The position numbers and the translations under genes were made by a program. A DNA stretch of 64,000 nucleotides from Candidatus Hydrogenedentota bacterium. Lineage in GTDB: Bacteria > Hydrogenedentota > Hydrogenedentia > Hydrogenedentales > SLHB01. This document shows, one piece after another, positions 1 to 64,000 of the stretch; positions within the stretch are counted from its first letter, which is position 1; every line of letters starts with the position of its first letter. Location: contig BTVY01000012.1 in assembly GCA_045863335.1 (NCBI GenBank), positions 1 to 64,000 on the forward strand. Direction: 5' to 3'. The notes below the pieces were generated by a model. It was given only the letters and a program-made list of their open reading frames with translations, was not told where the DNA came from and did no database searches.

Positions 1-90
1 TAGCGATACCGATAGCGATACCGATAGCGATACCGATAGCGATACCGATAGCGATACCGATAGCGATGCCGATAGCGATACCGATAGCGA
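1..90. repeat. Tandem repeat (TAGCGATACCGA)x7.5, i.e. alternating hexamers TAGCGA/TACCGA; runs off the window edge
   Basis: Directly visible 12-bp period with one variant unit (TAGCGATGCCGA, 61-72); lies just downstream of the tolC-like stop. Confidence 0.95.
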
Positions 91-117
91 CTTGGATTAG
101 AGTGGGCCTAATAGGGT

Positions 118-1857
118 CTACTCCACTTCCACTTCCTCTTTCAGTTCCTCTTCTCCGGCCTCGACTACGGTAGTCTCGACACGCGTGTCGGTTGTGTAGG
201 GGACGACGGTTTCGCCGGTGGCGGTGTAGACGTCGTGCCAGGCTTGGCGCAGTTGGACGCGCGCGGCGGCGAGATTGCCTTCGGCGGACACGAGATCGCG
301 CTGGGCTTCGTTGAGGCGCACCAGGGAGCCGACGCCGCCCGCGTATTCTTTCTCGACGAGGTCGCGGTTGCGCTGCACGAAGACCGCGTTGGCCCGTTGC
401 AGGACCAACTGTTCCTGGGCGGCCTGAAGCTGTTGAACGGCCTGACGCACGTCGCTCGCCACAGTGAGTTCCGTTTCGTAGAGGGTGTGTTCTGCTTCAG
501 TGCGCAACGCTTTTGCTTCGGTGACGCGGGCGCTCTTCGCGCCTCCGGCGTAGAGATTGTACTGGACGTTCACCCCGACCGAGGTGCTGAAGTCCTTCTC
601 GCCGAACTTGAAGTTGTCAGACCGGAACCCGTCTTTCGACGCCTGCGCCGTGACCGTGGGGTAGAACGGCGCGCGGGCGCGGCCGATGGTCGCGCCGGTG
701 CGTTTGACAGCCAGTTCGCTGCCCGCGAGATCGGGGCGCGACGATTTGGCCAGTTGCACCAAGGCTTCCGGCTCCGGCGGATTGAGTTCCTCGAGGGACT
801 CGGGATTCAGCGGCGCCAGCACGTAGTTTTCGGGAAAGCGGGCATCGGCAAATCCCAGCAGTTCGGACAGGGCGATGATGGCGATGTTGTAGTCCTGATA
901 CGCTTGGATGAGACTTGCGCGCGCCGCGTTCACACGCACTTCGAAGTTCAGCTCGTCGCTGAGCGAGCCGGTGCCGACGCGGCGGCGCGCCTTGGCTTCC
1001 TTCAACTGGCGTTCGTTGAATGCCTGATCCGCCTCCGCGATGCCGATGTTCTCCCGGGCCAGTTGCGCTGAGTGGTACGTTTGCGCGACGGCGGACAGCA
1101 AGAGACGCTGCGCCTCTTGATACGCCGCTTCAAATTCCTGCGAACCGTACTTCGCTTCGGCGATGGCGAACTTGCGCTCAAAGCCATTGAACATCACCCA
1201 TGACGCAATGAGGCTGATGTTGTAGTTTTCAAAGGAGTCGTCGACGGACCCCCGGCTCTTGATGCTAAGCAGGCTCGTATCGAGCAGGTCCTGGAAGATC
1301 TGTGCGTTCGTCAATGCGGGGGACGACGCGCCGAATCCCTGCTGGCCGGTTCCGGTGTTCGGAAGAACGAGCGAGGTGATTCCGTTCAGAACCTGGCTGA
1401 AATTCGAAACAATCTGCCCCTGTAAACGGGCCTGGGTCCCGAGGGCCCATTGCGACCACAGGCCATCCGAAGCGGCGCGTTTCGCGTTGAGGTAATCGCG
1501 TTCGGACAGCCACGTGTTTGTGGCCGAGGCGAGGAGATCGAGTTGGGGGTACCAGGCGGCGACGGCCTGCCGCACCCGGGCCTTTGCCTGCTGGACGCGC
1601 GCTTCGGCCGCTTTGAGGGACGGGTTGTCCGCAATGGCGATTTGCTCGGCCAGCGGCAGATCGAGAATGGTGGCGCCATCGGCGACATCCGGCTCGAGCG
1701 GTGCGAGAAGTTTGATACCGGGAATGGAGGCTGCATCCTCCATCGGTGCGGCCGCAGGCTCGGGCGTGTCGCCGGACGCCGGCGCATCACCGGGCGCATC
1801 CGCCGCGTACACGGTTTGCGACACGATCAAGGATAGGGCAATCAGAACGCGCTTCAT
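118..1857 (-). CDS. TolC-family outer membrane efflux protein
   Basis: Signal peptide MKRVLIALSL with AAGGA RBS; two OEP repeats (AIADNPSL...WYPQL; SRPDL...FYPTV; YAGGVGSLVRLNEAQ); last gene of the RND operon. Confidence 0.9.
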   Translation of the reverse strand: MKRVLIALSLIVSQTVYAADAPGDAPASGDTPEPAAAPMEDAASIPGIKLLAPLEPDVADGATILDLPLAEQIAIADNPSLKAAEARVQQAKARVRQAVAAWYPQLDLLASATNTWLSERDYLNAKRAASDGLWSQWALGTQARLQGQIVSNFSQVLNGITSLVLPNTGTGQQGFGASSPALTNAQIFQDLLDTSLLSIKSRGSVDDSFENYNISLIASWVMFNGFERKFAIAEAKYGSQEFEAAYQEAQRLLLSAVAQTYHSAQLARENIGIAEADQAFNERQLKEAKARRRVGTGSLSDELNFEVRVNAARASLIQAYQDYNIAIIALSELLGFADARFPENYVLAPLNPESLEELNPPEPEALVQLAKSSRPDLAGSELAVKRTGATIGRARAPFYPTVTAQASKDGFRSDNFKFGEKDFSTSVGVNVQYNLYAGGAKSARVTEAKALRTEAEHTLYETELTVASDVRQAVQQLQAAQEQLVLQRANAVFVQRNRDLVEKEYAGGVGSLVRLNEAQRDLVSAEGNLAAARVQLRQAWHDVYTATGETVVPYTTDTRVETTVVEAGEEELKEEVEVE

Positions 1858-1910
1858 GAATGAGTCCTTCTCAGATTCCGCTGCATGTGACCGGTTCTGC
1901 GATACGCTGC

Positions 1911-4900
1911 CTACTTGCCGATGGCCACGGGCTGGGGCGATCGGCTTGCTTGTTCGAGCTCTTCGTCCACGTTGCGCAGTCTGGCCGGCTCGACGTCCTC
2001 CGGCGATACCCAGGTACGGTGCGACGCATAATGTGCGAGGCGCCGGAAGTCGTTCAGGACGCCCAGCATGCACGGGATGAACAGCAGGGTCAATAGTGTG
2101 GCGAATGCGACTCCCGCGGCAATGGTAATCGCCATAGGAACCAAGAACTGGGCTTGTAAATCTTGCTCCAAGATGAGGGGCATTAACCCGCCGACGGTGG
2201 TAATGGTCGTCAGCATAACGGCGCGAAACCGGCGCGCTCCTGCCCGGGAAATCGCTTCAAAAAAGGGTTGACCCTCGGCGATGTTCGAGTTAACGCACTC
2301 AATCAAGACGATCGCGTCATTCACGACGACGCCCGCAAGGGCGACCATTCCAAAGACGCTCATCATCGTTACATCGTATCCAAGCGCGAGATGCCCCAAC
2401 ATGGCCCCGATAAGTCCGAACGGTACCGTGAACATGACGATGACCGGCTGGATGTAGGAACGGAACATGGTTGCGATGATGATGTAGATCCCGAACAAGG
2501 CGATTGGAAATCCGATGGCCAGGCCGCTGAACGCGTCCCGGCTGTCCTTCTGCGGACCCTCGAAGGAGTAGGAAAAGCCCGGCATGCGTTGGCGCAATTC
2601 CGGCAGGAATCCGCCTTCGACCATATCGTTCAGCACTTCTTCAGCGTTGGCGCGTTTGGAATCGACTTCGGAGGTCACCTTGACCAGCCGCAAGCCATCG
2701 ACGCGGGTGATGCTGGAGTAGCCCTGGGCGTACTTCACGTCGGCAACGGATTGCAGGGGAACCTCGTATCCTTGCGGCGTTCGGATTCGGACCCGATCGA
2801 GATCGGCAATCGTCTTGCGTTCATCTTCCGTATAGCGGACCCGAACCCGAATGTCGTCGCGGCCCCGTTGTAGGCGCAAGGCCTCTTCGCCGAAATATCC
2901 CGCGTAGACCTGGCTTGCGAGGTCGTCAAGGGTGAGCCCGAGTGCGCGCGCTTCGGGCTTCAGGTTAAACTGCAGCTCGTTCTTGCCGGGCCGGAAATCG
3001 TCGGCAATCTGGTATACGCCGTCATAGGTGCCGAGCTTCTCCTTAACCTCGGCGGCCGCGCCACGAAGGACATGCATGTCCTCGCCTTGGAGCCAAATCT
3101 CAATCGCCGATCCGGGAGGTCCGGTTTGCATACCGGAAAAGGTCTGGGAGACGGCGCCGGGGATCTGTCCGACCTCTTTCTCCCACGCGACGTTGATGTC
3201 TTCCGAATAGATGCCGCGCTCTTCGGTGGGCAGCAGCTCGACGCGGACGCTACCGAGATGGGGCCCCTGGCGTGCCTCGAAACTTTCGCCGGCTTCGCCG
3301 GTTACGGCATAGACGTTTTCGATAAGGGGTTTGCCGCTGGTCGTGTCCATGGCCGCGGCGACGCGTTCGAGCCCGTCCCGCGTTTGCCGGACCGCATCTT
3401 CCGTGACGCTGAACGGCGTTCCCTGGGGAAACTCGATCGTGGCGACGAGGTCATTGCCATCCACGTCGCTGAACATGACGAACCGTAAGAAGCCCGCCTG
3501 AAACAGCCCCATGGCAAGCAGCAAGCACGCGAATGCCACCGACACGGAGATATAGCGCCAGCGGATGGAGAATTCCGCGAAGGGCCGATAGATGTGCTCG
3601 GCAAAATACTCCATCCCATTGCTGACCGCACGCCGGAATCGCCGCACGCGCTGCTTCCAGGGATGACCGGGCCCAATCGGGGCGTTCATATCAGGGAGGT
3701 GATTAAGGTGAGCCGGCAACAGGAACAAGCCTTCGACGAGGGAAACGAGAAGCGCGGCGATCACCACGACCGGAAGAATCGCGATGAACTTTCCCATGAC
3801 GCCGCCGACGAACATGAGCGGCACAAATGCGACGATGGTTGTCGTCACGGCAGCGATGACGGGCAGGCCGACTTCAGACACACCGTTGACGGCGGCCGTG
3901 AGCGGCGGATCGCCATTCTTGCGGTGGACGTAGATGGCTTCACCGACGATAATGGCATCGTCCACGATGATACCCAACACCATGATCAGGCTGAACAGGG
4001 AGATCATGTTGATGGTGCCGCCAATGGCATAGAGGAGGGCCATAGCGCCGGCCAAGGAAATTGGAATGCCCATGGCCACCCAGAAACTCAGCCGAAGATC
4101 CAGGAAAACCCAGAGCATGATGAACACCAAACACAACCCGGCGATACCGTTTCGGGTAAGGAGCGATATGCGGTCCTGAATCATCTGGGACCGGTTGCTC
4201 CAAAGGGATATGTGGACACCCTCCGGAAGCGTGGGGCCTTTTTCCACCAGGTACTTCTTCACGGCATCCGCAATGGCGATGGCATCCTCTTCCTGCGTCT
4301 TGAAGACGCCCAGCATGACCGCTGGTTCGCCGTTGAAGTTCGCCTTGATGGGATCCTCGGTGAAGCCGTCGCGTATGTCGGCGACCCGGTCCAGCGTAAT
4401 GATGTCGCCGTTGGGCCGCGCGAGCACGACGATCTTCGCGAAGTCTTCGCCCGTGTAACTACGGCCGATGGTTCGCAGGCGGATCTCCTCGCCCTGGGTG
4501 CGGATGGTGCCTGCCGAGAGGTTCATGCTGCCGCGGCGAACTGCGGTCGCGACTTCCGAGAAAGACAGACCGTACTCGCGCAGGCGTTCCTCAGAAACCT
4601 CAATCGAAATCTCGTAGTCCCGCGTGCCGAATACGGTAACCTGGGAAAGGCCGGGAAGCTGCTGCAGTTCGTCCTTGACGCGTTCGGCCCACTCCTTCAT
4701 CACGCGTTCGCTCTGGTTGCCCCAAAGCGCGAGGTAGACCACTTCGTTGCGCAGCGTCAGTTGGGACAGGATAGGTTTCTCGGCGTCAACGGGAAACGTG
4801 GAGATGGAATCGACGGCATTCCGGACCCGGTCGTAGACTTCGTCGACGGGATAGTCTTCCCGGACCTCAATGACCGCGCGTCCGATGTTTTCAGCGGAGA

Positions 4901-5150
4901 CGGTCGTGTACCGTTTGATGCCTTCGAGACTGTCGACCTCCTCCTCGATCTTGCGGCAGATCCCCTCCTCCACTTCTTCGGGATCGGCGCCAGGATAGAG
5001 GACCTCGACGAAGATCGTTTCCACCGAAAACTCGGGGAAGAACTCGCGCACCATCAACTTCGACGAAATCGCGCCGGTCAGAATAATGATGACCAGCACG
5101 ACGTTGGCGAAAACCGAATTGCTGATGAGGCGTCGGATGAGCGTCTTCAC
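1911..5150 (-). CDS. RND efflux transporter permease (AcrB/AcrD/AcrF family)
   Basis: 1079 aa; TM motifs GIIVDDAIIVGE and GVVVNDAIVL; RFRAVMLTTITTVGGLMPL. Confidence 0.95.
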   Translation of the reverse strand: MKTLIRRLISNSVFANVVLVIIILTGAISSKLMVREFFPEFSVETIFVEVLYPGADPEEVEEGICRKIEEEVDSLEGIKRYTTVSAENIGRAVIEVREDYPVDEVYDRVRNAVDSISTFPVDAEKPILSQLTLRNEVVYLALWGNQSERVMKEWAERVKDELQQLPGLSQVTVFGTRDYEISIEVSEERLREYGLSFSEVATAVRRGSMNLSAGTIRTQGEEIRLRTIGRSYTGEDFAKIVVLARPNGDIITLDRVADIRDGFTEDPIKANFNGEPAVMLGVFKTQEEDAIAIADAVKKYLVEKGPTLPEGVHISLWSNRSQMIQDRISLLTRNGIAGLCLVFIMLWVFLDLRLSFWVAMGIPISLAGAMALLYAIGGTINMISLFSLIMVLGIIVDDAIIVGEAIYVHRKNGDPPLTAAVNGVSEVGLPVIAAVTTTIVAFVPLMFVGGVMGKFIAILPVVVIAALLVSLVEGLFLLPAHLNHLPDMNAPIGPGHPWKQRVRRFRRAVSNGMEYFAEHIYRPFAEFSIRWRYISVSVAFACLLLAMGLFQAGFLRFVMFSDVDGNDLVATIEFPQGTPFSVTEDAVRQTRDGLERVAAAMDTTSGKPLIENVYAVTGEAGESFEARQGPHLGSVRVELLPTEERGIYSEDINVAWEKEVGQIPGAVSQTFSGMQTGPPGSAIEIWLQGEDMHVLRGAAAEVKEKLGTYDGVYQIADDFRPGKNELQFNLKPEARALGLTLDDLASQVYAGYFGEEALRLQRGRDDIRVRVRYTEDERKTIADLDRVRIRTPQGYEVPLQSVADVKYAQGYSSITRVDGLRLVKVTSEVDSKRANAEEVLNDMVEGGFLPELRQRMPGFSYSFEGPQKDSRDAFSGLAIGFPIALFGIYIIIATMFRSYIQPVIVMFTVPFGLIGAMLGHLALGYDVTMMSVFGMVALAGVVVNDAIVLIECVNSNIAEGQPFFEAISRAGARRFRAVMLTTITTVGGLMPLILEQDLQAQFLVPMAITIAAGVAFATLLTLLFIPCMLGVLNDFRRLAHYASHRTWVSPEDVEPARLRNVDEELEQASRSPQPVAIGK

Positions 5151-6526
5151 TACGCGGCATCCTCCGCGATTGGGCCGGTATCCGTTGGTGCTTCGCCGTC
5201 CATTTCAAGTTCAAGCTTGGTATTCTCGAGGGGATTGGTCAAGCGCGTCGTGACCACGATATCTCCGGGATTCAACCCACCGGTGACGCAGGCGTATTCG
5301 CCTGTGCGATGGGACACGGTCACCGGAACAGTGCGAAGTCTGCCGTCCACAGACGCGTGTACCGTCTCTTCAAAGGAAACGGCGCTGTTTGGAAGCCTGT
5401 ATGCGTTCCGCACGACCTGGCCAGGGATTTCCACGGAACAGAACATCCCCTCGACAAGGGGAAGACCCTCCTCGTCGGTCGATACGGCGCGGGCGCCCTC
5501 GACGCGAACCGCGACGGTCAACGTGCGGGTTTCCGGTTCGAATCTTTCGACACGATCAAGAACGCCCTCCCAGCTATGCCCTTGCGGATCTTCCGTCCAA
5601 CGAATCATGCAGGTGACGGGGCGTAGTTTGCTGAACCAGGCAACGCCGGAGGAGGAGGCGTTCTGCCCGTCAAACTGCAGCCAGCGGCGCGCCTCACGGC
5701 TGTCCAACGGCACGGAGATCTCCAGCACGGAATCGTCGGCCAGCTCCAGCGCCGGACCGCTTATCCCGACGCCGGTTGGACCCACGAGTTGCCCCACTTC
5801 CAGGTTTACCGATTTGACGCGCGCGTCGAAGGGCGCGACCACTTTCGTGCGCGCCAGGTCGATTTGCGCGTTGTCGAGGTTCGCCTTCGCGGAGGCGAGC
5901 GCGCTGCGGGCTTCTTCGATGCGCAGCGGGTACAGGTTCACGGCCTGATCCAGAAGGTCGTACGCGTCTTGTGCCGCGTTCCATGCCTGTTCGGCGGTAT
6001 CCACTCCTGACTGCGTTCCCACCTGGTCCTCGTCCATCAGTCTGTGCCGCCGTTCGTACTCCGACTTGGCCAAGTCGCGTGTTCGCTCGAGCGTGGCCAG
6101 GCGTTCCTGGTCCGTGGTGGATTGCTTCTGAAGGCGGGAGAGCGCGGCCTCCGCCTGCGCGACAGCGGCCTGGGCTTCCTGGACCCGCGCTTCGTAGGTT
6201 TGAGGATCAATGCGAAACAGGGTTTCCCCTTCGGGAATCAGAAGTCCGACTTCGAGGTTGGGGTGGATTTCGACGATTCGCCCGCTGACCTCAGGCGTGA
6301 TGGTCACGGTATTCAGCGTTTGCACTTCGCCAAAACCGGTGACGGTTACCGGAACGTCCGCCGGTTGCACGCGCGTTGCTTCCACCCGAAGCATCCGTTC
6401 GGCCGTCTTCGCTTGTGCGGGCGGCTTGCGAAAGCTTGCCAGGATTGCCTTACCCGTAAAACCGAGCAACACGATCAGGACACAGCCGAAAATCGATACG
6501 ATGATGCTTTTGCTTACACGATTCAT
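5150..6526 (-). CDS. RND periplasmic adaptor (membrane fusion protein)
   Basis: N-terminal TM, PEVSGRIV lipoyl half-motif, coiled-coil hairpin, APFDARV, GLNPGDIVV; start refined to MNRVSK. Confidence 0.92.
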   Translation of the reverse strand: MNRVSKSIIVSIFGCVLIVLLGFTGKAILASFRKPPAQAKTAERMLRVEATRVQPADVPVTVTGFGEVQTLNTVTITPEVSGRIVEIHPNLEVGLLIPEGETLFRIDPQTYEARVQEAQAAVAQAEAALSRLQKQSTTDQERLATLERTRDLAKSEYERRHRLMDEDQVGTQSGVDTAEQAWNAAQDAYDLLDQAVNLYPLRIEEARSALASAKANLDNAQIDLARTKVVAPFDARVKSVNLEVGQLVGPTGVGISGPALELADDSVLEISVPLDSREARRWLQFDGQNASSSGVAWFSKLRPVTCMIRWTEDPQGHSWEGVLDRVERFEPETRTLTVAVRVEGARAVSTDEEGLPLVEGMFCSVEIPGQVVRNAYRLPNSAVSFEETVHASVDGRLRTVPVTVSHRTGEYACVTGGLNPGDIVVTTRLTNPLENTKLELEMDGEAPTDTGPIAEDAA

Positions 6527-6531
6527 TCGTC

Positions 6532-7032
6532 TTACGCTTCCTGCGCGGCGGACTCGCTGGCGCCCCGCCCCTGTTCCTCGCTCAACACTTCCCGGATACG
6601 GGCATAAACATCGCACCACATCTGCGCATGCTCGGGTCCAATTCCCTTGAGAATATCCACGAAGGACTCAAGAATATGTCTTTCCAACGCCTCAAGCGTA
6701 TGCTCACCAGCCGGGGCCACTCGAACGACGACTTCCCGGCGATCCACGCGGCTTTGCTCACGGGTGGCGACGCCCATTTCCACGAGCCGTTCCACCATGG
6801 CGGATGCGGACGGCGCAGACACGTAGAGCGATTCCGCCAAGTCCTTAATCGTTGCACCCCCCAATTCGCGGATCTTGTGCAACATGTGCATTTGCGGGAT
6901 GGTTAAGTCTTGGGCGTCTGCGCCTTTATCCATACTGCCATTGGTGCCGGAGTGGCGCGCGCACATTCGCGCTTGAAGCATTCGGACGGTGTCGAAGAGA
7001 TACCGCGCCTGTTCGATGACATCAGCATTCAT
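6532..7032 (-). CDS. MarR family transcriptional regulator
   Basis: LTIPQMHML...TIKDLAESLYVSAPSASAMVERLVEMG...DRR winged helix; first gene of the efflux operon. Confidence 0.92.
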   Translation of the reverse strand: MNADVIEQARYLFDTVRMLQARMCARHSGTNGSMDKGADAQDLTIPQMHMLHKIRELGGATIKDLAESLYVSAPSASAMVERLVEMGVATREQSRVDRREVVVRVAPAGEHTLEALERHILESFVDILKGIGPEHAQMWCDVYARIREVLSEEQGRGASESAAQEA

Positions 7033-7058
7033 GGGGAGCGAATCCAGTTGGAGTGAAA

Positions 7059-7102
7059 ATAGTTAGACAAGCAAACTATATCGAAACGATATTGTTTGTC
7101 AA
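7059..7102 (-). promoter_or_regulatory. sigma70 promoter of the marR-RND operon overlapped by a palindromic MarR-type operator
   Basis: Minus strand TTGACA (7102-7097), 16 bp spacer, TATAGT (7080-7075); inverted repeat ATAGTT-N9-AACTAT at 7059-7079 covers the -10 and start region. Confidence 0.7.
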
Positions 7103-7424
7103 CCTATACTTCTGTTTTGCCAAACCCAAATTCAGCAGACCTTGCGTCGCAAACACCTAAATTTCAATACTTTACAAAAATGACGCAACCCTTCCCAGAA
7201 ATCGCGCCCATAACACCGAGTACTCCCTCAATCTCCACATATTTCCCCTCTTCGATGCCGACGCCTATTCGAAGGTTGATTTGCTGGCCTTGGGCGACAT
7301 GACCGGGGTCCTGATGGAGGTGGTGGAACTCCTCACGTCTGATGTTACGATTGGTCGCCTCCGCAGTCGATCGGCTCCCTGCATGAGCTAGTCGGGTTGA
7401 ATGCGGTAAGAAACGCGGGCTACC

Positions 7425-8438
7425 ATGACCAGGTCATCGCCATACTCCGGTATTTGCGAGTTCAACGTGAACACCATCACGCTACGGGCCGAACGCATCG
7501 AACAAGCCCCCGAGAATCTCTCCGACTTCGTGGACGAGATCGGTTCGGGGCTGGCCGCGTTATATGGGACTGAAGCGGGCACCAATTACCGCCGCATCGC
7601 TCCGCCTGCGCTTCGAGCGTCGTTGTCGTACCCTTCCGTGCGAATGGTGGGTGTCGTGCAGGAGTCCGCAGGACCCGAACGGAAGCCGGGGCCTTGCACC
7701 GCCATGGCTGTTGCAGTCAATCGGCTAGGAATTGCACAGATTTCGCTGATTCACGTATTGCGGTGCGCAGTGGGGCTCGACCAGGAGTCCGTGTTGATTC
7801 GGCGCATGGTCGATTTGCTCCGCGAGGAAGGCGTGGACGGGATTATCTGCGAAGCGGTGCCGATGTCGCCCCTGGATCTCGACCGGCCGTTCGGTGATTT
7901 GGGATTCCAGCGAATTGCACGAGTCTTGATGATCGCCCCGCTTTCGGAGAACGGCCTGGCAAGGCCCGTGTTGCGCGAGAGCCGGCCATTGACTCATGAA
8001 GACGTCCCGGCGTTCGCCGAGGCCATTGTGGCGACGTATCACGACCATCCGGGGTTTGCGCTCCACGCGGAAGTCCGCACGCTCGAAGGGGCGTACGCGT
8101 TTCTGGAGAGTGCGCTATCCGGCGGGTTCGGGGCGACACGGCCGGCTTTTAGCCGGGTAGTGGAACGAGACGGACGGATCGTGGCGGGACTTGTGGGAAG
8201 CGAAGTGGCCCCGCGCGTCGGGTTCGTGTTGCAGCTTGTGGTTGTGCCGGAACGGCAGAACCGGGGACTAGGCTCGCTACTCATACGCGAAGCCGCCCAG
8301 AGTTTTCATGAAGCCGGGTACTGCGATCTGGCGCTGGGCGTTACCGCGGACAATCCCGCGCGTCGGCTGTATGAGCGCCTTGGGTTTCGGTCGCACCGGG
8401 ATGTGAACGCATACGTCTGGTGGAAGAACGCCGGGTGA
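7425..8438 (+). CDS. GNAT family N-acetyltransferase (tandem GNAT domains)
   Basis: C-terminal VVPERQNRGLGSLL acetyl-CoA motif and NPARRLYERLGF; start uncertain (GTG near 7467 possible). Confidence 0.8.
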   Translation: MTRSSPYSGICEFNVNTITLRAERIEQAPENLSDFVDEIGSGLAALYGTEAGTNYRRIAPPALRASLSYPSVRMVGVVQESAGPERKPGPCTAMAVAVNRLGIAQISLIHVLRCAVGLDQESVLIRRMVDLLREEGVDGIICEAVPMSPLDLDRPFGDLGFQRIARVLMIAPLSENGLARPVLRESRPLTHEDVPAFAEAIVATYHDHPGFALHAEVRTLEGAYAFLESALSGGFGATRPAFSRVVERDGRIVAGLVGSEVAPRVGFVLQLVVVPERQNRGLGSLLIREAAQSFHEAGYCDLALGVTADNPARRLYERLGFRSHRDVNAYVWWKNAG

Positions 8439-8516
8439 CAGGGTTTCCCGACGCATCGGAATTGTATACTGTGTAGCGATGTTGACGTTCGTAACGTCCC
8501 CGAGGAGCTTAATCGT

Positions 8517-9473
8517 ATGACTTCACGCATGGTGTCTTGGAGCCTGGCTCTTTTAGCCGCGGTGGCGGCCAATAGCGAAACGGGAGTTTTTCCGCCGGAA
8601 CTCAGCCATCTCGACGCCCTCGTGAACGACGAAGCGAAGCTCGTTGAGGCGGCGCGGCAATACGACGTGTTGCAGCAGGCCTTGATCGCATGGGACGAGG
8701 AACTTGCCGCGGAAGCGGCAATGGGCGGCGACCAGGCCGAGGCGGACCGGCGGATGGAGATGGCGAACCAGCGTCGGGACCTCCTGGACAAGATGTACTC
8801 GAAGGTGCTGGAGCACTATTCCAAGAACGCGCGGGCATTAAACTACTACGGCGAGTTTCTCTATGACCACCGTGGCGAAACGGCGGGCGCCTTGCGGTTG
8901 TGGCTGCTTTCGGCCGCGGAGGATTCGACGCTGAGCCTGCCGCACAACAATCTCGCCATTCACTACACCCACACGGGCAATTATGAGCGGGGACTTGCCG
9001 AGTACGAAAAGGCCCTGGAACTGGAACCGGACAACGCGGACTTTCTCTTCAACCTGGCCCAGATGTATTTGATCAACTGGCCGCAGATTAAGGAAATCAA
9101 GAAGTGGGACGATGCCAAGGTTTTTAAAGAAGCGATGAAGCTTTCCAAGGAAGCTGCCGAACTTCGTCCGACGGATTACCAGTTGCAGCAGGATTACGCC
9201 GTGAATTTCTTTGCCGCGGAACGGTTCAATATCGAGCCGGACTGGAAAGAAGCCGCGGAGGCTTGGGAGGAAGCGCGGAAACGGGCAACTGACTTGCCTA
9301 ACGTGTTCTTCTCTTGGCTCAATGAGGCGCGCGCGTGGCTCGAGGTGCCCGAGTACGAGAAGGCGATCACCTGCCTGGAAGAAGCGCTCAAGATCATGCC
9401 GTATAGCGATCCGGCGAAAGCACTGTTGGATCGGGCCAAAGCAGGGATGGCGGAGAAACCGTCTTCCTCGTGA
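8517..9473 (+). CDS. Secreted tetratricopeptide repeat protein
   Basis: Signal peptide; TPR motifs (HNNLAIHYTHTGNYERGLAEYEKALELEPDN). Confidence 0.8.
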   Translation: MTSRMVSWSLALLAAVAANSETGVFPPELSHLDALVNDEAKLVEAARQYDVLQQALIAWDEELAAEAAMGGDQAEADRRMEMANQRRDLLDKMYSKVLEHYSKNARALNYYGEFLYDHRGETAGALRLWLLSAAEDSTLSLPHNNLAIHYTHTGNYERGLAEYEKALELEPDNADFLFNLAQMYLINWPQIKEIKKWDDAKVFKEAMKLSKEAAELRPTDYQLQQDYAVNFFAAERFNIEPDWKEAAEAWEEARKRATDLPNVFFSWLNEARAWLEVPEYEKAITCLEEALKIMPYSDPAKALLDRAKAGMAEKPSSS

Positions 9474-10129
9474 GTGAACCTGCAGCAAACACCCGTGCCG
9501 AGGAAGCGCCGGTTCGCAAGAAGCATTCGCCCGCGCGGCTTGTCTCTTACATTGCGTTCCTCATATTCGCCGCGATTGTGATCTACGCGTTCGCCGTTGT
9601 CGGCGTGACGCCATTCAAGGTCCCTACCGGGTCGATGATCCCCACACTGCTGCCGGGCGATTTTCTGTTTTCCATGCCCCAGGATACCTACCACCGAGGC
9701 GATTTGATCGTACTGGAAGATCCGCTGACCCCGGGCGGCTATCTCGTCAAGCGGATTGCCGGTGTCGGAGGCGACACGGTTTCGGCGGAGAATGGATACC
9801 TCGCCATTAATGGGAAATACGCGTCGGAACCCTACCTGCGCGAACCGATGATGTACGAGATGCCGCCGCGCACTGTGCCCGAGGGCGAGATCTTCGTGTT
9901 GGGTGACAACCGGAACGAAAGCGATGACGCGAGCCGATGGCTCATCGATCCGGAGACTGGCAATGCAGTGGAAACCCAACAGACCGGAACTGATTTGGTG
10001 GACGGAAAGACGTGGAAAAGGACCGTGCCGCTGGAAACGGTGGTGGGCAAGGTCGTGTACATTTATCTTCCCTTCGATCGGATGGGCCCCGTTGCGTCCT
10101 ACCCGCTAACCAACGTGGACGGCGACTGA
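9470..10129 (+). CDS. lepB: Signal peptidase I
   Basis: PTGSMIPTL (catalytic Ser), YLVKRI (catalytic Lys), GDNRNESDD box E; GTGA overlap with the upstream gene. Confidence 0.93.
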   Translation: MSEPAANTRAEEAPVRKKHSPARLVSYIAFLIFAAIVIYAFAVVGVTPFKVPTGSMIPTLLPGDFLFSMPQDTYHRGDLIVLEDPLTPGGYLVKRIAGVGGDTVSAENGYLAINGKYASEPYLREPMMYEMPPRTVPEGEIFVLGDNRNESDDASRWLIDPETGNAVETQQTGTDLVDGKTWKRTVPLETVVGKVVYIYLPFDRMGPVASYPLTNVDGD

Positions 10130-10266
10130 CGCGAACCAATGGGCGAAGCGGGGTTTGCCTCGAATCGGTGTAATCTGTCACGCTATACGGTGCGCGCGGT
10201 TTCCGGAGGCTATTTTGCGCGCAAACCAGCACGGCGATGTGTCTTGCAACAACTGACAAGCAAACG

Positions 10267-11037
10267 ATGACCAGTCATTACTATCAAGAATCTTCGGGAT
10301 TCTCCTTCGCGTCGCGCGGTCGTATCACTTACGCGACCCAGCGGCTGATCCTGGCCAATGTCATCGTGTTTGGAATACAGCTCATTCTTCATATTCCCTT
10401 CGGTCGGGGACAACTTCTTCCGGACAGTTACGCGACGAACTACCTGATGTTCCATCCCGACCACCTGATGCAGGGTTTCATTTGGCAACCGTTTACGTAT
10501 ATGTTCTTGCATGCGGGGCTGCTTCATCTGTTTACGAACATGCTCGGGCTTTTTTTCTTTGGACCGGACGTCGAGCGGGTGCTGAGTACGAGGCAGTTTT
10601 TCCGTTTTTACTTTTTGTGCGGTGCGCTTGGCGTGTTGGCCGGGCTTGTGCCTTATTTTCTCAATGGCTCCACCACCCCGATTATCGGTGCGAGTGGAGC
10701 GACGCTCGGTGTCTTGGTAGCGTTTGCCATCGCGTTTCCCGATCGCGAGATTATCCTGTTTCCGTTGCCCTTTCCGATTAACGCACGCGTCATCGTGATC
10801 GTTTTCGTCGTTCTCAACTTGCTCGACGCGACGCGGACAGGATCGAACGTGTCGGTATCGACGCATCTTGGCGGAATGACGGTCGCCTATGTGTATATGA
10901 AGCTTGCGCCGCGTATCCGCGACTGGGGCGATTCGATGCTAAAACGGCGTCCGCGCCCCAAGAACAAGGTGGACGCGGTGGGGGAAGCGGTGGATAATAT
11001 TTTCAAATTCGAGGACGAACGGCGGCGGCGCAAATAG
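10267..11037 (+). CDS. Rhomboid family intramembrane serine protease
   Basis: WQPFTYMFLH, HLFTNM, GASG (Ser), HLGG (His); basic cytoplasmic tail. Confidence 0.92.
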   Translation: MTSHYYQESSGFSFASRGRITYATQRLILANVIVFGIQLILHIPFGRGQLLPDSYATNYLMFHPDHLMQGFIWQPFTYMFLHAGLLHLFTNMLGLFFFGPDVERVLSTRQFFRFYFLCGALGVLAGLVPYFLNGSTTPIIGASGATLGVLVAFAIAFPDREIILFPLPFPINARVIVIVFVVLNLLDATRTGSNVSVSTHLGGMTVAYVYMKLAPRIRDWGDSMLKRRPRPKNKVDAVGEAVDNIFKFEDERRRRK

Positions 11038-11091
11038 GCGCAGCGGAAACGGGTATTACTGCGCCCAAAGCCGGCGCCGGCGAGTGGATAC

Positions 11092-11427
11092 ATGACGGGT
11101 CTACATGAACTGATCTTCCTCATGCTCATCGTTGCGGTATTGAGCATGACCGGCCTTTGGCCGCAGATCATTCGCGGCATCCGGCAACTGCGCGGGGAAC
11201 GCGTGGAAGACGACACGCCGCCGCCCTCCGACCGCGAAGTCGATCTCTGCTATAAGCTGCTGGGGCTTTCCCCGTCGTCAAGTTGGGACCAGGTAGAGAA
11301 GGCGTACCGTGCCAAGGCAAAACTGCACCACCCGGATCATGGCGGGGACGACGATACGATGCGGGCATTGAATGAAGCGTACGCCCTACTGAAGCGGATG
11401 AAGAAGAGCTCTCCGCGACGGCAATAG
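11092..11427 (+). CDS. Membrane-anchored J-domain (DnaJ-like) protein
   Basis: N-terminal TM, then CYKLLGL...KAYRAKAKLHHPDHGG...LNEAY with HPD motif. Confidence 0.85.
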   Translation: MTGLHELIFLMLIVAVLSMTGLWPQIIRGIRQLRGERVEDDTPPPSDREVDLCYKLLGLSPSSSWDQVEKAYRAKAKLHHPDHGGDDDTMRALNEAYALLKRMKKSSPRRQ

Positions 11428-11440
11428 GAAGAGTGGGAAC

Positions 11441-11854
11441 TCAGGGTTCCTTGCGCACGTGGGACCAGGCCTGCTCTTCCGCTTGAATCGTGAGAGAACG
11501 GGCGAATCGTATGACCGCGTCATCCACGGGTCCGTAAATCACGAACATGCGGTCGAGATTGGTAATCTCGAATACCTTTGCAATGTCCTTGTTCAATCCG
11601 CACAGACGCAGCCCTCCGCCAACATCCTTGCAGGCCTGATTGATGCGCAGCAACTCCGTAAGCACGGCGCTGGACAGGTACTCCACGGACTGGAAGTCCA
11701 ACAAGAGGTTGAGTTCGGGATGGGCCAACACATGGTCCACCACTTCCTTTCCGAACTGGGTGACGTTGACAGCATCCAAGACGCTACCGGCCTGGATCTT
11801 GCCAACCGTAATCACACCGCGTTCCGTGAACTCTATCAAGGACCCGTCACTCAT
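11441..11854 (-). CDS. STAS-domain anti-sigma factor antagonist (RsbV/SpoIIAA-like)
   Basis: LLDFQSVEYLSSAVL phospho-Ser region, VFEITNLD; start refined to MSDGS with AAGGAG RBS. Confidence 0.88.
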   Translation of the reverse strand: MSDGSLIEFTERGVITVGKIQAGSVLDAVNVTQFGKEVVDHVLAHPELNLLLDFQSVEYLSSAVLTELLRINQACKDVGGGLRLCGLNKDIAKVFEITNLDRMFVIYGPVDDAVIRFARSLTIQAEEQAWSHVRKEP

Positions 11855-12275
11855 GCCGGACTCCTTCTTTGCATAGGGCATTGCGTCGCATCTTCATTTC
11901 CAAACAGTTCGCTTCGTGGTTGTAGGACACGTCGTCCATACAATACCGCATCAGACACACCCCACGTCCGTTGAGCTGGTCCAGATCCGGCAATTCGACG
12001 TCCTCCGGACAGAATCCCGCACCCTCATCATACACGCGGATGTGGCAGAATTCCCCTTCCTCGTCCATTTCAATGCGCACCTTGCGGCAGGCGTCGCACT
12101 TGTTACCGTGCGTGATGGCGTTGACCAGCGCTTCCTCTAAGCACAATTGCGCGTAGAATTTCTGGCCTGCCTCGACCCAGCCGCGTTCGACCAGCGATGC
12201 GAGGGCGCTGCGCAAGGTTTCGCTCAACGCGTCCATCGTGCTGTCGAACTCTTTTACGAAAAATGGCTTCGGCAC
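11847..12275 (-). CDS. Anti-sigma factor / Ser kinase (RsbW-like HATPase_c_2)
   Basis: LEEALVNAITHGN, DEGAGF and GRG boxes; overlaps the STAS gene. Confidence 0.88.
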   Translation of the reverse strand: MPKPFFVKEFDSTMDALSETLRSALASLVERGWVEAGQKFYAQLCLEEALVNAITHGNKCDACRKVRIEMDEEGEFCHIRVYDEGAGFCPEDVELPDLDQLNGRGVCLMRYCMDDVSYNHEANCLEMKMRRNALCKEGVRHE

Positions 12276-12380
12276 GAATAGTCCTCAGCGGTTCACCGTC
12301 CGAGTTTCTCCGTAGTAAGGATACCACAAGGTGAGATAGCCGCAAAATGCGTATTTTTCTCAAGAGTGATCCATGAACGG

Positions 12381-14111
12381 TTACCTGGTAGTAACGGTCA
12401 GGCGCCCTTCCTGCCAGATCCCGTTGACTTGAGACGTGTAGCGCAGTTCCCGAATGTTCTCCCAAGCCGTCTCCGCCACTTCGGCACTTGCGGGGTCAAC
12501 GGTCTGCCGGGCCTCCAGTTCAGGAAGGACTACCTTCCCCAGTGCGTCCGGATCGACGACCAGTGCGGTAAATAACTGGCCGTCAGGCCGCAAAGCCGGG
12601 TCAAGGTGTGTGACCCATTGCGTCTGGCCGCCTTGGGTGCGGATATCAATCAGCGTCTTCAACCGGGCCAAATCCGTGGAAAGCACCAAGGTGTTTTCGG
12701 GCAGGGCGTAGGTCATTCCATCGCCTGTCGGCACCGGTATGGGAAGCACACAGATGTCGACGCCGTTGTACGTTTCACTCACGATAGGCATGAGCCCGGC
12801 GGCGCGAAGCTGGGCGCGCGCCCGCTCGCCATCGGAAACGTCGGCCAGCAGCATGAGCTTGGCTTTTCCCGCGGCATCGCCGGCGACGGCGAGCGTCATG
12901 TCGCCTTGCAGGAGTTGCAGCGTTTCGCCGAGAGAATTCTGCATCGATGCGAATGGGGTATCGGCGGGGGCGTCATTGGCGAGGGCATTTTGCAGGGCAT
13001 TCAATACCATCTCGCGCAGAGTGCCGTCGAAACGCCACGACAGCACGGCAACCGAATCTTCCGGAAGGTAGCCGAGATGGGTCAGGCCACGAGTAGGGCC
13101 GCGAAGTTCGGCGATGGCAGGGTACTTCTCACGGTCGAGACGGGCGAGAACATCCAGTTTCGAATCTGTCACGCGATAGATGCAGATGAGCGGATCTTGC
13201 CCTTCAATGAGCGTCCGCAAACTATCCAATACTTCCGTCGCAGCGCCGGCGACGGTGTCGGGGAGTTCTGACGCGGCCTCGTTTTGATCGTAGCGGGAAG
13301 CGGCATCAAGGCGGTCGAGCCGGGTGATCTGGATTAGGGTATCAGTGGGGTCGGCTGGACAGTCTGCTGAACCGTAGCGAATGGGGGTTGGACGACTAAC
13401 ACAGTCCACAATTCCCGCGACGATCGTGTCCGCCCCAAAAACGAGCAAGTCGTCGTGGAAGAAGTAGGCCCATTTCTCGCCACGCTTGGAGTGAACGATG
13501 ATACCGTCGATCTCTACTTCGTCGGGATTGGAGGCCGAATCCCCGAGCCATTTCTGCACGGACTGCTCGGCAATCTCCGAGTCCAACACGTAAACGGCGA
13601 GGGCGGCGGATTCCAGGAAATCCTCATCGGGGATAGAGGGAAGGGCCTCCCAACCCTCCGCGCCCGGGTCCGGTCTCGCGATGTCTGAGTCGCGGTCACG
13701 AACCATCTGGGATGGGTGATCCGCCCTAACGAACAGCGCCATAGGCCGCTCCGAATCGAAGCCTTTTTCGAAGGCGATGTCGTCGAGGGTTCGCGCGTTG
13801 GGGACCTGCAACACCTGACCCAGTTGTTGGACGATGACGGCGATCTCGGCTTCCATGTTGATGGATTTTGGAGAGGCACGAACGAGGAAGGCCTCGGCGC
13901 GATCCTCGAGGTCTCGAATTGATGGCGTCGCGACTGCGGTGACCGCGGATTCCGGCATGAGTTCGAGCAGGTCCACCACCGGGGGACGGCCGTCTTTGCG
14001 AGCTTGCTGCGAATCATCCTTCTCGCCGCCGCATCCGGCCAGAGCACACAGGATACCGGCGGCCAGGGGTGCGACGAACGGGAACGCACATGCACGTGAA
14101 TTCAAGAGCAT
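12381..14111 (-). CDS. Hypothetical lipoprotein (DUF3352-like, two-repeat architecture)
   Basis: GAGGAGG RBS; lipobox LAGC; repeated L-x-x-(M/L)PE-S/D-x-V motif (ELMPESAV; GYLPEDSV). Confidence 0.6.
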   Translation of the reverse strand: MLLNSRACAFPFVAPLAAGILCALAGCGGEKDDSQQARKDGRPPVVDLLELMPESAVTAVATPSIRDLEDRAEAFLVRASPKSINMEAEIAVIVQQLGQVLQVPNARTLDDIAFEKGFDSERPMALFVRADHPSQMVRDRDSDIARPDPGAEGWEALPSIPDEDFLESAALAVYVLDSEIAEQSVQKWLGDSASNPDEVEIDGIIVHSKRGEKWAYFFHDDLLVFGADTIVAGIVDCVSRPTPIRYGSADCPADPTDTLIQITRLDRLDAASRYDQNEAASELPDTVAGAATEVLDSLRTLIEGQDPLICIYRVTDSKLDVLARLDREKYPAIAELRGPTRGLTHLGYLPEDSVAVLSWRFDGTLREMVLNALQNALANDAPADTPFASMQNSLGETLQLLQGDMTLAVAGDAAGKAKLMLLADVSDGERARAQLRAAGLMPIVSETYNGVDICVLPIPVPTGDGMTYALPENTLVLSTDLARLKTLIDIRTQGGQTQWVTHLDPALRPDGQLFTALVVDPDALGKVVLPELEARQTVDPASAEVAETAWENIRELRYTSQVNGIWQEGRLTVTTR

Positions 14112-14139
14112 GGAACCTCCTCGGCGAATGGCCGGCGTG

Positions 14140-14319
14140 TCATTTGGGCCGGTAGTCGGGACATTTTACCGCATTCGGGCGCTGGGGATGCAGGCATGCG
14201 GACGGATGATCGTAGCGGCAGTTGTCGCAGAGGAACTCGGACGGACAACGCACGCGCAACCACCATTGCTTGAGTTTATCCGAAAACGATTCGCCCGGTT
14301 TCGGGGGAACGGTGCTCAT
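14140..14319 (-). CDS. Small Cys-rich protein, 59 aa (MSTVPPKPGESFSDKLKQWWLRVRCPSEFLCDNCRYDHPSACLHPQRPNAVKCPDYRPK)
   Basis: AGGAG RBS; ATGA overlap with the AraC stop; five Cys; only present as the tail of a spurious 318-aa ORF in the track. Confidence 0.75.
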   Translation of the reverse strand: MSTVPPKPGESFSDKLKQWWLRVRCPSEFLCDNCRYDHPSACLHPQRPNAVKCPDYRPK

Positions 14320-15572
14320 CGTTTGCTCCTGAATTGGGTCCGGTACTGCGCGGGGGAGACGCCTTCGAACTTGCGAAAGAGTTTGCTGAAATTGCTGGCG
14401 TCGTCGATCCCGACCCGGCGCGCGACGTCCTGGATGCTGAGGCGTGTCCGTCGCAGCAGATCTTTCGCCATGTCGATTCGAAGGCGTCCCACATATTGCG
14501 AATAGGACAAACCGAACTTGCGTTGCAGTTGATGGGTAATGGCAGTGGGATGTCGTCCGAGACGCTGGGCGACTTCGTTCAATTGTACTGATTCCGGCAA
14601 TTTGTCCATCACGATGCGGTTCAACTCTGCGAGGGCGCCGTCGGTAGTCGCCCGCGCGGTGCGGCGCAGGACGATCGCCAGCAGGGCCATGGCGCCGGTG
14701 ACGAGTTCGGAATCCGTTCGCGCCTGACGGACGGCAGCGAGGAACGCGGGAAACTCTTCCCAGGAATCGGAGGTTTCCAGCCCGGCGCGTTCCGCGGCTT
14801 CCAACGTAGCGCCCACGACGGCGATGGTGCGCGCGCGCCTGACGGCGAGGACCTCGCCCTGATTGGTTACATCCAACACGGATGAACGCAGCAGAGTCCG
14901 GGCCTGGCTCTGATTCCCGGCTGCCAATGCGGCCGCGATTTCGGCGCCACGGTATGGCGACGTGTCGGGCGTGCGGCCTTTGGCCCGGCGCACGGTTCGC
15001 CGGCGCGGAGAGTCGGTTTCGTCGACCGCGTCCGGGCTGGTGACCGCCGCATCCTGTTCGCGGTTCCAGAGTTCCGTCAGGGTTTCGGTCACCCATTCGG
15101 CAATGGCCGGGACCGCCGCCGCGGACACCAGCGCGATATCGGTCACCGGTACTGGAAGGAAAGGAAGCTCCTTATCCCCCAGGGCGCGAAGCCCTCTCAT
15201 GGCATCGTCCGCGAGGGTTTCGGGGGCCTCGGAAGGACAGAACGGGCCAAGCGTAATCACCAAGCCGCGAGTATCGTTGTCGAATGCCGGACTCGACACG
15301 CACGCAAATCCCATGTGGCAAAGAAAAGGCGCGGGTTTACCCGTTTGAATCGCCTGTTTGGAAGCGGGCAACCGGGATTTCAGGCAAGTCGCGATACCAT
15401 CGGGAAGCTCGCTCACGTAACGGCACAGAGCGCAGCCGCCGATTCCGCCAAAGGGTGGCCGCTCCTCCTCCCCGTCCACGAAATGAACGGAGATGGGCGT
15501 ACACGCAGCTTCAGAGGCCCGCTTCAGGACGCGGTGGACGGCGTCTGACCGGAAGAAGGCCGCGGGGTTCAT
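14316..15572 (-). CDS. AraC family regulator with N-terminal PocR-type sensor domain
   Basis: CALC...C...FLCHMG PocR cysteines; C-terminal AraC double HTH (SIQDVARRVGIDDASNFSKLFRKFEGVSPAQYR). Confidence 0.88.
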   Translation of the reverse strand: MNPAAFFRSDAVHRVLKRASEAACTPISVHFVDGEEERPPFGGIGGCALCRYVSELPDGIATCLKSRLPASKQAIQTGKPAPFLCHMGFACVSSPAFDNDTRGLVITLGPFCPSEAPETLADDAMRGLRALGDKELPFLPVPVTDIALVSAAAVPAIAEWVTETLTELWNREQDAAVTSPDAVDETDSPRRRTVRRAKGRTPDTSPYRGAEIAAALAAGNQSQARTLLRSSVLDVTNQGEVLAVRRARTIAVVGATLEAAERAGLETSDSWEEFPAFLAAVRQARTDSELVTGAMALLAIVLRRTARATTDGALAELNRIVMDKLPESVQLNEVAQRLGRHPTAITHQLQRKFGLSYSQYVGRLRIDMAKDLLRRTRLSIQDVARRVGIDDASNFSKLFRKFEGVSPAQYRTQFRSKR

Positions 15573-16342
15573 GGCGGGCCCAGACTGAAGAATTCGGTGG
15601 GCCGGTCCTGTGCGGCGGAGACCAACCGGACCGGACGGTCGCGAAGGACCTGTCCAGCCATGCTGAGCGCGAGATCGTGGGTATTGTTCTCCGCGCTAAT
15701 ATGCACCAGGACGACCACACGAAGGGCATCATGGAGCACATGGGCCAGCAGGGAGCACATGGTGGAGTTGGAGAGGTGGCCCTGGCGGCCGCGGATGCGC
15801 TGCTGGACCATGGGCGGATAGGGCCCGCGGCGAAGCAGGTTCGGACAGTAGTTGGATTCCAGAATCAGGCCATGGGAACCGGCAAGCCGACGCCGGACCA
15901 GCTCCGAGGGATGCCCCATATCCGCGGCGATCCCAAGCTTCAGTCCCTCGTACTCCACGATGTAGCTGACCGGATCGGCGGCGTCGTGGGAGACGCTGAA
16001 GCTGCCCACGCTGAGGCCATTCAGCACGGTTTCCTCCCCCGCTTCGACGAATCGAACTGTGGGAATGGCGCCGACGGTCTGGGGCAGGGCCGCAAAGGTG
16101 TCTTTGGTCATGTAGACGGGAACATCGATTTTGCGGGCGAGGATTCCGACGCCGGCGACATGGTCGGAATGCTCGTGGGTCACGAATACGGCCTTGAGGT
16201 TGTCGAGCGATTCTCCGATAGCGGCAGTTCGAAGCGCGAGTTGCTTAAAACTCAGGCCGTTATCGATAAGTATCTTGGAGTCACGCGTCGCGATCAGTAC
16301 CGCGTTCCCGCTACTGCCGCTGCCGAGCAGGCAAAAGCGCAT
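15569..16342 (-). CDS. Metallo-beta-lactamase fold hydrolase (YycJ/WalJ-like)
   Basis: LGSGSSGN, THEHSDH, SHDAADP, LESNY, GHLSN, HISAENN. Confidence 0.9.
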   Translation of the reverse strand: MRFCLLGSGSSGNAVLIATRDSKILIDNGLSFKQLALRTAAIGESLDNLKAVFVTHEHSDHVAGVGILARKIDVPVYMTKDTFAALPQTVGAIPTVRFVEAGEETVLNGLSVGSFSVSHDAADPVSYIVEYEGLKLGIAADMGHPSELVRRRLAGSHGLILESNYCPNLLRRGPYPPMVQQRIRGRQGHLSNSTMCSLLAHVLHDALRVVVLVHISAENNTHDLALSMAGQVLRDRPVRLVSAAQDRPTEFFSLGPP

Positions 16343-16499
16343 GACGATTGGCCTCCAACCCAAGCCCTTGGAGAATCCGGCAACCGTTTGGCTGTCCGGC
16401 TCCCGGGGCGTAACCCCCACAATCCCTTGGGGTTCCTCCATCTGCCGCAACGTTCGCGCAAGATGTGCGCACTAACGTTAACTTATTGTACTGTACGAA

Positions 16500-16528
16500 A
16501 TTATAGCCACAGTCCTGCACCGGTTCAA
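16500..16528 (-). promoter_or_regulatory. sigma70 promoter for the MBL-AraC operon
   Basis: Minus strand TTGAAC (16528-16523), 17 bp spacer, TATAAT (16505-16500); its -35 abuts the -35 of the rpoN promoter. Confidence 0.65.
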
Positions 16529-16557
16529 TTGACAGGTTCCGGATTGTGGAGTATAAT
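16529..16557 (+). promoter_or_regulatory. Perfect-consensus sigma70 promoter of rpoN
   Basis: TTGACA (16529-16534), 17 bp spacer, TATAAT (16552-16557). Confidence 0.88.
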
Positions 16558-16572
16558 GGCACGTGACTTGCT
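16557..16572 (+). promoter_or_regulatory. sigma54 -24/-12 site overlapping the rpoN sigma70 -10/start
   Basis: TGGCACG-TGAC-TTGCT matches TGGCACG-N4-TTGCW exactly. Confidence 0.88.
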
Positions 16573-16594
16573 TGCAGGGAAAGGGTTTAGCGCT

Positions 16595-18028
16595 ATGATG
16601 CATATGGAGCACCGGTTGGCTCAGACGCAAACGCAGCGTCTGATGCTGACCCAGAAGATGCAGCAAGCGATTCATATACTCCAGTTGTCGGGAATTGAGC
16701 TCGAGCAGTACGTCCAACAAGAATTGGAAACCAACCCGGTCCTGGACCAGCTTCAGAAGGAAGCCAAACCGGAACCGGAGGCCAAATCCGAAGCCACCAC
16801 GACCTCGGATGGGGCCAGCGTAGACGACAGTTCGTTCAATCTCGACGACTACGCCAGTATGTGGACCGACTTTCGCCGCGAGGGTACGGATTTCTCCCGG
16901 AATCCGGATCTGGCCCAGCAACGGGACTACTACCAGAATTCCATCACGAAAGAAGAGTCCTTCACGTCCATGCTGCTGACCCAGCTTCGGCTGGCGGCAC
17001 CGGACGAGAAGTCCTACGAGATTGGCGAGCACATCATCGGCGATATCGACTCGAAGGGGTATTTCACGGGCGATATCGACGATATCGCTCAAACCCTGAA
17101 CGTAACGCCGGCCGAGGTGGAGCGGGTCCTGTACCGGGTGCAGCGATTCGAGCCGACAGGGGTCGGGGCGCGGGATATCATCGAATGCCTGCTGTTGCAG
17201 ATCAATGTGGAGTATCCCGACGAACAGGAACTGAAGACCCTCGTTTCCGAACATCTCGAGGCGCTGGAGCACCGGCAAATCCCGAAGATCGCCAAGGCGA
17301 TGAACATCACGCCGGAGCGGGTGGAAGAACTGAAGGAGATGTTGTCGACGCTCGATCCGTGGCCTGGATTGGAGTACTCGTCGGACCCGCCGCAGTACGT
17401 GACGCCAGACGTAATCGTGGAGAAGATCGACGAGGAGTACGTGGTCTACCTCTCCGACGAGAGCGTGCCGGAACTGCGCATCAACGGCGACTACCGGAAG
17501 ATGATGCAAAACGGCCGTGTCACGAAGGACGAGAAACAGTACCTCCGCGACAAGGTGGAGTCGGCGCGGTGGCTGATCCGCAATATTCAACAACGACAAC
17601 AGACCATCCTGCGCATTGCCAGCGCGATCGTGGAAGTGCAGGAAGAGTTTTTCGACAAAGGTATCGAAGCGATCAAGCCGCTGACCTTGCAGGAGATCGC
17701 CGATAAGGTGGGCGTGCACGAAGCGACCGTAAGCCGCACGACGCGCGGGAAATACATGCAAACGCCGCAAGGGCTCTTCGAAATGAAGTTCTTCTTCTCG
17801 CCGGGTCTCAAGCGGGACAGCGGCGACGCGCAATCGTCAAAAAGCGTGCAGTCGGTGATCAAGAAGATCATCGAAGAAGAGGACAAGTCCAAACCGCTTA
17901 GCGATCAGAAGATTGCCGACATACTGAAGAAGCAGGGCATCAACATCGCGCGCCGCACGGTCACCAAGTACCGCGAAGGGATGGGGATTCTGTCCACCAC
18001 GATGCGGCGCTCGTATCAGGACGCCTGA
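16595..18028 (+). CDS. rpoN: RNA polymerase sigma-54 factor
   Basis: Gln-rich region I (QTQTQRLMLTQKMQQAIHILQL), HEATVSR HTH, RpoN box ARRTVTKYRE. Confidence 0.97.
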   Translation: MMHMEHRLAQTQTQRLMLTQKMQQAIHILQLSGIELEQYVQQELETNPVLDQLQKEAKPEPEAKSEATTTSDGASVDDSSFNLDDYASMWTDFRREGTDFSRNPDLAQQRDYYQNSITKEESFTSMLLTQLRLAAPDEKSYEIGEHIIGDIDSKGYFTGDIDDIAQTLNVTPAEVERVLYRVQRFEPTGVGARDIIECLLLQINVEYPDEQELKTLVSEHLEALEHRQIPKIAKAMNITPERVEELKEMLSTLDPWPGLEYSSDPPQYVTPDVIVEKIDEEYVVYLSDESVPELRINGDYRKMMQNGRVTKDEKQYLRDKVESARWLIRNIQQRQQTILRIASAIVEVQEEFFDKGIEAIKPLTLQEIADKVGVHEATVSRTTRGKYMQTPQGLFEMKFFFSPGLKRDSGDAQSSKSVQSVIKKIIEEEDKSKPLSDQKIADILKKQGINIARRTVTKYREGMGILSTTMRRSYQDA

Positions 18029-18046
18029 CGCCGGGAGGCGCTTCTC

Positions 18047-18286
18047 ATGAGTTCACACTTTGACGACGTAGCATCCCAAGCGTTGAAGTTGCCCGTCCGG
18101 GATCGCGTTCGATTGGCCCAGACGCTGACTTCCAGTATTGAGCAAGACATCGATGACGGTGCGGACGACGAAGCCTTGTGGATTGCTGAGGCGCAGCGTC
18201 GGTTGGACGAGATGCGTGAGGGTAAAGTCGAAGAAATTGACGCTGCAGATGCATTCGCGCGAGCCCGCAAACACATTCGCGAATGA
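18047..18286 (+). CDS. Addiction module antitoxin (TIGR02574-type putative addiction module component)
   Basis: ALKLPVRDRVRLAQTL...WIAEAQRRLDEMREG; ATGA overlap with a ParE/RelE-like gene. Confidence 0.85.
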   Translation: MSSHFDDVASQALKLPVRDRVRLAQTLTSSIEQDIDDGADDEALWIAEAQRRLDEMREGKVEEIDAADAFARARKHIRE

Positions 18287-18579
18287 TCGTTCGATTTCAT
18301 CCCAAGGCACTGCAAGAAATGATGGAAGCCGCTAGGTATTATGAAAACCGTGCGTTTGGCTTGGGTGAAGATTTCCTGGCGGCAATTGAGAGTCTTCTTC
18401 AGTGAATCGTTCTTCATCCCGCAGCCGGCTACTCAGCCGCTCCTGACGTCCGAAAACGTAACGTTGCAGGTTTTCCCTTCACTATTCTCTACCAAATTGA
18501 AGAGCGTAAGATTCGAGTTGTTGCCATAATGCACCAGCACCGGAAGCCGGGGTATTGGCTGGACCGCATAGAAGAGTGA
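18283..18579 (+). pseudogene. ParE/RelE family toxin interrupted by an in-frame TGA at codon 41
   Basis: MIVRFHPKALQEMMEAARYYENRAFGLGEDFLAAIESLLQ*IVLHPAAG...GFPFTILYQIEERKIRVVAIMHQHRKPGYWLDRIEE; stop at 18403-18405, frame continues to 18579. Confidence 0.88.
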
Positions 18580-18595
18580 ATCACGTCACAAGACG

Positions 18596-19267
18596 CTAAC
18601 CTTTCCCTCGAACTACAATATATGCCTTGCTTGCGATGGTATTCTCGTGAATCTGCAACGTCGGCATCTTCGTGGCGATGCCAGCTTCGGGGCCGCCGTC
18701 GAGATTGATCGCGCGGTCGACGGTTGGGTATTCGGCGAGGATGTATTGCGACAGGGCGTGCAGGGTCGTCTTGCTGTGGTACAGAAAAACGAAGGAGCCG
18801 TCGTTCAGTTGAAGGATCGCGGAGCGGTCGGCGACTTTGCCGTCGTCGCTTCGGATGCCGGGTTTGCCGCCGGGGTCGACGAGCATGGGGCCGCACTGAA
18901 ATACCGACGCGTATTGGTCGGGGTCAGCTTCCTTGAAGTGGATTGAAAGACGACCGTCCTTGTCGATGCAGACCCAGCCGGAGAGTCCCGGTGATGGGTG
19001 ATCGACGATCACTTCACCGTCGACTTTATAGTACCCCACTGCGCGAAAGTTCTCGTCGAAGAATCCGCCGTTTATGGCACATACCGCATCGGATACACGA
19101 AAAGCAGTCGTTACCGTCATGTGTTCCGTGCGGGAGGGGTTGTCGACGAGTTGAAACTGGTATTCCCCATTCGATAATGGGACTGCAACAACATCCGGAC
19201 CGGGTGCGACCGGGGACTGCGCAGCGGCAATGACAACAACCGCCAGTAACATGCACTTCAAATACAT
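18596..19267 (-). CDS. Phosphodiester glycosidase (NAGPA-like) family protein
   Basis: Signal peptide; AINGGFF, QCGPMLV, DRSAI, AINLDGG. Confidence 0.82.
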   Translation of the reverse strand: MYLKCMLLAVVVIAAAQSPVAPGPDVVAVPLSNGEYQFQLVDNPSRTEHMTVTTAFRVSDAVCAINGGFFDENFRAVGYYKVDGEVIVDHPSPGLSGWVCIDKDGRLSIHFKEADPDQYASVFQCGPMLVDPGGKPGIRSDDGKVADRSAILQLNDGSFVFLYHSKTTLHALSQYILAEYPTVDRAINLDGGPEAGIATKMPTLQIHENTIASKAYIVVRGKG

Positions 19268-19411
19268 CTTTTGTAGGTTCCAATATCCAACATGACGAAT
19301 TTAAACAGGTTCTAAAGGTTGCCAATTCGGGTTGTGGGATTCTTCACTAATCTACCGACGGGATGCAACCCGCTACCATAAGGCACCTAACTCTTTCGTC
19401 TATCTTGCCTA

Positions 19412-19441
19412 TTGCCAAAATCGGGGGTAGCGTGCTATAAC
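19412..19441 (+). promoter_or_regulatory. Putative sigma70 promoter of the RRM gene
   Basis: TTGCCA, 18 bp spacer, TATAAC with extended TGn. Confidence 0.5.
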
Positions 19442-19626
19442 ATACGCGTATTGGGAGCCGTGGTGTGCTCCCGGTGTTCCTGACTCTTGGATGACGATTG
19501 CTACCAATGATCCTGCTTGACGCCTCACCTGCCGCTTCTTGCTCTTCCTTGGTCCCTTCGCACCCCCAGATGTCTTGAACCATATCCATTGGTGAAACGA
19601 AGTAGATTAAGCAGAAGGATCCCGTG

Positions 19627-19929
19627 ATGAACATTTATGTGGGTAACTTGTCGTACAACGCAACAGAGGATGAGCTGAAGCAAGCATTCGAAGTCTACGG
19701 TCGCGTTGATTCCGCACGAATCATTGTCGACAAGTACACCGACCAGTCCAAGGGATTTGGTTTTGTAGAAATGCCGGACAACAGCGAAGCCCAGGCGGCG
19801 ATCAGCGGTCTGGATGGAAAAGAAATGGGCGGCCGCCCCTTGCGCGTCAACGAAGCGCGTCCGAAAACGGAAGGCGGCGGACGCGGCGGCGACCGCGACC
19901 GTGGCGGACGCGGCGGGCGCTCCTGGTAA
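19627..19929 (+). CDS. RRM-domain RNA-binding protein with Gly/Arg tail
   Basis: RNP2 IYVGNL, RNP1 KGFGFVEM, RGG tail. Confidence 0.95.
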   Translation: MNIYVGNLSYNATEDELKQAFEVYGRVDSARIIVDKYTDQSKGFGFVEMPDNSEAQAAISGLDGKEMGGRPLRVNEARPKTEGGGRGGDRDRGGRGGRSW

Positions 19930-20002
19930 CTCGATTCAATACCCCCCACGACGGCCGCAGGAGTCAAGGCAGGTAACGCGGTAGTCGATTCAGAGATTCG
20001 AT

Positions 20003-20042
20003 AGTAGAACCGGCGATCTTCGGATTGCCGGTTTTACTTTTT
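20003..20042 (+). terminator. Intrinsic terminator after the RRM gene
   Basis: AGTAGAACCGGCGATC-TTCG-GATTGCCGGTTTTACT hairpin with UUCG loop followed by Ts; overlaps the convergent stop codon. Confidence 0.8.
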
Positions 20043-21053
20043 GGATTCGAAGAACTCGAAGGCGAGGATGTTGTCGAGGTAGACGCCGTCGAATCCGGCG
20101 TCGAGCACTCGTTTCATATAGGTGGCGTCGTCACCGAAAATGATGTCTTTCCAATCCGCTTTCCAGTAATGAACCCAGTACTCGTCCGGGTAGCCTTCGT
20201 ATTCATCGTCGACCCAGGACGGATCACCGGTGTCCCAGTTTTCATCCCAGTAATAGCGCCAAGTTTCCGCGGCGCCGATGTTCACGTAGGCGATGACGAG
20301 GCGGGTGCCGCCGTTGGCCTTGGCGCGAATCGCGTCGATCTGACTCGACGTGAAGGCGGTTCCGTTGTGGAAGGGGTCCATGATGAGGACGTCGTAGTTT
20401 GTCGCCTGGACAGCGCTAACGAACGCCGCGCGGGTGCCGAAGGGTCCACTGTCGATGACGTAAAGGAAATTCGCGGCATCCGGCAACACGGTAACGTCAC
20501 CGTCATTGACGCCGAACGGGGAAGCAGGAAACGCCGGAATCGTGTCCAGGTCGTAGCTAGGATTGGGCGCGGCGAAATGGATGTATCCACGGTTGGAAGC
20601 GCGGGCGAGTCCGTCCAGCACGAGGGCCGGCACGTTGCAGTAGTCGGTCACGAGCACTTCAATGCCCTCGGACTCGGCGCGATCCAGGAAGGCCGTATAG
20701 TAGTCGCGATCCCCGGATGCCGTTGCGGTGTTGTAGGCGTCCTGACCGTAGAAGGGGTGCTCCTGTCCGAGACCATCGAGAGTGAGCGTGTAGTCCGTGG
20801 ACAGCGGGCCGTCGGGCTCGCCGTCGGTCGTGAGCAGTTCGGGACCGTTCTGGGCGATGACGAGGAAGTCGGGGTTGATACCGCGCGCGTATTCGGCGAG
20901 TTCGATTACGAAGTCGCGCATTTCGGCCCGGAAATCGGTTTCCGGATCGGGGTCGGGATCCGGATCGGGATCATTGGGCTGCGGGCACCCGGCCAAGATG
21001 GCGGCACTCGCGCATACCCAACCGAACCACCACCAGCGCAGGTGCCGTTTCAT
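20034..21053 (-). CDS. Lipoprotein, endo-alpha-1,4-polygalactosaminidase-like (GH114/TM1410-type)
   Basis: Lipobox LAGC, PD-repeat linker, IAQNGPEL, IAYVNIGAAETWRYYW, GFDGVYLD. Confidence 0.8.
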   Translation of the reverse strand: MKRHLRWWWFGWVCASAAILAGCPQPNDPDPDPDPDPETDFRAEMRDFVIELAEYARGINPDFLVIAQNGPELLTTDGEPDGPLSTDYTLTLDGLGQEHPFYGQDAYNTATASGDRDYYTAFLDRAESEGIEVLVTDYCNVPALVLDGLARASNRGYIHFAAPNPSYDLDTIPAFPASPFGVNDGDVTVLPDAANFLYVIDSGPFGTRAAFVSAVQATNYDVLIMDPFHNGTAFTSSQIDAIRAKANGGTRLVIAYVNIGAAETWRYYWDENWDTGDPSWVDDEYEGYPDEYWVHYWKADWKDIIFGDDATYMKRVLDAGFDGVYLDNILAFEFFESKK

Positions 21054-21110
21054 GTAGACAGACTCCCCTCCAGTGTAGCGAAAAGTTCGCTCGATACTTA
21101 CAAGGGAACA

Positions 21111-21141
21111 TCCCCCTAAATCCCCCTTCAAAGGGGGACTT
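21111..21141. repeat. Short palindromic intergenic element TCCCCCTAAATCCCCCTTCAAAGGGGGACTT
   Basis: Duplicated TCCCCCT plus stem TCCCCCT/AGGGGGA; immediately downstream of ispH. Confidence 0.6.
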
Positions 21142-21152
21142 CAATACCAGGG

Positions 21153-22085
21153 CTAGCGCGTGGACGCGGCGAGTTCGGCGGGGAGTTTGAAGTGGACGTT
21201 TTCCATCATGATCTCGCTCTCCACGACGTCGAGGGGTCCGCGATTGCGGAAATACTCGATGACGCCCTGAACGAGCAGTTCGGGAGCGGACGCGCCGGCC
21301 GTCAGGAGAATCGAATCCACACCTTCGAGCCATTCCTCTTCGATCATCTCGGCGGAACTGATGAGATAGGCGGGCTTGCCCTTGGCGTGGCAGATTTCCG
21401 CGAGGCGGTTCGAATTGGCACTTTCCCTATCACCCACGACGAGAACGAGGTCCACCTCCGGAGACAAGGCGTTCACCGCGGCCTGCCGGTTCGTAGTGGC
21501 GTAGCAAATGTCCGCCTTGGGGGGACCCTGAATATTGGGGAACTTTCGCCGGAGGGCCGCGATGACGCGTTCGCAGTCGTCGACACTGAGGGTGGTCTGG
21601 GTGATGTAGGACACCTGGTCCGGGTTAGGCACCTCCAGGGCTTCCACGTCGGATTCGTCGAGCACGAGCCGGATATGCTTGGGCGCCCAGCCCATGGTGC
21701 CGACTGTTTCGTCGTGGCCTTCCTCGCCAATGAGGATTACGGTGAAATCGCGGGCGGCGAAGCGGCGGGCTTCATTGTGAACCTTCTCGACGAGGGGGCA
21801 AGTCGCGTCGATGACCTCCATGTTGTACTTTTCGGCGTGGGCAAACCGTTCCGGGCTGACGCCGTGGGCGCTGAACAGGAGGTGGGCGCCAGCGGGCACA
21901 TCGCTCAGGTCTTTAACAAAAATCGCGCCTTTGGCCTTCAAATCATTGACGACGTGCGCGTTATGAACGATGTCGTTCAGTACGTAGACTGGCGCGCCGT
22001 ACCGTTCGAGCGCTTGCTCCACACACTTGATCGCCCGTTCGACTCCCGCACAAAAACCGCGCGGTTTGGCCAAAATGATACGCAT
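21153..22085 (-). CDS. ispH: 4-hydroxy-3-methylbut-2-enyl diphosphate reductase
   Basis: [40 protein letters not shown]. Confidence 0.97.
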
Positions 22086-22308
22086 CGTGCCTCCTGACGT
22101 GAATTCTAAAAGCATAAACCAACTTCAAGCGAAACACAAACGGGGTCAAGGCCTATTCCGGGGCCGAACTCGTGGAAGGGGCAGGATTTTTTGCGAATGC
22201 TGCCGTCGAGATGATACAATTCGCCCCAGCGTTTGCTTTGCGACAAAGGCGGGGAAAACCGTCCGTAGGATAGCTTCCCGCGCGACCATACACAGGAGAT
22301 TTGGACCC

Positions 22309-23367
22309 ATGCCACTTGTACCGATGCGACAGATCCTCGACGAGGCCGCCAAGGGCGGATACGGCGTTGGCGCGTTCAACGTCAACAATATGGAACAAAT
22401 CCAGGCCATCATGGAGGCTGCCCGTGAGACCCAGAGCCCGGTCATCATTCAGGCCAGCCGCGGCGCCCTGAAATACAGCAAGATGATTTACCTGCGCAAC
22501 CTGATCCAGGCTGCCGTTGAAGAGTGCCCGGAAATCCCGCTGGCCATGCACCTGGATCACGGCAACAGCCCCGCGACCTGTCAGGAAGCAATCGACCTGG
22601 GATTCACGTCCGTCATGATGGACGGGTCGCTGGCCGAGGACGGCAAAACGCCGAACAGCTACGAAAAGAATGTGGAAGTGACGCGCAAGGTCGTCGAGAT
22701 GGCCCACGCGGTCGGCGTGACCGTTGAAGGCGAATTGGGCTGCCTGGGCGGTATCGAAGACGGCCATGGCGCAGGCATTGCGGCGGACGATACGGAACAC
22801 CTGACCAATCCGGAAGAAGCCGAAGACTTCGTTGCGAAGACGGGCCTGGACGCATTGGCCGTTGCCATCGGCACGAGCCACGGCGCCTACAAATCCTTGC
22901 GCAAGGACCCGAAGACAGGCGAGATGCTGCCTCCGGCCTTGGCGATGGATCGCATTCACGAGATTCACAAGCGCATGCCGACTTGCCACATGGTCATGCA
23001 CGGGTCTTCGAGCGTGCCGAAGGAACTGGTCGACATCATCAACCAGTACGGCGGTAAGATGCCCGGCACCTACGGCATCCCGGTGGAGCAGATCCAGGAC
23101 GGCATCAAGCACGGCGTCCGCAAGATCAACGTGGACACGGATAGCCGTCTCGCCATGACGGGCGCGGTGCGCAAGGTGCTTTTCGAGACGCCGGAGAAGT
23201 TCGACCCGCGCGACTGGTTGAAGCCCGCGCGTGATGCCGCGTACGAAGTATATAAGGCACGCATGATCGCTTTCGGCCAGGCCGGTCACGCGAAGGATTA
23301 CACGCCGATCACGATTGAAGACATGAAGGAAATCTACGCCAAGGGCGGCACGCTCGCCACGGCCTAG
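22309..23367 (+). CDS. fba: Fructose-bisphosphate aldolase class II
   Basis: [39 protein letters not shown]; AGGAG RBS. Confidence 0.96.
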
Positions 23368-23393
23368 TTTTTCACGATTTACGTATCACCTTG

Positions 23394-23424
23394 GAGCGCC
23401 TCGGATTAGGTCCGGGGCGCTTTT
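23394..23424 (+). terminator. Intrinsic terminator after fba
   Basis: GAGCGCCTCGGA-TTAGG-TCCGGGGCGCTT stem followed by Ts. Confidence 0.75.
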
Positions 23425-23514
23425 CTATTGACGGAAGCTCGAGGCATTTTCGAAACTCCCGCGGCGTTACGGGGATCGTTGAGGTAGGCTGCGCGTCAAC
23501 AGGAGGAAATCACA

Positions 23515-24477
23515 ATGTTGGTAGCCACATCTCCACTCCGTTTTTCGGTACATCCCGCACGCAATGCCTTAATTGCTGCCGTGTTTGTTGCGGGCGCTGT
23601 CGCGGCGAATGGAGCGTCGGTGCAGTGTGAGCCCGAGATTGTGTCATTCTCGGGACTCGATGACGTCGCCACGATCAGGTTGTACGAGGGCGGTTCGCCG
23701 CTGCCGTCGAGCGCGTTGAGCGGAGCCCGTGCGATGATCGATGACAACAACTACAGCTACCAGTTCGTCATCGAACGGTCCGAGTCGGGACCCGCGCAAC
23801 TGACGATTCGCCCGAACCCGGCGCACGTTCAGATCGGGACGTTCACGCTGCGCATCTCCACGGACAAGGGTCCGGCGGTTGCACAGATCAAGACACCCCT
23901 GGACGAACTTCCGGGCACGCTCGAGAACCGCGCGAAAGCACTTGGAATCAGCGAACAGCAACTCAAGGCAGAACTGAATCTGTTGCAGTCGGTGGAACGG
24001 GAACACGTCGGCGTGACGCTTCCAACGGCGTATCAGGAGGGACACGTCTTCGAGCTTCCCCTCGGGGAAGACCTGTCTCACAACTACGTCTGGTATGTGA
24101 ACGGCGAGGTTGTGTCGTCCGGCAAGGGCCAAGGGACATTGCAGCACGTGTTCACTATGGTGGGTCCAAACAGTATTCAGTTTGAAGAGCGGAACGACGA
24201 CGGTCTCGTGTCTGCGTGGCGCGGTACCTTGCAGGTGAATCCGACGCCGGCGGTGCCGTGGAAGGTGCCGGCCGATACGGAGTTCACGCTGGAAGGTCCC
24301 CCGGGGTTCAACGACTATACGTGGTTGGCCGATGGCAAACTCGCCGGTACCGGGCGGATTCTGCGCCATACGTTCGATCTCGTGGGAGACCACACGATTG
24401 AATGTCTCGCGAGAGAACCGGAGAATGGTGACGCGGCCGAGTACCGGCGGATGACGTGGGAAGTTGTCGCCGAGTAG
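23515..24477 (+). CDS. Secreted hypothetical protein with two PKD/Ig-like repeats
   Basis: AGGAGG RBS, signal peptide; repeats YVWYVNG...LQHVFTMVG and YTWLADG...LRHTFDLVG. Confidence 0.65.
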   Translation: MLVATSPLRFSVHPARNALIAAVFVAGAVAANGASVQCEPEIVSFSGLDDVATIRLYEGGSPLPSSALSGARAMIDDNNYSYQFVIERSESGPAQLTIRPNPAHVQIGTFTLRISTDKGPAVAQIKTPLDELPGTLENRAKALGISEQQLKAELNLLQSVEREHVGVTLPTAYQEGHVFELPLGEDLSHNYVWYVNGEVVSSGKGQGTLQHVFTMVGPNSIQFEERNDDGLVSAWRGTLQVNPTPAVPWKVPADTEFTLEGPPGFNDYTWLADGKLAGTGRILRHTFDLVGDHTIECLAREPENGDAAEYRRMTWEVVAE

Positions 24478-24507
24478 ACGGCTCAGGCATAAGCACGGAG
24501 GGTCCGG

Positions 24508-25158
24508 TTGAACCCACACCAGCATGTATTCCGTCGCGCGCTCGTTGCGCTGTGCGTGGCAGGAGCAATCTGCTCAGGCTGCGCCACGACGGGCGGACGG
24601 GCTGCGCAGCAAACGGATTTGGTGGAACTGGTCGAGGTCGTGCCGGATATTCTTCTCGATCTCCGCTATGCGACGGACAACAACTTCACCGGGGAGGTGG
24701 TGTATCCGGTGGCGCGCTGTTTTCTCGTGCGGGACGCCGCGTTGGCGTTACGAGACGCGCAGGCCGATCTGCGCCCGTTGGGTTACCGTCTGAAGGTCTT
24801 TGACGGGTACCGTCCCTTGTCCGTGCAACGGCGGTTCTGGGAAATCCTGCCGGACCCGCAGTACGTGGCCGATCCCCGAATCGGATCGCGGCACAATCGC
24901 GGATACGCCGTCGATCTTACCTTGGTGGATCTGGACGGGAACTCCGTCGCCATGCCGACGGAGTTTGACGACTTCACGGAGCGGGCTCATCGGGACTCGC
25001 TGGCGGCATCCGCCGAAGCCATCGGACATCGCGAGATCCTGGAGACCGTGATGGTCCGCCATGGGTTCATACCGTTTCCGACCGAGTGGTGGCACTTCGA
25101 CTACCGGGGTTATGAGGACAAGCCGAACCTCGACATTCCGCTCGATGCAGTGAAATAA
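24508..25158 (+). CDS. ddpX: D-alanyl-D-alanine dipeptidase (VanX/DdpX, peptidase M15), lipoprotein
   Basis: DLRYATDNNFTG, FDGYRP, SRHNRGYAVD, EWWHF; lipobox CSGC. Confidence 0.92.
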   Translation: MNPHQHVFRRALVALCVAGAICSGCATTGGRAAQQTDLVELVEVVPDILLDLRYATDNNFTGEVVYPVARCFLVRDAALALRDAQADLRPLGYRLKVFDGYRPLSVQRRFWEILPDPQYVADPRIGSRHNRGYAVDLTLVDLDGNSVAMPTEFDDFTERAHRDSLAASAEAIGHREILETVMVRHGFIPFPTEWWHFDYRGYEDKPNLDIPLDAVK

Positions 25159-25185
25159 ACCCGGGGCGAGTTTTGCTCGCCCCGG
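25153..25185 (-). terminator. Hairpin terminator between convergent ddpX and tlpA-like genes
   Basis: CCGGGGCGAG-TTTTG-CTCGCCCCGG; U-rich tail on the minus strand. Confidence 0.7.
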
Positions 25186-25225
25186 AAAAGGTAGCCGTCG
25201 ATTTCGCTTGATACGTATCTACGCC

Positions 25226-25786
25226 TTAACCTTCGGATTCCTCCTTCGGCAAGCGTTTTTCCAATTCCTTTCCGAGTTCATCAGACATGGGATGCCCATG
25301 CCACGCAATTTTTCCCTCGGTATCAACCAGGAAGACGTGAGGAATTCCATCCTGGCCAAAGGCGGTCATGTAGTTCTCGATCATCGTGCCGTTCCCGTCA
25401 ATGGCTACGGGGTAGACCATCTTATCGCCTTGCGATTTGACGAATTCGGCGACGTGATCGGCCTCCTCATTGGAAATGGCGACGACTTGCAGTCCGCGGT
25501 CCTTATACGTGTTGTAGAGGTCGTTCAGATGCGGGATGCTCTTGCGGCACGGGGGACACCACGTGGCCCAAAACTCAATCAGATGAACCTTCTTGCCGCT
25601 CGCACTATCCAACGCGACAGGACCACCCTGGACCCACTCGGTAACCGAAATCTCGGGTGCCGCGTCTCCAATTTTCCTCTTCTCCACGTCGCCTTGTGCG
25701 TAGCCGGCATTCACGACTGCACCCAACGCAATGACCGCGGCAAGCGCGGCAACGGCCAGGGGCATGGACTTCAACCTATTCATCAT
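25226..25786 (-). CDS. TlpA-like thiol:disulfide oxidoreductase
   Basis: Signal peptide; FWATWCPPC; GIPHVFLVD; AGGAG RBS. Confidence 0.9.
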   Translation of the reverse strand: MMNRLKSMPLAVAALAAVIALGAVVNAGYAQGDVEKRKIGDAAPEISVTEWVQGGPVALDSASGKKVHLIEFWATWCPPCRKSIPHLNDLYNTYKDRGLQVVAISNEEADHVAEFVKSQGDKMVYPVAIDGNGTMIENYMTAFGQDGIPHVFLVDTEGKIAWHGHPMSDELGKELEKRLPKEESEG

Positions 25787-25965
25787 TGTGAGTATCTCCT
25801 TTTGTCTGCCGGCAAGGAACGATAACCGTTCCGGACTTCTTCTGGAAACACACCGGCATAGGGACAATGTTCCTGAACGCGCGCTGCGTTCGCGTTTCAC
25901 GTATCGGAGATGTATTCACGAAACGAGAGGGTTCAATTCAGGCGGCTGAAACGGGACCCAAATGG

Positions 25966-26877
25966 TTACAGGGATTCGCTATCGCGAAGGCCGAGGCTCA
26001 GATAGATCTGACGGGTGGCGTCGGATTTGTTCAGCGTATAGAAGTGAATTCCGCGGACGCGGTGGTCGAGCAAATCGCGGCATTGTTCCGTAGCCCAGTG
26101 GATTCCGACGCGGCGGACGGCGTCGGGATCGTCGCCGCAGCGGTTCAAGGCGCGCAGCAATGCGGCAGGGAAACGGGAGCCGGCGGAGAGTTCGGCCATG
26201 CGTTTCATGCCGGCGGCGGTCGTGACGGGCATGATACCGGCCACGATGGGTACGCGAATACCGGATAATTCGCAGCGTTCGCAGAAATCGTAGAAATCGC
26301 GGTTATCGAAAAACAATTGGGTGCAGATGTAGTCGGCGCCTGCATCGACCTTGGCCTTGAGATGGTCCATTTCGATCAGGCGATTTGGCGTGTCGGGATG
26401 CCCTTCGGGAAAACCGGCCACGCCGATTCCGAAACCGCGGGGATCGGGATGGCTCTTCCGTTCGTTGAATCGCTGAATGAACCGCACGAGATCTGCGGCG
26501 TGGCGGAATGAGTCCTTTGTGCGGTCGTATCCGGCCAGGTCGCGGGGCGGGTCGCCCCCAAGCGCGAGGATGTTGCTTACGCCCGCCGCCGCATAGCGCT
26601 CCAGGATCTGCTGGATATCGTCTTCGGTATGACACACGCAGGTCAGATGGGGGATCGGGTCGAGGGAGGTGCTTTGTTGGATGCGGACGACCAGATCGTG
26701 GGTGAGTTCGCGTGTAGAACCACCCGCGCCGTAGGTTACCGAGACAAACGAGGGTTTGAGCGGTTCCAGGTCGGCTATGGTCGAGTACAGCGATTCCACG
26801 GATTGCGCGGTCTTCGGGGGGAAGAACTCGAACGAAAAGGTCGTGGCGCGGCTTTCGAATATATCGTTAATGTGCAT
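25966..26877 (-). CDS. metF: 5,10-methylenetetrahydrofolate reductase
   Basis: SFEFFPPK, SVTYGAGG, HLTC, KVDAGADYICTQLFF, HFYTLN. Confidence 0.96.
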   Translation of the reverse strand: MHINDIFESRATTFSFEFFPPKTAQSVESLYSTIADLEPLKPSFVSVTYGAGGSTRELTHDLVVRIQQSTSLDPIPHLTCVCHTEDDIQQILERYAAAGVSNILALGGDPPRDLAGYDRTKDSFRHAADLVRFIQRFNERKSHPDPRGFGIGVAGFPEGHPDTPNRLIEMDHLKAKVDAGADYICTQLFFDNRDFYDFCERCELSGIRVPIVAGIMPVTTAAGMKRMAELSAGSRFPAALLRALNRCGDDPDAVRRVGIHWATEQCRDLLDHRVRGIHFYTLNKSDATRQIYLSLGLRDSESL

Positions 26878-26953
26878 AGGGTATTGTTTCCAGACAACGT
26901 GCGCCGATGGTACCGATGTTGATCGCTGGGCGTCAACCGGGTTGAGAGATCGT

Positions 26954-28474
26954 CTACAACGCGATTTCCTGTCGCGTTCGCGCGCTCAACACTTTCAGAT
27001 CGTGGATATGGTAATCCGAGACGGACTCGATGGAGATTTCCCGGTCGAAGCGTTTGGATACGTCGTCAATCAGATCCTTGTTTTCCGTGCGCAACCGTCG
27101 GGCCACGTCGGGGTGAAGTTGCAAGATGATTCGCTTCTCTTTCGACTTACAGAAGAGGGCGTGCAACTTCCGGATGGTGTCGAAGGTCATGGTGGTGACG
27201 GATCGGACCATACCGCTGCCTTCGCAGTAGGGACAGGGTTGCGAAAGGGCTTTGACGAGATTGTGCTTGACGCGTTTACGCGTCATTTCGATCATGCCCA
27301 GTTCGCTGATCTCGGAGATAGTGGTTTTGGCGCGGTCGGCCTTGAGGCATTCCTGTAGTTTGCGGATCAGTTCTTTGCGGTTCTTCTCGTATTGCATGTC
27401 GATAAAGTCGATGACGATGATGCCGCCAAGATCGCGCAGTCTCACCTGGCGCGCGATTTCTTCGGCGGCGTCCAAGTTCGTTTTCAGCACGGTTTCTTCG
27501 AGGTGCTTGCTTCCGGTGAACCGGCCGGTGTTGACGTCGATTGCGACCAGGGCCTCGGTCTGGTCGATGCAGATATGACCGCCGCTCTTGAGGAACACCC
27601 GCCGGTGGAGGGCCTTTTCGATTTCGCGCTCGATATTGAACTTGTCAAAGATGGGGCGCTTGGCGTTGTAGAGCTTGACCCGCTTCTTGAGATTGGGCGC
27701 GAAGGTGTCGAGGAAGTCGAGGATGCGTTTGTACTCGACTTCGCTGTCGATGGTCAGCTTCTCGACGTCCTTCGTGAACATGTCGCGCACGACGCGCAGG
27801 ATGGGATTCAAGTCTTCGTGCAGCAGGCTTGGCCCCTTCATCGTCTCCATCTTATCCTTGACGTCGGTCCAGACTTTCGTAAGGTATTTGATGTCGTCCT
27901 GAAAATCCGCCTTCTTCTTGTCCTCTCCCGCGGTGCGGAGGATCATGCCCACACCGGGGGGACGAATGGACTGAAGGGTTTTGCGGAGCCGTTCGCGTTC
28001 GCGATCGCTGCCGATCTTACGGGAAATCCCCAGGTGCTTGACGGTCGGCATGAGCACGATGTAGCGGCCAGGCAAGGTCACATAGTTGGTGAGCCGCACG
28101 CCCTTGGTCCCCAGGGTGTCTTTGCTGACCTGGACCATGATGTGCTGGTTTTTCTTCAGGAGGGATTCAATCGCGGGGGGCTTGCCGCGACGGGAACGTT
28201 CGCGCGGTTTGGCAGTGCCTTCCTCGAATACGAAGTCGCCGGTCCCTTCGGCGCCGGCGATATCGGAGACATAGAGAAACCCGTTCTTCTCGAAACCGAT
28301 GTCGATAAAGGCGGCTTGAATGCCGGGCACGATGGAGTCGACGCGGCCTTTGTAGACGTTTCCGACAACGCTCCGGCTTTCATGCCGGTCGATGAGCAAC
28401 TCGGTGAGGCGTTTTTCCTCGATGAACGCGATGCGCGTTTCGAGGGGTTCGACGTTGACGACAAATTCCTTCAT
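26954..28474 (-). CDS. rng: Ribonuclease E/G family (RNase G-length)
   Basis: GNVYKGRV S1 domain, AIDVNTG, LRDLGGIIVIDFIDM, CPYCEGSG Zn-link. Confidence 0.93.
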   Translation of the reverse strand: MKEFVVNVEPLETRIAFIEEKRLTELLIDRHESRSVVGNVYKGRVDSIVPGIQAAFIDIGFEKNGFLYVSDIAGAEGTGDFVFEEGTAKPRERSRRGKPPAIESLLKKNQHIMVQVSKDTLGTKGVRLTNYVTLPGRYIVLMPTVKHLGISRKIGSDRERERLRKTLQSIRPPGVGMILRTAGEDKKKADFQDDIKYLTKVWTDVKDKMETMKGPSLLHEDLNPILRVVRDMFTKDVEKLTIDSEVEYKRILDFLDTFAPNLKKRVKLYNAKRPIFDKFNIEREIEKALHRRVFLKSGGHICIDQTEALVAIDVNTGRFTGSKHLEETVLKTNLDAAEEIARQVRLRDLGGIIVIDFIDMQYEKNRKELIRKLQECLKADRAKTTISEISELGMIEMTRKRVKHNLVKALSQPCPYCEGSGMVRSVTTMTFDTIRKLHALFCKSKEKRIILQLHPDVARRLRTENKDLIDDVSKRFDREISIESVSDYHIHDLKVLSARTRQEIAL

Positions 28475-28585
28475 TGTTTCTCCTGGTGCGGGGCAGGAGC
28501 CTTGCGCAGTCTGATGGGGTCTGCGCACGTCGGCGTGTCGATGCCGGTGTGCGAGCAGTGCTCATGGCCGAACCTCCGCTGTGGG

Positions 28586-29764
28586 TCAGGCGAAAAATCC
28601 TTTGCGAACGTGGACGCTCAGTATGGTGCCCACGCACATCATCGTCGTGAGGTAGAACGATCCGCCGTAACTCAGGAACGGCAGAGGCAACCCCGTAACC
28701 GGAAGCAGGTTGAGCGTGATCGCGACGTTCACCAGAATGTGAAACGCGATGACGCTGACACTCCCCACGACGAGCAGGCTGCCGGCGAGGTCGGGGCAAT
28801 CGCGCGCGAGCGCCAATCCCCGCAACAGAAACAGGCCGTACAACCCTATCAATATCGCTCCGCCGATGAACCCCATTTCCTCGGCGTACAACGCAAAAAT
28901 AAAGTCGGTGTGATACACCGGCAGAAACCGCATATGGGTCTGAGTGCCCTTGCCGAACCCTTTACCCCACATCTGGCCGCTGCCCACTGCGATCTTCGTC
29001 TGCTCGATCTGATACCCGGAATTACTCGCGTACTCGGGATCCGCCTCGGGATTGAAGAACGAGATAACGCGAATCTTCTGGTGGTCCTTTAACGGCAGAT
29101 TGTCCAAATTGAAATACAGCACGGGTGCGGAAATCAAACCTGCGGCGATCACGGCGAAGAGGTGGAGTTTGCGGCATCCGCCGGCGAACAGCATGACAAA
29201 AACGATGGGAGCCGCGACGAGTGCCGTCCCCAAGTCGCCTTGCACGAGAATGAGCACGAGAAGAATCCCGGCGATACCAAAGGCCAGCAGAAAGAACACG
29301 AGCCGGTGTATTCTTCCCTGAACGCGCGACAGGTACCAGGATAGCGTGTAAATCAGCGCGATTTTACTTAATTCGGAGGGTTGGATGCCCCACTCGCCGA
29401 TGCGCAACCAGTGCTGCCCGCCCATGGCGGTCTTGCCGATGATCGGCACAGCAATTAAGAGGAGAACGGACACGCAGTACATGACCGGCGCGAACGAGAT
29501 GAGGGCCCGATAGTCTACGCAGGCGATGGACAGCGCGACCATCACTCCCAAAAGAAAGAACGCGCTCTGCTTGAAGTAGAATTTCTTGTAGAACGGGAAA
29601 TCCCCCGACGCGCTTTGGCTGGCACTGTACAAGGTGAACAACCCCAGAATCGCGAGGGCAAGGGTGAGGATTACCAGCGTCCAGTCGAGCCGGCGCAGGT
29701 TCCGGTAATTGAACGTGTGGATGTGCGCTTCGAGCAGGTTGAGGTCGCGCTCGAGATTGCTCAT
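28586..29764 (-). CDS. rodA: Rod shape-determining protein RodA (SEDS)
   Basis: QPSELSK, DLGTA, HTDFIF, EEMGF, LPFLSYGGS; position in the mre operon. Confidence 0.95.
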   Translation of the reverse strand: MSNLERDLNLLEAHIHTFNYRNLRRLDWTLVILTLALAILGLFTLYSASQSASGDFPFYKKFYFKQSAFFLLGVMVALSIACVDYRALISFAPVMYCVSVLLLIAVPIIGKTAMGGQHWLRIGEWGIQPSELSKIALIYTLSWYLSRVQGRIHRLVFFLLAFGIAGILLVLILVQGDLGTALVAAPIVFVMLFAGGCRKLHLFAVIAAGLISAPVLYFNLDNLPLKDHQKIRVISFFNPEADPEYASNSGYQIEQTKIAVGSGQMWGKGFGKGTQTHMRFLPVYHTDFIFALYAEEMGFIGGAILIGLYGLFLLRGLALARDCPDLAGSLLVVGSVSVIAFHILVNVAITLNLLPVTGLPLPFLSYGGSFYLTTMMCVGTILSVHVRKGFFA

Positions 29765-31734
29765 TCGACCGACTCCCGCCGCGCAATTGACAGCGGCCGC
29801 TGCGTTTGCGCGTAAAGAGGGCCGGGGCCGCGGTTCTGGTAGAAGTACTCGAAGAGTTCTCTGGCCACGGGCGCGGCCGCGGAGCTTCCGTGCAATCCGT
29901 GTTCGATGATGATGCTGACGGCAAGGCGCGGCAATCGATCCGTTACGCCTGCGACGAACAGCGCGTGGTCGCGGAGTTCGTAAGGGATGTCGTCCTCGTT
30001 GTCATAATGCTTGACGTGGTGTAAGCCCGCCACCTGGGCGGTGCCTGTCTTGCCGAGCACATCAAGGCCCTCGATCTTGGCTTCCTTTCCGGTGCCCGTC
30101 GGGGCCGGCCGGTCGCGCTCGACGCACTTTCGCATCCCGGCCTGAACGATGCGCAGCGTCTCTTCACTGATAAAAGGCTCGGTCACGCGGGGCCCGAGAT
30201 CCAGGTTCAGGTGCGGGGTCACGCGACGGCCGCCGTTGAGTACGGCCGCCATCAAGACCGCGCTCTGGAGCGGGGTCGTTGCTACGGCGCCCTGGCCGAT
30301 GGACATGTTGACGGTCTCGCCAGGGTACCACTTGAGATCCCAGCTCTCCGTCTTGCCCGCGGCGAGTTGCTGTTGCTTTTTCCACTCGGGATCGGGAATC
30401 AACCCGGTGACTTCCTGAGGGAGGTCGATGCCCGTTCTTACGCCGAGTCCAAGACGCGAAGACCACTCCTTGATCTTTTCCGGACCGAGGTCGCGTCCCA
30501 CGTTGTAGAAGAAGACGTCGCAGGAATACGCCAACGCGTCGACCACGTTGACGCCGCCGTGACCGCCGTACTTCAAGCGCCAGCAACGCCAGGGCCGTTT
30601 GACGCCGGGCAAGTGAAAGAGCCCGCTGCAGCCGTAGGTCGTGTTCTCCGTAATGACGCCCTCTTCCAGCGCGGCAATGGCCAGAAGGACCTTGAACACG
30701 GAACCGGGCGGGTACTGGAACTGATAGGCGCGACTCACCGTCGGCTTGGTTTCCTTGTCCAGTGCCGCCTGAACGAGCCGGACTCGATTGGGACTGTTTG
30801 TGACAAAGACACTCGGGTCGTATCCCGGAGAACTGGCCATGGTGAGGATTTCGCCCGTGTCCGCGTCGAGGATGACGATGGCACCGACGACGCCTTTGAG
30901 GAGTTGCTCCGACTTCTGCTGTAGTCCGACGTCGAGGGTGGTGTAGATGGACCCCCCCGCGACGGGTTCGATTCGTTTCTCGACCTCCAGCGAGCGGCCC
31001 TTGCTGTCCATCTCCACGTAGGGAATGCCGCGCGCATCGGTCTTAAGCTGGGGGACGCTGCCGTTATACCGGCTGACGATCATGGCGCCGTCGTCGCCTT
31101 TGAGCACTTCCTCGTACATCATCTCGAGCCCGGACCGGCCGATCATGTCGCCCATATGGTAACGGGGGCGAAGCGCGAGCCATTCATCGCGATCGATTTC
31201 GTTCATCCAGCCGATGATCTGTCCCGCGGTTTCGTTGTAGTAATAGCGGCGTTGCGGCCTGGCCACGGTGTATACGCCTTGCAACGCGAAGGACATTTCC
31301 TCGACGCGCTTCAGTTCGGTCCGGGTGATGTCGCGTTTGACGATGATCTGCTCGTAGGGGGTGTTGTGTCGCTCGGCGGTGGCAATATCCTGGCGGAGTT
31401 TTTCCGGGTCAATGGCGATGAGTTCATCCAATTGGTCCACGACCCGATCCGCGTCACGGCAAAGAGCGGGCGTCAGTACAAGGTCGTTTGCCGCGCGGTT
31501 GTCGGCCAGGACAATCGACTCATCCCGCCCGTAGATGACGCCCCGCGGCGACTGGAGACGCTCGTTCATCAACCGCTGCTGCTCGGCGACATCCGCATAC
31601 TTCGCCCCCTGAACGACCTGGAAATGCCAGAGACGGGCGGTCAAGATGCCCAAGGCAACCAGAAGACCGAAGGCCAGAAAGCGCATTCGCGAATCGAATC
31701 CGTCGTACCGCTTTTTCTGGGTCGTTGACGACAT
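29761..31734 (-). CDS. mrdA: Penicillin-binding protein 2
   Basis: PGSVFK (SxxK), SCD (SxN equivalent), KTG; start refined to MSSTTQ with TGATG overlap. Confidence 0.95.
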   Translation of the reverse strand: MSSTTQKKRYDGFDSRMRFLAFGLLVALGILTARLWHFQVVQGAKYADVAEQQRLMNERLQSPRGVIYGRDESIVLADNRAANDLVLTPALCRDADRVVDQLDELIAIDPEKLRQDIATAERHNTPYEQIIVKRDITRTELKRVEEMSFALQGVYTVARPQRRYYYNETAGQIIGWMNEIDRDEWLALRPRYHMGDMIGRSGLEMMYEEVLKGDDGAMIVSRYNGSVPQLKTDARGIPYVEMDSKGRSLEVEKRIEPVAGGSIYTTLDVGLQQKSEQLLKGVVGAIVILDADTGEILTMASSPGYDPSVFVTNSPNRVRLVQAALDKETKPTVSRAYQFQYPPGSVFKVLLAIAALEEGVITENTTYGCSGLFHLPGVKRPWRCWRLKYGGHGGVNVVDALAYSCDVFFYNVGRDLGPEKIKEWSSRLGLGVRTGIDLPQEVTGLIPDPEWKKQQQLAAGKTESWDLKWYPGETVNMSIGQGAVATTPLQSAVLMAAVLNGGRRVTPHLNLDLGPRVTEPFISEETLRIVQAGMRKCVERDRPAPTGTGKEAKIEGLDVLGKTGTAQVAGLHHVKHYDNEDDIPYELRDHALFVAGVTDRLPRLAVSIIIEHGLHGSSAAAPVARELFEYFYQNRGPGPLYAQTQRPLSIARRESVE

Positions 31735-32258
31735 CAGGTGGCGCCTCCGTTCAGGGCGAAGCTCCGGTGGCCGAACGAGCGATCCAATAGAAAGAATAAC
31801 ACGGGCGTAAACAAGGCCGTATAGAACGCCCCCGGCACGACACGCGCGACGATATTGTACATGGCCGGGAGGTCCGGGTCTTGCACATACTGAATGAGAA
31901 TCTGGAGCAGCCCGCAGACCACACTGGCGCAAAACACGAGCCCGGCCTTCACGGCGGGGTGCTCCGTTACGAGACGCGTGGATATCCGCCCGGACGCAAA
32001 CCCGACGATGACCAGACACAGCACATGATGGCCGAGCACGGTGGCGCGGGCGACGTCTTGAAAGACTCCGCCCAGTACGCCGGTAAACATGGCGCGCTCT
32101 TCGCCTTCCGCGATGGCGAAATAGATGACCATCAACAGCGTAAGATTGGGCGTGACGTCCATGACGCTGATGGCTTTAAGCCAGGTGGTTTCGATCAGGG
32201 CCGCGGCGGTCACGGCCACTGCCCAAAAGAGGTTTCGCCGTATCAACCCGTGACTCAT
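31734..32258 (-). CDS. mreD: Rod shape-determining protein MreD
   Basis: Small polytopic membrane protein (PNLTLL, GGVFQD) between mreC and mrdA. Confidence 0.88.
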   Translation of the reverse strand: MSHGLIRRNLFWAVAVTAAALIETTWLKAISVMDVTPNLTLLMVIYFAIAEGEERAMFTGVLGGVFQDVARATVLGHHVLCLVIVGFASGRISTRLVTEHPAVKAGLVFCASVVCGLLQILIQYVQDPDLPAMYNIVARVVPGAFYTALFTPVLFFLLDRSFGHRSFALNGGAT

Positions 32259-33277
32259 GGCGCGTACCGTTCCTGCACCGACCGGGTGTCCGGCATGGCG
32301 AAAGGTTCCGATTTGGAATTGGAGGCGGTTTTCTTGCGCGCATCTTCATCTTCCGGCGCGGGGATCTCCACGCCCGCATTCGCGCCGGGCGGGGTAGCGC
32401 CCGTCAGCTCGGCGAGTGTCGGCTGCGCGCGGCGGACCAGGAAGAGTTCGTCCACGCTATAGGGATCGGCATAGGGCTCGATGAAGGCGACCTGGAACAG
32501 CGACCCGCCTTTCTCGACCTCGATGATCTTTCCGATTGGGTATTCGCTGGGGAAGATGCCGCTGCCGCTGGTGATGACTTCATCTCCGGGGCGCACGATG
32601 TGTTGGGTGTCGATATATTCCATTTTGCAGATATGACTGTAGTCGCTGCCGCTGCCGTGAACGGTGGCGCGCACCCGTTTGTCGCGCGAAACCATGGCGC
32701 CGATCTTGCAATAGTCGCTGTGCAGGGTGGCCACGTAGGCAAGTGTAGGCTCCACCTTGATGACAATGCCTACGACGCCGTCCTTCGTCATAGCGCACAT
32801 GGCCTCTTCGACGCCGTGAATGCTGCCCCGATTGATTACGAGCACGCCGGCGGTATTGGAAATGATCCCCGCGGCGAGGGGACTGTCGGAAACGGGCAAG
32901 ACGGAGGCGGGCAATACGCCCAGGCGGTGTTGATCTTTCTCGAATTCCAGCATTTCCCTGAGGCGCTGGTTTTCGGCTTCCAGGGCGTCGCGGTCGGCAA
33001 TTCGCGGTACCAGCGAGGTGATTTCGTGGCGCAGGTTCTCGGCTTCCACGCGGGACGCGTTGTAGGCAACAACGAAGGAAGTGACGTATTCAACGCGATG
33101 CTGCACGGCGGACATGGCTTGCCAGAATGGAAACGCGACGACGGAAACGGCCTTGCTTACCGAGTTGGAAAGTACGTTCCCCTTGGTGCCGGACGCCAGC
33201 GACATGAGTGACAGCACGACCAGCACCACCAGGATTATCGTAGGCCGGTTTTCGCTTATGCGGCGTGAGAGCATCAC
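32255..33277 (-). CDS. mreC: Rod shape-determining protein MreC
   Basis: TM, coiled coil (ENQRLREML), INRGSIHGV, TSGSGIFP; start 33277 or 33274. Confidence 0.92.
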   Translation of the reverse strand: MMLSRRISENRPTIILVVLVVLSLMSLASGTKGNVLSNSVSKAVSVVAFPFWQAMSAVQHRVEYVTSFVVAYNASRVEAENLRHEITSLVPRIADRDALEAENQRLREMLEFEKDQHRLGVLPASVLPVSDSPLAAGIISNTAGVLVINRGSIHGVEEAMCAMTKDGVVGIVIKVEPTLAYVATLHSDYCKIGAMVSRDKRVRATVHGSGSDYSHICKMEYIDTQHIVRPGDEVITSGSGIFPSEYPIGKIIEVEKGGSLFQVAFIEPYADPYSVDELFLVRRAQPTLAELTGATPPGANAGVEIPAPEDEDARKKTASNSKSEPFAMPDTRSVQERYAP

Positions 33278-33280
33278 GGA

Positions 33281-34390
<1,110 letters not shown>

Positions 34391-34408
34391 TCACAACAAG
34401 CCGCGGCG

Positions 34409-34437
34409 ATTATAGCAGAAGCGATCCGGAAATCCAA
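34409..34437 (-). promoter_or_regulatory. Putative promoter of the mre operon
   Basis: Minus strand TTGGAT, 17 bp spacer, extended -10 TGCTATAAT. Confidence 0.6.
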
Positions 34438-34661
34438 TAAGAATCTAAAACATCCCAAACCATACCACATATTGGGGTTGCGGCGTTTGCTCAACCGATG
34501 ACGTTTTGCACTGAATCACCTCCCGTCGATGTCACTCCCCAAGCGATTGCCTCAAGGTGCGGCCGCTGTGGTAGTCTCAATACGTCTGGTTGCAGGAAGG
34601 TTGCGGACCGGTCCGGTCCGCCAATTGCACGTTTTCAAACACGACGCAAGGAGCCCCGTAA

Positions 34662-35462
34662 ATGCTGTCCCAAGAGCAAATAGACTTCTTCAATGAGAAC
34701 GGATTTCTGCGTATCCCCCAGGTCTTTTCGCCGGCAGAAATGGACGATTTGGAATCGGAATTGGATTACCTCATGGACCACTGGGCGAGCACGGAGATGG
34801 GATGGTCGGGTCCTTGGCGGAAGGTGTACATGGATGCCGATACGGAGAAGAAGTCGAAGCTGACGTCGCTGCACGACCTTCATTTCTACTCCGAAGCCTG
34901 GATGCGGGCGGTAACGAACCCGCGAATGGCAGACGCGTTGTCGGCACTGATCGGGCCGAATGTGGAATTGCATCACACGACGCTCCATGCGAAACCGCCG
35001 GAGAGCGGGCACCCCTTCCCCATGCATCAGGACAACGCATTCTACGAGCATACCGATGGCCGGTATGTGGATGCGCTGGTGCATCTCGACGACACGTTTC
35101 ACGAGAACGGCGAGATTCGGTTCCTGGCGGGGTCGCACAAGAGCGGGTATTTACCGCACATCACGCAAACGCCGGACGGGGAGTCGTGTACGCCGCACTT
35201 GAACACGGACGAGTACAGGTTGGAGCAGACGGTTCCGGTGCCGGCGAAGCGGGGCGACGTGGTGGTGTTCAACATCTTCACGGTGCACGGCAGTTACATC
35301 AACACGACGAACAAAGTCCGCCGGATGGTGCGATGCGGCTATCGCGATCCAGAGAATAAACAAATCTCTGGGCAGAGCATGGGGCGTCCGAACATCATGG
35401 TCAAGGGCAGGCGCGCGCGCACGACGGAAACCGAGCCGCTGACGAATGAGGCGGTGGTGTAA
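34662..35462 (+). CDS. Phytanoyl-CoA dioxygenase (PhyH) family Fe(II)/2OG enzyme
   Basis: FFNENGFL, HQD facial-triad motif, ENGEIRFLAGSH, distal HGS and Arg. Confidence 0.88.
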   Translation: MLSQEQIDFFNENGFLRIPQVFSPAEMDDLESELDYLMDHWASTEMGWSGPWRKVYMDADTEKKSKLTSLHDLHFYSEAWMRAVTNPRMADALSALIGPNVELHHTTLHAKPPESGHPFPMHQDNAFYEHTDGRYVDALVHLDDTFHENGEIRFLAGSHKSGYLPHITQTPDGESCTPHLNTDEYRLEQTVPVPAKRGDVVVFNIFTVHGSYINTTNKVRRMVRCGYRDPENKQISGQSMGRPNIMVKGRRARTTETEPLTNEAVV

Positions 35463-35553
35463 AGGCGTTTTACACCTCGCTGCATTGCGCATTTCACGGA
35501 TGCAGGCGTATAGTTGGCGTGGATATGGGTCGATTCCTCGGGGGAGTTCTGCC

Positions 35554-35877
35554 ATGGCCTTAATCGCTTGCCAGGAATGCGGCAAATCCGTAAGTGATCG
35601 CGCATTGAGTTGTCCGCATTGCGGATTCCCGCTCAAAGAAGATCCGGTGTTGAATTACGCCGAACGGCGCGTCCGCGTGGGATACTGGTTGGGGTGGATC
35701 TGGCTCGGGTTCGGGGTTATCTTCGCGCTAGGGTCCATCGTAAACTCCGATTTCATAGGGCTCGCGGCGGGATGTATAGTTATAGGCGCCTTGATTCTCG
35801 CGGCCAGTCTTATGCGCGAATACATGGTCCGCAAGAGTAAGGTAGGGCCGAACGGAACCGGACAGAGGTACCGCTAA
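35554..35877 (+). CDS. Zinc-ribbon membrane protein
   Basis: MALIACQECGKSVSDRALSCPHCGFP followed by two TM helices; GGGGAG RBS. Confidence 0.82.
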   Translation: MALIACQECGKSVSDRALSCPHCGFPLKEDPVLNYAERRVRVGYWLGWIWLGFGVIFALGSIVNSDFIGLAAGCIVIGALILAASLMREYMVRKSKVGPNGTGQRYR

Positions 35878-35884
35878 CGCCGGC

Positions 35885-37474
35885 CTATTCCTGCACTCTC
35901 GAATGCGCGAGCGCTTCCAACTCTGGTGACAACTTCCCGCCCAAGTCGGCCGCGCGTTTCGCGGCTGCCGAGGCCGCTTCGATATCGCCTTTTCCGAGAT
36001 GCAGCTCCGCAAGGGCTTCGTAGGGTTCCGAGTCGTCGGACAACAGAAGTGCCGCACGCTGATACGATTCGATGGCGCGATCAATGTCACCCGCGTCGCG
36101 GAGGATTGCGCCGAAGTCGAGCCACACGGCCGGATTGGCGCGGTCGATTTGAGCGGCCCGGGATATCGCCGCGAAGGCTTGTTGGCGATTGCCCTGGGCG
36201 TTGAAGACGCGCGCCAGGCCGGCGTAGGCCAAGGCGCTGTCCGGCTGCAAACGAATCGCCCATTCGAAGGACTGCCGCGCGGCATCGAAGTTTTCCATCT
36301 TCTCGTAGACAATGCCCATGTTGATGTAGGCGTCGACGTATTGCGGGTTCAATTGGAGGGCCTTTTGATACGCGGCGAGGGCGCCTTCCAGATCGCCGGA
36401 ATCTTCGAGGGGGAACGCGAGACGCGCGTAGCCGTCGGGATCGTTGGGGACTAACTCGGTGTACTTGCGGTAGAGCGTGATGGATTCGTTGAACCGGTCC
36501 ATCTCATAGAGAATCTGCGCGAGGTTATAGACCGTCTTGGCGTCGTCGGGGCAGAGGTCCAATGCGTTGCGGTACGCCTTCGCCGCGGCGTCGCGATCGC
36601 CGGTCGCGTAGCGCGCGCTGCCCAAACCGCCGAGGGCTTCGCGGTACGTGGGGTCGGCTTTCACCGCCTTCTCGAAGTTGGCGTTGGCGGCTTCGAGGTT
36701 TCCCGCGTTCAGGTCCAGGAAGCCGAGTCCGCTTAGGGCTTCGGCACTCCGCGGGTCGAACTCCAGCGCCATGGAATAGTAGCTGCGGGCGAGGTCCAGA
36801 TTTCCGCGATGCTGGATGGCGAGAGCGGTCTGGGTGAGCACCACGGCGACGGTCTGCTTCTTGTCCAGGGCGCGGTAGTCTTCGGGACGGACGCAGGGGA
36901 ACGGCAAATAGGTTGCGAGGTAGTCCTTGCTTCCGTGAACTTCGCCCTTGTCGGTGGTCTCTATGTACAGCGGCGGCGAGCTGTCGTGTTCGACAAAGAC
37001 GTGCCCGCGTCCGGCGACCATGCGCAAAGAAATGCCGAGCCGTTCGCCGAGGGTGACGTAGAGAACAGTCAAACCGAAGCAGTTCCACTGCTGTTGATCG
37101 AGGACTTCGTTGAATCCCACAAAGACATCCGGAGCAACCACCTCGCTACGACCGAATCCCCAATCGAGATAGATCACGGCGGCCATCATGCGCAACCGGG
37201 ATTTGGGATCGGTGCGGGATGCGAGGCGCGCTTCTAATTCGTTGGCGAGGCCGTCGAGTTTGCTTTCGTAGCGATCGACGCGGACGGCGGGGTTGACGCC
37301 TTTGGCGATAATCAGGGCGGCTTCGGCGAGATCGATTTCGGCTTCGGGAAGTCTGGCCAACTCGGATAATTCGGCGAAGGTTGGCGGCGCAGAACCGCTG
37401 GGCGCTTGGGCAAGAAGCGGCGCTGAGAGCGACAGGAGAATCGTTGCGTATCGGAGGAGCGGGGGAATTCTCAC
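35885..37474 (-). CDS. Secreted SirB1/transglutaminase-like domain plus TPR protein
   Basis: Signal peptide; DLAEAALIIA, NCFGL...GHVFV...YIETT; about 9 TPRs. Confidence 0.78.
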   Translation of the reverse strand: MRIPPLLRYATILLSLSAPLLAQAPSGSAPPTFAELSELARLPEAEIDLAEAALIIAKGVNPAVRVDRYESKLDGLANELEARLASRTDPKSRLRMMAAVIYLDWGFGRSEVVAPDVFVGFNEVLDQQQWNCFGLTVLYVTLGERLGISLRMVAGRGHVFVEHDSSPPLYIETTDKGEVHGSKDYLATYLPFPCVRPEDYRALDKKQTVAVVLTQTALAIQHRGNLDLARSYYSMALEFDPRSAEALSGLGFLDLNAGNLEAANANFEKAVKADPTYREALGGLGSARYATGDRDAAAKAYRNALDLCPDDAKTVYNLAQILYEMDRFNESITLYRKYTELVPNDPDGYARLAFPLEDSGDLEGALAAYQKALQLNPQYVDAYINMGIVYEKMENFDAARQSFEWAIRLQPDSALAYAGLARVFNAQGNRQQAFAAISRAAQIDRANPAVWLDFGAILRDAGDIDRAIESYQRAALLLSDDSEPYEALAELHLGKGDIEAASAAAKRAADLGGKLSPELEALAHSRVQE

Positions 37475-37490
37475 TTGATGTCCCTCTTGT

Positions 37491-37530
37491 CTACACGGAC
37501 CTACACGGACAGGCACGGACACACGCGGAC
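37491..37530. repeat. Four degenerate 10-bp tandem units (CTACACGGAC, CTACACGGAC, AGGCACGGAC, ACACGCGGAC)
   Basis: Visible 10-nt period with conserved CGGAC. Confidence 0.8.
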
Positions 37531-37574
37531 GCGAGGCTGCGTTTGTTTTGGCAAGGCCGATCGCGCTATGCTTC

Positions 37575-37700
37575 CGTCGGTGCCGGGAGGCGCCTTATCC
37601 GCGAAAGATGGTATCACTCCCAAGACGTTCAAACGAATTCGTGAGAGAATTTCCTTTGTGGACAGTGCGGATCGCGTCCACGATACAGACAAAGGAATCG
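37575..37700 (+). ncRNA. Candidate structured cis-regulatory RNA leader
   Basis: Stems GGGAG/CTCCC, AATTC/GAATT and GTGGAC/GTCCAC; complementary segments ATCCGC (37597-37602) and GCGGAT (37667-37672); -10 TATGCT at 37567; AAAGGA RBS. Confidence 0.55.
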
Positions 37701-37705
37701 ATCTC

Positions 37706-38245
37706 ATGGCCCGTCCTATCCCATCCCTCGAAGAATGCAAACGCGACGCATCTCTGCTGCTCAAAGACCTGAAGTCGGAGCGAGCCGACGTGGCGAAGAA
37801 TGCCGCCGAACGTTTCCGGAGGATCGCTCCGTTCCGCGAGCAGACCGAAGACGAAATTCTCGCGAATTGCGATGCGATTCAGCGCAAACATGCCCTTGCC
37901 GTCGTCGCCCGCGAGCACGGTTACGCGGCGTGGAAGAACTTGAAGGACGCCGCCGATGTGCTGTGGTGTCCGCCGGGTTCGAGCGCGTTCTGGCACAACT
38001 GGTGCAAGTCGCACGAGGAAGCGCGGTCTTACCTCGAAGCGAACGGCGGGTATTTGCTCACGGCCCACGGCAAGTGGTTCATTGCGGAACGCGGATACAT
38101 CGAGCATCTCGGGCTGGACCCCGAGGATCCACGCTGGGAAGCGATCGGGTTCGACATGCATGAACCGAAAGATGCCGCAGCGCGCGACGGACTGATCGCC
38201 GATCGCAAGGCCGCGCGCGATCGCGCAGCCAATACATCGCGGTAG
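37706..38245 (+). CDS. Conserved hypothetical protein with N-terminal helical HALxxxAREHGYxxW domain
   Basis: AAAGGA RBS; MARPIPSLEECKR...HALAVVAREHGYAAWKNLK; C-terminal GGYLL...LGLDPEDPRW. Confidence 0.75.
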   Translation: MARPIPSLEECKRDASLLLKDLKSERADVAKNAAERFRRIAPFREQTEDEILANCDAIQRKHALAVVAREHGYAAWKNLKDAADVLWCPPGSSAFWHNWCKSHEEARSYLEANGGYLLTAHGKWFIAERGYIEHLGLDPEDPRWEAIGFDMHEPKDAAARDGLIADRKAARDRAANTSR

Positions 38246-38257
38246 ACGACCCGACAT

Positions 38258-38329
38258 GTAGCGCAGGCGTCCCCGCCTGCAATTCTTGGAAGTTAATGGG
38301 AAGAATGCAGGCGAGGACGCCTGCGCTAC
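38258..38329. repeat. Inverted pair of GTAG-type REP elements (REPIN-like)
   Basis: GTAGCGCAGGCGTCCCCGCCTGC ... GCAGGCGAGGACGCCTGCGCTAC, each with an internal GCAGGCG/CGCCTGC palindrome; between convergent genes. Confidence 0.85.
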
Positions 38330-38367
38330 GTTATGCGGTTTGGAAACTGCCAAATCGTCCGGCGATA

Positions 38368-39441
38368 CTAGCCTGACGTCCAGACCTCCTGTAAGAACCG
38401 TATCACATTCCCATGAAAGATGGCCTCGATATCTTCTGCGCCGTATCCGCGTGCGGTGAGCAAATCCTGGTACTTGGCCAGGTCGGCGATGGTGTTGAGG
38501 TCGGCGGGGCATTGTTCGCGGCCGAAGCCGCCGTCGAGGTCGGAGCCGATACAAACGTGGTTGGCGTTGCCGGCGAGTTGGCAGATGTGGTCGATATGAT
38601 CGACGACGTGCTCCATTCTGAGCCCGGCTTCTTCGGGCAGGGTCTTGTGCTTAATCCAGCCGGGGATCACCATCCATGCGTCGAGGACCGCGCCGATGAC
38701 CGCGCCGCGCTCGATGAGCAGGCGGATCTGGTCGTCGGAGAATTGGCGTTCGCCGGGGACGACGGTGCGGCAGTTGGAATGGCTGGCCCAGACTGGGCCG
38801 TGGAAATGGTCCATGGCTTCCCAGAAACTGTCGTCGCAGAGATGAGTGGCGTCCAGGATCACATTCAGGCGCGCCATTTCGTCGAGGAGTTCCCGTCCGC
38901 GCGGGCCGAGTCCGCCGGTGGCTTCGGTGCCTTGGGCGTAGGTGCCGGGTCCGTAGTGGGCGGGTCCGACGGCGCGGACGCCTTGGGTATAGAAGCCTTC
39001 GAGATGGGCGGGCGTGATGATGGCGTCGGCGCATTCCATGCTCAAGACGTAGCCGATGGGGGCGTTCGCCGACGGATCGCCTTTCCATAACGCCGCATGA
39101 CGCTCCAGTCCGGCTACGTCGACAATGGCGGTCATCTCCCCCGCTTCTTCCATGGCGCGGTACCATGCGAGCTGCCATTGCGTCATGGCCCAGGCCTGTT
39201 CCGGACTGTTCGAGCCGGGCAGCGGGTTGCCGGGTTTCACGTAGCGCGCGATGAGCGTGGCCACGCAAAGCCCCACGCCGCCGCGGCGCATCTCCGGCAG
39301 GCACACGACGCCATTGCCGCGGTCCGGATAGTCCGTGAGATCGCGTTCGCGTTCGCGGATCTCTTCGATAGACCGGGTGAGATCGCGGTTCCAAAGCGTC
39401 GCGTTCATGGCGAGATCGAGATGGATGTCGAAGAGGAGCAT
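38368..39441 (-). CDS. Membrane dipeptidase (peptidase M19, amidohydrolase fold)
   Basis: DIHLD, SME, DATH, WASHSN, IGSDLDGG. Confidence 0.9.
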   Translation of the reverse strand: MLLFDIHLDLAMNATLWNRDLTRSIEEIRERERDLTDYPDRGNGVVCLPEMRRGGVGLCVATLIARYVKPGNPLPGSNSPEQAWAMTQWQLAWYRAMEEAGEMTAIVDVAGLERHAALWKGDPSANAPIGYVLSMECADAIITPAHLEGFYTQGVRAVGPAHYGPGTYAQGTEATGGLGPRGRELLDEMARLNVILDATHLCDDSFWEAMDHFHGPVWASHSNCRTVVPGERQFSDDQIRLLIERGAVIGAVLDAWMVIPGWIKHKTLPEEAGLRMEHVVDHIDHICQLAGNANHVCIGSDLDGGFGREQCPADLNTIADLAKYQDLLTARGYGAEDIEAIFHGNVIRFLQEVWTSG

Positions 39442-39473
39442 GCGGCGATTCCTGGTTCGGGGCAGACACAGTA

Positions 39474-39514
39474 ATCGGACGGATCAGACCGATGGGCCCG
39501 ATCCGTCCGATCGG
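39474..39514. repeat. 9-bp periodic, self-complementary repeat (ATCGGACGG ATCAGACCG ATGGGCCCG ATCCGTCCG)
   Basis: Visible; ATCGGACGGATC/GATCCGTCCGAT inverted arms; right after the pepF stop. Confidence 0.8.
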
Positions 39515-39516
39515 GG

Positions 39517-41322
39517 TTATACCAATTCTTCCAATTCGTCGACGAGCGTGGCGAACCGTTTCATGGCGGTGGCCACGGGTTCCGGTTGTTCCATATCGAC
39601 GCCCGCGTCGCGGAGCAATTCCAGGGGGAACTTCGAGCCGCCGCTTCCCAGGAAGTTGAGGTAGCGGTCGCGATCCTGTTTGCCGCCGTTGAGCACTTTC
39701 TGCGATAAGGCGATGGCCGCCGATATGCCGGTCGCGTACTTGTATACGTAGAAGGCGTGGTAGAAATGGGGAATCCGCAGGCCTTCCAGCGACAACTCCT
39801 CGTCGATCGCGAAGTCGGGTCCGAAATACAGCTTCAACAGTTTCAGATATTCCTCGCGCAGTCGCTCGAGAGTGAGCGGTTCGCCGACCTCGGCGATGGC
39901 GTGGATGACTTTCTCGAATTCCGCGAACATGGTCTGGCGCACGAGGGTGCCGCGGATCTCATCGATCTCCTTGTTGATAAGAAAGGCGCGCATCTTCTTG
40001 TCCTTCGCCTTGGACAGTAGATGCCGGTTCAAGAGTTGCTCGTTGAACGTCGACGCCACTTCGGCCACGAAAATCGTGTAGTCGTAGTATTGGAAGGGCT
40101 GATTGCGGGCGCTGTAGTACGTGTGCATCGAGTGGCCCGCTTCATGGGCGAGCGTAAACATGCTGTCGATGACGTCTTCGCGGTAGTTCATGAGGATGTA
40201 GGGCGGTCCGGCGAATCCACCCGCTGAGAAGGCGCCACTACGCTTGTTTTTGTTCTCATAGCGGTCCACCCATCGGCCGTTCAACAGGCCTTTCTCGAGC
40301 GTCCGGCAGTACTCCGATCCGAGCGGTTCGAGGGCTTCGCAAATGGTTTTGACCGCTTTGTCGTAGGGATTCTTCGTGCGCTTCATTTCCACGATGGGCA
40401 CGTAGGTATCGTAGGTGTGAAGGTCTTTGAGTTTGAGCGCCTTCCGCCGGACTTCATGGTACCGGTAGACCGTCTTGATGTTCTTGTGCACGGCCTTGAT
40501 GAGGCTGTCGTATACGGCGATGGGCACGTTGTCGTGAAAGAGCGACCCTTCCAGCGCGGACGGATAGTTGCGCACGCGGGACTGGTAGATATCCTGCTGA
40601 ACCGACGCGCTGAGCGTCGCCGCGACGGTGTTCGCGTGGGACTGGTATTGCTCGTAAAACTGGTGAAAGGCCGCCTTGCGGACTTCGCGCTTGGGCGACT
40701 CCAACAGGCTGCGGAAGGAACTCTGGGTCAGTTCTACCTTGCGGCCGCGCTCGTCCTTCACGGTGCCGAACTTGAGGTCGGCGTCGTTGAGCTGCCCGAA
40801 GACCCGGCCCGCCGTGCCGGCCACTTCGCCCTGCATGGCAAGGAGCCGCTCTTCCTTCTCGGACAAAATGTAGGGCCGGTAGCGCAAGAGCTTCTCCAAG
40901 GCGTACCGGAATTCTTTCAGCTTGGGATCTTTAAGGTACTTGTCGATCGTCTTTTTCGGAATCGCCTGGATCTCGGGGGCGATGAAGCTGGCCGCTTCGC
41001 TCGCGCGGGTCGCGACAAAGGTGTATTGCTGAATCATGCCTTGGTAGGTGCTGTTGGACACGTCTTCCGAGGCCTTGAGGAACGCGTACGAGCCCAGACG
41101 CTCGGCGAGCTTGTTGAACTCCACATCGAACTTATAACAGTCCAGCAACACCTTTGCGGAGGTGCCGAGCTTGCCGCGGAACTTCTCGAAGCGGGAAATC
41201 TGCTTCTCGAAATCTTTGAGCGCGGCCTGCCACGCCTTGTCGTCTTTGAAGAGATGCCGGAGGTCCCAGGTATCCGCAACCTTTACTTCTTTGCGCAAAG
41301 GGATCTTCTTCGTCGTTGCCAT
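39517..41322 (-). CDS. pepF: Oligoendopeptidase F (M3B)
   Basis: TWDL, KRSGAFS, TLAHEAGHSMH, AEVASTFNE, HFY, YVYKYATG. Confidence 0.95.
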   Translation of the reverse strand: MATTKKIPLRKEVKVADTWDLRHLFKDDKAWQAALKDFEKQISRFEKFRGKLGTSAKVLLDCYKFDVEFNKLAERLGSYAFLKASEDVSNSTYQGMIQQYTFVATRASEAASFIAPEIQAIPKKTIDKYLKDPKLKEFRYALEKLLRYRPYILSEKEERLLAMQGEVAGTAGRVFGQLNDADLKFGTVKDERGRKVELTQSSFRSLLESPKREVRKAAFHQFYEQYQSHANTVAATLSASVQQDIYQSRVRNYPSALEGSLFHDNVPIAVYDSLIKAVHKNIKTVYRYHEVRRKALKLKDLHTYDTYVPIVEMKRTKNPYDKAVKTICEALEPLGSEYCRTLEKGLLNGRWVDRYENKNKRSGAFSAGGFAGPPYILMNYREDVIDSMFTLAHEAGHSMHTYYSARNQPFQYYDYTIFVAEVASTFNEQLLNRHLLSKAKDKKMRAFLINKEIDEIRGTLVRQTMFAEFEKVIHAIAEVGEPLTLERLREEYLKLLKLYFGPDFAIDEELSLEGLRIPHFYHAFYVYKYATGISAAIALSQKVLNGGKQDRDRYLNFLGSGGSKFPLELLRDAGVDMEQPEPVATAMKRFATLVDELEELV

Positions 41323-41370
41323 GAAGGTACCTTTCTATAACGTTTCACGCCATGCAGAAGCGGCAGTATA

Positions 41371-42786
41371 TCAGGGAATCTCCGGTTCCAGCACGTGCAC
41401 GCCGAAACCGCGAATAGACAGGGTCAGCGTTCCGTGTTGCACGATGGTTTCTTGTTGTGTGAGCGGGTCGCGGTAGCTTGTGCCTTCCAGCGCGTCGAGT
41501 CCGTGGAGGGTGTAGACCAGCGGATCGCTCCACTCGTTCACGACCAGCAGATGGACCTTGTCACCGGACTGCTTGGGCAACACGCGGACGCCGCGATCGA
41601 CGGACCCCCAGGTCTCCGCCAAGGTGACGTCGATATCGAGATCGGCATCGGGCGCGGACAGGACGGGCTGTTGCGCGCTGAGTTCCGCGACGAGCGTGAG
41701 CAAGTCCGTCCAGAATCCGGAGTCTTTCTCAATGTACGCGGTGCCCCAATAGAGAATGCCGCGAGCGCCGTTGACGATGGCGTCGTAGGCCATGAACCGG
41801 GATTCCTCAAATGTGGGCCGGCGCAGCTCATCGCGTTTGGCCTGGTCATCCGTTTCGTCGGATATATCTGGCCACCCGAACCCTTGCAGGACCATCCAGA
41901 CCGGTTTGCCGGGCGCGGCCTCCTGCATGCGCTGCGTGTACGCGCCGACGCAGGAGAGCGACTTGTCGGCGAGGTCGGAGTGTCCGTTGTGGCGGCTTCG
42001 GGGAACCGGATAGATGTCGCACCCGACCGCGTCCGCGGCCCGATTGAACTCGGCGAGCTGCGCAATGCTGTTTCGCGGCGCATGGTTCATCCAGATAGGC
42101 CGTTCCGGGTCGATGGACTTGAGCACTCGGTACCCCTGCAACATCCCCGCGGCCATTTGTTCCGCGCGCTCGGGCGCGTTGGAGAGATTGAGGTCGGGAT
42201 TCGGCGGCGTTTTGTCGAGGCGACGCCAGATTTCGTCAGCGAGTTCCTCACCAACGCGAGGCTCCCCGCGTTCGAACGCGGCGTTCGCTTGATCGCGCAT
42301 GTCGCGCAACTCCGCCGCAAGGTCGGCGTTGTCCAGTTGGCTGATGAGGGCGTTCTGTTCGCGCGGCTCGTCACGGCGACGCCATAGCGTCGCGCCATAC
42401 CACACGTTCCACAACGCTTCGTCGGGGACCTCCCAAACCGCGAGCGCCGGGTGATGCGAGAAACCCGCGACCATTCGTTTCAACGCGGCTTCGCGCGATT
42501 CGGAATCGACGCTGAGATCGATGGATGCGCCGGTGTTGATCCACGCGTACATCTTCTTCGCCCACAACCGGTCGAGAGCGGCTTCGTCCGCGCTGGCGTG
42601 GATGAGATTGAAACCGGCCGCGGCCACCTGGTCCAGATTCTCATCCGGTGGATTCTCGTAAAGCCCGAGGACAAAGACGCGCTGTCCGTCGACCACCAGC
42701 ATTCCGTCTTCGGCAATTGCGGAGTCGGCGGCCCAGGCGCCTCCGGGGATTAGAAGTCCAGCGAGCACAAGGATGATATGTTTCAT
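41371..42786 (-). CDS. Secreted hypothetical protein, glycoside-hydrolase-like TIM barrel
   Basis: Signal peptide; LVVDGQRVFVLGLY, AAAGFN, WEVPDEA, DIYP, PVWMVLQ, GARGILYW. Confidence 0.6.
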   Translation of the reverse strand: MKHIILVLAGLLIPGGAWAADSAIAEDGMLVVDGQRVFVLGLYENPPDENLDQVAAAGFNLIHASADEAALDRLWAKKMYAWINTGASIDLSVDSESREAALKRMVAGFSHHPALAVWEVPDEALWNVWYGATLWRRRDEPREQNALISQLDNADLAAELRDMRDQANAAFERGEPRVGEELADEIWRRLDKTPPNPDLNLSNAPERAEQMAAGMLQGYRVLKSIDPERPIWMNHAPRNSIAQLAEFNRAADAVGCDIYPVPRSRHNGHSDLADKSLSCVGAYTQRMQEAAPGKPVWMVLQGFGWPDISDETDDQAKRDELRRPTFEESRFMAYDAIVNGARGILYWGTAYIEKDSGFWTDLLTLVAELSAQQPVLSAPDADLDIDVTLAETWGSVDRGVRVLPKQSGDKVHLLVVNEWSDPLVYTLHGLDALEGTSYRDPLTQQETIVQHGTLTLSIRGFGVHVLEPEIP

Positions 42787-42927
42787 TGTCAATACTCCCG
42801 GTGTTACTTCCCACGATCGCTTCATCGTAGATCATGCAGAGGGGAAGGGCAAGGCGCCGTTCGGTTTTGCGCGGCCCAGCGAAAGGACTATAATCGAACG
42901 GACACGGGCAAGAATGGGGGTTCAGAC

Positions 42928-43743
42928 ATGCTTCCAGGAATCAATCAGTGGGGATTTCCTAACGACCTTCCCACGACGGAGGCCATCACGCTGGCCAAAC
43001 AGATCGGGTTTTCGGCGTTCGAAGTCTGTGTGGGCGACGAGGGGCCGACTTCCTTGGATCTTAGCGAAAAGGAGGCCACGGCCATCCGGCGGCACGCGGA
43101 ATCGCTCGGCATCGCGCTATGCAGCGTGGCCAACGGGATGGGTTGGAAATACCACCTCACGTCGCCGGACGCCGCGAATCGGGAAAAGGCGAAGGAGACT
43201 ATCGCGCAGACGTTGCAGGTTGCTTCCTGGTTGGGCGCCGATGCGGTGTTGGTCGTTCCGGGCGTGTGCGACGATGCGACGCGATACGACATCGGGATTG
43301 AGAATGCGTTGAAGAGTGTTCGCGAACTGGCTGACGCCGCGGAGAAGCTGAAGGTCTCCATCGCTATTGAGAACGTGTGGAACAAGTTTCTGTTGAGTCC
43401 GGACGAAATGCGGGATTTTATCGATCAGTGTGAAAGCAAGTACGTGGGCGCGTATTTCGATACCGGCAACATCATGCTGTACGGACTTCCGGAGCAGTGG
43501 ATTGAGATCCTCGGCAATCGCATTCGCGCTGTCCATTTGAAGGATTTCCGCTGCGCCGTGGGCAATCTCGACGGTTTCGTCATGTTGATGGAAGGCGATG
43601 TGAATTGGCCCGCCGTAATGAGTGCGTTGCGGGGAATCGATTACGATCGCGCATTGACGGCGGAGTATTGGCCGTACAAACACTCGTTGGAGGCGACGTT
43701 GCGGCAGGTGTTGGCAGGACAACAGGCGATTCTGGCATTGTAG
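42928..43743 (+). CDS. Sugar phosphate isomerase/epimerase (xylose-isomerase-like TIM barrel)
   Basis: IENVWNKFL, YFDTGN, VHLKDF, GDVNW, TAE metal ligands. Confidence 0.88.
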   Translation: MLPGINQWGFPNDLPTTEAITLAKQIGFSAFEVCVGDEGPTSLDLSEKEATAIRRHAESLGIALCSVANGMGWKYHLTSPDAANREKAKETIAQTLQVASWLGADAVLVVPGVCDDATRYDIGIENALKSVRELADAAEKLKVSIAIENVWNKFLLSPDEMRDFIDQCESKYVGAYFDTGNIMLYGLPEQWIEILGNRIRAVHLKDFRCAVGNLDGFVMLMEGDVNWPAVMSALRGIDYDRALTAEYWPYKHSLEATLRQVLAGQQAILAL

Positions 43744-43827
43744 ACATTTCTATTCCTATCGCCATTGGGGTGCAAATGCAGTTCGGAATCCATTCGATGG
43801 ATTCCGGTTTTCGGGAGGAGTCGTCGT

Positions 43828-44808
43828 ATGAACGTAGCGTTAATCGGTTGCAGCGGCATGGGCGTGCACCATGCCGGGCATGCGACCAAGGCAGGTTTCA
43901 AGATTGTGGTTTGCGGCGATGCCATCAAGGGACGGGCGGAGGAACTGGCAAAAGAGTATGGCGCGGAGGCGACGACGGATTGTTTGTCTCTGTGCAAGCG
44001 GGACGATGTGGATGTGGTTGCGGTCCTGACGCCGACGCCATTCCATACGGAGTACGTGGTGGCCGCGGCAGAGGCCGGCAAGGACATCTTCTGCGAGAAA
44101 CCCTTTGGCCGGACGCTGGAGCAATGCAATATCGGTATCGCCGCGGCGGAGAAGGCCGGCGTCAAGTTGTTCGTCGGTCACGTGGTCCGCTATTTCCAGG
44201 AGTTCGAGACAATCAAGGCCCAGATCGATGCCGGCAAAGTCGGCAAGGTGGGATTCGTTCGCACGTACCGGGGCGGCATTTGTCCGGTGGGCGCGGGGAA
44301 CTGGTTCCGCGACTGGGACATGAGCGGCGGCGTGACGATGGACACCATCATCCACGACTTCGACTGGATCCGGTACGTGTTCGGCGATCCGGCGCAGGTG
44401 TTCAGTCAGAATTTGAAGGAACAGTTTGACAAGGCCATCGACTACGCCATGGTCACGTTCCGGATGAAGAGCGGAATCATCGTCAACACGATCGGCACCT
44501 GGGCGCATCCCGGAGGTTTTCGGGTGAAAGTGGAAGTGTGCGGCGACAACGGCATGCTGCAGTTCGACAGCAGCGAAGCGCCGTTGTCCGTGATGATGCG
44601 GGAGACGGCGTCCGGCATGCCAGGCATGATTGTGCCGGGCAGCCCGGTGGGTGTCAGCCCCTACGAACTGGAATGGCACGACTTCAAGAACTGGCTTGAT
44701 GGGAAAGGCCAGCCGCGCGTCACGCCGCAGGACGGCGTCTGGGCCGTGCGCATGGCGCTCGCGGCGTTGGAATCGGCGGACACGGGCAAACCCGTCGCGT
44801 TCAATTAG
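43828..44808 (+). CDS. Gfo/Idh/MocA oxidoreductase
   Basis: IGCSGMG, CEKP, GGVTMDTIIHDFD; GGAGGAG RBS. Confidence 0.92.
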   Translation: MNVALIGCSGMGVHHAGHATKAGFKIVVCGDAIKGRAEELAKEYGAEATTDCLSLCKRDDVDVVAVLTPTPFHTEYVVAAAEAGKDIFCEKPFGRTLEQCNIGIAAAEKAGVKLFVGHVVRYFQEFETIKAQIDAGKVGKVGFVRTYRGGICPVGAGNWFRDWDMSGGVTMDTIIHDFDWIRYVFGDPAQVFSQNLKEQFDKAIDYAMVTFRMKSGIIVNTIGTWAHPGGFRVKVEVCGDNGMLQFDSSEAPLSVMMRETASGMPGMIVPGSPVGVSPYELEWHDFKNWLDGKGQPRVTPQDGVWAVRMALAALESADTGKPVAFN

Positions 44809-44860
44809 ACGCGGGACTCGTTGCCGGCGGGTCGGGCCAAATCATGCGGAGGTTGGAACG

Positions 44861-45223
44861 ATGCAAATCCTTACCTACGTAATCGGCGGCGCAGCTGTAG
44901 TGCTTTTTGTTTGGATGTTGCGGCTGGCGTCGAAGGAGAATCTCATCCTCGCGCTGCTCGTGGGCGCGCTATGCACGATGTGCATCGGCTTCTATCCCGC
45001 GCTGCAGTTGTCCGGTTTCGGCGAGACCATTGCGGAAACTGTGCAAGGAGAAGAAGGGGTTGAAGTGGTCGCCGCGTCACCGGTGAGGAAGCCCCTATCC
45101 GTTGTCCTGTGGTTGATTCTGTTCGCGGTTCCGGGGCCGTTTCTGGCGGTGGCCGCGCAAGTGATCTTTCGATCGATCAAACGCGTCCGCTCGGCGGACG
45201 TTGATACGGGCAACACGCCCTGA
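44861..45223 (+). CDS. Small membrane protein (3 TM)
   Basis: GGAGG RBS; three hydrophobic segments; fills the gap between two oxidoreductases. Confidence 0.6.
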   Translation: MQILTYVIGGAAVVLFVWMLRLASKENLILALLVGALCTMCIGFYPALQLSGFGETIAETVQGEEGVEVVAASPVRKPLSVVLWLILFAVPGPFLAVAAQVIFRSIKRVRSADVDTGNTP

Positions 45224-45236
45224 AGGAGATGAAGTA

Positions 45237-46217
45237 ATGGCGAAGTTGGGGATCATGAGTTTCGCACACATGCATGCGTACAGCTACGCGGCAGCGATAA
45301 ACGAACTAGCGGAAGCGGAACTCTTCGCAATTTGGGACGATGATGCGGCCCGCGGCAAGGCGGCGGCGGATCAGTTCAAAGCGCCGTTCATGGCGAATAT
45401 GGATGCCTTCCTCGCCTCGGGTCTTGACGGGGTCATCATCTGTTCGGAAAACGTCAAGCACCGCGCCATGGTGGAAGCCGCTGCGAAAGCGGGCAAATGG
45501 ATTCTCTGTGAAAAGCCGCTTGCGACTACCATCGAAGACGCGCAGGCCATGATCGAAGTATGCAAGAAAGCGGGGGTCGGCCTGGGCACGGCGTTTCCGT
45601 GCCGGTACGTGGCGCCGCTCATGGCCGCCAAAGAAGACCTGGACAGCGGCCGGTTCGGGACCATCTATGCGGCCGCGTGCACCAACAACGGAAGCTTCCC
45701 CGGCGGGTGGTTCGCCGACGAGAAGCTTTCCGGCGGCGGCGCCACGATGGATCACACGGTCCACGTCGTAGACCTGTTGCGGTGGATGTTCGGGAAGGAA
45801 GTCACCAAGGTCTATTGCGAGAATGGTAACCTGATTCGCGAAGGCATCGGCACGGACGATGTCGGCAGCCTCCACTTCGAAATGGAAGGGGGCATCAAGG
45901 TATCCCACATCGCGAGTTGGAACCGCGCCAAGAGTTTCCCGACCTGGGGCGATGTGACCATGGAAATCATCGCCGAGAACGGCGTGCTCAATGTGGATGC
46001 TTTCAATCAGAAGGTAGACGTGTACAACGATACCGCCATGAAAGCCGAGTGGGTCTGCTGGGGCGACAATGCGGACCTGGGCCTGGTGCGCGACTTTGCG
46101 GCCGCCTGCGACGAAAAGCGCGATCCCGCCATCACGGGCTACGACGGCCTCAAGGCCGTGGAAGTCACCGTGGCCGCATATAAATCCGCCAAGTCGGGGG
46201 AAATGGTCTCCGTCTAG
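45237..46217 (+). CDS. Gfo/Idh/MocA oxidoreductase
   Basis: SFAHMHAYSY variant N-terminus, CEKP, GGGATMDHTVH; AAGGAG RBS. Confidence 0.92.
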   Translation: MAKLGIMSFAHMHAYSYAAAINELAEAELFAIWDDDAARGKAAADQFKAPFMANMDAFLASGLDGVIICSENVKHRAMVEAAAKAGKWILCEKPLATTIEDAQAMIEVCKKAGVGLGTAFPCRYVAPLMAAKEDLDSGRFGTIYAAACTNNGSFPGGWFADEKLSGGGATMDHTVHVVDLLRWMFGKEVTKVYCENGNLIREGIGTDDVGSLHFEMEGGIKVSHIASWNRAKSFPTWGDVTMEIIAENGVLNVDAFNQKVDVYNDTAMKAEWVCWGDNADLGLVRDFAAACDEKRDPAITGYDGLKAVEVTVAAYKSAKSGEMVSV

Positions 46218-46223
46218 AAACGA

Positions 46224-46325
46224 TTAGCCGCGAGAGAACGCAAAGAGCGCAAAAGAAGAGGAGGTAATTGCGGCTTCGCGACCTCCTCTCTTTTTTTCGC
46301 GTTCTTTGCGTTCTTTCGCGGCTAA
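46224..46325. repeat. Long palindrome with 9-nt periodic arms (copy 1, downstream of GxxExxY)
   Basis: TTAGCCGCGAGAGAACGCAAAGAGCGCAAAAGAAGAGGAGGT ... ACCTCCTCTCTTTTTTTCGCGTTCTTTGCGTTCTTTCGCGGCTAA. Confidence 0.92.
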
Positions 46326-46333
46326 ATTTCTTG

Positions 46334-46726
46334 CTAATCGAGTGGGGACTCGGTGGAACTCATGACGTATTTCTTGATCTGGAATTTGTAGCTACCGAAG
46401 TTGGTCAGCAGCCCGTGTTCGATCCTCGATGATTTGAGATAGCCCAGCAGTTGTGCGACGTGCTCGTCAGTGAGTTGTTTGCAGGCTTTGAGTTCGATGA
46501 TCAGCCGATCTTCCACAACGAGATCGGCAAAATACTCCCCCAGAACTGTTCCATCTTCATCAAATACGGTCAGAGGATGTTGCTGCCTTACGGTAAGACC
46601 TGCCTTCCGCAAGCGATGAAAGAGAGCATTCTCGTAGATCTTCTCGAGGTGTCCATTGCCATGATAGACATGAATCGCAAACGAAGTCTCACGGACAATA
46701 TCGCATAGCTCGTTGATGGTCTTCAT
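46334..46726 (-). CDS. GxxExxY protein (PD-(D/E)XK nuclease fold)
   Basis: GHLEKIY signature, ADLVVEDRLIIELK, QLLGYLK, GLLTNFG; GGAGGGG RBS; 130 aa. Confidence 0.93.
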   Translation of the reverse strand: MKTINELCDIVRETSFAIHVYHGNGHLEKIYENALFHRLRKAGLTVRQQHPLTVFDEDGTVLGEYFADLVVEDRLIIELKACKQLTDEHVAQLLGYLKSSRIEHGLLTNFGSYKFQIKKYVMSSTESPLD

Positions 46727-46763
46727 TCGTCTCCCCTCCTGTACTTGTCCTACATTCCTTCCA

Positions 46764-46866
46764 TTAGCCGCGAAAGAACGCAAAGAACACAAAAGAGGAG
46801 GAGGCGTACTGACACGATCTTCTCTTCTCTTGCGTCTTTTGCGTCTTTTGCGTTCTTTCGCGGCCA
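46764..46866. repeat. Long palindrome with 9-nt periodic arms (copy 2, upstream of GxxExxY)
   Basis: TTAGCCGCGAAAGAACGCAAAGAACACAAAAGAGG ... CTCTTGCGTCTTTTGCGTCTTTTGCGTTCTTTCGCGGCCA. Confidence 0.92.
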
Positions 46867-46873
46867 TTAATCG

Positions 46874-47710
46874 TTACGGCCATTCTTCGCGGCGGAAATG
46901 TTCGACGTAGCGGTCGCCGTCTTTCATGAGGCCCAGCGCCCATTGGCGGATGCCTTCGTAGGTCTCGTCGGACATGTCGGGCGTGTATTTGCTGAGGGAT
47001 GGTTCAAACTGGCTCACGTGGGCGGCGCTGGCTTTGACCTTCTTCTCAACGATATCCGTGATGTCCACCGTGTAGTTGGGCTCTTCCGTGTAGTAGTAGA
47101 AAGCAAGCGGAACGTGGTACGGCTTGAGTCCTTCGTCCAACAGATGCTGCGGATAATAGAGGTGCCACTCGCTGGCGATGAAGGCGTCCTTCGTGATGAA
47201 CGCGGCCATGCGGTGGTCGGTCTTGTGCCAGCGTTCGTGCGAGGTGCCGGGGTCGATGGTGAACACGGCGTCGGGCCGGTACTTCTTCATGAGCCGGCAG
47301 GCTTCGCCCCGGAGCACACGCGGGTCGGCGTATTCGAGGTCGCCATCTTCGTAGCCGAGCCAAATGATGTTCTCTTTGGGTATGCCGAGGATCTCACAGG
47401 CCGTTTCTTCTTCGGCGCGGCGGATTCTGGCTAAGCGTTCGCGGGTCATGTCCAGGTCGAGCGACCCCTTGTTGTCGTTCGTGTAGATGACCACGATGAC
47501 CTTGTTACCGTTCACCGCCAATATGGACATGATGCCGCCGCACAAGAAAGTGTCGTCGTCAGGATGGGGTGTGAAGACGAGGACCGTTTTCCCGGTCCAG
47601 GTCTCGATGCGACCTTCGGGTACGGCGGGATCTTCCTGCGCAGCGGCGATCGGAAGACCTGCAAGGCAGACGCAAACCAGGAGAATCGTGAAACTGGAAA
47701 GTCTCATCAT
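46874..47710 (-). CDS. Secreted PIG-L/LmbE family deacetylase
   Basis: Signal peptide; PHPDDD, RRAEE, DH, HVSQF; AAGGAG RBS. Confidence 0.85.
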   Translation of the reverse strand: MMRLSSFTILLVCVCLAGLPIAAAQEDPAVPEGRIETWTGKTVLVFTPHPDDDTFLCGGIMSILAVNGNKVIVVIYTNDNKGSLDLDMTRERLARIRRAEEETACEILGIPKENIIWLGYEDGDLEYADPRVLRGEACRLMKKYRPDAVFTIDPGTSHERWHKTDHRMAAFITKDAFIASEWHLYYPQHLLDEGLKPYHVPLAFYYYTEEPNYTVDITDIVEKKVKASAAHVSQFEPSLSKYTPDMSDETYEGIRQWALGLMKDGDRYVEHFRREEWP

Positions 47711-47939
47711 GGGGCACTCCTTTCTCATTGGACGCAAGAACGTTATGTAATCCGCGCCTCCGGTCACGCGATGCCGATCTGAGGCTCGGACCGGCGCCAG
47801 TCAACCTCTAAAAAGGCCTGACCGTTATCTTGTAACATGGCTGGCAGGGGGCGATATACTTAGAAGAGCGGTTTTTGTGCCGCGCTGTGACAGGCTGTGT
47901 CGTTCGTGTGAAGATTCGCATGGAAGAAGGAGTCGGATT

Positions 47940-49628
47940 GTGGGCATCCTGAAAAGCGCTCTGCTTTACGCAACAATCTGTCTGGCCGGTTTCGCTCTGG
48001 TTGGATGCGATTTGGACGGCGAAGGACTTAAGTGGGGTACGGCCGTTGCAGGCGATGACACTCCGGACTTCCCGGACGATGGTGGTGATGGCGGCGAAGA
48101 CCCGGGCGATGGCGGCGGTGGCAACGGGGGTGGCGGTGGAGGCGGCGGAGGCGGCACCGTAGATCGCCGCTTTGAAGGCACATGGATTGCCGCATTTGGC
48201 GACGACCTTCCCCAAGGCGCCGGGCGCAGACAACATGCGCTGCGATTGGTCTTGAACCAGACGAACGCGTCCATCACGGGCAACGGGAACGTGTTCCGGT
48301 TCTTCAACCAAGGTTCGAGTGCGTTCGACGCACAGCCATTCACGGTGCAAGTAACGGGCACGGCCAACGGCGATGACGCGGTGCTCACGCTGAGCGCCGG
48401 GAATCAATTCAACAACAATCCCAATCTGTGGCTGCGTTTGGCGGGTAGCCGCTTGGTGGCGCTGTACGCGGAACGAAATCCAAACCTCACGCTGGACCGC
48501 TCCGGGCATCTGGTCTTCCACCGCGTAGGGACCACGGACATCGATCAAACCTGGGCGGCGGCGTTCAGCGATGACTTTGGCGCGGGTGGTGCCTTCGCCG
48601 CGCGGGACCGCACCGCCAGCATGACCCTTGCCGCCGCGGGAGATGGCGCGCTGAGCGGGCTCGGCGCGTATGTGGAGCAGCGGCCCGGAGACGTGGTGCA
48701 GGTATTGGATTTCGACGTGATTCAGGGATTCCTCAGCGGCACGCAGACGGAACTGCGATTCGGCAACTTCAATCCGGCATCCGGCGAAGCGGACTGGTTC
48801 GGCTATCACAGCGGTAGTGTCATCGTGGCGGCCTATGGACAGTTCAACAACTCCAACCAACTGGCCCGATTCGGCCACGCCACCTGGTACGACGCGGGGG
48901 ACCCGGAACCCGCGGATTTTGAACGGCAATGGGTCACTTCGTTCAGCGATGCGCGCGGCGCGGGCAATTTCGTTGCGGACTATTTGATGGTCATGTCCGG
49001 GGTGTCGGTAAGCGGTAACGCCGTGACCGGCACGGTCCGCGTGCTGGACGAGTCCGAGCCGTCCCCGGCATTTGCAAGCTATACCATCGAGAACGGGATT
49101 ATCGTCGGCAACGAGCTGGTCATGGACGCCGTTCGTTCGGGCCGGCGGTTCTCGTGGAACCTGCGCCTGGCGGGCCCGGTCCTCGTGGGCTCGTACCAGC
49201 AGTTCAACAGCAACGACCAGTTTGTCAGCAGCGGGGTCGCGGAATGGAGGTTCGGCCCGACGAACAGCCTGAGCGGCACCTACGCGGCGTCCTACTTCGA
49301 CGGTTCCACGACCAGCGGTTCGGAGAACCGCGCGAGCCAGCTTGCGATCATCACGATTGGCAACGTCGCCAACGACGGCACCTTCACGGGTACCGGGTCG
49401 GTGCGCCTCGCCGGAGAGCAGAACCGGCGACAGTTCGCCATCACCGGTATCGTCGGCAGCGACAACCGCATCGAGATCGCCTGGAGCGGCGCAGACCTCT
49501 TCGGCGACACCGTGTGGAATCTCCGCAAGGCAGGGACGTACCTGTTCGGGACGTATACGAATTTCGCATCGAACAATCAGACCGTTGAGTTTCAAGGCAG
49601 CGCCACGTTCCTACGCGGCAGCTCGTAA
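47940..49628 (+). CDS. Lipoprotein with Gly-rich linker and four tandem beta-rich repeats
   Basis: AGGAG RBS plus GTG; lipobox LVGC; about 120-aa repeats starting FEGTW, IDQTW, FERQW, LSGTY. Confidence 0.75.
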   Translation: MGILKSALLYATICLAGFALVGCDLDGEGLKWGTAVAGDDTPDFPDDGGDGGEDPGDGGGGNGGGGGGGGGGTVDRRFEGTWIAAFGDDLPQGAGRRQHALRLVLNQTNASITGNGNVFRFFNQGSSAFDAQPFTVQVTGTANGDDAVLTLSAGNQFNNNPNLWLRLAGSRLVALYAERNPNLTLDRSGHLVFHRVGTTDIDQTWAAAFSDDFGAGGAFAARDRTASMTLAAAGDGALSGLGAYVEQRPGDVVQVLDFDVIQGFLSGTQTELRFGNFNPASGEADWFGYHSGSVIVAAYGQFNNSNQLARFGHATWYDAGDPEPADFERQWVTSFSDARGAGNFVADYLMVMSGVSVSGNAVTGTVRVLDESEPSPAFASYTIENGIIVGNELVMDAVRSGRRFSWNLRLAGPVLVGSYQQFNSNDQFVSSGVAEWRFGPTNSLSGTYAASYFDGSTTSGSENRASQLAIITIGNVANDGTFTGTGSVRLAGEQNRRQFAITGIVGSDNRIEIAWSGADLFGDTVWNLRKAGTYLFGTYTNFASNNQTVEFQGSATFLRGSS

Positions 49629-49635
49629 GGATTCT

Positions 49636-49682
49636 GTCCATCGGATCGGACCGATTCGACTAATCAGTCGGATCCGTCTGAC
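49636..49682. repeat. 9-bp periodic repeat (ATCGGACCG ATTCGACTA ATCAGTCGG ATCCGTCTG)
   Basis: Same family as 39474-39514; right after a stop codon. Confidence 0.7.
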
Positions 49683-49757
49683 TGCTCCGGCGATGGTGCC
49701 GCGAAGCCTGTATCCTGGAGATAAATCCAGCCACTGCTCCAAAAAGGAAGTGCCCGA

Positions 49758-50585
49758 TTGTTCGATGATTTCATTCTTCCTGGCACACCGCCGGTCTTGT
49801 TCTGGACGTTCGTCGCTGTAGCCATCCTGATCCAGGGGATCAGCAAATCGGGGTTCGCGGGTGGCGCGGGCGTTTTGTCGCTGCCGCTCATGATGCTGGT
49901 GATGCCCGTGCAGAAAGTGGCGGCCATGCTGCTGCCGCTCCTGATCCTCTGCGACATGAACGCCATCTACCATCACCGGAACAACAAGGACTGGCGCGTC
50001 ATACGATCCATCTACATCCCCTGCATCGCCGGCATTCTGCTGGGCGCCGTCGTGTGGTGGTACATCGGACAAGGCGACGTCCAAGCCTACGCGCCGTATC
50101 TCAAGAAGTTCGTCGGCGCCATCGCAATCGTGTTTGTCCTGTACATCGTCGTTCGCGAAGCCGCCATGGAATGGGTCAGCCGGTACCGGCCCGGTCCGAA
50201 AGCCGCCATCGCCGCCGGAGTCTCCGCGGGGTTTTGTTCCACCATCGCCCACGCGGCGGGTCCCATTGTCGGGTTGTATATCTTCGCCCATGGACTGGGA
50301 AAATCATTGTTCGTGGGGACCGTGGCGTGGACCTTCACGCTCATCAACTTAACGAAGCTGCCCTTCTATTTTGCCGTAGGTCTGATCCAGCCCGATGTGC
50401 TGGCGTTGGATCTCGTGCTCGTACCGCTGATTCCGATCGGATCGTATCTGGGCAAGTGGATGCATCACCGCGTGCCGGAAACGCTCTTCAACCGAACCAT
50501 CGCGATATTGACGGTGCTGGCGGCGCTCCAATTGCTGTTCAATCTCGACGTGATTGGGGTGGTTCTGCAAACCATAACCCCATAG
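49758..50585 (+). CDS. Sulfite exporter TauE/SafE family membrane protein
   Basis: GISKSGFAGGAG, LLPLLILCD, HAAGP, NLTKLPFY; about 8 TM. Confidence 0.88.
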   Translation: MFDDFILPGTPPVLFWTFVAVAILIQGISKSGFAGGAGVLSLPLMMLVMPVQKVAAMLLPLLILCDMNAIYHHRNNKDWRVIRSIYIPCIAGILLGAVVWWYIGQGDVQAYAPYLKKFVGAIAIVFVLYIVVREAAMEWVSRYRPGPKAAIAAGVSAGFCSTIAHAAGPIVGLYIFAHGLGKSLFVGTVAWTFTLINLTKLPFYFAVGLIQPDVLALDLVLVPLIPIGSYLGKWMHHRVPETLFNRTIAILTVLAALQLLFNLDVIGVVLQTITP

Positions 50586-50778
50586 AGGCCAGTGGTGAAT
50601 GTGGTCACTACAGGCCGATTTCATAATACGCATTAATCTCGAATTAATATACTTTTGCACCTATCGCGACTAGCCAAACACCGGATTTGCGGGGTACAAT
50701 CCTCTTGTTAGCGAGACCGGGGATCGCTATCTCTGTTGGATTGGGTAAACACATCTGGGGGACGAAGGAGGCAGATCC

Positions 50779-51672
50779 ATGCTCGGGTTCCAATCACGGT
50801 TCAAGATTCTATCGTTAATCTGTTTTGTCGCGCTGGTCCTGGCAATCGGTAGCGGGTGCCCCAGAACCGTTCCGACGGGTAAGGCCAAAGTGACGACCGC
50901 CTTTACGGCAGACTCAGGGTCATTCAAGAATGCCCTTGTCAAGGCGTTGAGCACGGAGAAAGCCGTTGTTGCCATTGACGATGTTTATAGCTTGACGGTT
51001 ACTATCGACGAAATCGCCCTGGACCATGACAACGATGATGCCGAAGAAGAAGAGGGAGACGACGACAAGGCAAACAAGGCGAAGGTCGTCGTATTCACCG
51101 GCCCGCTGGACGTCAATCTTCTCGACTTGACGGCGGTATCCGAGGCGCTGTCGACGGCGGAAGTACCAGCCGGAACGTACACGAAGATACGGCTGGCGAT
51201 AAGCAATCCGCGCTTGGTGTTGAATTCGGATCCCAACACCGAAATCACGAACATTAAACTCACGGCGAACGGACATCTGTTCATCAATCAAACGTTCACC
51301 TTGCAGGACGGGGAGCAGAGTCTTCTTCTGCTCGACTTCGGCGGAATCCATCTCGTGCAGAACGGGAATGGCCGGTATGTGCTGACCCCGCAGTTACAGG
51401 CCGACCTGACGCAAATGTCTGCCGATGTAATGGCCAGCGGTGAGATCGCCAATCTGGACATGGACGCGGACCTGTTCACGTTGCTGTTGATGGACGGCGA
51501 ATTGGAGGTTGACTACAGCACGGCCGCAATCTTCCTGGAAACGGATACCGACACGGCGACAGGCACCGAAGCCGATCTTGCGGACGGCCTCATGGTCGAA
51601 GTGACGGGGCTGTTGCAGGTGGACGGATCCGTCGTGGCGAGTTCGGTCCGGATACTGCCGGCCGCTCCGTAA
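50779..51672 (+). CDS. Lipoprotein, DUF4382-like plus C-terminal DUF5666-like domain
   Basis: AGGAGG RBS; lipobox GSGC; VNLLDL, VPAGTYTKIRL, LLDF, LTP; LADGLMVEVTG. Confidence 0.7.
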   Translation: MLGFQSRFKILSLICFVALVLAIGSGCPRTVPTGKAKVTTAFTADSGSFKNALVKALSTEKAVVAIDDVYSLTVTIDEIALDHDNDDAEEEEGDDDKANKAKVVVFTGPLDVNLLDLTAVSEALSTAEVPAGTYTKIRLAISNPRLVLNSDPNTEITNIKLTANGHLFINQTFTLQDGEQSLLLLDFGGIHLVQNGNGRYVLTPQLQADLTQMSADVMASGEIANLDMDADLFTLLLMDGELEVDYSTAAIFLETDTDTATGTEADLADGLMVEVTGLLQVDGSVVASSVRILPAAP

Positions 51673-51698
51673 CACGAACCAGAATCCCGACTCCTTTT

Positions 51699-51732
51699 GC
51701 GGGGAGTAGCCCTTGCGGCTGCTCCCCGTTTT
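51699..51732 (+). terminator. Intrinsic terminator
   Basis: GCGGGGAGTAGCC-CTTGC-GGCTGCTCCCCGT followed by TTT. Confidence 0.8.
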
Positions 51733-51841
51733 CATTTTCCGCGAACAGGAGGCGACACGTTCACTTGTATTGCTACGTTGACGGCGGATCGGAGAGTTGC
51801 CATCATATGCGGCGTACGCCAATCAGTAACAGGGGCCAGTC

Positions 51842-53617
51842 ATGACCGCAATACTCATCCTGTCGGCAACAATGTTCGCGGCGCCGTCCGAAATCGTCTA
51901 TTTCGATATGCAGCAGTGTCTGGCGGAACTGCCGGACGATTCGGTGCTGCGGTACGACGCAGTGAAACTGGTCGCGTCGCTGCAAGGGCTCGTCAACCGC
52001 GAGGAACCGCGCCTCGTCATCCGCTTTCTGGCCGGGCCAGGCCCCGAGGGCGCGATCAACATCGACGACTATTGGCTCGCCCGGATGCAGAAAGGCTGGT
52101 TGAAGGAACTTCCGGTTCGGCGCATGGCGTCGCTCGACGACCTGCTCGCCCACTTCGAAGCGGACCTGCGGGGCGTCGTCGTGTGGGATCCGAGAGTCGT
52201 CGCGACGGCCAATGTGGCGGCGACGATTTGCGGCGTGGAAGGTTGGTTGCCGGTCCGCGCGGACTCGGCCCTGTACGCGCGCATCGTGGATGGCGGACCG
52301 CATTCGCCGGTGAAGATGTCGCTCGTCGATACGTTCGACGGGGCGCGAAGCGGGAGCGCCAAGTGCGACGCGTATCTCTGGGCGAAGGAGGAGTATCTGG
52401 ACAAGGGCCGCTGCAATCCCGAGTTGATGGCCTACTACATCGACGCCTATTCGCAACAACCGGACAAGCCGGGATTTCATTACCACGATCTGCACAACGC
52501 GACGCTTGCGAACCACGACTACTACATCGCGAACCGTGCGTTCTTTTTCGATCTGGGCCCCTGGGCCGACGAGGTCCCCGTCGACGATCCTGGCCAACCG
52601 CTTGGAACGGATCATGCCACGTTGCTTGCGCTGCTCCGTTCCCAGTACGGGCAGAACCAGGGAAAGGCTTTTACGACGGTCGGCGGTTTCGTGCCGTGGA
52701 ACCTGAAGTACACGAACCACGGCCCCGCCGGGGGCACGCATGAACCGGTGCCCACGGAATGGGAGTACGCGGCCATCCTGTCGGCGCACAACGCCATCAT
52801 GGACGCGGATGCGCTCGGTCTTTCGTGTATGACGAATGCGTCCGCTTACATGCACTACCCGTTGAACCGGCGCTACAAGCAGAATATTCGTCCTGAGCCG
52901 CAGCCATTGGAGAAGAAGACCTACGTGCTCGTGTACATGGGTGATTACGATTCGGCGGCGTGGCTATCGACGCATATTCCGTCCGTATGGGACGACTCCG
53001 TGCGCGGGGAGTTCCCCATCGCGTGGGCCTTCAATCCGAATCTCGCCGCGCGCGCGCCCTACGTATTCGACTATATCTACGCGACGAAATCGGCCAACGA
53101 TTGGTTCATCGCGGGCGATTCGGGCGCGGGATACCTCAATCCCAATCTCCTCACCGGCGACCGGCTCGGCAGCGGCTTGCCGGACGCGCTCGATCTGTGG
53201 GTGAAGCACAACCGCGCGTGGTATCAGCGGTTCGATTATTCCATTACCGGATTCGTCATCAACGGCTTCCACGGCGACATGCCGCTACGCGTCCAAGAAG
53301 CCTACGCACAATTCTCACCCGACGGGGTAGGTATGCAATTGGGGTTCGTGAAGCCCCTCGTGAACGGGACGCCCTTCGTCCGCCACGTGAGCGACATTTA
53401 CCCCAAGCGCGACAACCTCGCGGCGACGGCGGCCGAGATGGCCCGATTCGCGAAGCCGGAGAAGCCGCAGTTCCTCATCTACCGCATGATCCTGCAACGT
53501 CCGGAGACCCTCAAAGGCGTATACGATCACCTTCGCCGCGACTTTCCGGGCGAAAACTGGGAGATCTGCGACCCCTACACGTTCTTCGACCTGTACAAAC
53601 GATCGCTCCAGAACTGA
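51842..53617 (+). CDS. GxGYxYP family putative glycoside hydrolase
   Basis: SLQGLVNR, VVWDP, GDYDS, PIAWAFNP, DSGAGYLNP signature. Confidence 0.82.
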   Translation: MTAILILSATMFAAPSEIVYFDMQQCLAELPDDSVLRYDAVKLVASLQGLVNREEPRLVIRFLAGPGPEGAINIDDYWLARMQKGWLKELPVRRMASLDDLLAHFEADLRGVVVWDPRVVATANVAATICGVEGWLPVRADSALYARIVDGGPHSPVKMSLVDTFDGARSGSAKCDAYLWAKEEYLDKGRCNPELMAYYIDAYSQQPDKPGFHYHDLHNATLANHDYYIANRAFFFDLGPWADEVPVDDPGQPLGTDHATLLALLRSQYGQNQGKAFTTVGGFVPWNLKYTNHGPAGGTHEPVPTEWEYAAILSAHNAIMDADALGLSCMTNASAYMHYPLNRRYKQNIRPEPQPLEKKTYVLVYMGDYDSAAWLSTHIPSVWDDSVRGEFPIAWAFNPNLAARAPYVFDYIYATKSANDWFIAGDSGAGYLNPNLLTGDRLGSGLPDALDLWVKHNRAWYQRFDYSITGFVINGFHGDMPLRVQEAYAQFSPDGVGMQLGFVKPLVNGTPFVRHVSDIYPKRDNLAATAAEMARFAKPEKPQFLIYRMILQRPETLKGVYDHLRRDFPGENWEICDPYTFFDLYKRSLQN

Positions 53618-53718
53618 GCGGCGGAGGCCGGTGCCTGGAAATTGGGGCTGAGTCTGCCGGTTCCAGCATCGAGACGAGGTCAGCCGCAACGGCGAACGTG
53701 ATCTGAGAACCGGTATCG

Positions 53719-53739
53719 ATTTCAAATCTGAGATCTCAG
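53719..53739. repeat. Heptamer repeat remnant (ATTTCAA ATCTGAG ATCTCAG)
   Basis: 7-nt period; a further ATCTGAG at 53701. Confidence 0.45.
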
Positions 53740-53838
53740 ACTGGGAAAATGCGATACCAAGGCGTGTAGCCAGCGGGCGAAGGCTCGTTCGTTGCGAAGA
53801 ATTCTCCGGTCGACTCCACTGCAAAGGAAAGAAAAACA

Positions 53839-53917
53839 TTAGCCACAAAAGAACACATAGGACGCGAAAAGGAAAGAACAAGTTACTCTTGCGTTCTATG
53901 CGTTCTTTTGTGGCCAA
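53839..53917. repeat. Solo copy of the GxxExxY-flanking palindrome family
   Basis: TTAGCCACAAAAGAACACATAGGACGCGAAAA ... CTTGCGTTCTATGCGTTCTTTTGTGGCCAA. Confidence 0.88.
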
Positions 53918-54104
53918 AACACAGATGCAATAGGCATTGTAGATGAATATTTCCAATTCACTACGCGAAACTTGCAGGTTCCCATAGAAACCTGTATCCA
54001 AGAGGCGGGCCCGAGCGGCGGAGGCCAGTCGCGGGGCGTTCCGTTTTGTGCTAAGCTTTGGTGTGCGCTGGTTCCGGGATTTCTTCAACTGTCAGGAGTG
54101 TGCC

Positions 54105-55046
54105 ATGCCGTTATTCCGCCGTTCTTTCGTACTTGCCGTCCTTGCCTTCCTGTTCGTCGGGATTCTCCACGCACAGGAGAAGCACACGCTTCGCCTCAAT
54201 CTCGAACCGGGCCAGGAATTCCAACAGCGAATGGCGATGACTCAGACCATCGATCAGGTGATGAACGGCATTACGATTACGATGAACCAGGACATGACCC
54301 TCGACTACGCGTACAAGGTTACGGATCGGGACGCTGATGACGTGGCCACCGTCGAATGCACGTACCAACGCATCGCATCCAAGGTGAGCACGCAGGGGAT
54401 GGCGGTGTCGTACGATTCCGCGAATACAGACACGCCCGTTTCCGCGGAATTCCGGCCCATGGCCGCCATGGTGGGCAAATCGTTCACCATGCGGATCAGT
54501 CCACTGGGAACGGTCGAATCCACCGAAGGCTTATCGGAAATCCTGGACGCGGTCGTGGCGGAGATGTCGATGGAAGGCCCCGCGCGCGAGCAGGTCATCG
54601 CCAATATGAAGAACCAGTTCGGTGAAGAGGCCATGAAGGACTTGATCGAACAGGCAATGGCCATTTACCCGTCCGAACCGGTCGCGGTTGGCGACACGTG
54701 GAAGAAGACGCTGGACATTCGCCAAGTGGTTCCTATGCAGTTGGACAACACGTGGGTCCTGAAGGAAGTCAATAATGACACAGCAACCCTTGAAGTCACC
54801 TCGCTAATCGCCCCTCCCGGTGACGACACGAAGGTCGACATGATGGGGATGGAACTTGATGTGCGGCTCGAAGGCGCGCAAAGCGGCACCTCTACCATCG
54901 ATCGAAAGACCGGGTGGGTCGTTTCGAGTACCGTGAATCAGAATGTCGACGGCGAGATGGTCTTCCCGGCTGAAGCGGGGGCGCCGACAGGCATGACGAT
55001 TCCTATTGGGATTCGCAGCACGGTCGAATTGGGACCGGTGGAATAG
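54105..55046 (+). CDS. Secreted DUF6263-like protein
   Basis: AGGAG RBS, signal peptide; LRLNLEPG, YDS, VGKSFTM, YPSEPVAVGDTW, IDRKTGW. Confidence 0.7.
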   Translation: MPLFRRSFVLAVLAFLFVGILHAQEKHTLRLNLEPGQEFQQRMAMTQTIDQVMNGITITMNQDMTLDYAYKVTDRDADDVATVECTYQRIASKVSTQGMAVSYDSANTDTPVSAEFRPMAAMVGKSFTMRISPLGTVESTEGLSEILDAVVAEMSMEGPAREQVIANMKNQFGEEAMKDLIEQAMAIYPSEPVAVGDTWKKTLDIRQVVPMQLDNTWVLKEVNNDTATLEVTSLIAPPGDDTKVDMMGMELDVRLEGAQSGTSTIDRKTGWVVSSTVNQNVDGEMVFPAEAGAPTGMTIPIGIRSTVELGPVE

Positions 55047-55118
55047 CCTTCGGGTCTCTACGCCACCGGCGGAATCAGTCGTCTGCCACTCCCGCCCCGT
55101 TGGAAAGGAAGACGTACC

Positions 55119-57641
55119 ATGACTCCTCTCCTGATTGTTGCTGCGTGTTGCCTGGTGCAAGCGCCCGATCCCGCCTGGATCGACCTGGCTGCGGATTGGC
55201 GATTCAAACCGGATCCGGAGCATGTGGGGCTGCGCGACGGGTGGCTCAGCGTTTCCTATGACGACAGCGAATGGACTGCGCTCGACGCCGGGACCCGTTG
55301 GGAGGACCAAGGATTCCCGGAGTTGGACGGCTTCGCCTGGTACCGGCGCTGGGTAGACGTGCCGGCGTTGTGGGGCGGCGCAAAGGCCTGGCTTACCCTC
55401 GGCGCGGTAAACGACGCGTGCACGGTCTACTGTAACGGCGTGCGCATTAATTCTTACGGCGACGAGTCCGGACGGTCGGTGGCGAACACGCCCATCATTG
55501 CCGAGCTAAGCGCGCACCTGAAGCCGGGCGAGGCCAACCTGATCGCCATCGAGTGCCTGGATTGGGGCGGCAGCGGCGGCCTCTGGCAGTTGCCGTGCGC
55601 CATCACGACGGACCCGAACCGGTTGCCGGCCGATTCCGCGATCGCGTGCGTCAGCCAGTACGACGCGAAGCGCATCATCACTACGGTGGACCTGTCGGGA
55701 CTTGGCAACGACCGTCCCGATACCACGCTGCGCCTGGGGGTATTCAAAGGCGATAAGGATAGCCCCGCGGCCGAGACGTCGCTCGTGCTTCCGGCCGATG
55801 CGTTCGCAGCGACTGCCGTGTTCGACCTGAAGAGCCCCGACGCGGGCGATGTGTTTCACGTGCGGCTCCTGGCGGCCGAACCCGGCGACTCGGCTTTGGC
55901 AGGGTTGCCCATCGACCGAGCCGTGCCCTGGCCGGAAGCGCCCGGGTGGCCAGGCGACTATGCCGATCTTCCCGTGCGGAACAATTTTGTGACGGAGCTG
56001 CTGCGCGTGGAACTCGACGAAGCCGGTGGCGCGGATTATTCCATCCTCAATCCACGGAACGGGTGGATCTTCATCTCGGCGCAAACCGAACTCGAACAAG
56101 GGCCGCAAGTGGTCATCGACGGCGAGAACAATCCGGTGCAGTGGCGGCGCAACCCTGAGACCGGCGCATTCGAGGCGATGCGGTACCAGTCGGAAGGCAA
56201 GCACAATATTGCCGTGGCGGCGAATGCGAAAGGCACGTTCGAGGTGCTCACGGTGCCTGAGTTGATGTACTGCTACTACCCCGCGACGCCGCATATCGCG
56301 CCGTACGGGCCATACGATTGGGCCTACGTGTCGCGTCATGTGCTGCCGCACGTCAATACCATCGTGACGGCGGGACCCGAACAGGAAGCCTTCGACCAAT
56401 GGCGGAGCGAGGGCCGGGCCTGGATCAGCAACGCGTCGTTGCCGGGTCTGGCGAGCGCCCAAGCGCCGACGGTGGATCAGGTGTACGAAGCGTGGCGCGC
56501 TAATCCGGGAGTCACTCAGGAAGGGTACTCGGGGATGATCGTGGACGAGTTCCTCTTCGCGGGCGACGACTATTACGCGGCGTGGACAGGAGCGCTGGAG
56601 CGTCTCGCGCACGACCCCGCGTTCGAACACCGCAAGTTCTACGCGTGGTGCGGCGACCTGTACGAGTATCCGTCGAGCGCCACGTTCCAGCAGCAGATCG
56701 CGGAACTGGGGCACCGGTTCGCCTGGGAGAAGTACTTGCCCGAAGCGCGTACGCCGGAAGCGGCCGCGTCCGAGATCGCGCGCAACTTTCAGCAGGACTT
56801 GTCCGTCTGGCAAGCATCCATGCCGGACGTGGCGCAGCGGACGATCATGACGTTGGGATACCTCTGTGCGCCGCCGGAGAGTCTGAACCGTGACCCCGCA
56901 GTCGATTACCACGTGTTCATGGACATGCAGTTTCACCATCTCGCCACGGAGCCGGCCTTGTGGGGCCTTTACGGCATCATGGAATACTCGGCAAGTTATG
57001 CGGACGAGGAATCGCTGCGCTGGGCGCACCAGTTGTTCCGGCACTATTGCATCGAGGGGAACAGGGAACGGTTGACCAGCGATCCGTATGTGCTGCCGCA
57101 CATCGAGAATCCAGACTTCCTGTACGGGTTGCAGGGATGGGACGTCGTCGCGGCGGCAGACGGTTCGATTGACACCGGCGTCATGGAGGGCTTCAGTTGG
57201 CTTCAGGGCCGGTATCCGCGCGTCGGAATCGGCGATCAGTACGCGCGCATGACTCGATCGGGGGAACGTCCGAACCGGATCAGCCAGACGATCCGGGCGC
57301 TCGAACCGGGACGGCTCTATTCGGTGAAAGCGATCGCGGCGGACTTGAACGACCTTGGCAAAGAGCAGAGCGTGGCGTTGCGAATCCAAGTTGCGGAAGC
57401 GGAGCCGGTGCCGGAGTTCTGCTTCGTGTACGCGTACCCCAGCAACTATGCGCATACGTTTGGCGATTTCAACCGGGAGCACCCAGCGTGGTTCACGTTC
57501 CAGCGGTATGTATTTCGCGCCACCAGCGAAACAGCAACGCTGCACGTTCTCGACTGGGTGGCGGAAGATACGCCGGGCGGCGATACGGGACAGGAAATCG
57601 GGTTCAACTTTATCGAGGTACAACCATTCCGCGAGCCGTAG
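55119..57641 (+). CDS. Secreted protein with GH2-type sugar-binding N-domain and an unassigned catalytic region
   Basis: WRFKPDP...DGFAWYRR...LGAVND...VYCNG...GGLW; C-terminal CBM-like NPDF..GLQGW. Confidence 0.65.
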   Translation: MTPLLIVAACCLVQAPDPAWIDLAADWRFKPDPEHVGLRDGWLSVSYDDSEWTALDAGTRWEDQGFPELDGFAWYRRWVDVPALWGGAKAWLTLGAVNDACTVYCNGVRINSYGDESGRSVANTPIIAELSAHLKPGEANLIAIECLDWGGSGGLWQLPCAITTDPNRLPADSAIACVSQYDAKRIITTVDLSGLGNDRPDTTLRLGVFKGDKDSPAAETSLVLPADAFAATAVFDLKSPDAGDVFHVRLLAAEPGDSALAGLPIDRAVPWPEAPGWPGDYADLPVRNNFVTELLRVELDEAGGADYSILNPRNGWIFISAQTELEQGPQVVIDGENNPVQWRRNPETGAFEAMRYQSEGKHNIAVAANAKGTFEVLTVPELMYCYYPATPHIAPYGPYDWAYVSRHVLPHVNTIVTAGPEQEAFDQWRSEGRAWISNASLPGLASAQAPTVDQVYEAWRANPGVTQEGYSGMIVDEFLFAGDDYYAAWTGALERLAHDPAFEHRKFYAWCGDLYEYPSSATFQQQIAELGHRFAWEKYLPEARTPEAAASEIARNFQQDLSVWQASMPDVAQRTIMTLGYLCAPPESLNRDPAVDYHVFMDMQFHHLATEPALWGLYGIMEYSASYADEESLRWAHQLFRHYCIEGNRERLTSDPYVLPHIENPDFLYGLQGWDVVAAADGSIDTGVMEGFSWLQGRYPRVGIGDQYARMTRSGERPNRISQTIRALEPGRLYSVKAIAADLNDLGKEQSVALRIQVAEAEPVPEFCFVYAYPSNYAHTFGDFNREHPAWFTFQRYVFRATSETATLHVLDWVAEDTPGGDTGQEIGFNFIEVQPFREP

Positions 57642-57691
57642 TAAAGATCACAGGTGAGGGCACCTGTGTCTTTCTTGGTTGCGGTCGAGGC

Positions 57692-58261
57692 CTACGGCGA
57701 TGTGCAGGAGGCCGTGCCAATCAATCTCACCAACTCCTCAACCGCCATGGCCCGGTCCAGGTCGGCATCGTAGATTGCAGAAACCTTCTTGCGCGCGGCG
57801 CCCACGTCTCCGCTGCCCTTCCCACGGGAGATGAGTTCCCGGCACAAGTCCGGCATGGGACCCCAGTTGCCGCATTCCACAAACTGGTCGCTGAGGAAGA
57901 CAAACTTCGGGATGGCTTCACCGCCGTTGGTCAGGAATCGGACGAACACGTCGGGATGCTGCTCGCGGGTGATGAAGCGTAGCTTCACGTTTGGACCGGC
58001 CTCGGCGAGCCGCTGCAGTACGGGCACGTGACGCACCACGTCGCCGCACCAGTCCTCCGCGATGGCGATGATATGCACCGGCCTCGGTACCGCTGCGAGA
58101 AAGGCTTCCACGTGCGGTTCGAGGGCAAGTTGCTTTCGCGCTTCCTCCATCTTGCGCGCGTGACTTCGATCTTCGGCTCCGGCCAGCCATGCGGCATAGT
58201 CTTTGCCCGAATGGAATACGGATTTCCAGTTGATTGTCGGAAGAACCGGCGGACGCGGCAT
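57692..58261 (-). CDS. Thioredoxin-like protein (WCGD motif)
   Basis: AEDWCGD, NGGEAIPKF, WGP; AGGAG RBS. Confidence 0.82.
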   Translation of the reverse strand: MPRPPVLPTINWKSVFHSGKDYAAWLAGAEDRSHARKMEEARKQLALEPHVEAFLAAVPRPVHIIAIAEDWCGDVVRHVPVLQRLAEAGPNVKLRFITREQHPDVFVRFLTNGGEAIPKFVFLSDQFVECGNWGPMPDLCRELISRGKGSGDVGAARKKVSAIYDADLDRAMAVEELVRLIGTASCTSP

Positions 58262-58368
58262 TGCGATCTTCTCCTGATTGATACGATTCGGGTATACCCA
58301 TGAAACGGCAGGAAAGGCCGGAATATTTCACCGGGAAGGCAAGGCGCAGTTGCCCGTGGGAATGCGCG

Positions 58369-60210
58369 TCAGAAGATCTTCTCGATGTATACCGAGTCGT
58401 TGCCTTCGAACCGGGCGTTGGCGGCCGCCTCGGTTCCAAGTCGAACTACGCCGTCTTCGCCGATTCCCGTGATACGGAGATGCACCGAACGCAACCCGCC
58501 GAACCACCAGCGGCGGTCGCAGACGTAGATCAGATCCCCCACTTCCGCGTGCATTGCATCCAGCGCGGATTGCGGCAGCACGGCCGCTTCCTCATCGGTC
58601 ATCGTGTCATCGATGATGACCCGAAGGTGCGGGCGGCGCCCGGCCTTGAGATTAAGTTCGCCACCTTTGTACGAGCGCATGGCGTCAAGTTGAGTACCTG
58701 TCGTCAGCCCGACAATCGACTCCGCCGCGCGCGCCTTCGTGAACCACGTCACAACGATGCCGATTCCCGTGCAGATGACCATTCCGTACAGGGCGCGCAT
58801 GAAATTGTAGCTGTTTGGTCCCATGCCGAAGGCGAAGGGTTGAATGAGCAGCGCGTCAAGCTTAGGCACGAAACTCAAGAAGACCGCGATCAGCCCCGCC
58901 ACCATGGTCGCCACGGCGGCGGCGGGGGTATATCGCTTCCAGAGAACGCCCAGCAGGATGGCAATGACAATAGGCGGAGTCACGGCAGCCGTGAACATGG
59001 CGTGGGCGTTGTAAATGCTCTTCGACATCATGAACACGGGAACGAGCGCGATGCCGAGCAGACAGGTGGTCACGCTGCTGAACCGCGCCACGATCAGATA
59101 GTGGCGATCTTCCGCGTTGCGGTGCACGTAGGGACGATAGATATCGTTCACGAAGATCGCGCTGACTGCCGTAATCAAGGTATCCGCCGTGCTCATGAGC
59201 GCGGCCGTCAACGCCGCGAGCACGAAACCGAAAACGCCCGGCGCGCAGAGAAAGTGAGCCGCGTCAATGAAGGCGTCCTTGTCCTCGGTCACGAGTTCGC
59301 CGTTTTCGACAAGGGCCCGGGCAACCCATCCGCCGCTGCTGACGGTGATGGCCGCGAGGGGTGCGAGGACGAGGATCCAGAACACGGCCATCTTGCGCGC
59401 GTCCGCGACGGTTCGGATGGAAAGAAAGCGCATGATCATGCCTTGGTTCATCAACACGAAGGCGCCCGTATTGGCGAGACCGTCTTGCGCAAAGAGCCCG
59501 ACAAAGCTGAAATCGTCGGGCCGGTTGAACTCGGAAAAGGCGAAGCGGTGCGACTGGGGCAGCAGCGCCCAGAAATCGCCGAAGCCGCCCACGTGGTAGA
59601 CACCCACGAAGAACAGTCCCAGCCCGGCCACAAGGAGGATCATCCCCTGGGCAAGGTCCGTCATGATGACGGAGGTCTGGCCGCCGGCAAACATGTACAG
59701 CATGACGGCGAAGCCCGCCGCCACGGCGCCCATCATGACAGGCCAGCCAAGGAGGGTGTTCAGGGCCTGTCCAAGCGTGTAGAGATTTACGCCCACGTAG
59801 CCGACGAGATAGAGCAGGATCAGACCGGTGGCGGCCATGCGCGCGCCGGTACCGAAACGCCGCTCGAAATATTCGGGCACCGATTGAATGCGCCCGAAGT
59901 AGATAATGGGGAGCCAGACAAGAAGGAGGATGGGAATCCAGAACCAGTCGTTGAGATAGGTCTGCGTGCTTCCGATGCCGTACTTGAAGCCGACCTGGCT
60001 GTACTTGATGAAGCTGTAGCTGCCGACGGTCGTCGCGATGCCGGAGAACGCGATCAACCACCACGCAAACCGTTGGCCGCCGAAGAAGAAGTCCTTGGTG
60101 CTGCGGGTGTATTTGCCAAACCAGAGCCCGAAGCCGACCACGCACACGAAATAGGCAATGATGACGACGTAATCGAGGGGTTCGCCCTTGAGGTTTTGGG
60201 TATCGATCAT
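58369..60210 (-). CDS. Sodium:solute symporter (SSS) with a C-terminal soluble extension
   Basis: DFFFGG, SVPEYFERRFG, GGQTSVIMTD, AALMSTAD; ATGA overlap with the upstream small gene. Confidence 0.92.
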   Translation of the reverse strand: MIDTQNLKGEPLDYVVIIAYFVCVVGFGLWFGKYTRSTKDFFFGGQRFAWWLIAFSGIATTVGSYSFIKYSQVGFKYGIGSTQTYLNDWFWIPILLLVWLPIIYFGRIQSVPEYFERRFGTGARMAATGLILLYLVGYVGVNLYTLGQALNTLLGWPVMMGAVAAGFAVMLYMFAGGQTSVIMTDLAQGMILLVAGLGLFFVGVYHVGGFGDFWALLPQSHRFAFSEFNRPDDFSFVGLFAQDGLANTGAFVLMNQGMIMRFLSIRTVADARKMAVFWILVLAPLAAITVSSGGWVARALVENGELVTEDKDAFIDAAHFLCAPGVFGFVLAALTAALMSTADTLITAVSAIFVNDIYRPYVHRNAEDRHYLIVARFSSVTTCLLGIALVPVFMMSKSIYNAHAMFTAAVTPPIVIAILLGVLWKRYTPAAAVATMVAGLIAVFLSFVPKLDALLIQPFAFGMGPNSYNFMRALYGMVICTGIGIVVTWFTKARAAESIVGLTTGTQLDAMRSYKGGELNLKAGRRPHLRVIIDDTMTDEEAAVLPQSALDAMHAEVGDLIYVCDRRWWFGGLRSVHLRITGIGEDGVVRLGTEAAANARFEGNDSVYIEKIF

Positions 60211-60434
60211 GGCGCGACCGCCTCGGCCGGCAGGTAGGGCAGCCAAAAGGTAAAGGCGCAGTAAAAAATCAGCAACCCAACAAAGCCGCCCACGATCGTC
60301 CATACGATCCGCTGGTCGCGCGGGTCCTTGAGGTTGATGTACCCGCTGCTGACCCCGCACCACACGCCGATCGCGCAGAGCACGGCGCCAACGCCGAACT
60401 CAACGAGAATCGGCAAAATTCGTTCCATACCCAT
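60207..60434 (-). CDS. Small 2-TM membrane protein, probable SSS accessory subunit
   Basis: MGMERILPILVEFGVGAVLCAIGVWCG...VWTIVGGFVGLLIFYCAFTFWLPYLPAEAVAP; AGGGG RBS; translationally coupled to the SSS gene. Confidence 0.75.
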   Translation of the reverse strand: MGMERILPILVEFGVGAVLCAIGVWCGVSSGYINLKDPRDQRIVWTIVGGFVGLLIFYCAFTFWLPYLPAEAVAP

Positions 60435-60581
60435 GATTTGCCCGGCCCCTTTACGTGATAAAAGAACACGTCGTGGGATAATAGCGGCTGTATCCCGGTT
60501 GCGCAACCCTTGTTGCTGTAGTCCCGCCGTGAACCTTGTGTACAATGGTTCATTCCGAAGTGAGCAAGGGAGTATCTCCGC

Positions 60582-63278
60582 ATGATTCGTGTATGTGCCG
60601 TACTGTGGATCGCCGGGCAAGTCGCGCTGGGCGCCGCGGTCGAAGAAGAAGTCGAAGTGCAGGGCAACTATTCCACGTTCCGCATCGCGCCGGGCCCGGG
60701 CGCTGGCGTGGAATGGTTCGGGTCGCCGGTATCCAACGTGAACCACGCGGGCGGCGAAGGGCTGCTGCTGGAAGGATTCGGCGTCGGTAATTTTTACGTG
60801 CCGAACCGCCGGCTTAACGAGAACCTCGAGATCGTGGATACCGCCGGCGGCGAGCCGGTTATTCGCTACAGCTACGAATGCGACGGCCCCAACATCCGCG
60901 GGCTCCACGTGACCCGCACGATGGAGCCTCAACCCGACGAAGCGTCTATTCGCGTAACCTGGAAGGTGGAGAACAAGGGCGACGAAGACCAATGGGTGTC
61001 GCCCTGGGTGCGAAACGAGGTCCGGCCCGGCGGTTCCACCGAAGTGCGGGACCGCATGGAACTGGCCACGTGGGAAGGCATCGTCAACGTCGAGCGGAGC
61101 GGCTATCACGTGGCGTCGCGAAATTGGGTCGCGGCCACCGATCCCGCGTCCAAGGAAACGCTCTACGCGGTGTTCGACGCGGACCAGACTCATTCCTTTC
61201 TAGTGAATCGCGACGAACAGGTCCCCTTCGGGGCCTTCCAGACCGCTTTCGTGCCGCGCCTGATGAAGGTCGGCGACGCGTGGGAGACCACGTACCGCGT
61301 AAATGTTGTGCGCGGACTCACCCATGTGAATTTCGCCACGGATGAGCTGGCGGCGCAGGTGGACTACGAGGCCGGCGAATTGAGTGTGTTGCTGGCGGCG
61401 GTGAAGCCCATGCCGGGGCTCCAGATCGAAACCAGCATTCTCGCGGCCAACGGCAAAGTCTGGCGGTTGCCGGAGAAAAAGTTCGACATCGACCCTAACA
61501 CCGTCATCCGGTGCACCTACGAGTGGCAAGCCCCGGGCAACGGATCCTACGAGTTGCTGGCGCGGGTCACGCGGGGCGGCGAGGCCGTCGCTCTCGGCAG
61601 CGATACGGGATCGCCCCACGGCGGCATCGACACCCAGTTTGTCGTGGGCGATATGGAAGCCGACGATTTCGAACCGTGGACCGATGCGCCGTTCGCGCTC
61701 GAACGGGGATCGCGCACCTTGCCGCGGCAGTTCGCGGTGCCCGGCGACACGGCCATCTGGTTTGAGAGTTCGCTGGAGAAGATCTTCCCGGAAGACGTTC
61801 CGCAGCGGACGGGCGACTACAAGGCCATCGCCAGCCTGTCGCTGGCGGCGAACGAAAGCGAATCATTCCAGGTCGTGCTGCGCCCTCCTGACGGAATGGA
61901 TCTCCGGAATGTGAACTTGCGCGCCGTGGACCTCGTAAACGCCGCCGCGGGTTCGCGCATCGCGTCATCGCAGATCAGCCTGCATACGGTGGCGTACTAT
62001 CCGGTGCGTATTCCGACGCATTTCGAAGGACCCACCGGCGTCTGGCCCGATGCCTTGCCCGAATTGGAGCCATTCACCGCACAAGGCGGCCAATGCAGCC
62101 CGATCTGGATCACCGTCCATGCGCCCGCAGGCACGCCGCCCGGCGCCTATGAAGGGTACCTCGAACTCACGGCAAATGGCCGCGACCCGGTCGAATTGGG
62201 ATTGCGGGTCAACGTGTACAACTTCGAATTGCCGCGCACGCCGCACCTCAAGACAGACTTCGGATTCTGGATCGATGGCGCGGATAGCCTGTGCCGCCGC
62301 ATGGGGTACTCTGGCAGCGCGGAACAGTTGTTGGACGCCTATCTCGAAAACGGATTGCGCCACAAGGTGACGCTGCGCGAATTGGCCCAGTTCCCGTCGG
62401 AGAGCGCGGATTACAAGGCCAGCCTCGCGATGTTCGAACCGAAGATCAGGGAGCTGATCGACGGCGGCGCGAGCACGCTATCGGTGCCGGCGTCGCTGTT
62501 CGAGTTCCCGGAGCAGCTCGCGGTGGCGAACGAGTTTGTAGAAAAGGCGAATCTTCGCGATCGCGTGTTCTGCCAGATCGCGAATGAGCCGGAACGCCCG
62601 GCTTGGCCGAGGCTGTTCGAAACCATGACGCAATGGCGGGAGATCGCGCCCAACATCCCGCTTATGCTGACGACCTACGGCTCGCAGCCCTTCTTCCACG
62701 AAGCGGCGGACGTCTGGGCCATCCACTCCCCCATCATGGATACGGTGAACAACAAGACCATCCTGGATCGGATCGCCGCCGGCAACGCCGTGTGGTGGTA
62801 CGTGAACCATACGCCGCCACGGCCCTACGCCAATTTCTTCATCGACTTCGCCGCCATGGAACACCGCGTGTTCTTCTGGCAGACCTGGGCCCTGGGCATG
62901 AAGGGCGTTCACTACTGGAACGCGAACTACAGCGAGCCCGGCGTGAATCCGTGGGTCAACCAGCTCGACATCACGCCCACCAACGGCGACGGATTCCTCC
63001 TCTATCCCGGACCGAAGGGCCCGGTTAGTTCGATTCGCTGGGAAGTCATCCGCGACGGGATCGAGGACTACGACTACCTCGTGCTATTTCGCGAACGCAT
63101 GAAGCAGCTCGAAGAAAAAGGCGGACACGCCGCCCTCCTGGAACAAGCCGCGGAAGTCTACAACCTGAAGGAACTCGTCCCCGACCTCGTCACCTTCACC
63201 CGCGACCCCAACGTCCTCATCAGCAAACGGGAAGCCCTGGCAAAGATGATCGTGGCCATGGACGAAGCCCTGCGGTGA
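60582..63278 (+). CDS. Secreted multi-domain GH123-like (DUF6067/DUF4091) protein
   Basis: ANESESFQV, WPDAL, PIWITVHAP..TPPGAY, WWYV, GDGFLLYP, SIRWEVIRDGIEDYDY. Confidence 0.8.
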   Translation: MIRVCAVLWIAGQVALGAAVEEEVEVQGNYSTFRIAPGPGAGVEWFGSPVSNVNHAGGEGLLLEGFGVGNFYVPNRRLNENLEIVDTAGGEPVIRYSYECDGPNIRGLHVTRTMEPQPDEASIRVTWKVENKGDEDQWVSPWVRNEVRPGGSTEVRDRMELATWEGIVNVERSGYHVASRNWVAATDPASKETLYAVFDADQTHSFLVNRDEQVPFGAFQTAFVPRLMKVGDAWETTYRVNVVRGLTHVNFATDELAAQVDYEAGELSVLLAAVKPMPGLQIETSILAANGKVWRLPEKKFDIDPNTVIRCTYEWQAPGNGSYELLARVTRGGEAVALGSDTGSPHGGIDTQFVVGDMEADDFEPWTDAPFALERGSRTLPRQFAVPGDTAIWFESSLEKIFPEDVPQRTGDYKAIASLSLAANESESFQVVLRPPDGMDLRNVNLRAVDLVNAAAGSRIASSQISLHTVAYYPVRIPTHFEGPTGVWPDALPELEPFTAQGGQCSPIWITVHAPAGTPPGAYEGYLELTANGRDPVELGLRVNVYNFELPRTPHLKTDFGFWIDGADSLCRRMGYSGSAEQLLDAYLENGLRHKVTLRELAQFPSESADYKASLAMFEPKIRELIDGGASTLSVPASLFEFPEQLAVANEFVEKANLRDRVFCQIANEPERPAWPRLFETMTQWREIAPNIPLMLTTYGSQPFFHEAADVWAIHSPIMDTVNNKTILDRIAAGNAVWWYVNHTPPRPYANFFIDFAAMEHRVFFWQTWALGMKGVHYWNANYSEPGVNPWVNQLDITPTNGDGFLLYPGPKGPVSSIRWEVIRDGIEDYDYLVLFRERMKQLEEKGGHAALLEQAAEVYNLKELVPDLVTFTRDPNVLISKREALAKMIVAMDEALR

Positions 63279-63283
63279 AAAAT

Positions 63284-63359
63284 AGGGACAGGCACCATTT
63301 TCCTTCTCTGCGATCGAACATTTTCTCAGCGACCGAGTAGGAAAATGGTGCCTGTCCCT
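63284..63359. repeat. Perfect 21-bp inverted repeat element
   Basis: AGGGACAGGCACCATTTTCCT (63284-63304) / AGGAAAATGGTGCCTGTCCCT (63339-63359). Confidence 0.9.
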
Positions 63360-63426
63360 TTCTGTCCCGTTACCTGCGATCTTGACGTCCTCATCAGCAA
63401 ACAGCAAGCCCTAAAGATCGTTGCAC

Positions 63427-63568
63427 GTAGGAGGGCGGGTTTTCTTACCCGCCGCATTCGCAAGAAAGCACGAGGATCGGCTCTCAACGCGATCGCAATG
63501 CAAGAATCGGGAATTTGGCTTCGAGGGGCAAGCCTCAGCGCGGCGGGTAGGAAAACCCGCCCTCCTAT
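63427..63568. repeat. Inverted pair of GTAG-type REP elements (second family)
   Basis: GTAGGAGGGCGGGTTTTCTTACCCGCCGC ... GCGGCGGGTAGGAAAACCCGCCCTCCTAT, each with an internal GGCGGGT/ACCCGCC stem. Confidence 0.85.
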
Positions 63569-64000
63569 TTATGCAGGCGTGATCCGCCCGAGCACGACGG
63601 GCTCTTGCGCGCCGGTGGCGTGGGGGACGTTGGAGGCTTTTCCGCAGAAGAGTTCGTTGCCGAGGATGGCGGCGCTGACGGCGTCGATGGCGTCGTGGGG
63701 CAGGCCGTACTCGTCGCTGGTGCGCACGGTGACGTCGCCCAGGCCGCTTTTGACCCGTTGCACGAGGGCCTTGTTGTTCACGCCGCCGCCGCTGAGGATG
63801 AGGCGGGAGATCTTGTACTGGGGTTTCACGAAGCGGTTGTAGGCGCGGACGATGCAGTAGCTGACCGCCGAGGTCACTGTGGCGACGAGGTCTTCCATGG
63901 AGTGATCTTTGCGCCCGGCGAGCGCGTCGCGCAGGTAGACTTCAGGGCCAAACTCGTCGCGCCCGGTGGTCTTCGGGGGAACTTTCGCGAAGTAAGGGTG
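63569..64000 (-). CDS. anmK: Anhydro-N-acetylmuramic acid kinase, C-terminal part (5' end outside the window)
   Basis: HPYFAKVPPKTTGRDEFG, SGGGVNN, NVPHATGA..PVVLG. Confidence 0.9.
   Translation of the reverse strand, partial: HPYFAKVPPKTTGRDEFGPEVYLRDALAGRKDHSMEDLVATVTSAVSYCIVRAYNRFVKPQYKISRLILSGGGVNNKALVQRVKSGLGDVTVRTSDEYGLPHDAIDAVSAAILGNELFCGKASNVPHATGAQEPVVLGRITPA

Follow-up and report, generated by a model that had tools for sequence, protein, structure and literature searches.

Leaders by which ribosomal proteins and other RNA-binding proteins control their own synthesis share a common layout, in which a structure covering the Shine-Dalgarno (SD) sequence is placed directly before the gene of the binder, one leader to one gene. 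To our knowledge, the proteins behind such ribosomal-protein-type leaders are established binders of RNA, and no such leader extends beyond a single lineage. A different kind of compact element is represented by SAM-II and preQ1-II, small H-type pseudoknot aptamers with an A-rich third loop that enclose the ribosome-binding site within their conserved fold. In guanidine-IV (mepA) and Gd4v, the available part of the published description reports a 5' domain joined by a loop-loop pseudoknot to a downstream expression-platform hairpin, this 3' hairpin being a Rho-independent terminator, and MATE and acetyltransferase genes among the neighbours (PMC9788692).

The window analysed here, a stretch of 64,000 nucleotides from contig BTVY01000012.1 of a Candidatus Hydrogenedentota bacterium, contains a leader that shares features with all of these systems and coincides with none of them. 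It precedes a gene for a 179-aa protein, and the elements of the locus are the following:

37543..37548, + strand: -35-like hexamer TTGTTT, predicted from sequence, 18 nt before the -10 box
37567..37572, + strand: -10 box TATGCT, with a predicted transcription start at ~37579
37576..37708, + strand: whole leader RNA motif, matched by covariance models R1 and R2
37579..37594, + strand: helix A hairpin, GGUGCC 37579-84 / GGCGCC 37589-94, its loop being the 5' strand of helix B
37585..37621, + strand: helix B, GGGAG 37585-89 / CUCCC 37617-21, forming an H-type pseudoknot with helix A
37597..37603, + strand: 5' strand of the long-range pseudoknot PK2, AUCCGC(G), with its partner at 37666-72
37603..37616, + strand: conserved GAAAGA, mini-hairpin P2 (GAU 37607-09 / AUC 37613-15) and the A of UCA
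37622..37650, + strand: variable linker holding the AATTC/GAATT hairpin 2, conserved among orthologues in neither sequence nor length
37651..37697, + strand: P3 hairpin, with P3a basal, P3b apical and the loop at 37664-75
37651-57 / 37691-97, + strand: P3a, UUCCUUU / AAAGGAA, anti-SD/SD helix sequestering the SD at 37692-96
37658-63 / 37676-81, + strand: P3b, GUGGAC / GUCCAC, whose loop (37664-75) carries the PK2 3' strand GCGGAU 37667-72
37692-96, + strand: SD sequence AAGGA, within AAAGGA, 9 nt 5' of ATG 37706
37706-38245, + strand: gene for the 179-aa protein, start ATG 37706
37706..37969, + strand: N-terminal helical domain (N-domain), residues 1-88, from the AF2 model and profile A9
37970..38245, + strand: C-terminal alpha/beta domain from the AF2 model, with the stop codon
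38253..38334, no strand: long inverted repeat between convergent genes, likely a bidirectional terminator

When compared with ribosomal-protein leaders, the protein domain concerned is one without a known RNA-binding fold, and the leader spans at least six phyla and many protein architectures. Relative to SAM-II and preQ1-II, it adds a further pseudoknot of long range and holds its SD in a hairpin of its own, lacks a metabolic gene context, and displays no sequence or model similarity (no Rfam match at E <= 10). Its pseudoknot reaches the platform hairpin and is surrounded by highly conserved nucleotides, as in guanidine-IV and Gd4v; unlike what the available part of their description reports (PMC9788692), its 3' hairpin sequesters the SD with no U-tract after P3, an H-type pseudoknot makes up its 5' domain, nearby genes for acetyltransferases are of the hexapeptide rather than the GNAT type, and the association is with a protein domain instead of with a gene set.

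The gene stands alone in the window, flanked by a divergent TPR gene on one side and by a convergent dipeptidase gene on the other, and the inverted repeat that follows it, to which Rfam offers weak matches of the hairpin type only, is likely to act as terminator for both directions. Relatives of the leader support the -10 box TATGCT of the initial annotation, since 29 of 93 unique leaders have a TAnnnT that begins 12-13 nt 5' of helix A and 36 of the 93 have one within -20..-7, as compared with 15% in shuffles. TTG-containing hexamers occur at about the same -35 distance in the other leaders displayed; a simple promoter scan of the locus called no promoter, the -35-like TTGTTT included. The accumulation of TAnnnT at 12-13 nt before helix A indicates that transcription sets in at the motif or shortly ahead of it. 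Positions 37576-37708 are the 5' leader of the mRNA encoding the 179-aa protein, and this leader probably starts with the transcript, at ~37579. A 685-nt RNA-library contig of a relative, equivalent to 37584-38268 and containing leader and gene up to the downstream inverted repeat, provides a weak hint in this regard, other such contigs reaching further upstream and contigs in general proving neither start, end nor strand.

Folding of the single sequence gave a minimum free energy of -42.5 kcal/mol, no better than chance when set against -37.8 ± 3.8 kcal/mol for dinucleotide shuffles (z -1.25; 24 of 200 shuffles were as stable), so that support for a structure rests on comparison. A first-pass MAFFT alignment of 54 leaders (A2) misaligned P3, and covariance models were iterated instead: R1 was produced from 11 Hydrogenedentota leaders and matched 93 of 100 sources at E <= 0.2, R2 was rebuilt from the R1 matches, and R3 includes the long-range pairing as nested structure. 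The leader in the window scores 120.5 bits with R1 and 84.9 bits with R2. In the R2 alignment A6, 90.6% of the cells of 94 distinct leaders are paired versus 74.9% in shuffled controls, 23 of the 26 pairs change on both sides, and the covariation score amounts to 0.457 versus 0.202, a value reached by 0 of 500 shuffles; alignments fitted to covariance models favour the structure, and both the slid controls (0.126 at most) and an independent test on the P3b loop agree with these values in direction.

Considered helix by helix, the same 94 rows show changes on both sides in all five pairs of helix B (99.6% of cells paired), all seven of P3a (90.2%), all six of P3b (81.0%) and two of the three of P2 (99.6%), the third P2 pair being CG in 45, GC in 38, UA in 8 and AU in 2 rows. 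Helix A, judged on the R3 alignment A7 (49 distinct leaders), has 97.3% of its cells paired and two-sided changes in five of six pairs, with U-G at one pair in 27 of the 49 rows. Helices A and B are separated by one unpaired base, and form a classical H-type pseudoknot whose long third loop holds the PK2 5' strand, GAAAGA, P2 and UCA. Conservation of AAAGA and UCA reaches at least 90% in 54 diverse leaders. Pairing of the SD through P3a is present in 90-97% of cells in the alignments of orthologues and non-orthologues, the whole fold pairing the SD.

The long-range pairing of ATCCGC with GCGGAT, put forward in the initial annotation as a loop interaction, withstands the covariation analysis, with five of six pairs changing on both sides; in R3, 95.0% of cells are paired in the five-pair helix and 74.4% in the sixth pair. 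PK2 and helix A together reach a covariation score of 0.433 versus 0.155 in shuffled controls (51 rows, 49 distinct). PK2 extends over 5-8 bases and its strands change in concert across lineages, appearing as AUCCGC/GCGGAU, GUCCGA/UCGGAC, ACCCGA/UCGGGU, UAUCCACA/UGUGGAUG and CACCCGGA/UCCGGGUG. When the search is restricted to the P3b loop, a duplex score of at least 6 is attained by 58% of 66 own pairings versus 11% of 3622 cross-lineage ones; the whole downstream region discriminates poorly (66% own, 23% cross-lineage, 17% shuffles). Taken together, the comparative evidence identifies a real, conserved and doubly pseudoknotted 5' leader RNA that covers the ribosome-binding site.

All the strings named in the initial annotation are found on the + strand at the positions given there, namely GGGAG 37585-89 / CTCCC 37617-21, GTGGAC 37658-63 / GTCCAC 37676-81, AATTC 37636-40 / GAATT 37647-51 and ATCCGC 37597-602 / GCGGAT 37667-72. 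Its three hairpins fare differently: GGGAG/CTCCC and GTGGAC/GTCCAC covary, and AATTC/GAATT belongs to the linker, variable in both sequence and length. The inner ATC/GAT it placed in hairpin 1 receives no support, these bases belonging instead to PK2 and P2. Helix A and the anti-SD/SD helix P3a did not feature in it. CsrA-type GGA sites were also considered and dropped, as the purine-rich loop of helix A covaries with the 3' strand of helix B and no GGA is kept.

The stretch might also be read as an N-terminal coding extension (from ATG 37569, giving 225 aa) or as a DNA operator. Its frame is open from 37475 in the window, two close relatives are annotated as 225 aa and some gene callers start at ATG 37569, and GGCGCC is palindromic as a DNA operator might be. 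Nonetheless, the motif is interrupted by an in-frame stop in 50 of 89 unique leaders, most orthologues are annotated from the downstream ATG, the compensatory changes follow helices and not codons, and the frequent U-G pairs are strand-specific, fitting the + strand only. Both readings are therefore extremely improbable, and the extension of the ORF through the leader by some gene callers would constitute a systematic annotation error.

The distribution of the leader follows that of the gene closely. R2 matches lie directly upstream of the gene at 97 of 100 loci found by protein (E <= 0.01), all of them on the gene strand, ending at or near the start codon and without a second match; the misses are L060, L067 and L070, the last two being weak partial protein matches. 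The genome to which the window belongs has a single R2 match and a single N-domain gene (a weak protein match in it, L002, is inside another gene and spurious). Five genomes of other phyla have one R2 match each, located at the gene, these one-per-genome counts being lower bounds inasmuch as whole-genome R2 searches miss divergent leaders, such as known ones of G510 (4), G598 (4), G446 (1), G626 (1) and G028. Among 61 related genomes, the 179-aa protein is present in ten, and RNA and protein occur in the same nine; G002, the remaining protein-positive relative, has only part of the gene, where a contig begins, and G031, the remaining RNA-positive one, gives a weak match. In seven orthologues with protein identities of 48-92%, the 130 nt upstream are more alike than the proteins, except for the middle ~30 nt, where hairpin 2 is located. 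The protein collection contains 51 near-length relatives, and those that bear a name are listed as hypothetical proteins of Hydrogenedentes type.

Contigs from genomes and metagenomes, when scanned, contributed 58 and 57 further loci, and in nearly all of them the motif precedes the gene by 100-150 nt. These loci belong to Hydrogenedentota, Myxococcota, Parvibaculum, Asticcacaulis, Acidobacteriota, Planctomycetota and others, as well as to a Coxiellaceae MAG, a Phototrophicaceae MAG and a Bacteroidetes MAG. Searches starting from the RNA returned 16 true matches in 135 Hydrogenedentota genomes, 16 in a sample of 151 Myxococcota and 3 in a sample of 151 Alphaproteobacteria. Both family domains are encoded in 21 of the 23 evaluable ORFs that follow such matches, the two exceptions being L148 (G031), with the N-domain only, and L169, with a much reduced N-domain. 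Five weak R2 matches (L150, L151, L152, L230, L231) were set aside as spurious, since they lie inside coding sequence and lack the P3/PK2 features. The range thus covers at least six phyla, with Hydrogenedentota, Planctomycetota, Acidobacteriota, Myxococcota and Proteobacteria, and single Chloroflexi-type and Bacteroidetes loci.

The gene behind the leader of G031 encodes a protein of 421 aa, whose resemblance to the 179-aa protein is limited to residues 1-88. Genomes were searched with the N-domain profile A9, and the resulting loci were examined with R2, its filters switched off, with the following outcome for loci of the N-domain:

Hydrogenedentota, non-orthologous loci: leader at 4 of 4 evaluable (L182, L184, L187, and L188 by eye)
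Planctomycetota: leader at 16 of 20, plus L222 by eye
Acidobacteriota: leader at 16 of 23, undetected at 7 of 23
Myxococcota: leader at 15 of 16, the negative being L204, a non-orthologue with a weak N-domain match

At the planctomycetal L213 and L216 no leader was seen, nor at L225, where the N-like stretch is internal. A Pfam scan of 14 N-domain proteins returned ankyrin repeats in 9, Glyoxalase in 1, T2SSE plus T2SSF in 1 (of the secretion-ATPase type) and no family in 4, the latter including L210, a 176-aa protein of the orthologue type. Alignment of 19 non-orthologue leaders (A10) gives 92.7% of cells paired versus 69.4% in shuffled controls, with 20 of 21 pairs changing on both sides, among them 5/5 in helix B, 7/7 in P3a and 6/6 in P3b. 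Within G510 and G598, the four paralogous leaders of each carry identical conserved unpaired nucleotides. Protein clusters that begin with the N-domain number 917, with lengths of 255-812 aa, and most of the 120 listed among these have ankyrin or LRR-type C-termini. The leader RNA follows the N-terminal helical domain and not the whole protein, being inherited irrespective of C-terminus and operon partners. This agrees with the portable leader and N-module proposed in the initial annotation, as the leader stands before genes of ankyrin, glyoxalase and other types with nothing but this module in common; similar leaders upstream of such genes, also mentioned there, were found in Hydrogenedentota, Planctomycetota and Acidobacteriota.

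As for the 179-aa protein itself, no Pfam or NCBIfam family matched it and its family comprises 517 representatives at E <= 1e-10, the ESM Atlas returning unnamed clusters only. Its AF2 model has a mean pLDDT of 92.3, with an N-domain of five helices in a block from residue 11 to 80 at pLDDT 90-98. Comparison with the PDB produced nothing significant (best Foldseek E 0.99, best VIA Z 4.7), and neither Foldseek nor VIA structure comparison recognised an RNA-binding fold in the N-domain. Glyoxalase_8 (PF20066) reaches 13.5 bits (E 0.074) over residues 53-83, below the Pfam gathering cut-off of 23.7 bits; at E <= 0.1 it matches 20 of 39 relatives, at best with 1.4e-4, the resemblance being confined to the N-terminal helices. 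A search with PF20066 in five genomes gave no matches, its controls also giving none. Next to orthologues, the following gene varies, with MatE (L035, L041), glyoxalase (L069), MbnP (L027, L036), a ~211-aa hexapeptide transferase (L066, L109, L112, L059, L103), or none.

The fold suggests how the leader may act. Helices A and B form an H-type pseudoknot whose third loop pairs, through PK2, with the apical loop of P3b, and P3a, at the base of the same hairpin, pairs the SD with the anti-SD. With the SD paired in the complete fold, ribosome binding would be occluded, and whatever stabilises the fold should lower translation; repression as the direction of control is inferred from structure alone. 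We tentatively regard the leader as a putative translational operator to which the N-domain of the encoded protein would bind, a reading of autogenous control to which we give a little less than even weight, and in which N-domain in the free state, perhaps while still being made on that mRNA, would attach to the folded leader and repress its own synthesis. The N-domain is the most economical effector because the RNA travels with it across otherwise unrelated proteins, and the varying operon partners speak against a pathway-specific metabolite signal; the leader is also found immediately upstream of the gene of the proposed binder, with which it co-occurs. Several observations count against such autogenous control: the N-domain has no recognisable RNA-binding fold, leaders were undetected at 3 of 20 planctomycetal and 7 of 23 acidobacterial N-domain loci as well as at L204, little is left of the N-domain in the leader-bearing L169, small-molecule aptamers just as typically combine a compact pseudoknot with highly conserved unpaired nucleotides, and efflux and acetyltransferase neighbours would more naturally be ligand-induced than repressed. 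Rather speculative, and clearly less probable, is a portable RNA-protein cassette in which the nascent N-domain, leaving the ribosome close to the 5' end of its own mRNA, would clamp the double pseudoknot in cis and stop further initiation. If so, the output of each mRNA in adaptor-like proteins, whether of ankyrin, LRR, glyoxalase, nuclease-associated or other type, would be metered, and evolution could graft a self-limiting 5' cassette onto any C-terminal domain.

The compact, doubly pseudoknotted build of ~130 nt, the unpaired nucleotides conserved at 90% or more, the built-in SD-sequestering platform and the spread over at least six phyla would also suit a new riboswitch class, whose core (GAAAGA, UCA and the A/B/PK2 junctions) would serve as the binding site of a small molecule or an ion that sets the stability of PK2 and P3 and hence SD access, N-domain proteins being needed under the condition signalled by the ligand. 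In line with this, what covaries is a structured 5' UTR element (20-23 pairs) with a P3a/PK2 expression platform coupled to the core, and MatE efflux, hexapeptide acetyltransferase and glyoxalase partners in some lineages recall the toxin-responsive regulons of guanidine-IV and Gd4v, as far as these are covered in the available part of their description (PMC9788692). Yet the first gene always carries one protein domain and the partner genes vary or are absent; with C-termini and operon partners heterogeneous, no coherent set of pathway or transport genes emerges and the context suggests no ligand. A riboswitch is the main rival of autogenous control, somewhat less likely than the latter. It is improbable that some other trans factor common to all N-domain genes, such as a docking machine or chaperone, or a small RNA, binds the leader and couples the synthesis of adaptor-like proteins to the state of a docking partner. 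The presence of the N-domain on repeat-type (ankyrin, LRR) and other C-termini would fit the layout of adaptors or delivered proteins, and the conserved unpaired nucleotides are the same in the paralogous leaders of G510 and G598, but the neighbourhoods revealed no conserved gene as a candidate for such a factor, and the idea is entirely inferential. A constitutive element without a dedicated effector, providing 5'-end protection, a low fixed translation rate or a thermosensor, appears just as doubtful: the motif does start where the mRNA is predicted to begin, and its conserved fold keeps the SD permanently paired, but simple hairpins would do for such purposes, which two pseudoknots and invariant unpaired nucleotides exceed, and the strict link to one protein domain would be left unexplained.

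Concerning its relation to known RNAs, the initial annotation could match the leader to no named family, and cmscan against Rfam 15 concurs, with no match on the leader in window positions 36500-39500 at E <= 10 nor on any leader, those of non-orthologues included, at 24 other leader-bearing loci at E <= 1. We found no published description of the leader, a statement that could miss motifs published only in supplements or subscription journals. Rhodopirellula-1, a possible cis-regulatory motif of Proteobacteria and Planctomycetes without Rfam accession, was considered and rejected, as the alignment in the accessible part of that report is a different one, with a single long hairpin and without GGCGCC, GAAAGA or UCAC (Weinberg et al. 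2010, PMC2864571). Among named motifs, a 50-genome survey offers no fitting candidate in its accessible part (PMC11109978), and the supplements of other surveys could hold one. As far as the parts of the literature covered extend, Rhodopirellula-1 is the only published motif found that is absent from Rfam and has a taxon range compatible with that of the leader.

The leader thus represents a real, new and widespread RNA class coupled to a protein domain, a finding much larger than the single locus suggested. If true, a widespread and structurally elaborate cis-regulatory RNA class would be added to the catalogue, and known leaders are not described as showing what is seen here, the joint inheritance of an RNA element and a protein domain through many architectures. 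It would also offer a first functional handle on a very common, unmodelled N-terminal domain (917 clusters, the 179-aa family accounting for 517 representatives), a 130-nt RNA and an 88-residue domain making a clean experimental system.

Finally, at other loci the next gene encodes a protein of 115-135 aa, which in some loci of Myxococcus type forms a fusion with the family protein. A profile built for this partner matches the I-TevI catalytic domain (E 3e-6) and its model matches 1ln0 (E 3e-5, target-normalised TM-score 0.85), so that the partner has a GIY-YIG-like fold.

Some orthologues of the 179-aa protein are joined to a GIY-YIG-like protein by a gene-fusion link. This partner, of 115-135 aa, is encoded by a separate gene right behind the family gene in loci of Archangium/Cystobacter type and of Parvibaculum. 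Some loci of Myxococcus type encode it as a fusion to the C-terminus of the family protein, in forms of 307-339 aa. Representative loci from other genomes and metagenomes, in locus-internal coordinates, together with two further neighbouring genes, are:

L020 3083-3445, L052 3055-3405, L021 3065-3478 and relatives: GIY-YIG-like protein, directly after the family gene
L018 784-2316: DNA photolyase gene, directly upstream of one leader
L111 2186-3055: RuvB gene, 158 nt downstream of a family gene at a different locus

Taken together, the photolyase, RuvB, GIY-YIG, MatE and glyoxalase neighbours hint at a DNA-damage or genotoxin theme.

The N-terminal helical domain is also found in proteins of other architecture, with or without the leader:

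L212 13-1749, minus strand: N-domain followed by T2SSF and T2SSE (type II/IV secretion ATPase), Planctomycetota, leader present
L204 1480-2640: weak N-domain-like start (E 7.7e-7) with a different C-terminus, Myxococcota

No leader is detectable at L204, making this locus a useful negative for delimiting which N-domains accompany the RNA.

Within the window, three features surround or overlap the leader and its gene:

37484-37530: 10-nt unit ending in CGGAC, repeated in tandem about four times, intergenic, just upstream of the promoter
37569: ATG within the -10 box
38253-38334: long, nearly perfect inverted repeat with a stem of ~30 bp, between the convergent 179-aa and dipeptidase genes

The whole leader lacks stop codons in the reading frame of the gene, which is open from 37475, and in two close relatives (P0001 and P0002) gene callers predict a product of 225 aa. 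Such extended calls are probably an annotation error that recurs and masks the leader RNA.

Regarding the inverted repeat, comparison with Rfam yielded weak miRNA-like matches only. Several contigs in the RNA libraries that derive from other contexts match parts of it, so that besides acting as a terminator it may belong to a repeated element. Many short RNA-library contigs match the tandem units alone, which suggests that these constitute a dispersed repeat.

Follow-up and report, generated by a model that had tools for sequence, protein, structure and literature searches.

Why is a small gene of the GxxExxY family bracketed on both sides by palindromes that share their arms, and do gene and palindromes form one genetic element? 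The question is raised by a locus in a 64,000-nucleotide stretch of DNA from a Candidatus Hydrogenedentota bacterium (hereafter, the window). The PF13366/GxxExxY family comprises 9210 clusters at 50% identity (E<=1e-3), and the full-text literature on GxxExxY, PDDEXK_3, PF13366 and TIGR04256 yielded only incidental mentions. An earlier note on this DNA proposed that the protein recognizes or nicks the palindromes and spreads them together with itself, analogously to REP/RAYT systems; this interpretation is partly supported by the analyses described here.

The GxxExxY locus of the window

The GxxExxY gene is the only member of its family among the 50 window ORFs scanned, and it lies between genes for an oxidoreductase and a deacetylase (Table 1). 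The left palindrome is 8 nt from its stop codon and the right palindrome 37 nt from its ATG, spacings that agree with those first reported. A purine-rich GGAGGGGAG located 6 nt before the ATG in the 37-nt leader is, from its sequence and position, probably a ribosome-binding site. The 41-nt arms of the left palindrome are 83% complementary and separated by 20 nt, and the palindrome folds as DNA with -45.6 kcal/mol (z -9.99; 0/200 shuffles equal); the best arms of the right palindrome are 30 nt long and 90% complementary, and its DNA fold reaches -30.5 kcal/mol (z -6.59; 0/200 shuffles equal). All four arms have a period of 9 with 2.0 to 4.0 copies according to Tandem Repeats Finder, so the 9-mer copy number varies; in the right palindrome the distal arm carries four 9-mers (4.0 copies) versus two to three in the partner arm. 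When the two palindromes are compared, one arm matches over 42 nt at 90% and the other over 28 nt at 89%, and the centers are unrelated. The initial description of a gene bracketed by two palindromes of about 100 bp, with arms alike, 9-mer number variable and centers different, is therefore confirmed.

Table 1. Features of the GxxExxY locus and its surroundings, in window coordinates
Feature	Position	Strand	Basis or remarks
GFO/IDH/MocA oxidoreductase, neighbor	45201-46217	+	
Left palindrome	46224..46325	.	3' of the GxxExxY gene on its coding strand; arms 46224-46264 and 46285-46325; arm HMM matches E=6.4e-6 and 1.7e-6; period 9; center unlike that of the other copy
GxxExxY/PF13366 PD-(D/E)XK nuclease-fold gene, 130 aa	46334..46726	-	Profiles, alignment, AlphaFold model, Foldseek
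37-nt leader, right palindrome to ATG	46727..46763	-	Sequence reading
Right palindrome	46764..46866	.	5' of the gene on its coding strand; best arms 46767-46796 and 46835-46864; arm HMM E=1.8e-6 and 7e-6
PIG-L/LmbE deacetylase, neighbor	46874-47767	-	
Gene-less palindrome copy	53839..53917	.	GCCACAA variant of arm start; arm HMM E=1.3e-4 and 0.018

The 13-mer AAAGAACGCAAAG, allowing at most 2 mismatches, has 10 matches in the window versus a shuffle mean of 1.40 (0/100 shuffles reach 10); the 15-mer has 5 matches versus a shuffle mean of 1.18 (2/100 shuffles reach 5). A third, gene-less copy with 27-nt arms that are 89% complementary is flanked by a GxGYxYP-family gene and a DUF6263 gene, and three of the eight close inverted repeats of at least 18 nt in the whole window are members of the arm family. 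The last codons of the PIG-L gene resemble the start of an arm; an arm-derived origin of these codons was rejected given that 4/10 homologs end in RFRREEWP like the window protein and the other 6/10 in close variants, e.g., RYRREEWP and KFRREVEP. Within positions 45500-54500, Rfam identified no known RNA family, the palindromes having only sub-threshold matches to eukaryotic miRNA-precursor models (generic long hairpins), and there was no rRNA match. A terminator reading was rejected, as no stem plus T-run is present at the window palindromes, and the single promoter-like match in the region sits within the GxxExxY gene. Libraries of defense systems and phages gave only marginal partial matches (E about 1e-3).

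Linkage of arms and gene across relatives

Comparison with relatives demonstrates that the gene is linked to the arms and that arm sequence varies in step with both the protein and the partner arm. The comparison set is composed of 80 fetched loci from other genomes encoding proteins 66-81% identical to that of the window; with the window included, arm matches were counted at E<0.1 in 1,236,192 bases. Of the 238 matches, 167 are no more than 250 nt away from a GxxExxY gene; such zones make up 5.8% of the sequence. A gene-spanning inverted repeat with a score of at least 30 is found at 58/79 GxxExxY genes versus 13/622 control ORFs of the same loci, which establishes the palindrome enrichment that the earlier note had put forward as a check. 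Arms agree with their own partners at 24.8 of 30 positions versus 20.7 for swapped partners (0/10,000 permutations reach the native value), and arm similarity follows protein similarity (Mantel r=0.50; 0/2000 permutations as high), so the proposed co-variation of repeat and protein holds as well. The linkage extends to distant members (31-43% identity; plasmids and secondary replicons), 3/7 of which have strong spanning repeats and one more a weak repeat; the sub-repeats of the three strong cases differ, and the 9-nt period is the same.

The arms also occur away from the gene. Those more than 1 kb from any gene have a density of about 44 per Mb, and those more than 260 nt from a gene are more similar to the gene-linked arms of their own locus (0.85) than to those of others (0.78), the own locus being the best match for 28/70. 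This bears out the postulated solo copies, which are similar to the arms around the gene copy of their locus. Arm sequence has in addition entered protein databases: in 17 of 20 fetched homologous proteins, picked mostly for extra length from 120 listed, the ORF extensions are translations of an arm, and the arm-derived tails of many database proteins (...FAFFRG and similar) can now be recognized as annotation artifacts.

Anatomy of the unit

In most relatives the basic unit is a single inverted repeat split by the gene (arm-gene-arm'). This plain form accounts for 30/82 copies and the hairpin-gene-hairpin form of the window for 5/82, a ratio that speaks against the idea that the twin palindromes are the functional unit. 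The window therefore contains the rarer form, a complete palindrome on either side of the gene, and one solo copy 7 kb off; in the MFE structure of its whole transcript, arms 1 and 4 pair with each other, as do arms 2 and 3. The arms are purine-rich, about 30-40 bp long and built of 9-nt sub-repeats, and the outermost bases (T-A/G/T before GCC) act as part of the inverted repeat. The resulting foldback unit measures roughly 0.5 kb, and its long inverted repeat carries the ORF in the loop. Loop lengths are bimodal: the arms of gene-bearing pairs are 395-726 nt apart in 37/37 cases (395-497 nt in 35/37), versus loops of 5-152 nt in 56/58 gene-less pairs. The gene-less pairs, palindromes of 80-130 bp, look like miniature derivatives of the unit. 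Few of the 82 copies are broken, one by an internal stop (L051) and one at its 3' end (L077b); this count covers all copies except L054. No target-site duplication of fixed length could be made out, and with the flanks of 37 elements in register no direct repeat was apparent outside the arms. L079 has a flanking duplication of 45 nt and L009 a tandem duplication of 127 nt, each a single case.

The encoded protein and its predicted fold

The window protein matches PF13366 (E=9.2e-32; 110.3 bits, cut-off 22), its sole Pfam match, and the TIGR04256 GxxExxY profile (E=4.5e-34; 117.3 bits, cut-off 35), and its translation carries the family motif as G25-H-L-E28-K-I-Y31. In a 36-sequence alignment (A1), D68 and E78 are invariant and K80 is nearly invariant; an AlphaFold model of the protein (pLDDT 89) places D68 in strand 2 and E78 and K80 in strand 3. 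The protein is a member of the GxxExxY/PF13366 (PDDEXK_3) family by the profile cut-offs, the motif and the D...E-x-K pattern on the core α/β fold. Foldseek matched the model to the folds of Cas4, the AdnAB nuclease domain, Hjc and lambda exonuclease, and the nearest folds, as judged from the predicted structure, are those of nucleases acting on DNA ends and junctions. These matches and the single Pfam domain agree with the earlier assignment of a non-HUH enzyme. When the family profile was run against the sequences of solved structures, no meaningful match resulted (best E 0.4). A PD-(D/E)XK nuclease by itself is not known to perform strand transfer, a point against the mobile cassette considered below.

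Distribution

The family is dispersed: 81 copies occupy 64 flank-defined contexts, in host records titled as 10 phyla. Isolates account for three of the hosts (Trichlorobacter thiogenes, Rhodopirellula sp. SM50 and Pontiella sulfatireligans); the majority are MAGs, which leaves room for binning errors. On the protein tree the phylum labels need 20 changes (minimum 9; shuffles 29.4), and given that the tree is poorly resolved, with 6/79 inner branches starred, transfer between phyla is not provable from it.

A candidate family of foldback cassettes

As the best explanation, which we favor tentatively, we posit an undescribed family of foldback, IVS-like cassettes (IVS, intervening sequence) in which the arms are the cis part and the encoded minimal nuclease would act on them. 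The cassette is compact and probably mobile, and the nuclease probably acts on its own arms. In such a system the arms would be the cis-acting ends of the element and, on folding back within single-stranded DNA or by cruciform extrusion, would present a hairpin or four-way junction that the nuclease, with its fold closest to Cas4, RecB-like proteins and Hjc, could cut. Repair or recombination at the break would then copy the unit, and solo palindromes would be moved or maintained in trans. When the cassette is co-transcribed with host genes, the arms may form a long RNA stem, which would probably be processed as in 23S rRNA intervening sequences, making an insertion between genes harmless.

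A more far-reaching claim, which we consider rather unlikely, is that GxxExxY cassettes represent a new, autonomous class of foldback transposon in prokaryotes. The sole enzyme encoded by such an element would be a structure-specific PD-(D/E)XK nuclease of 125-130 aa that recognizes the hairpin or cruciform of its own arms; the 80-130-bp solos would be non-autonomous derivatives, and cassettes encoding a four-helix-bundle "IVS protein" would be a sister class whose arms follow the same logic. If true, these would be among the smallest self-mobilizing DNA elements known, and a function would be assigned to a family that numbers over 9000 protein clusters. Action of the nuclease on its own arms would in itself constitute a new mobility mechanism. 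Three findings make an anonymous annotation into a defined genetic element with testable parts: the wrapping of the gene in its own sub-repeats, the solo arms in the same genomes and an anatomy that matches the IVS. We found no published description of a cassette combining a nuclease gene with palindromes of 9-base repeats, and the main text of one MITE survey (PMC11602168) does not contain the terms "PDDEXK", "endonuclease", "Verrucomicrob" or "Planctomyc".

Alternative explanations

The alternative that survives best, although we judge it somewhat unlikely, is that the cassette functions at the RNA level only. The arms would be a double-stranded RNA stem that is cut or stabilized by host RNases (e.g., RNase III) and insulates the gene from its operon; the nuclease would have a role separate from the arms, and spread would occur by ordinary recombination or transfer. 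The unit has nearly the anatomy of the Coxiella IVS, which is cut by RNase III (PMC4990558), and RNase III also cuts the terminal repeats of Correia elements in mRNA (PMC10969869). When a whole element (L007) is folded, the MFE and the centroid structure both keep the terminal stem closed around the ORF. Annotated distant members are co-directional in 6/6 cases, lying between host genes with short gaps (e.g., fabD|fabG and radA|FAD-dependent protein), and in 19/43 elements an upstream co-directional frame of at least 100 codons terminates within the outermost 12 nt of the arm. Furthermore, of five four-helix-bundle genes in the loci, which lack the nuclease fold, three carry analogous sub-repeat arms, two of these scoring near background; the architecture thus does not require a nuclease. 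Were the arms to act only in RNA, the IVS principle would extend from rRNA to ordinary operons, and the harmless residence of such genes within nuo and fab units would be explained.

Other observations fit this alternative poorly, among them the 22/76 upstream neighbors on the opposite strand. The orientation bias of neighbors (co-directional upstream in 54/76 cases and downstream in 49/79), as would mark an operon hitchhiker, is present but mild, which also weighs against the foldback explanation. On the sense strand of gene-spanning arms, A:C-type mismatches (79) exceed G:T-type mismatches (50), the opposite of what a selected RNA stem predicts, whereas in 20 solo palindromes 32 G:U versus 17 A:C cells were counted from the pair table; the counts contradict each other and demonstrate neither RNA-level nor single-strand-specific selection. 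An RNA-level role also leaves unexplained that arm sequence follows the protein subfamily and that solos resembling the arms of the resident gene accumulate, and does not account for the strong conservation of the catalytic residues.

A host-kept gene, once mobile in ancient times and now an ordinary chromosomal gene, is quite unlikely in our estimate. Its arms would be a translational or stability switch, an idea based on the overlap of their inner ends with the ribosome-binding region, and the solos would be decaying remnants or local duplications. In its favor, eight site groups are common to at least 2 species, and a cassette at the nuoJ|nuoK junction is found in 8 species, where the protein is as conserved as NuoK (86% vs 86%, rho 0.70) and tracks the host genes. 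Some sites are therefore inherited vertically and persist for long while purifying selection acts on the protein, and such persistence at fixed sites is unlike a freely transposing element; the earlier note had regarded a cassette syntenic and fixed in relatives as evidence against its own proposal, and several sites are of this kind. The window site may be conserved in relatives as well (homologs P0002 and P0003, 91% identical; PIG-L homologs P0124 and P0125). The GC content of the gene is below that of its flank in 80/80 loci but correlates with host GC (rho 0.64), in the manner of a long-resident gene, and across 7 loci (L011 left out) the arms are more conserved (0.69 and 0.64) than third codon positions (0.53). 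The solo copies of L069 are tandem units of about 160 nt that include a spacer, indicating spread by local duplication there and not by transposition. Against a host-kept gene stand the 64 different contexts among 81 copies, the proteins with 66-81% identity to that of the window in records titled as 10 phyla, the solo arms distant from genes and the presence of two different copies within 3 kb (L077).

In a strict REP/RAYT analog, each palindrome would be the recognized unit, nicked as a single-stranded hairpin, and the twin-flanked gene would be autonomous. We regard this as very improbable. Complete palindromes are present on both sides in the window and in 4 other plain "><G><" copies, and in the window and L006 the palindromes flanking one gene are alike into the loop edge; however, this form is far outnumbered by the plain one. 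REP superfamilies carry a GTAG or CGTC tag (PMC3733652), which is missing from the arms, and no arm is a palindrome by itself. The true REP doublets of the window (38258-38329 and 63428-63567), which have a GTAG head, look different, and true RAYT (Y1_Tnp) genes with REPs in L055 and L041 are unrelated in sequence. What stands of the REP/RAYT likeness first proposed is the inversion of repeats around a gene and the gene-less copies elsewhere; the self-palindrome, the GTAG head and the HUH gene are absent.

Finally, integron-type cassettes, with the palindromes as attC sites for an integron integrase, share the hairpin-ORF-hairpin layout, the ORF without an evident promoter and hairpins of about 100 bp with variable centers, but we dismiss them as extremely improbable: the 50 window ORFs scanned include no integrase or other recombinase domain, the element ends ATTAGCC...GGCTAAA misfit the attC core sites RYYYAAC...GTTRRRY, and in most relatives the hairpin loop contains the ORF, an arrangement incompatible with attC sites. 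Chance and host-REP readings were likewise rejected.

Comparison with known systems

In anatomy, the closest known systems are the 23S rRNA IVS with an S23p ORF and MITEs. The Coxiella 23S rRNA IVS is a 428-nt element with a 28-bp terminal stem and an ORF in the loop, is cut by RNase III and has, ahead of the ATG, short purine-rich tandem repeats whose number varies; 23S rRNA IVSs are regarded as selfish elements of unknown origin that are vertical within lineages (PMC4990558). The GxxExxY cassettes share with IVSs (S23p/four-helix-bundle ORF, PF05635) the unit of roughly 0.5 kb, the stem of about 28-35 bp enclosing a small ORF, the variable-number purine-rich tandem repeats just before the ATG and the vertical inheritance, and arms of the same style accompany four-helix-bundle genes in the fetched loci. 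In contrast to IVSs, the cassettes are located between protein-coding genes (oxidoreductase/deacetylase in the window) and not in rRNA helix 25 or 45, their cargo is a PD-(D/E)XK nuclease instead of a four-helix bundle, their repeat period is 9 versus 7, and the family has many gene-less copies.

The solos resemble Correia/NEMIS and ERIC MITEs in their size of 80-130 bp, their terminal inverted repeats and the lack of an ORF (PMC10969869). They are likewise intergenic, multi-copy and sometimes clustered or nested, could form RNase III-type stems if transcribed, and share their ends with a longer coding element (58 gene-less vs 37 gene-bearing pairs). Unlike in MITEs, the gene-bearing counterpart encodes a nuclease and not a DDE transposase, the arms consist of 9-nt tandem sub-repeats and no target duplication could be made out. 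With REP/RAYT systems and REPINs, the cassettes have in common a small gene flanked by its own inverted repeats, gene-less doublets that form hairpins, co-evolution of repeat and gene within genomes and long vertical inheritance (PMC3116915, PMC3337134, 10.1101/2021.07.10.451892). A REP is a 20-40-nt self-palindrome with a GTAG or CGTC end (PMC3733652), whereas the cassette arm is an array of tandem 9-mers. The cassette enzyme belongs to the PD-(D/E)XK nucleases and the RAYT to the HUH Y1 (IS200-like) transposases, and unlike in REP/RAYT systems the cassette gene is multi-copy in many contexts.

Free-standing homing endonuclease genes are small nuclease genes wedged between host genes with tiny gaps, transcribed by the host and found at a shared junction. 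The cassettes are similar in their wedged position, their reliance on host transcription and their occurrence at the same junction in related genomes; they differ in the number of contexts, in the inverted-repeat arms and gene-less copies and in purifying selection long after fixation. The 64 flank contexts do not fit a homing endonuclease gene, for which one conserved cognate site is expected. The long terminal inverted repeats of eukaryotic Foldback transposons are composed of variable-number short tandem sub-repeats, and their variable middle contains or lacks a coding region. The GxxExxY cassettes have the same sub-repeat terminal inverted repeats around a middle with or without a coding region, in an element that is prokaryotic and far smaller and that encodes an unrelated protein.

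The Window Cassette

The GxxExxY gene of the window is accompanied by two palindromes (table), one 8 nt from its stop codon and the other 37 nt from its ATG, and for neither was the native fold matched in any of 200 shuffles. All four of their arms, the halves of the inverted repeats, have a tandem structure of period 9 with 2.0 to 4.0 copies; the two palindromes are alike in their arms (42 nt at 90%, 28 nt at 89%) and unlike in their centres. The palindromes, their gaps, the 9-nt period, the varying number of 9-mers and the unlike centres are thus all as the earlier note described them. A 13-mer arm core has 10 occurrences in the window where 1.4 are expected, and none of 100 shuffles has as many. 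The cassette, with a GC content of 0.48-0.50 (about 10 points less than the 0.596 of the whole window), occupies the whole gap between an oxidoreductase gene pointing towards it and a PIG-L deacetylase gene with the same direction as the GxxExxY gene. The best named relatives of the PIG-L protein (94% identity) are from Candidatus Hydrogenedentota MAGs, and the GxxExxY and PIG-L homologues hint that this cassette site is conserved in relatives. In the RNA fold of the 661-nt transcript, arm 1 pairs with arm 4 and arm 2 with arm 3.

Elsewhere in the window, a hairpin at 63277-63366 (32-nt arms, 88% complementary), which begins at the stop codon of a GH123-like gene (60582-63278), belongs to a sequence family apart from the other window hairpins. 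The longest-ORF call of a sigma-54 gene (15284-18028) has 914 residues, with Sigma54 domains starting only at residue 444, and reflects either a long N-terminal extension or an over-called start.

Coordinates of features in the window and in related loci from other genomes (L handles)
Feature	Location	Strand	Details
GxxExxY gene, 130-aa ORF	window 46334-46726	minus	PF13366 (PDDEXK_3) E=9.2e-32; TIGR04256 'GxxExxY protein' E=4.5e-34
Palindrome 1	window 46224-46325		41-nt arms, 83% complementary; DNA fold -45.6 kcal/mol, z -9.99
Palindrome 2	window 46764-46866		best arms 30 nt, 90% complementary; DNA fold z -6.59
Third palindrome copy	window 53839-53917		gene-less
REPIN-like doublets	window 38258-38329, 63428-63567		classical REP type; each arm a small palindrome, GTAG head
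nuoJ/nuoK cassettes	L010, L011, L019, L032, L033, L036, L038, L041; L055 by flank similarity		complex I operon
Four-helix-bundle gene	L059:6302-6661		PF05635; own tandem-sub-repeat inverted repeat
Four-helix-bundle genes	L059:13071-13451, L048:2334-2717		own tandem-sub-repeat inverted repeats; found via jackhmmer from L059:6302-6661
IS200-like Y1 transposase (RAYT-type) genes	L055:7833-8285, L041:2451-2939		flanked by GC-rich REP palindromes

Anatomy in Related Loci

A scan of species-representative genomes returned at least 599 matching stretches, 580 of those listed coding for a relative; the top 80, which have 66-81% identity to the window protein and all come from genomes other than the window's own, were taken with 10-kb flanks. 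Their titles name Verrucomicrobiota, Planctomycetota, Kiritimatiellota, Nitrospirota, Chloroflexota, Cyanobacteriota, Acidobacteriota, Lentisphaerota, Hydrogenedentota, and Thermodesulfobacteriota, with three isolates among them. Usually a purine-rich arm (consensus approximately AATAGCCGCRAAAGAACGCARAGAACRCAAAGA) stands a few nucleotides before the ATG and its complement (arm') at or just past the stop codon, so that a single long inverted repeat holds the gene in its loop. With an HMM built on 70 arm sequences, 238 arms (E<0.1) were detected in 1,236,192 bases; the zones up to 250 nt from GxxExxY genes make up 5.8% of the sequence and hold 167 of these arms. Among 82 gene copies, 30 are arranged as arm-gene-arm', 7 as hairpin-gene-arm', and only 5 in the hairpin-gene-hairpin form of the window; in 16, mostly one clade with divergent GCCACGAAAAACACG-type arms, the HMM found no arm, and the remainder are mixed forms. 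The earlier note, which took twin palindromes as the anatomy, was wrong on this point, because one split repeat is the rule. Its view that gene and repeats belong together is borne out without the HMM, given that a spanning inverted repeat (score of at least 30) occurs at 58 of 79 GxxExxY genes versus 13 of 622 control ORFs in the same loci.

Gene-less copies, which it had also proposed, exist in the window and as 58 arm pairs across the loci. The loops between adjacent convergent arms have a bimodal length distribution: 5-126 nt in 55 of the gene-less pairs (152, 223, and 1477 nt in the other three) and 395-726 nt in the gene-bearing pairs (n=37). Lag-9 autocorrelation over 237 arms is 0.495 versus 0.313 in shuffles.

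Arms and Gene as One Evolving Unit

Arms match their own partner at 24.8 of 30 positions versus 20.7 with the arms of other elements, the native value being reached in 0 of 10,000 permutations. The co-variation of repeat and protein that the earlier note asked about is present, arm similarity following protein similarity (Mantel r 0.50, as high in 0 of 2000 permutations; 0.46 without same-site kin). Arms more than 260 nt from a gene have a likeness of 0.85 to the gene-linked arms of their own locus versus 0.78 to those of other loci, and the own locus is the best match for 28 of these 70 arms. Arms and GxxExxY gene are one evolving unit. A tblastn search detected seven distant members of the family (31-43% identity), located on plasmids and secondary replicons. 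Three of them have strong spanning repeats (Bacteroides finegoldii, CACAGAGGA-type; Sphingomonas, CGCGAAGG-type; Bernardetia) whose sub-repeats are quite different but whose 9-nt period is the same; in one the repeat is weak, two instead show direct repeats in their flanks, and the last shows neither.

The GxxExxY Protein

The PF13366 match places the protein in the PD-(D/E)XK superfamily and upholds the earlier note's non-HUH nuclease. Across 36 aligned relatives, D68 and E78 never vary and K80 hardly does. AlphaFold predicts the structure with confidence (pLDDT 89), and the succession of helices and strands in the model agrees with a minimal PD-(D/E)XK core. A Foldseek search of the PDB matched Cas4 (SSO0001), the AdnAB nuclease domain, archaeal Hjc junction resolvases, and lambda exonuclease (E 1e-4 to 1e-2, TM scores 0.4 to 0.6), and a sequence search of solved structures with the family gave no match. 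The literature searched offered nothing on GxxExxY function: the name occurs in 3 papers, each time in passing, and a 2012 superfamily survey enters PF13366 as 'unknown'.

The family comprises 9210 clusters at 50% identity (E<=1e-3), or 1769 at 1e-10. The best 120 homologues of the window protein are 72-91% identical to it; among 20 of these, picked mostly for extra length, 17 have ORF extensions (C-terminal ...LFALSAFFRG or N-terminal ...AAKERREHK...) that are literal arm translations, TTTGCGTTCTTTCGCGGCTAA giving F-A-F-F-R-G-stop, and the same arms therefore adjoin the gene in many other genomes. Many database GxxExxY proteins reach 145-155 aa only via ORF read-through of the downstream arm; the tails (...FAFFRG, ...AFLRG, ...FFCG) are markers of the arm and probably artefacts of annotation.

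Spread and Persistence

Flank similarity sorts 81 copies into 64 contexts, which means that the unit has entered many sites; eight context groups are common to more than one species. The cassette at the nuoJ/nuoK junction is carried by eight or nine Verrucomicrobiota species. In eight of these loci the cassette protein has a mean identity of 86%, compared with 86% for NuoK and 80% for NuoJ, and its pairwise identities track those of NuoK (rho 0.70). Here the nuoJ stop codon is the TAG of the arm, and in seven loci (without L011) third codon positions are 53% identical and the arms 69% and 64%. Broken GxxExxY copies are few, and at all 80 loci the gene has a lower GC content than its flanks (by 9.6 points on average) but follows host GC (rho 0.64). 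Conservation like that of NuoK, the arm and codon identities, the few broken copies, and the GC content thus show that these copies have long been inherited vertically under purifying selection. The earlier note had named such a fixed, syntenic cassette as a possible refutation of active spread. The shortness of the protein tree leaves cassette transfer between phyla unproven.

No target duplication was definable in the flanks of 37 elements. In L079, the element as a whole is enclosed by a 45-nt direct duplication (91%; 9879-9923 and 10453-10497) of sequence from the 5' end of the host gene downstream, and L009 has a 127-nt tandem duplication (90%; 10350-10616) of the 3' end of the gene plus a solo palindrome. 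L069 contains tandem units of about 160 nt (7385-7760, 9638-9880, 10510-10920), each a solo palindrome with a conserved spacer; they lie to either side of a GxxExxY gene that has degenerate arms of its own. These arrays and the two single cases show that local duplication also makes copies.

Host Genes, RNA and Proposed Mechanism

Neighbour orientation at the 80 loci shows a weak bias (by a crude call, the upstream neighbour is co-directional in 54 of 76 cases and the downstream one in 49 of 79), and all six annotated distant members are tightly packed and co-directional with both neighbours (e.g., fabD/fabG, radA/FAD-dependent protein). In 19 of 43 elements, the outermost 12 nt of the arm contain the stop codon that closes a long upstream frame; the stop is the arm's own TAG in 11 of these, eight of them nuoJ/nuoK kin. 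The upstream reading frame continues into the arm of the L013 element (6812-7280), whose flanks are presumably parts of one Mg-chelatase/ComM-type gene, which would make this an insertion within a gene.

The evidence reaches linkage, co-variation, spread, and persistence of the GxxExxY gene and arms. Beyond these, we tentatively propose as the likeliest reading, with less than full conviction, that the arms serve as cis-acting ends of a foldback cassette, that the encoded minimal nuclease may act on the structure they form, that solo copies would rely on this nuclease, and that RNA-stem processing would be a second property rendering insertion harmless. The main rival, that the arms have an RNA role only, we consider rather unlikely. 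The RNA fold of the whole L007 element closes a terminal stem round the ORF. Wobble-pair counts, which might have told DNA from RNA function, have opposite signs in solo copies (32 G:U versus 17 A:C pairs) and in gene-spanning arms (50 G:T-type versus 79 A:C-type mismatches, sense strand), and favour neither. The window palindromes include no T-tract terminator and fit no known RNA family. Fixed, host-kept genes with a regulatory repeat, a reading to be set beside both the nuoJ/nuoK persistence and the 64 contexts, seem improbable. The cassette finding itself is real and more general than was visible from the window sequence alone, and the interpretation in the earlier note is partly right.

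Comparison with Known Systems

Membership in the REP/RAYT family, to which the earlier note likened the cassette, was rejected: the enzyme is not HUH and the arms are not self-palindromic REPs, unlike the true GTAG-headed doublets in the window. No Y1 transposase was found among 50 window ORFs scanned; L055 and L041 carry true REP/RAYT units within genomes that also carry GxxExxY cassettes.

By analogy, the nearest described anatomy is that of the 23S rRNA intervening sequence (IVS). The Coxiella IVS (PMC4990558) is 428 nt long, has a 28-bp terminal stem with an S23p (four-helix-bundle) ORF in the loop and a variable number of purine-rich tandem heptamers before the ATG, and is excised by RNase III. 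This likeness extends to our loci, where a PF05635 gene with its own sub-repeat arms is among the control ORFs with strong spanning repeats, and three of the five four-helix-bundle genes found have such arms (two weak, with scores near background). Their architecture matches that of GxxExxY cassettes, the cargo being something other than a nuclease. Solo copies are similar to hairpin MITEs, for example Correia, in which RNase III cuts the terminal repeats in mRNA (PMC10969869). We would place the GxxExxY cassette among IVS-like or MITE-like foldback cassettes.
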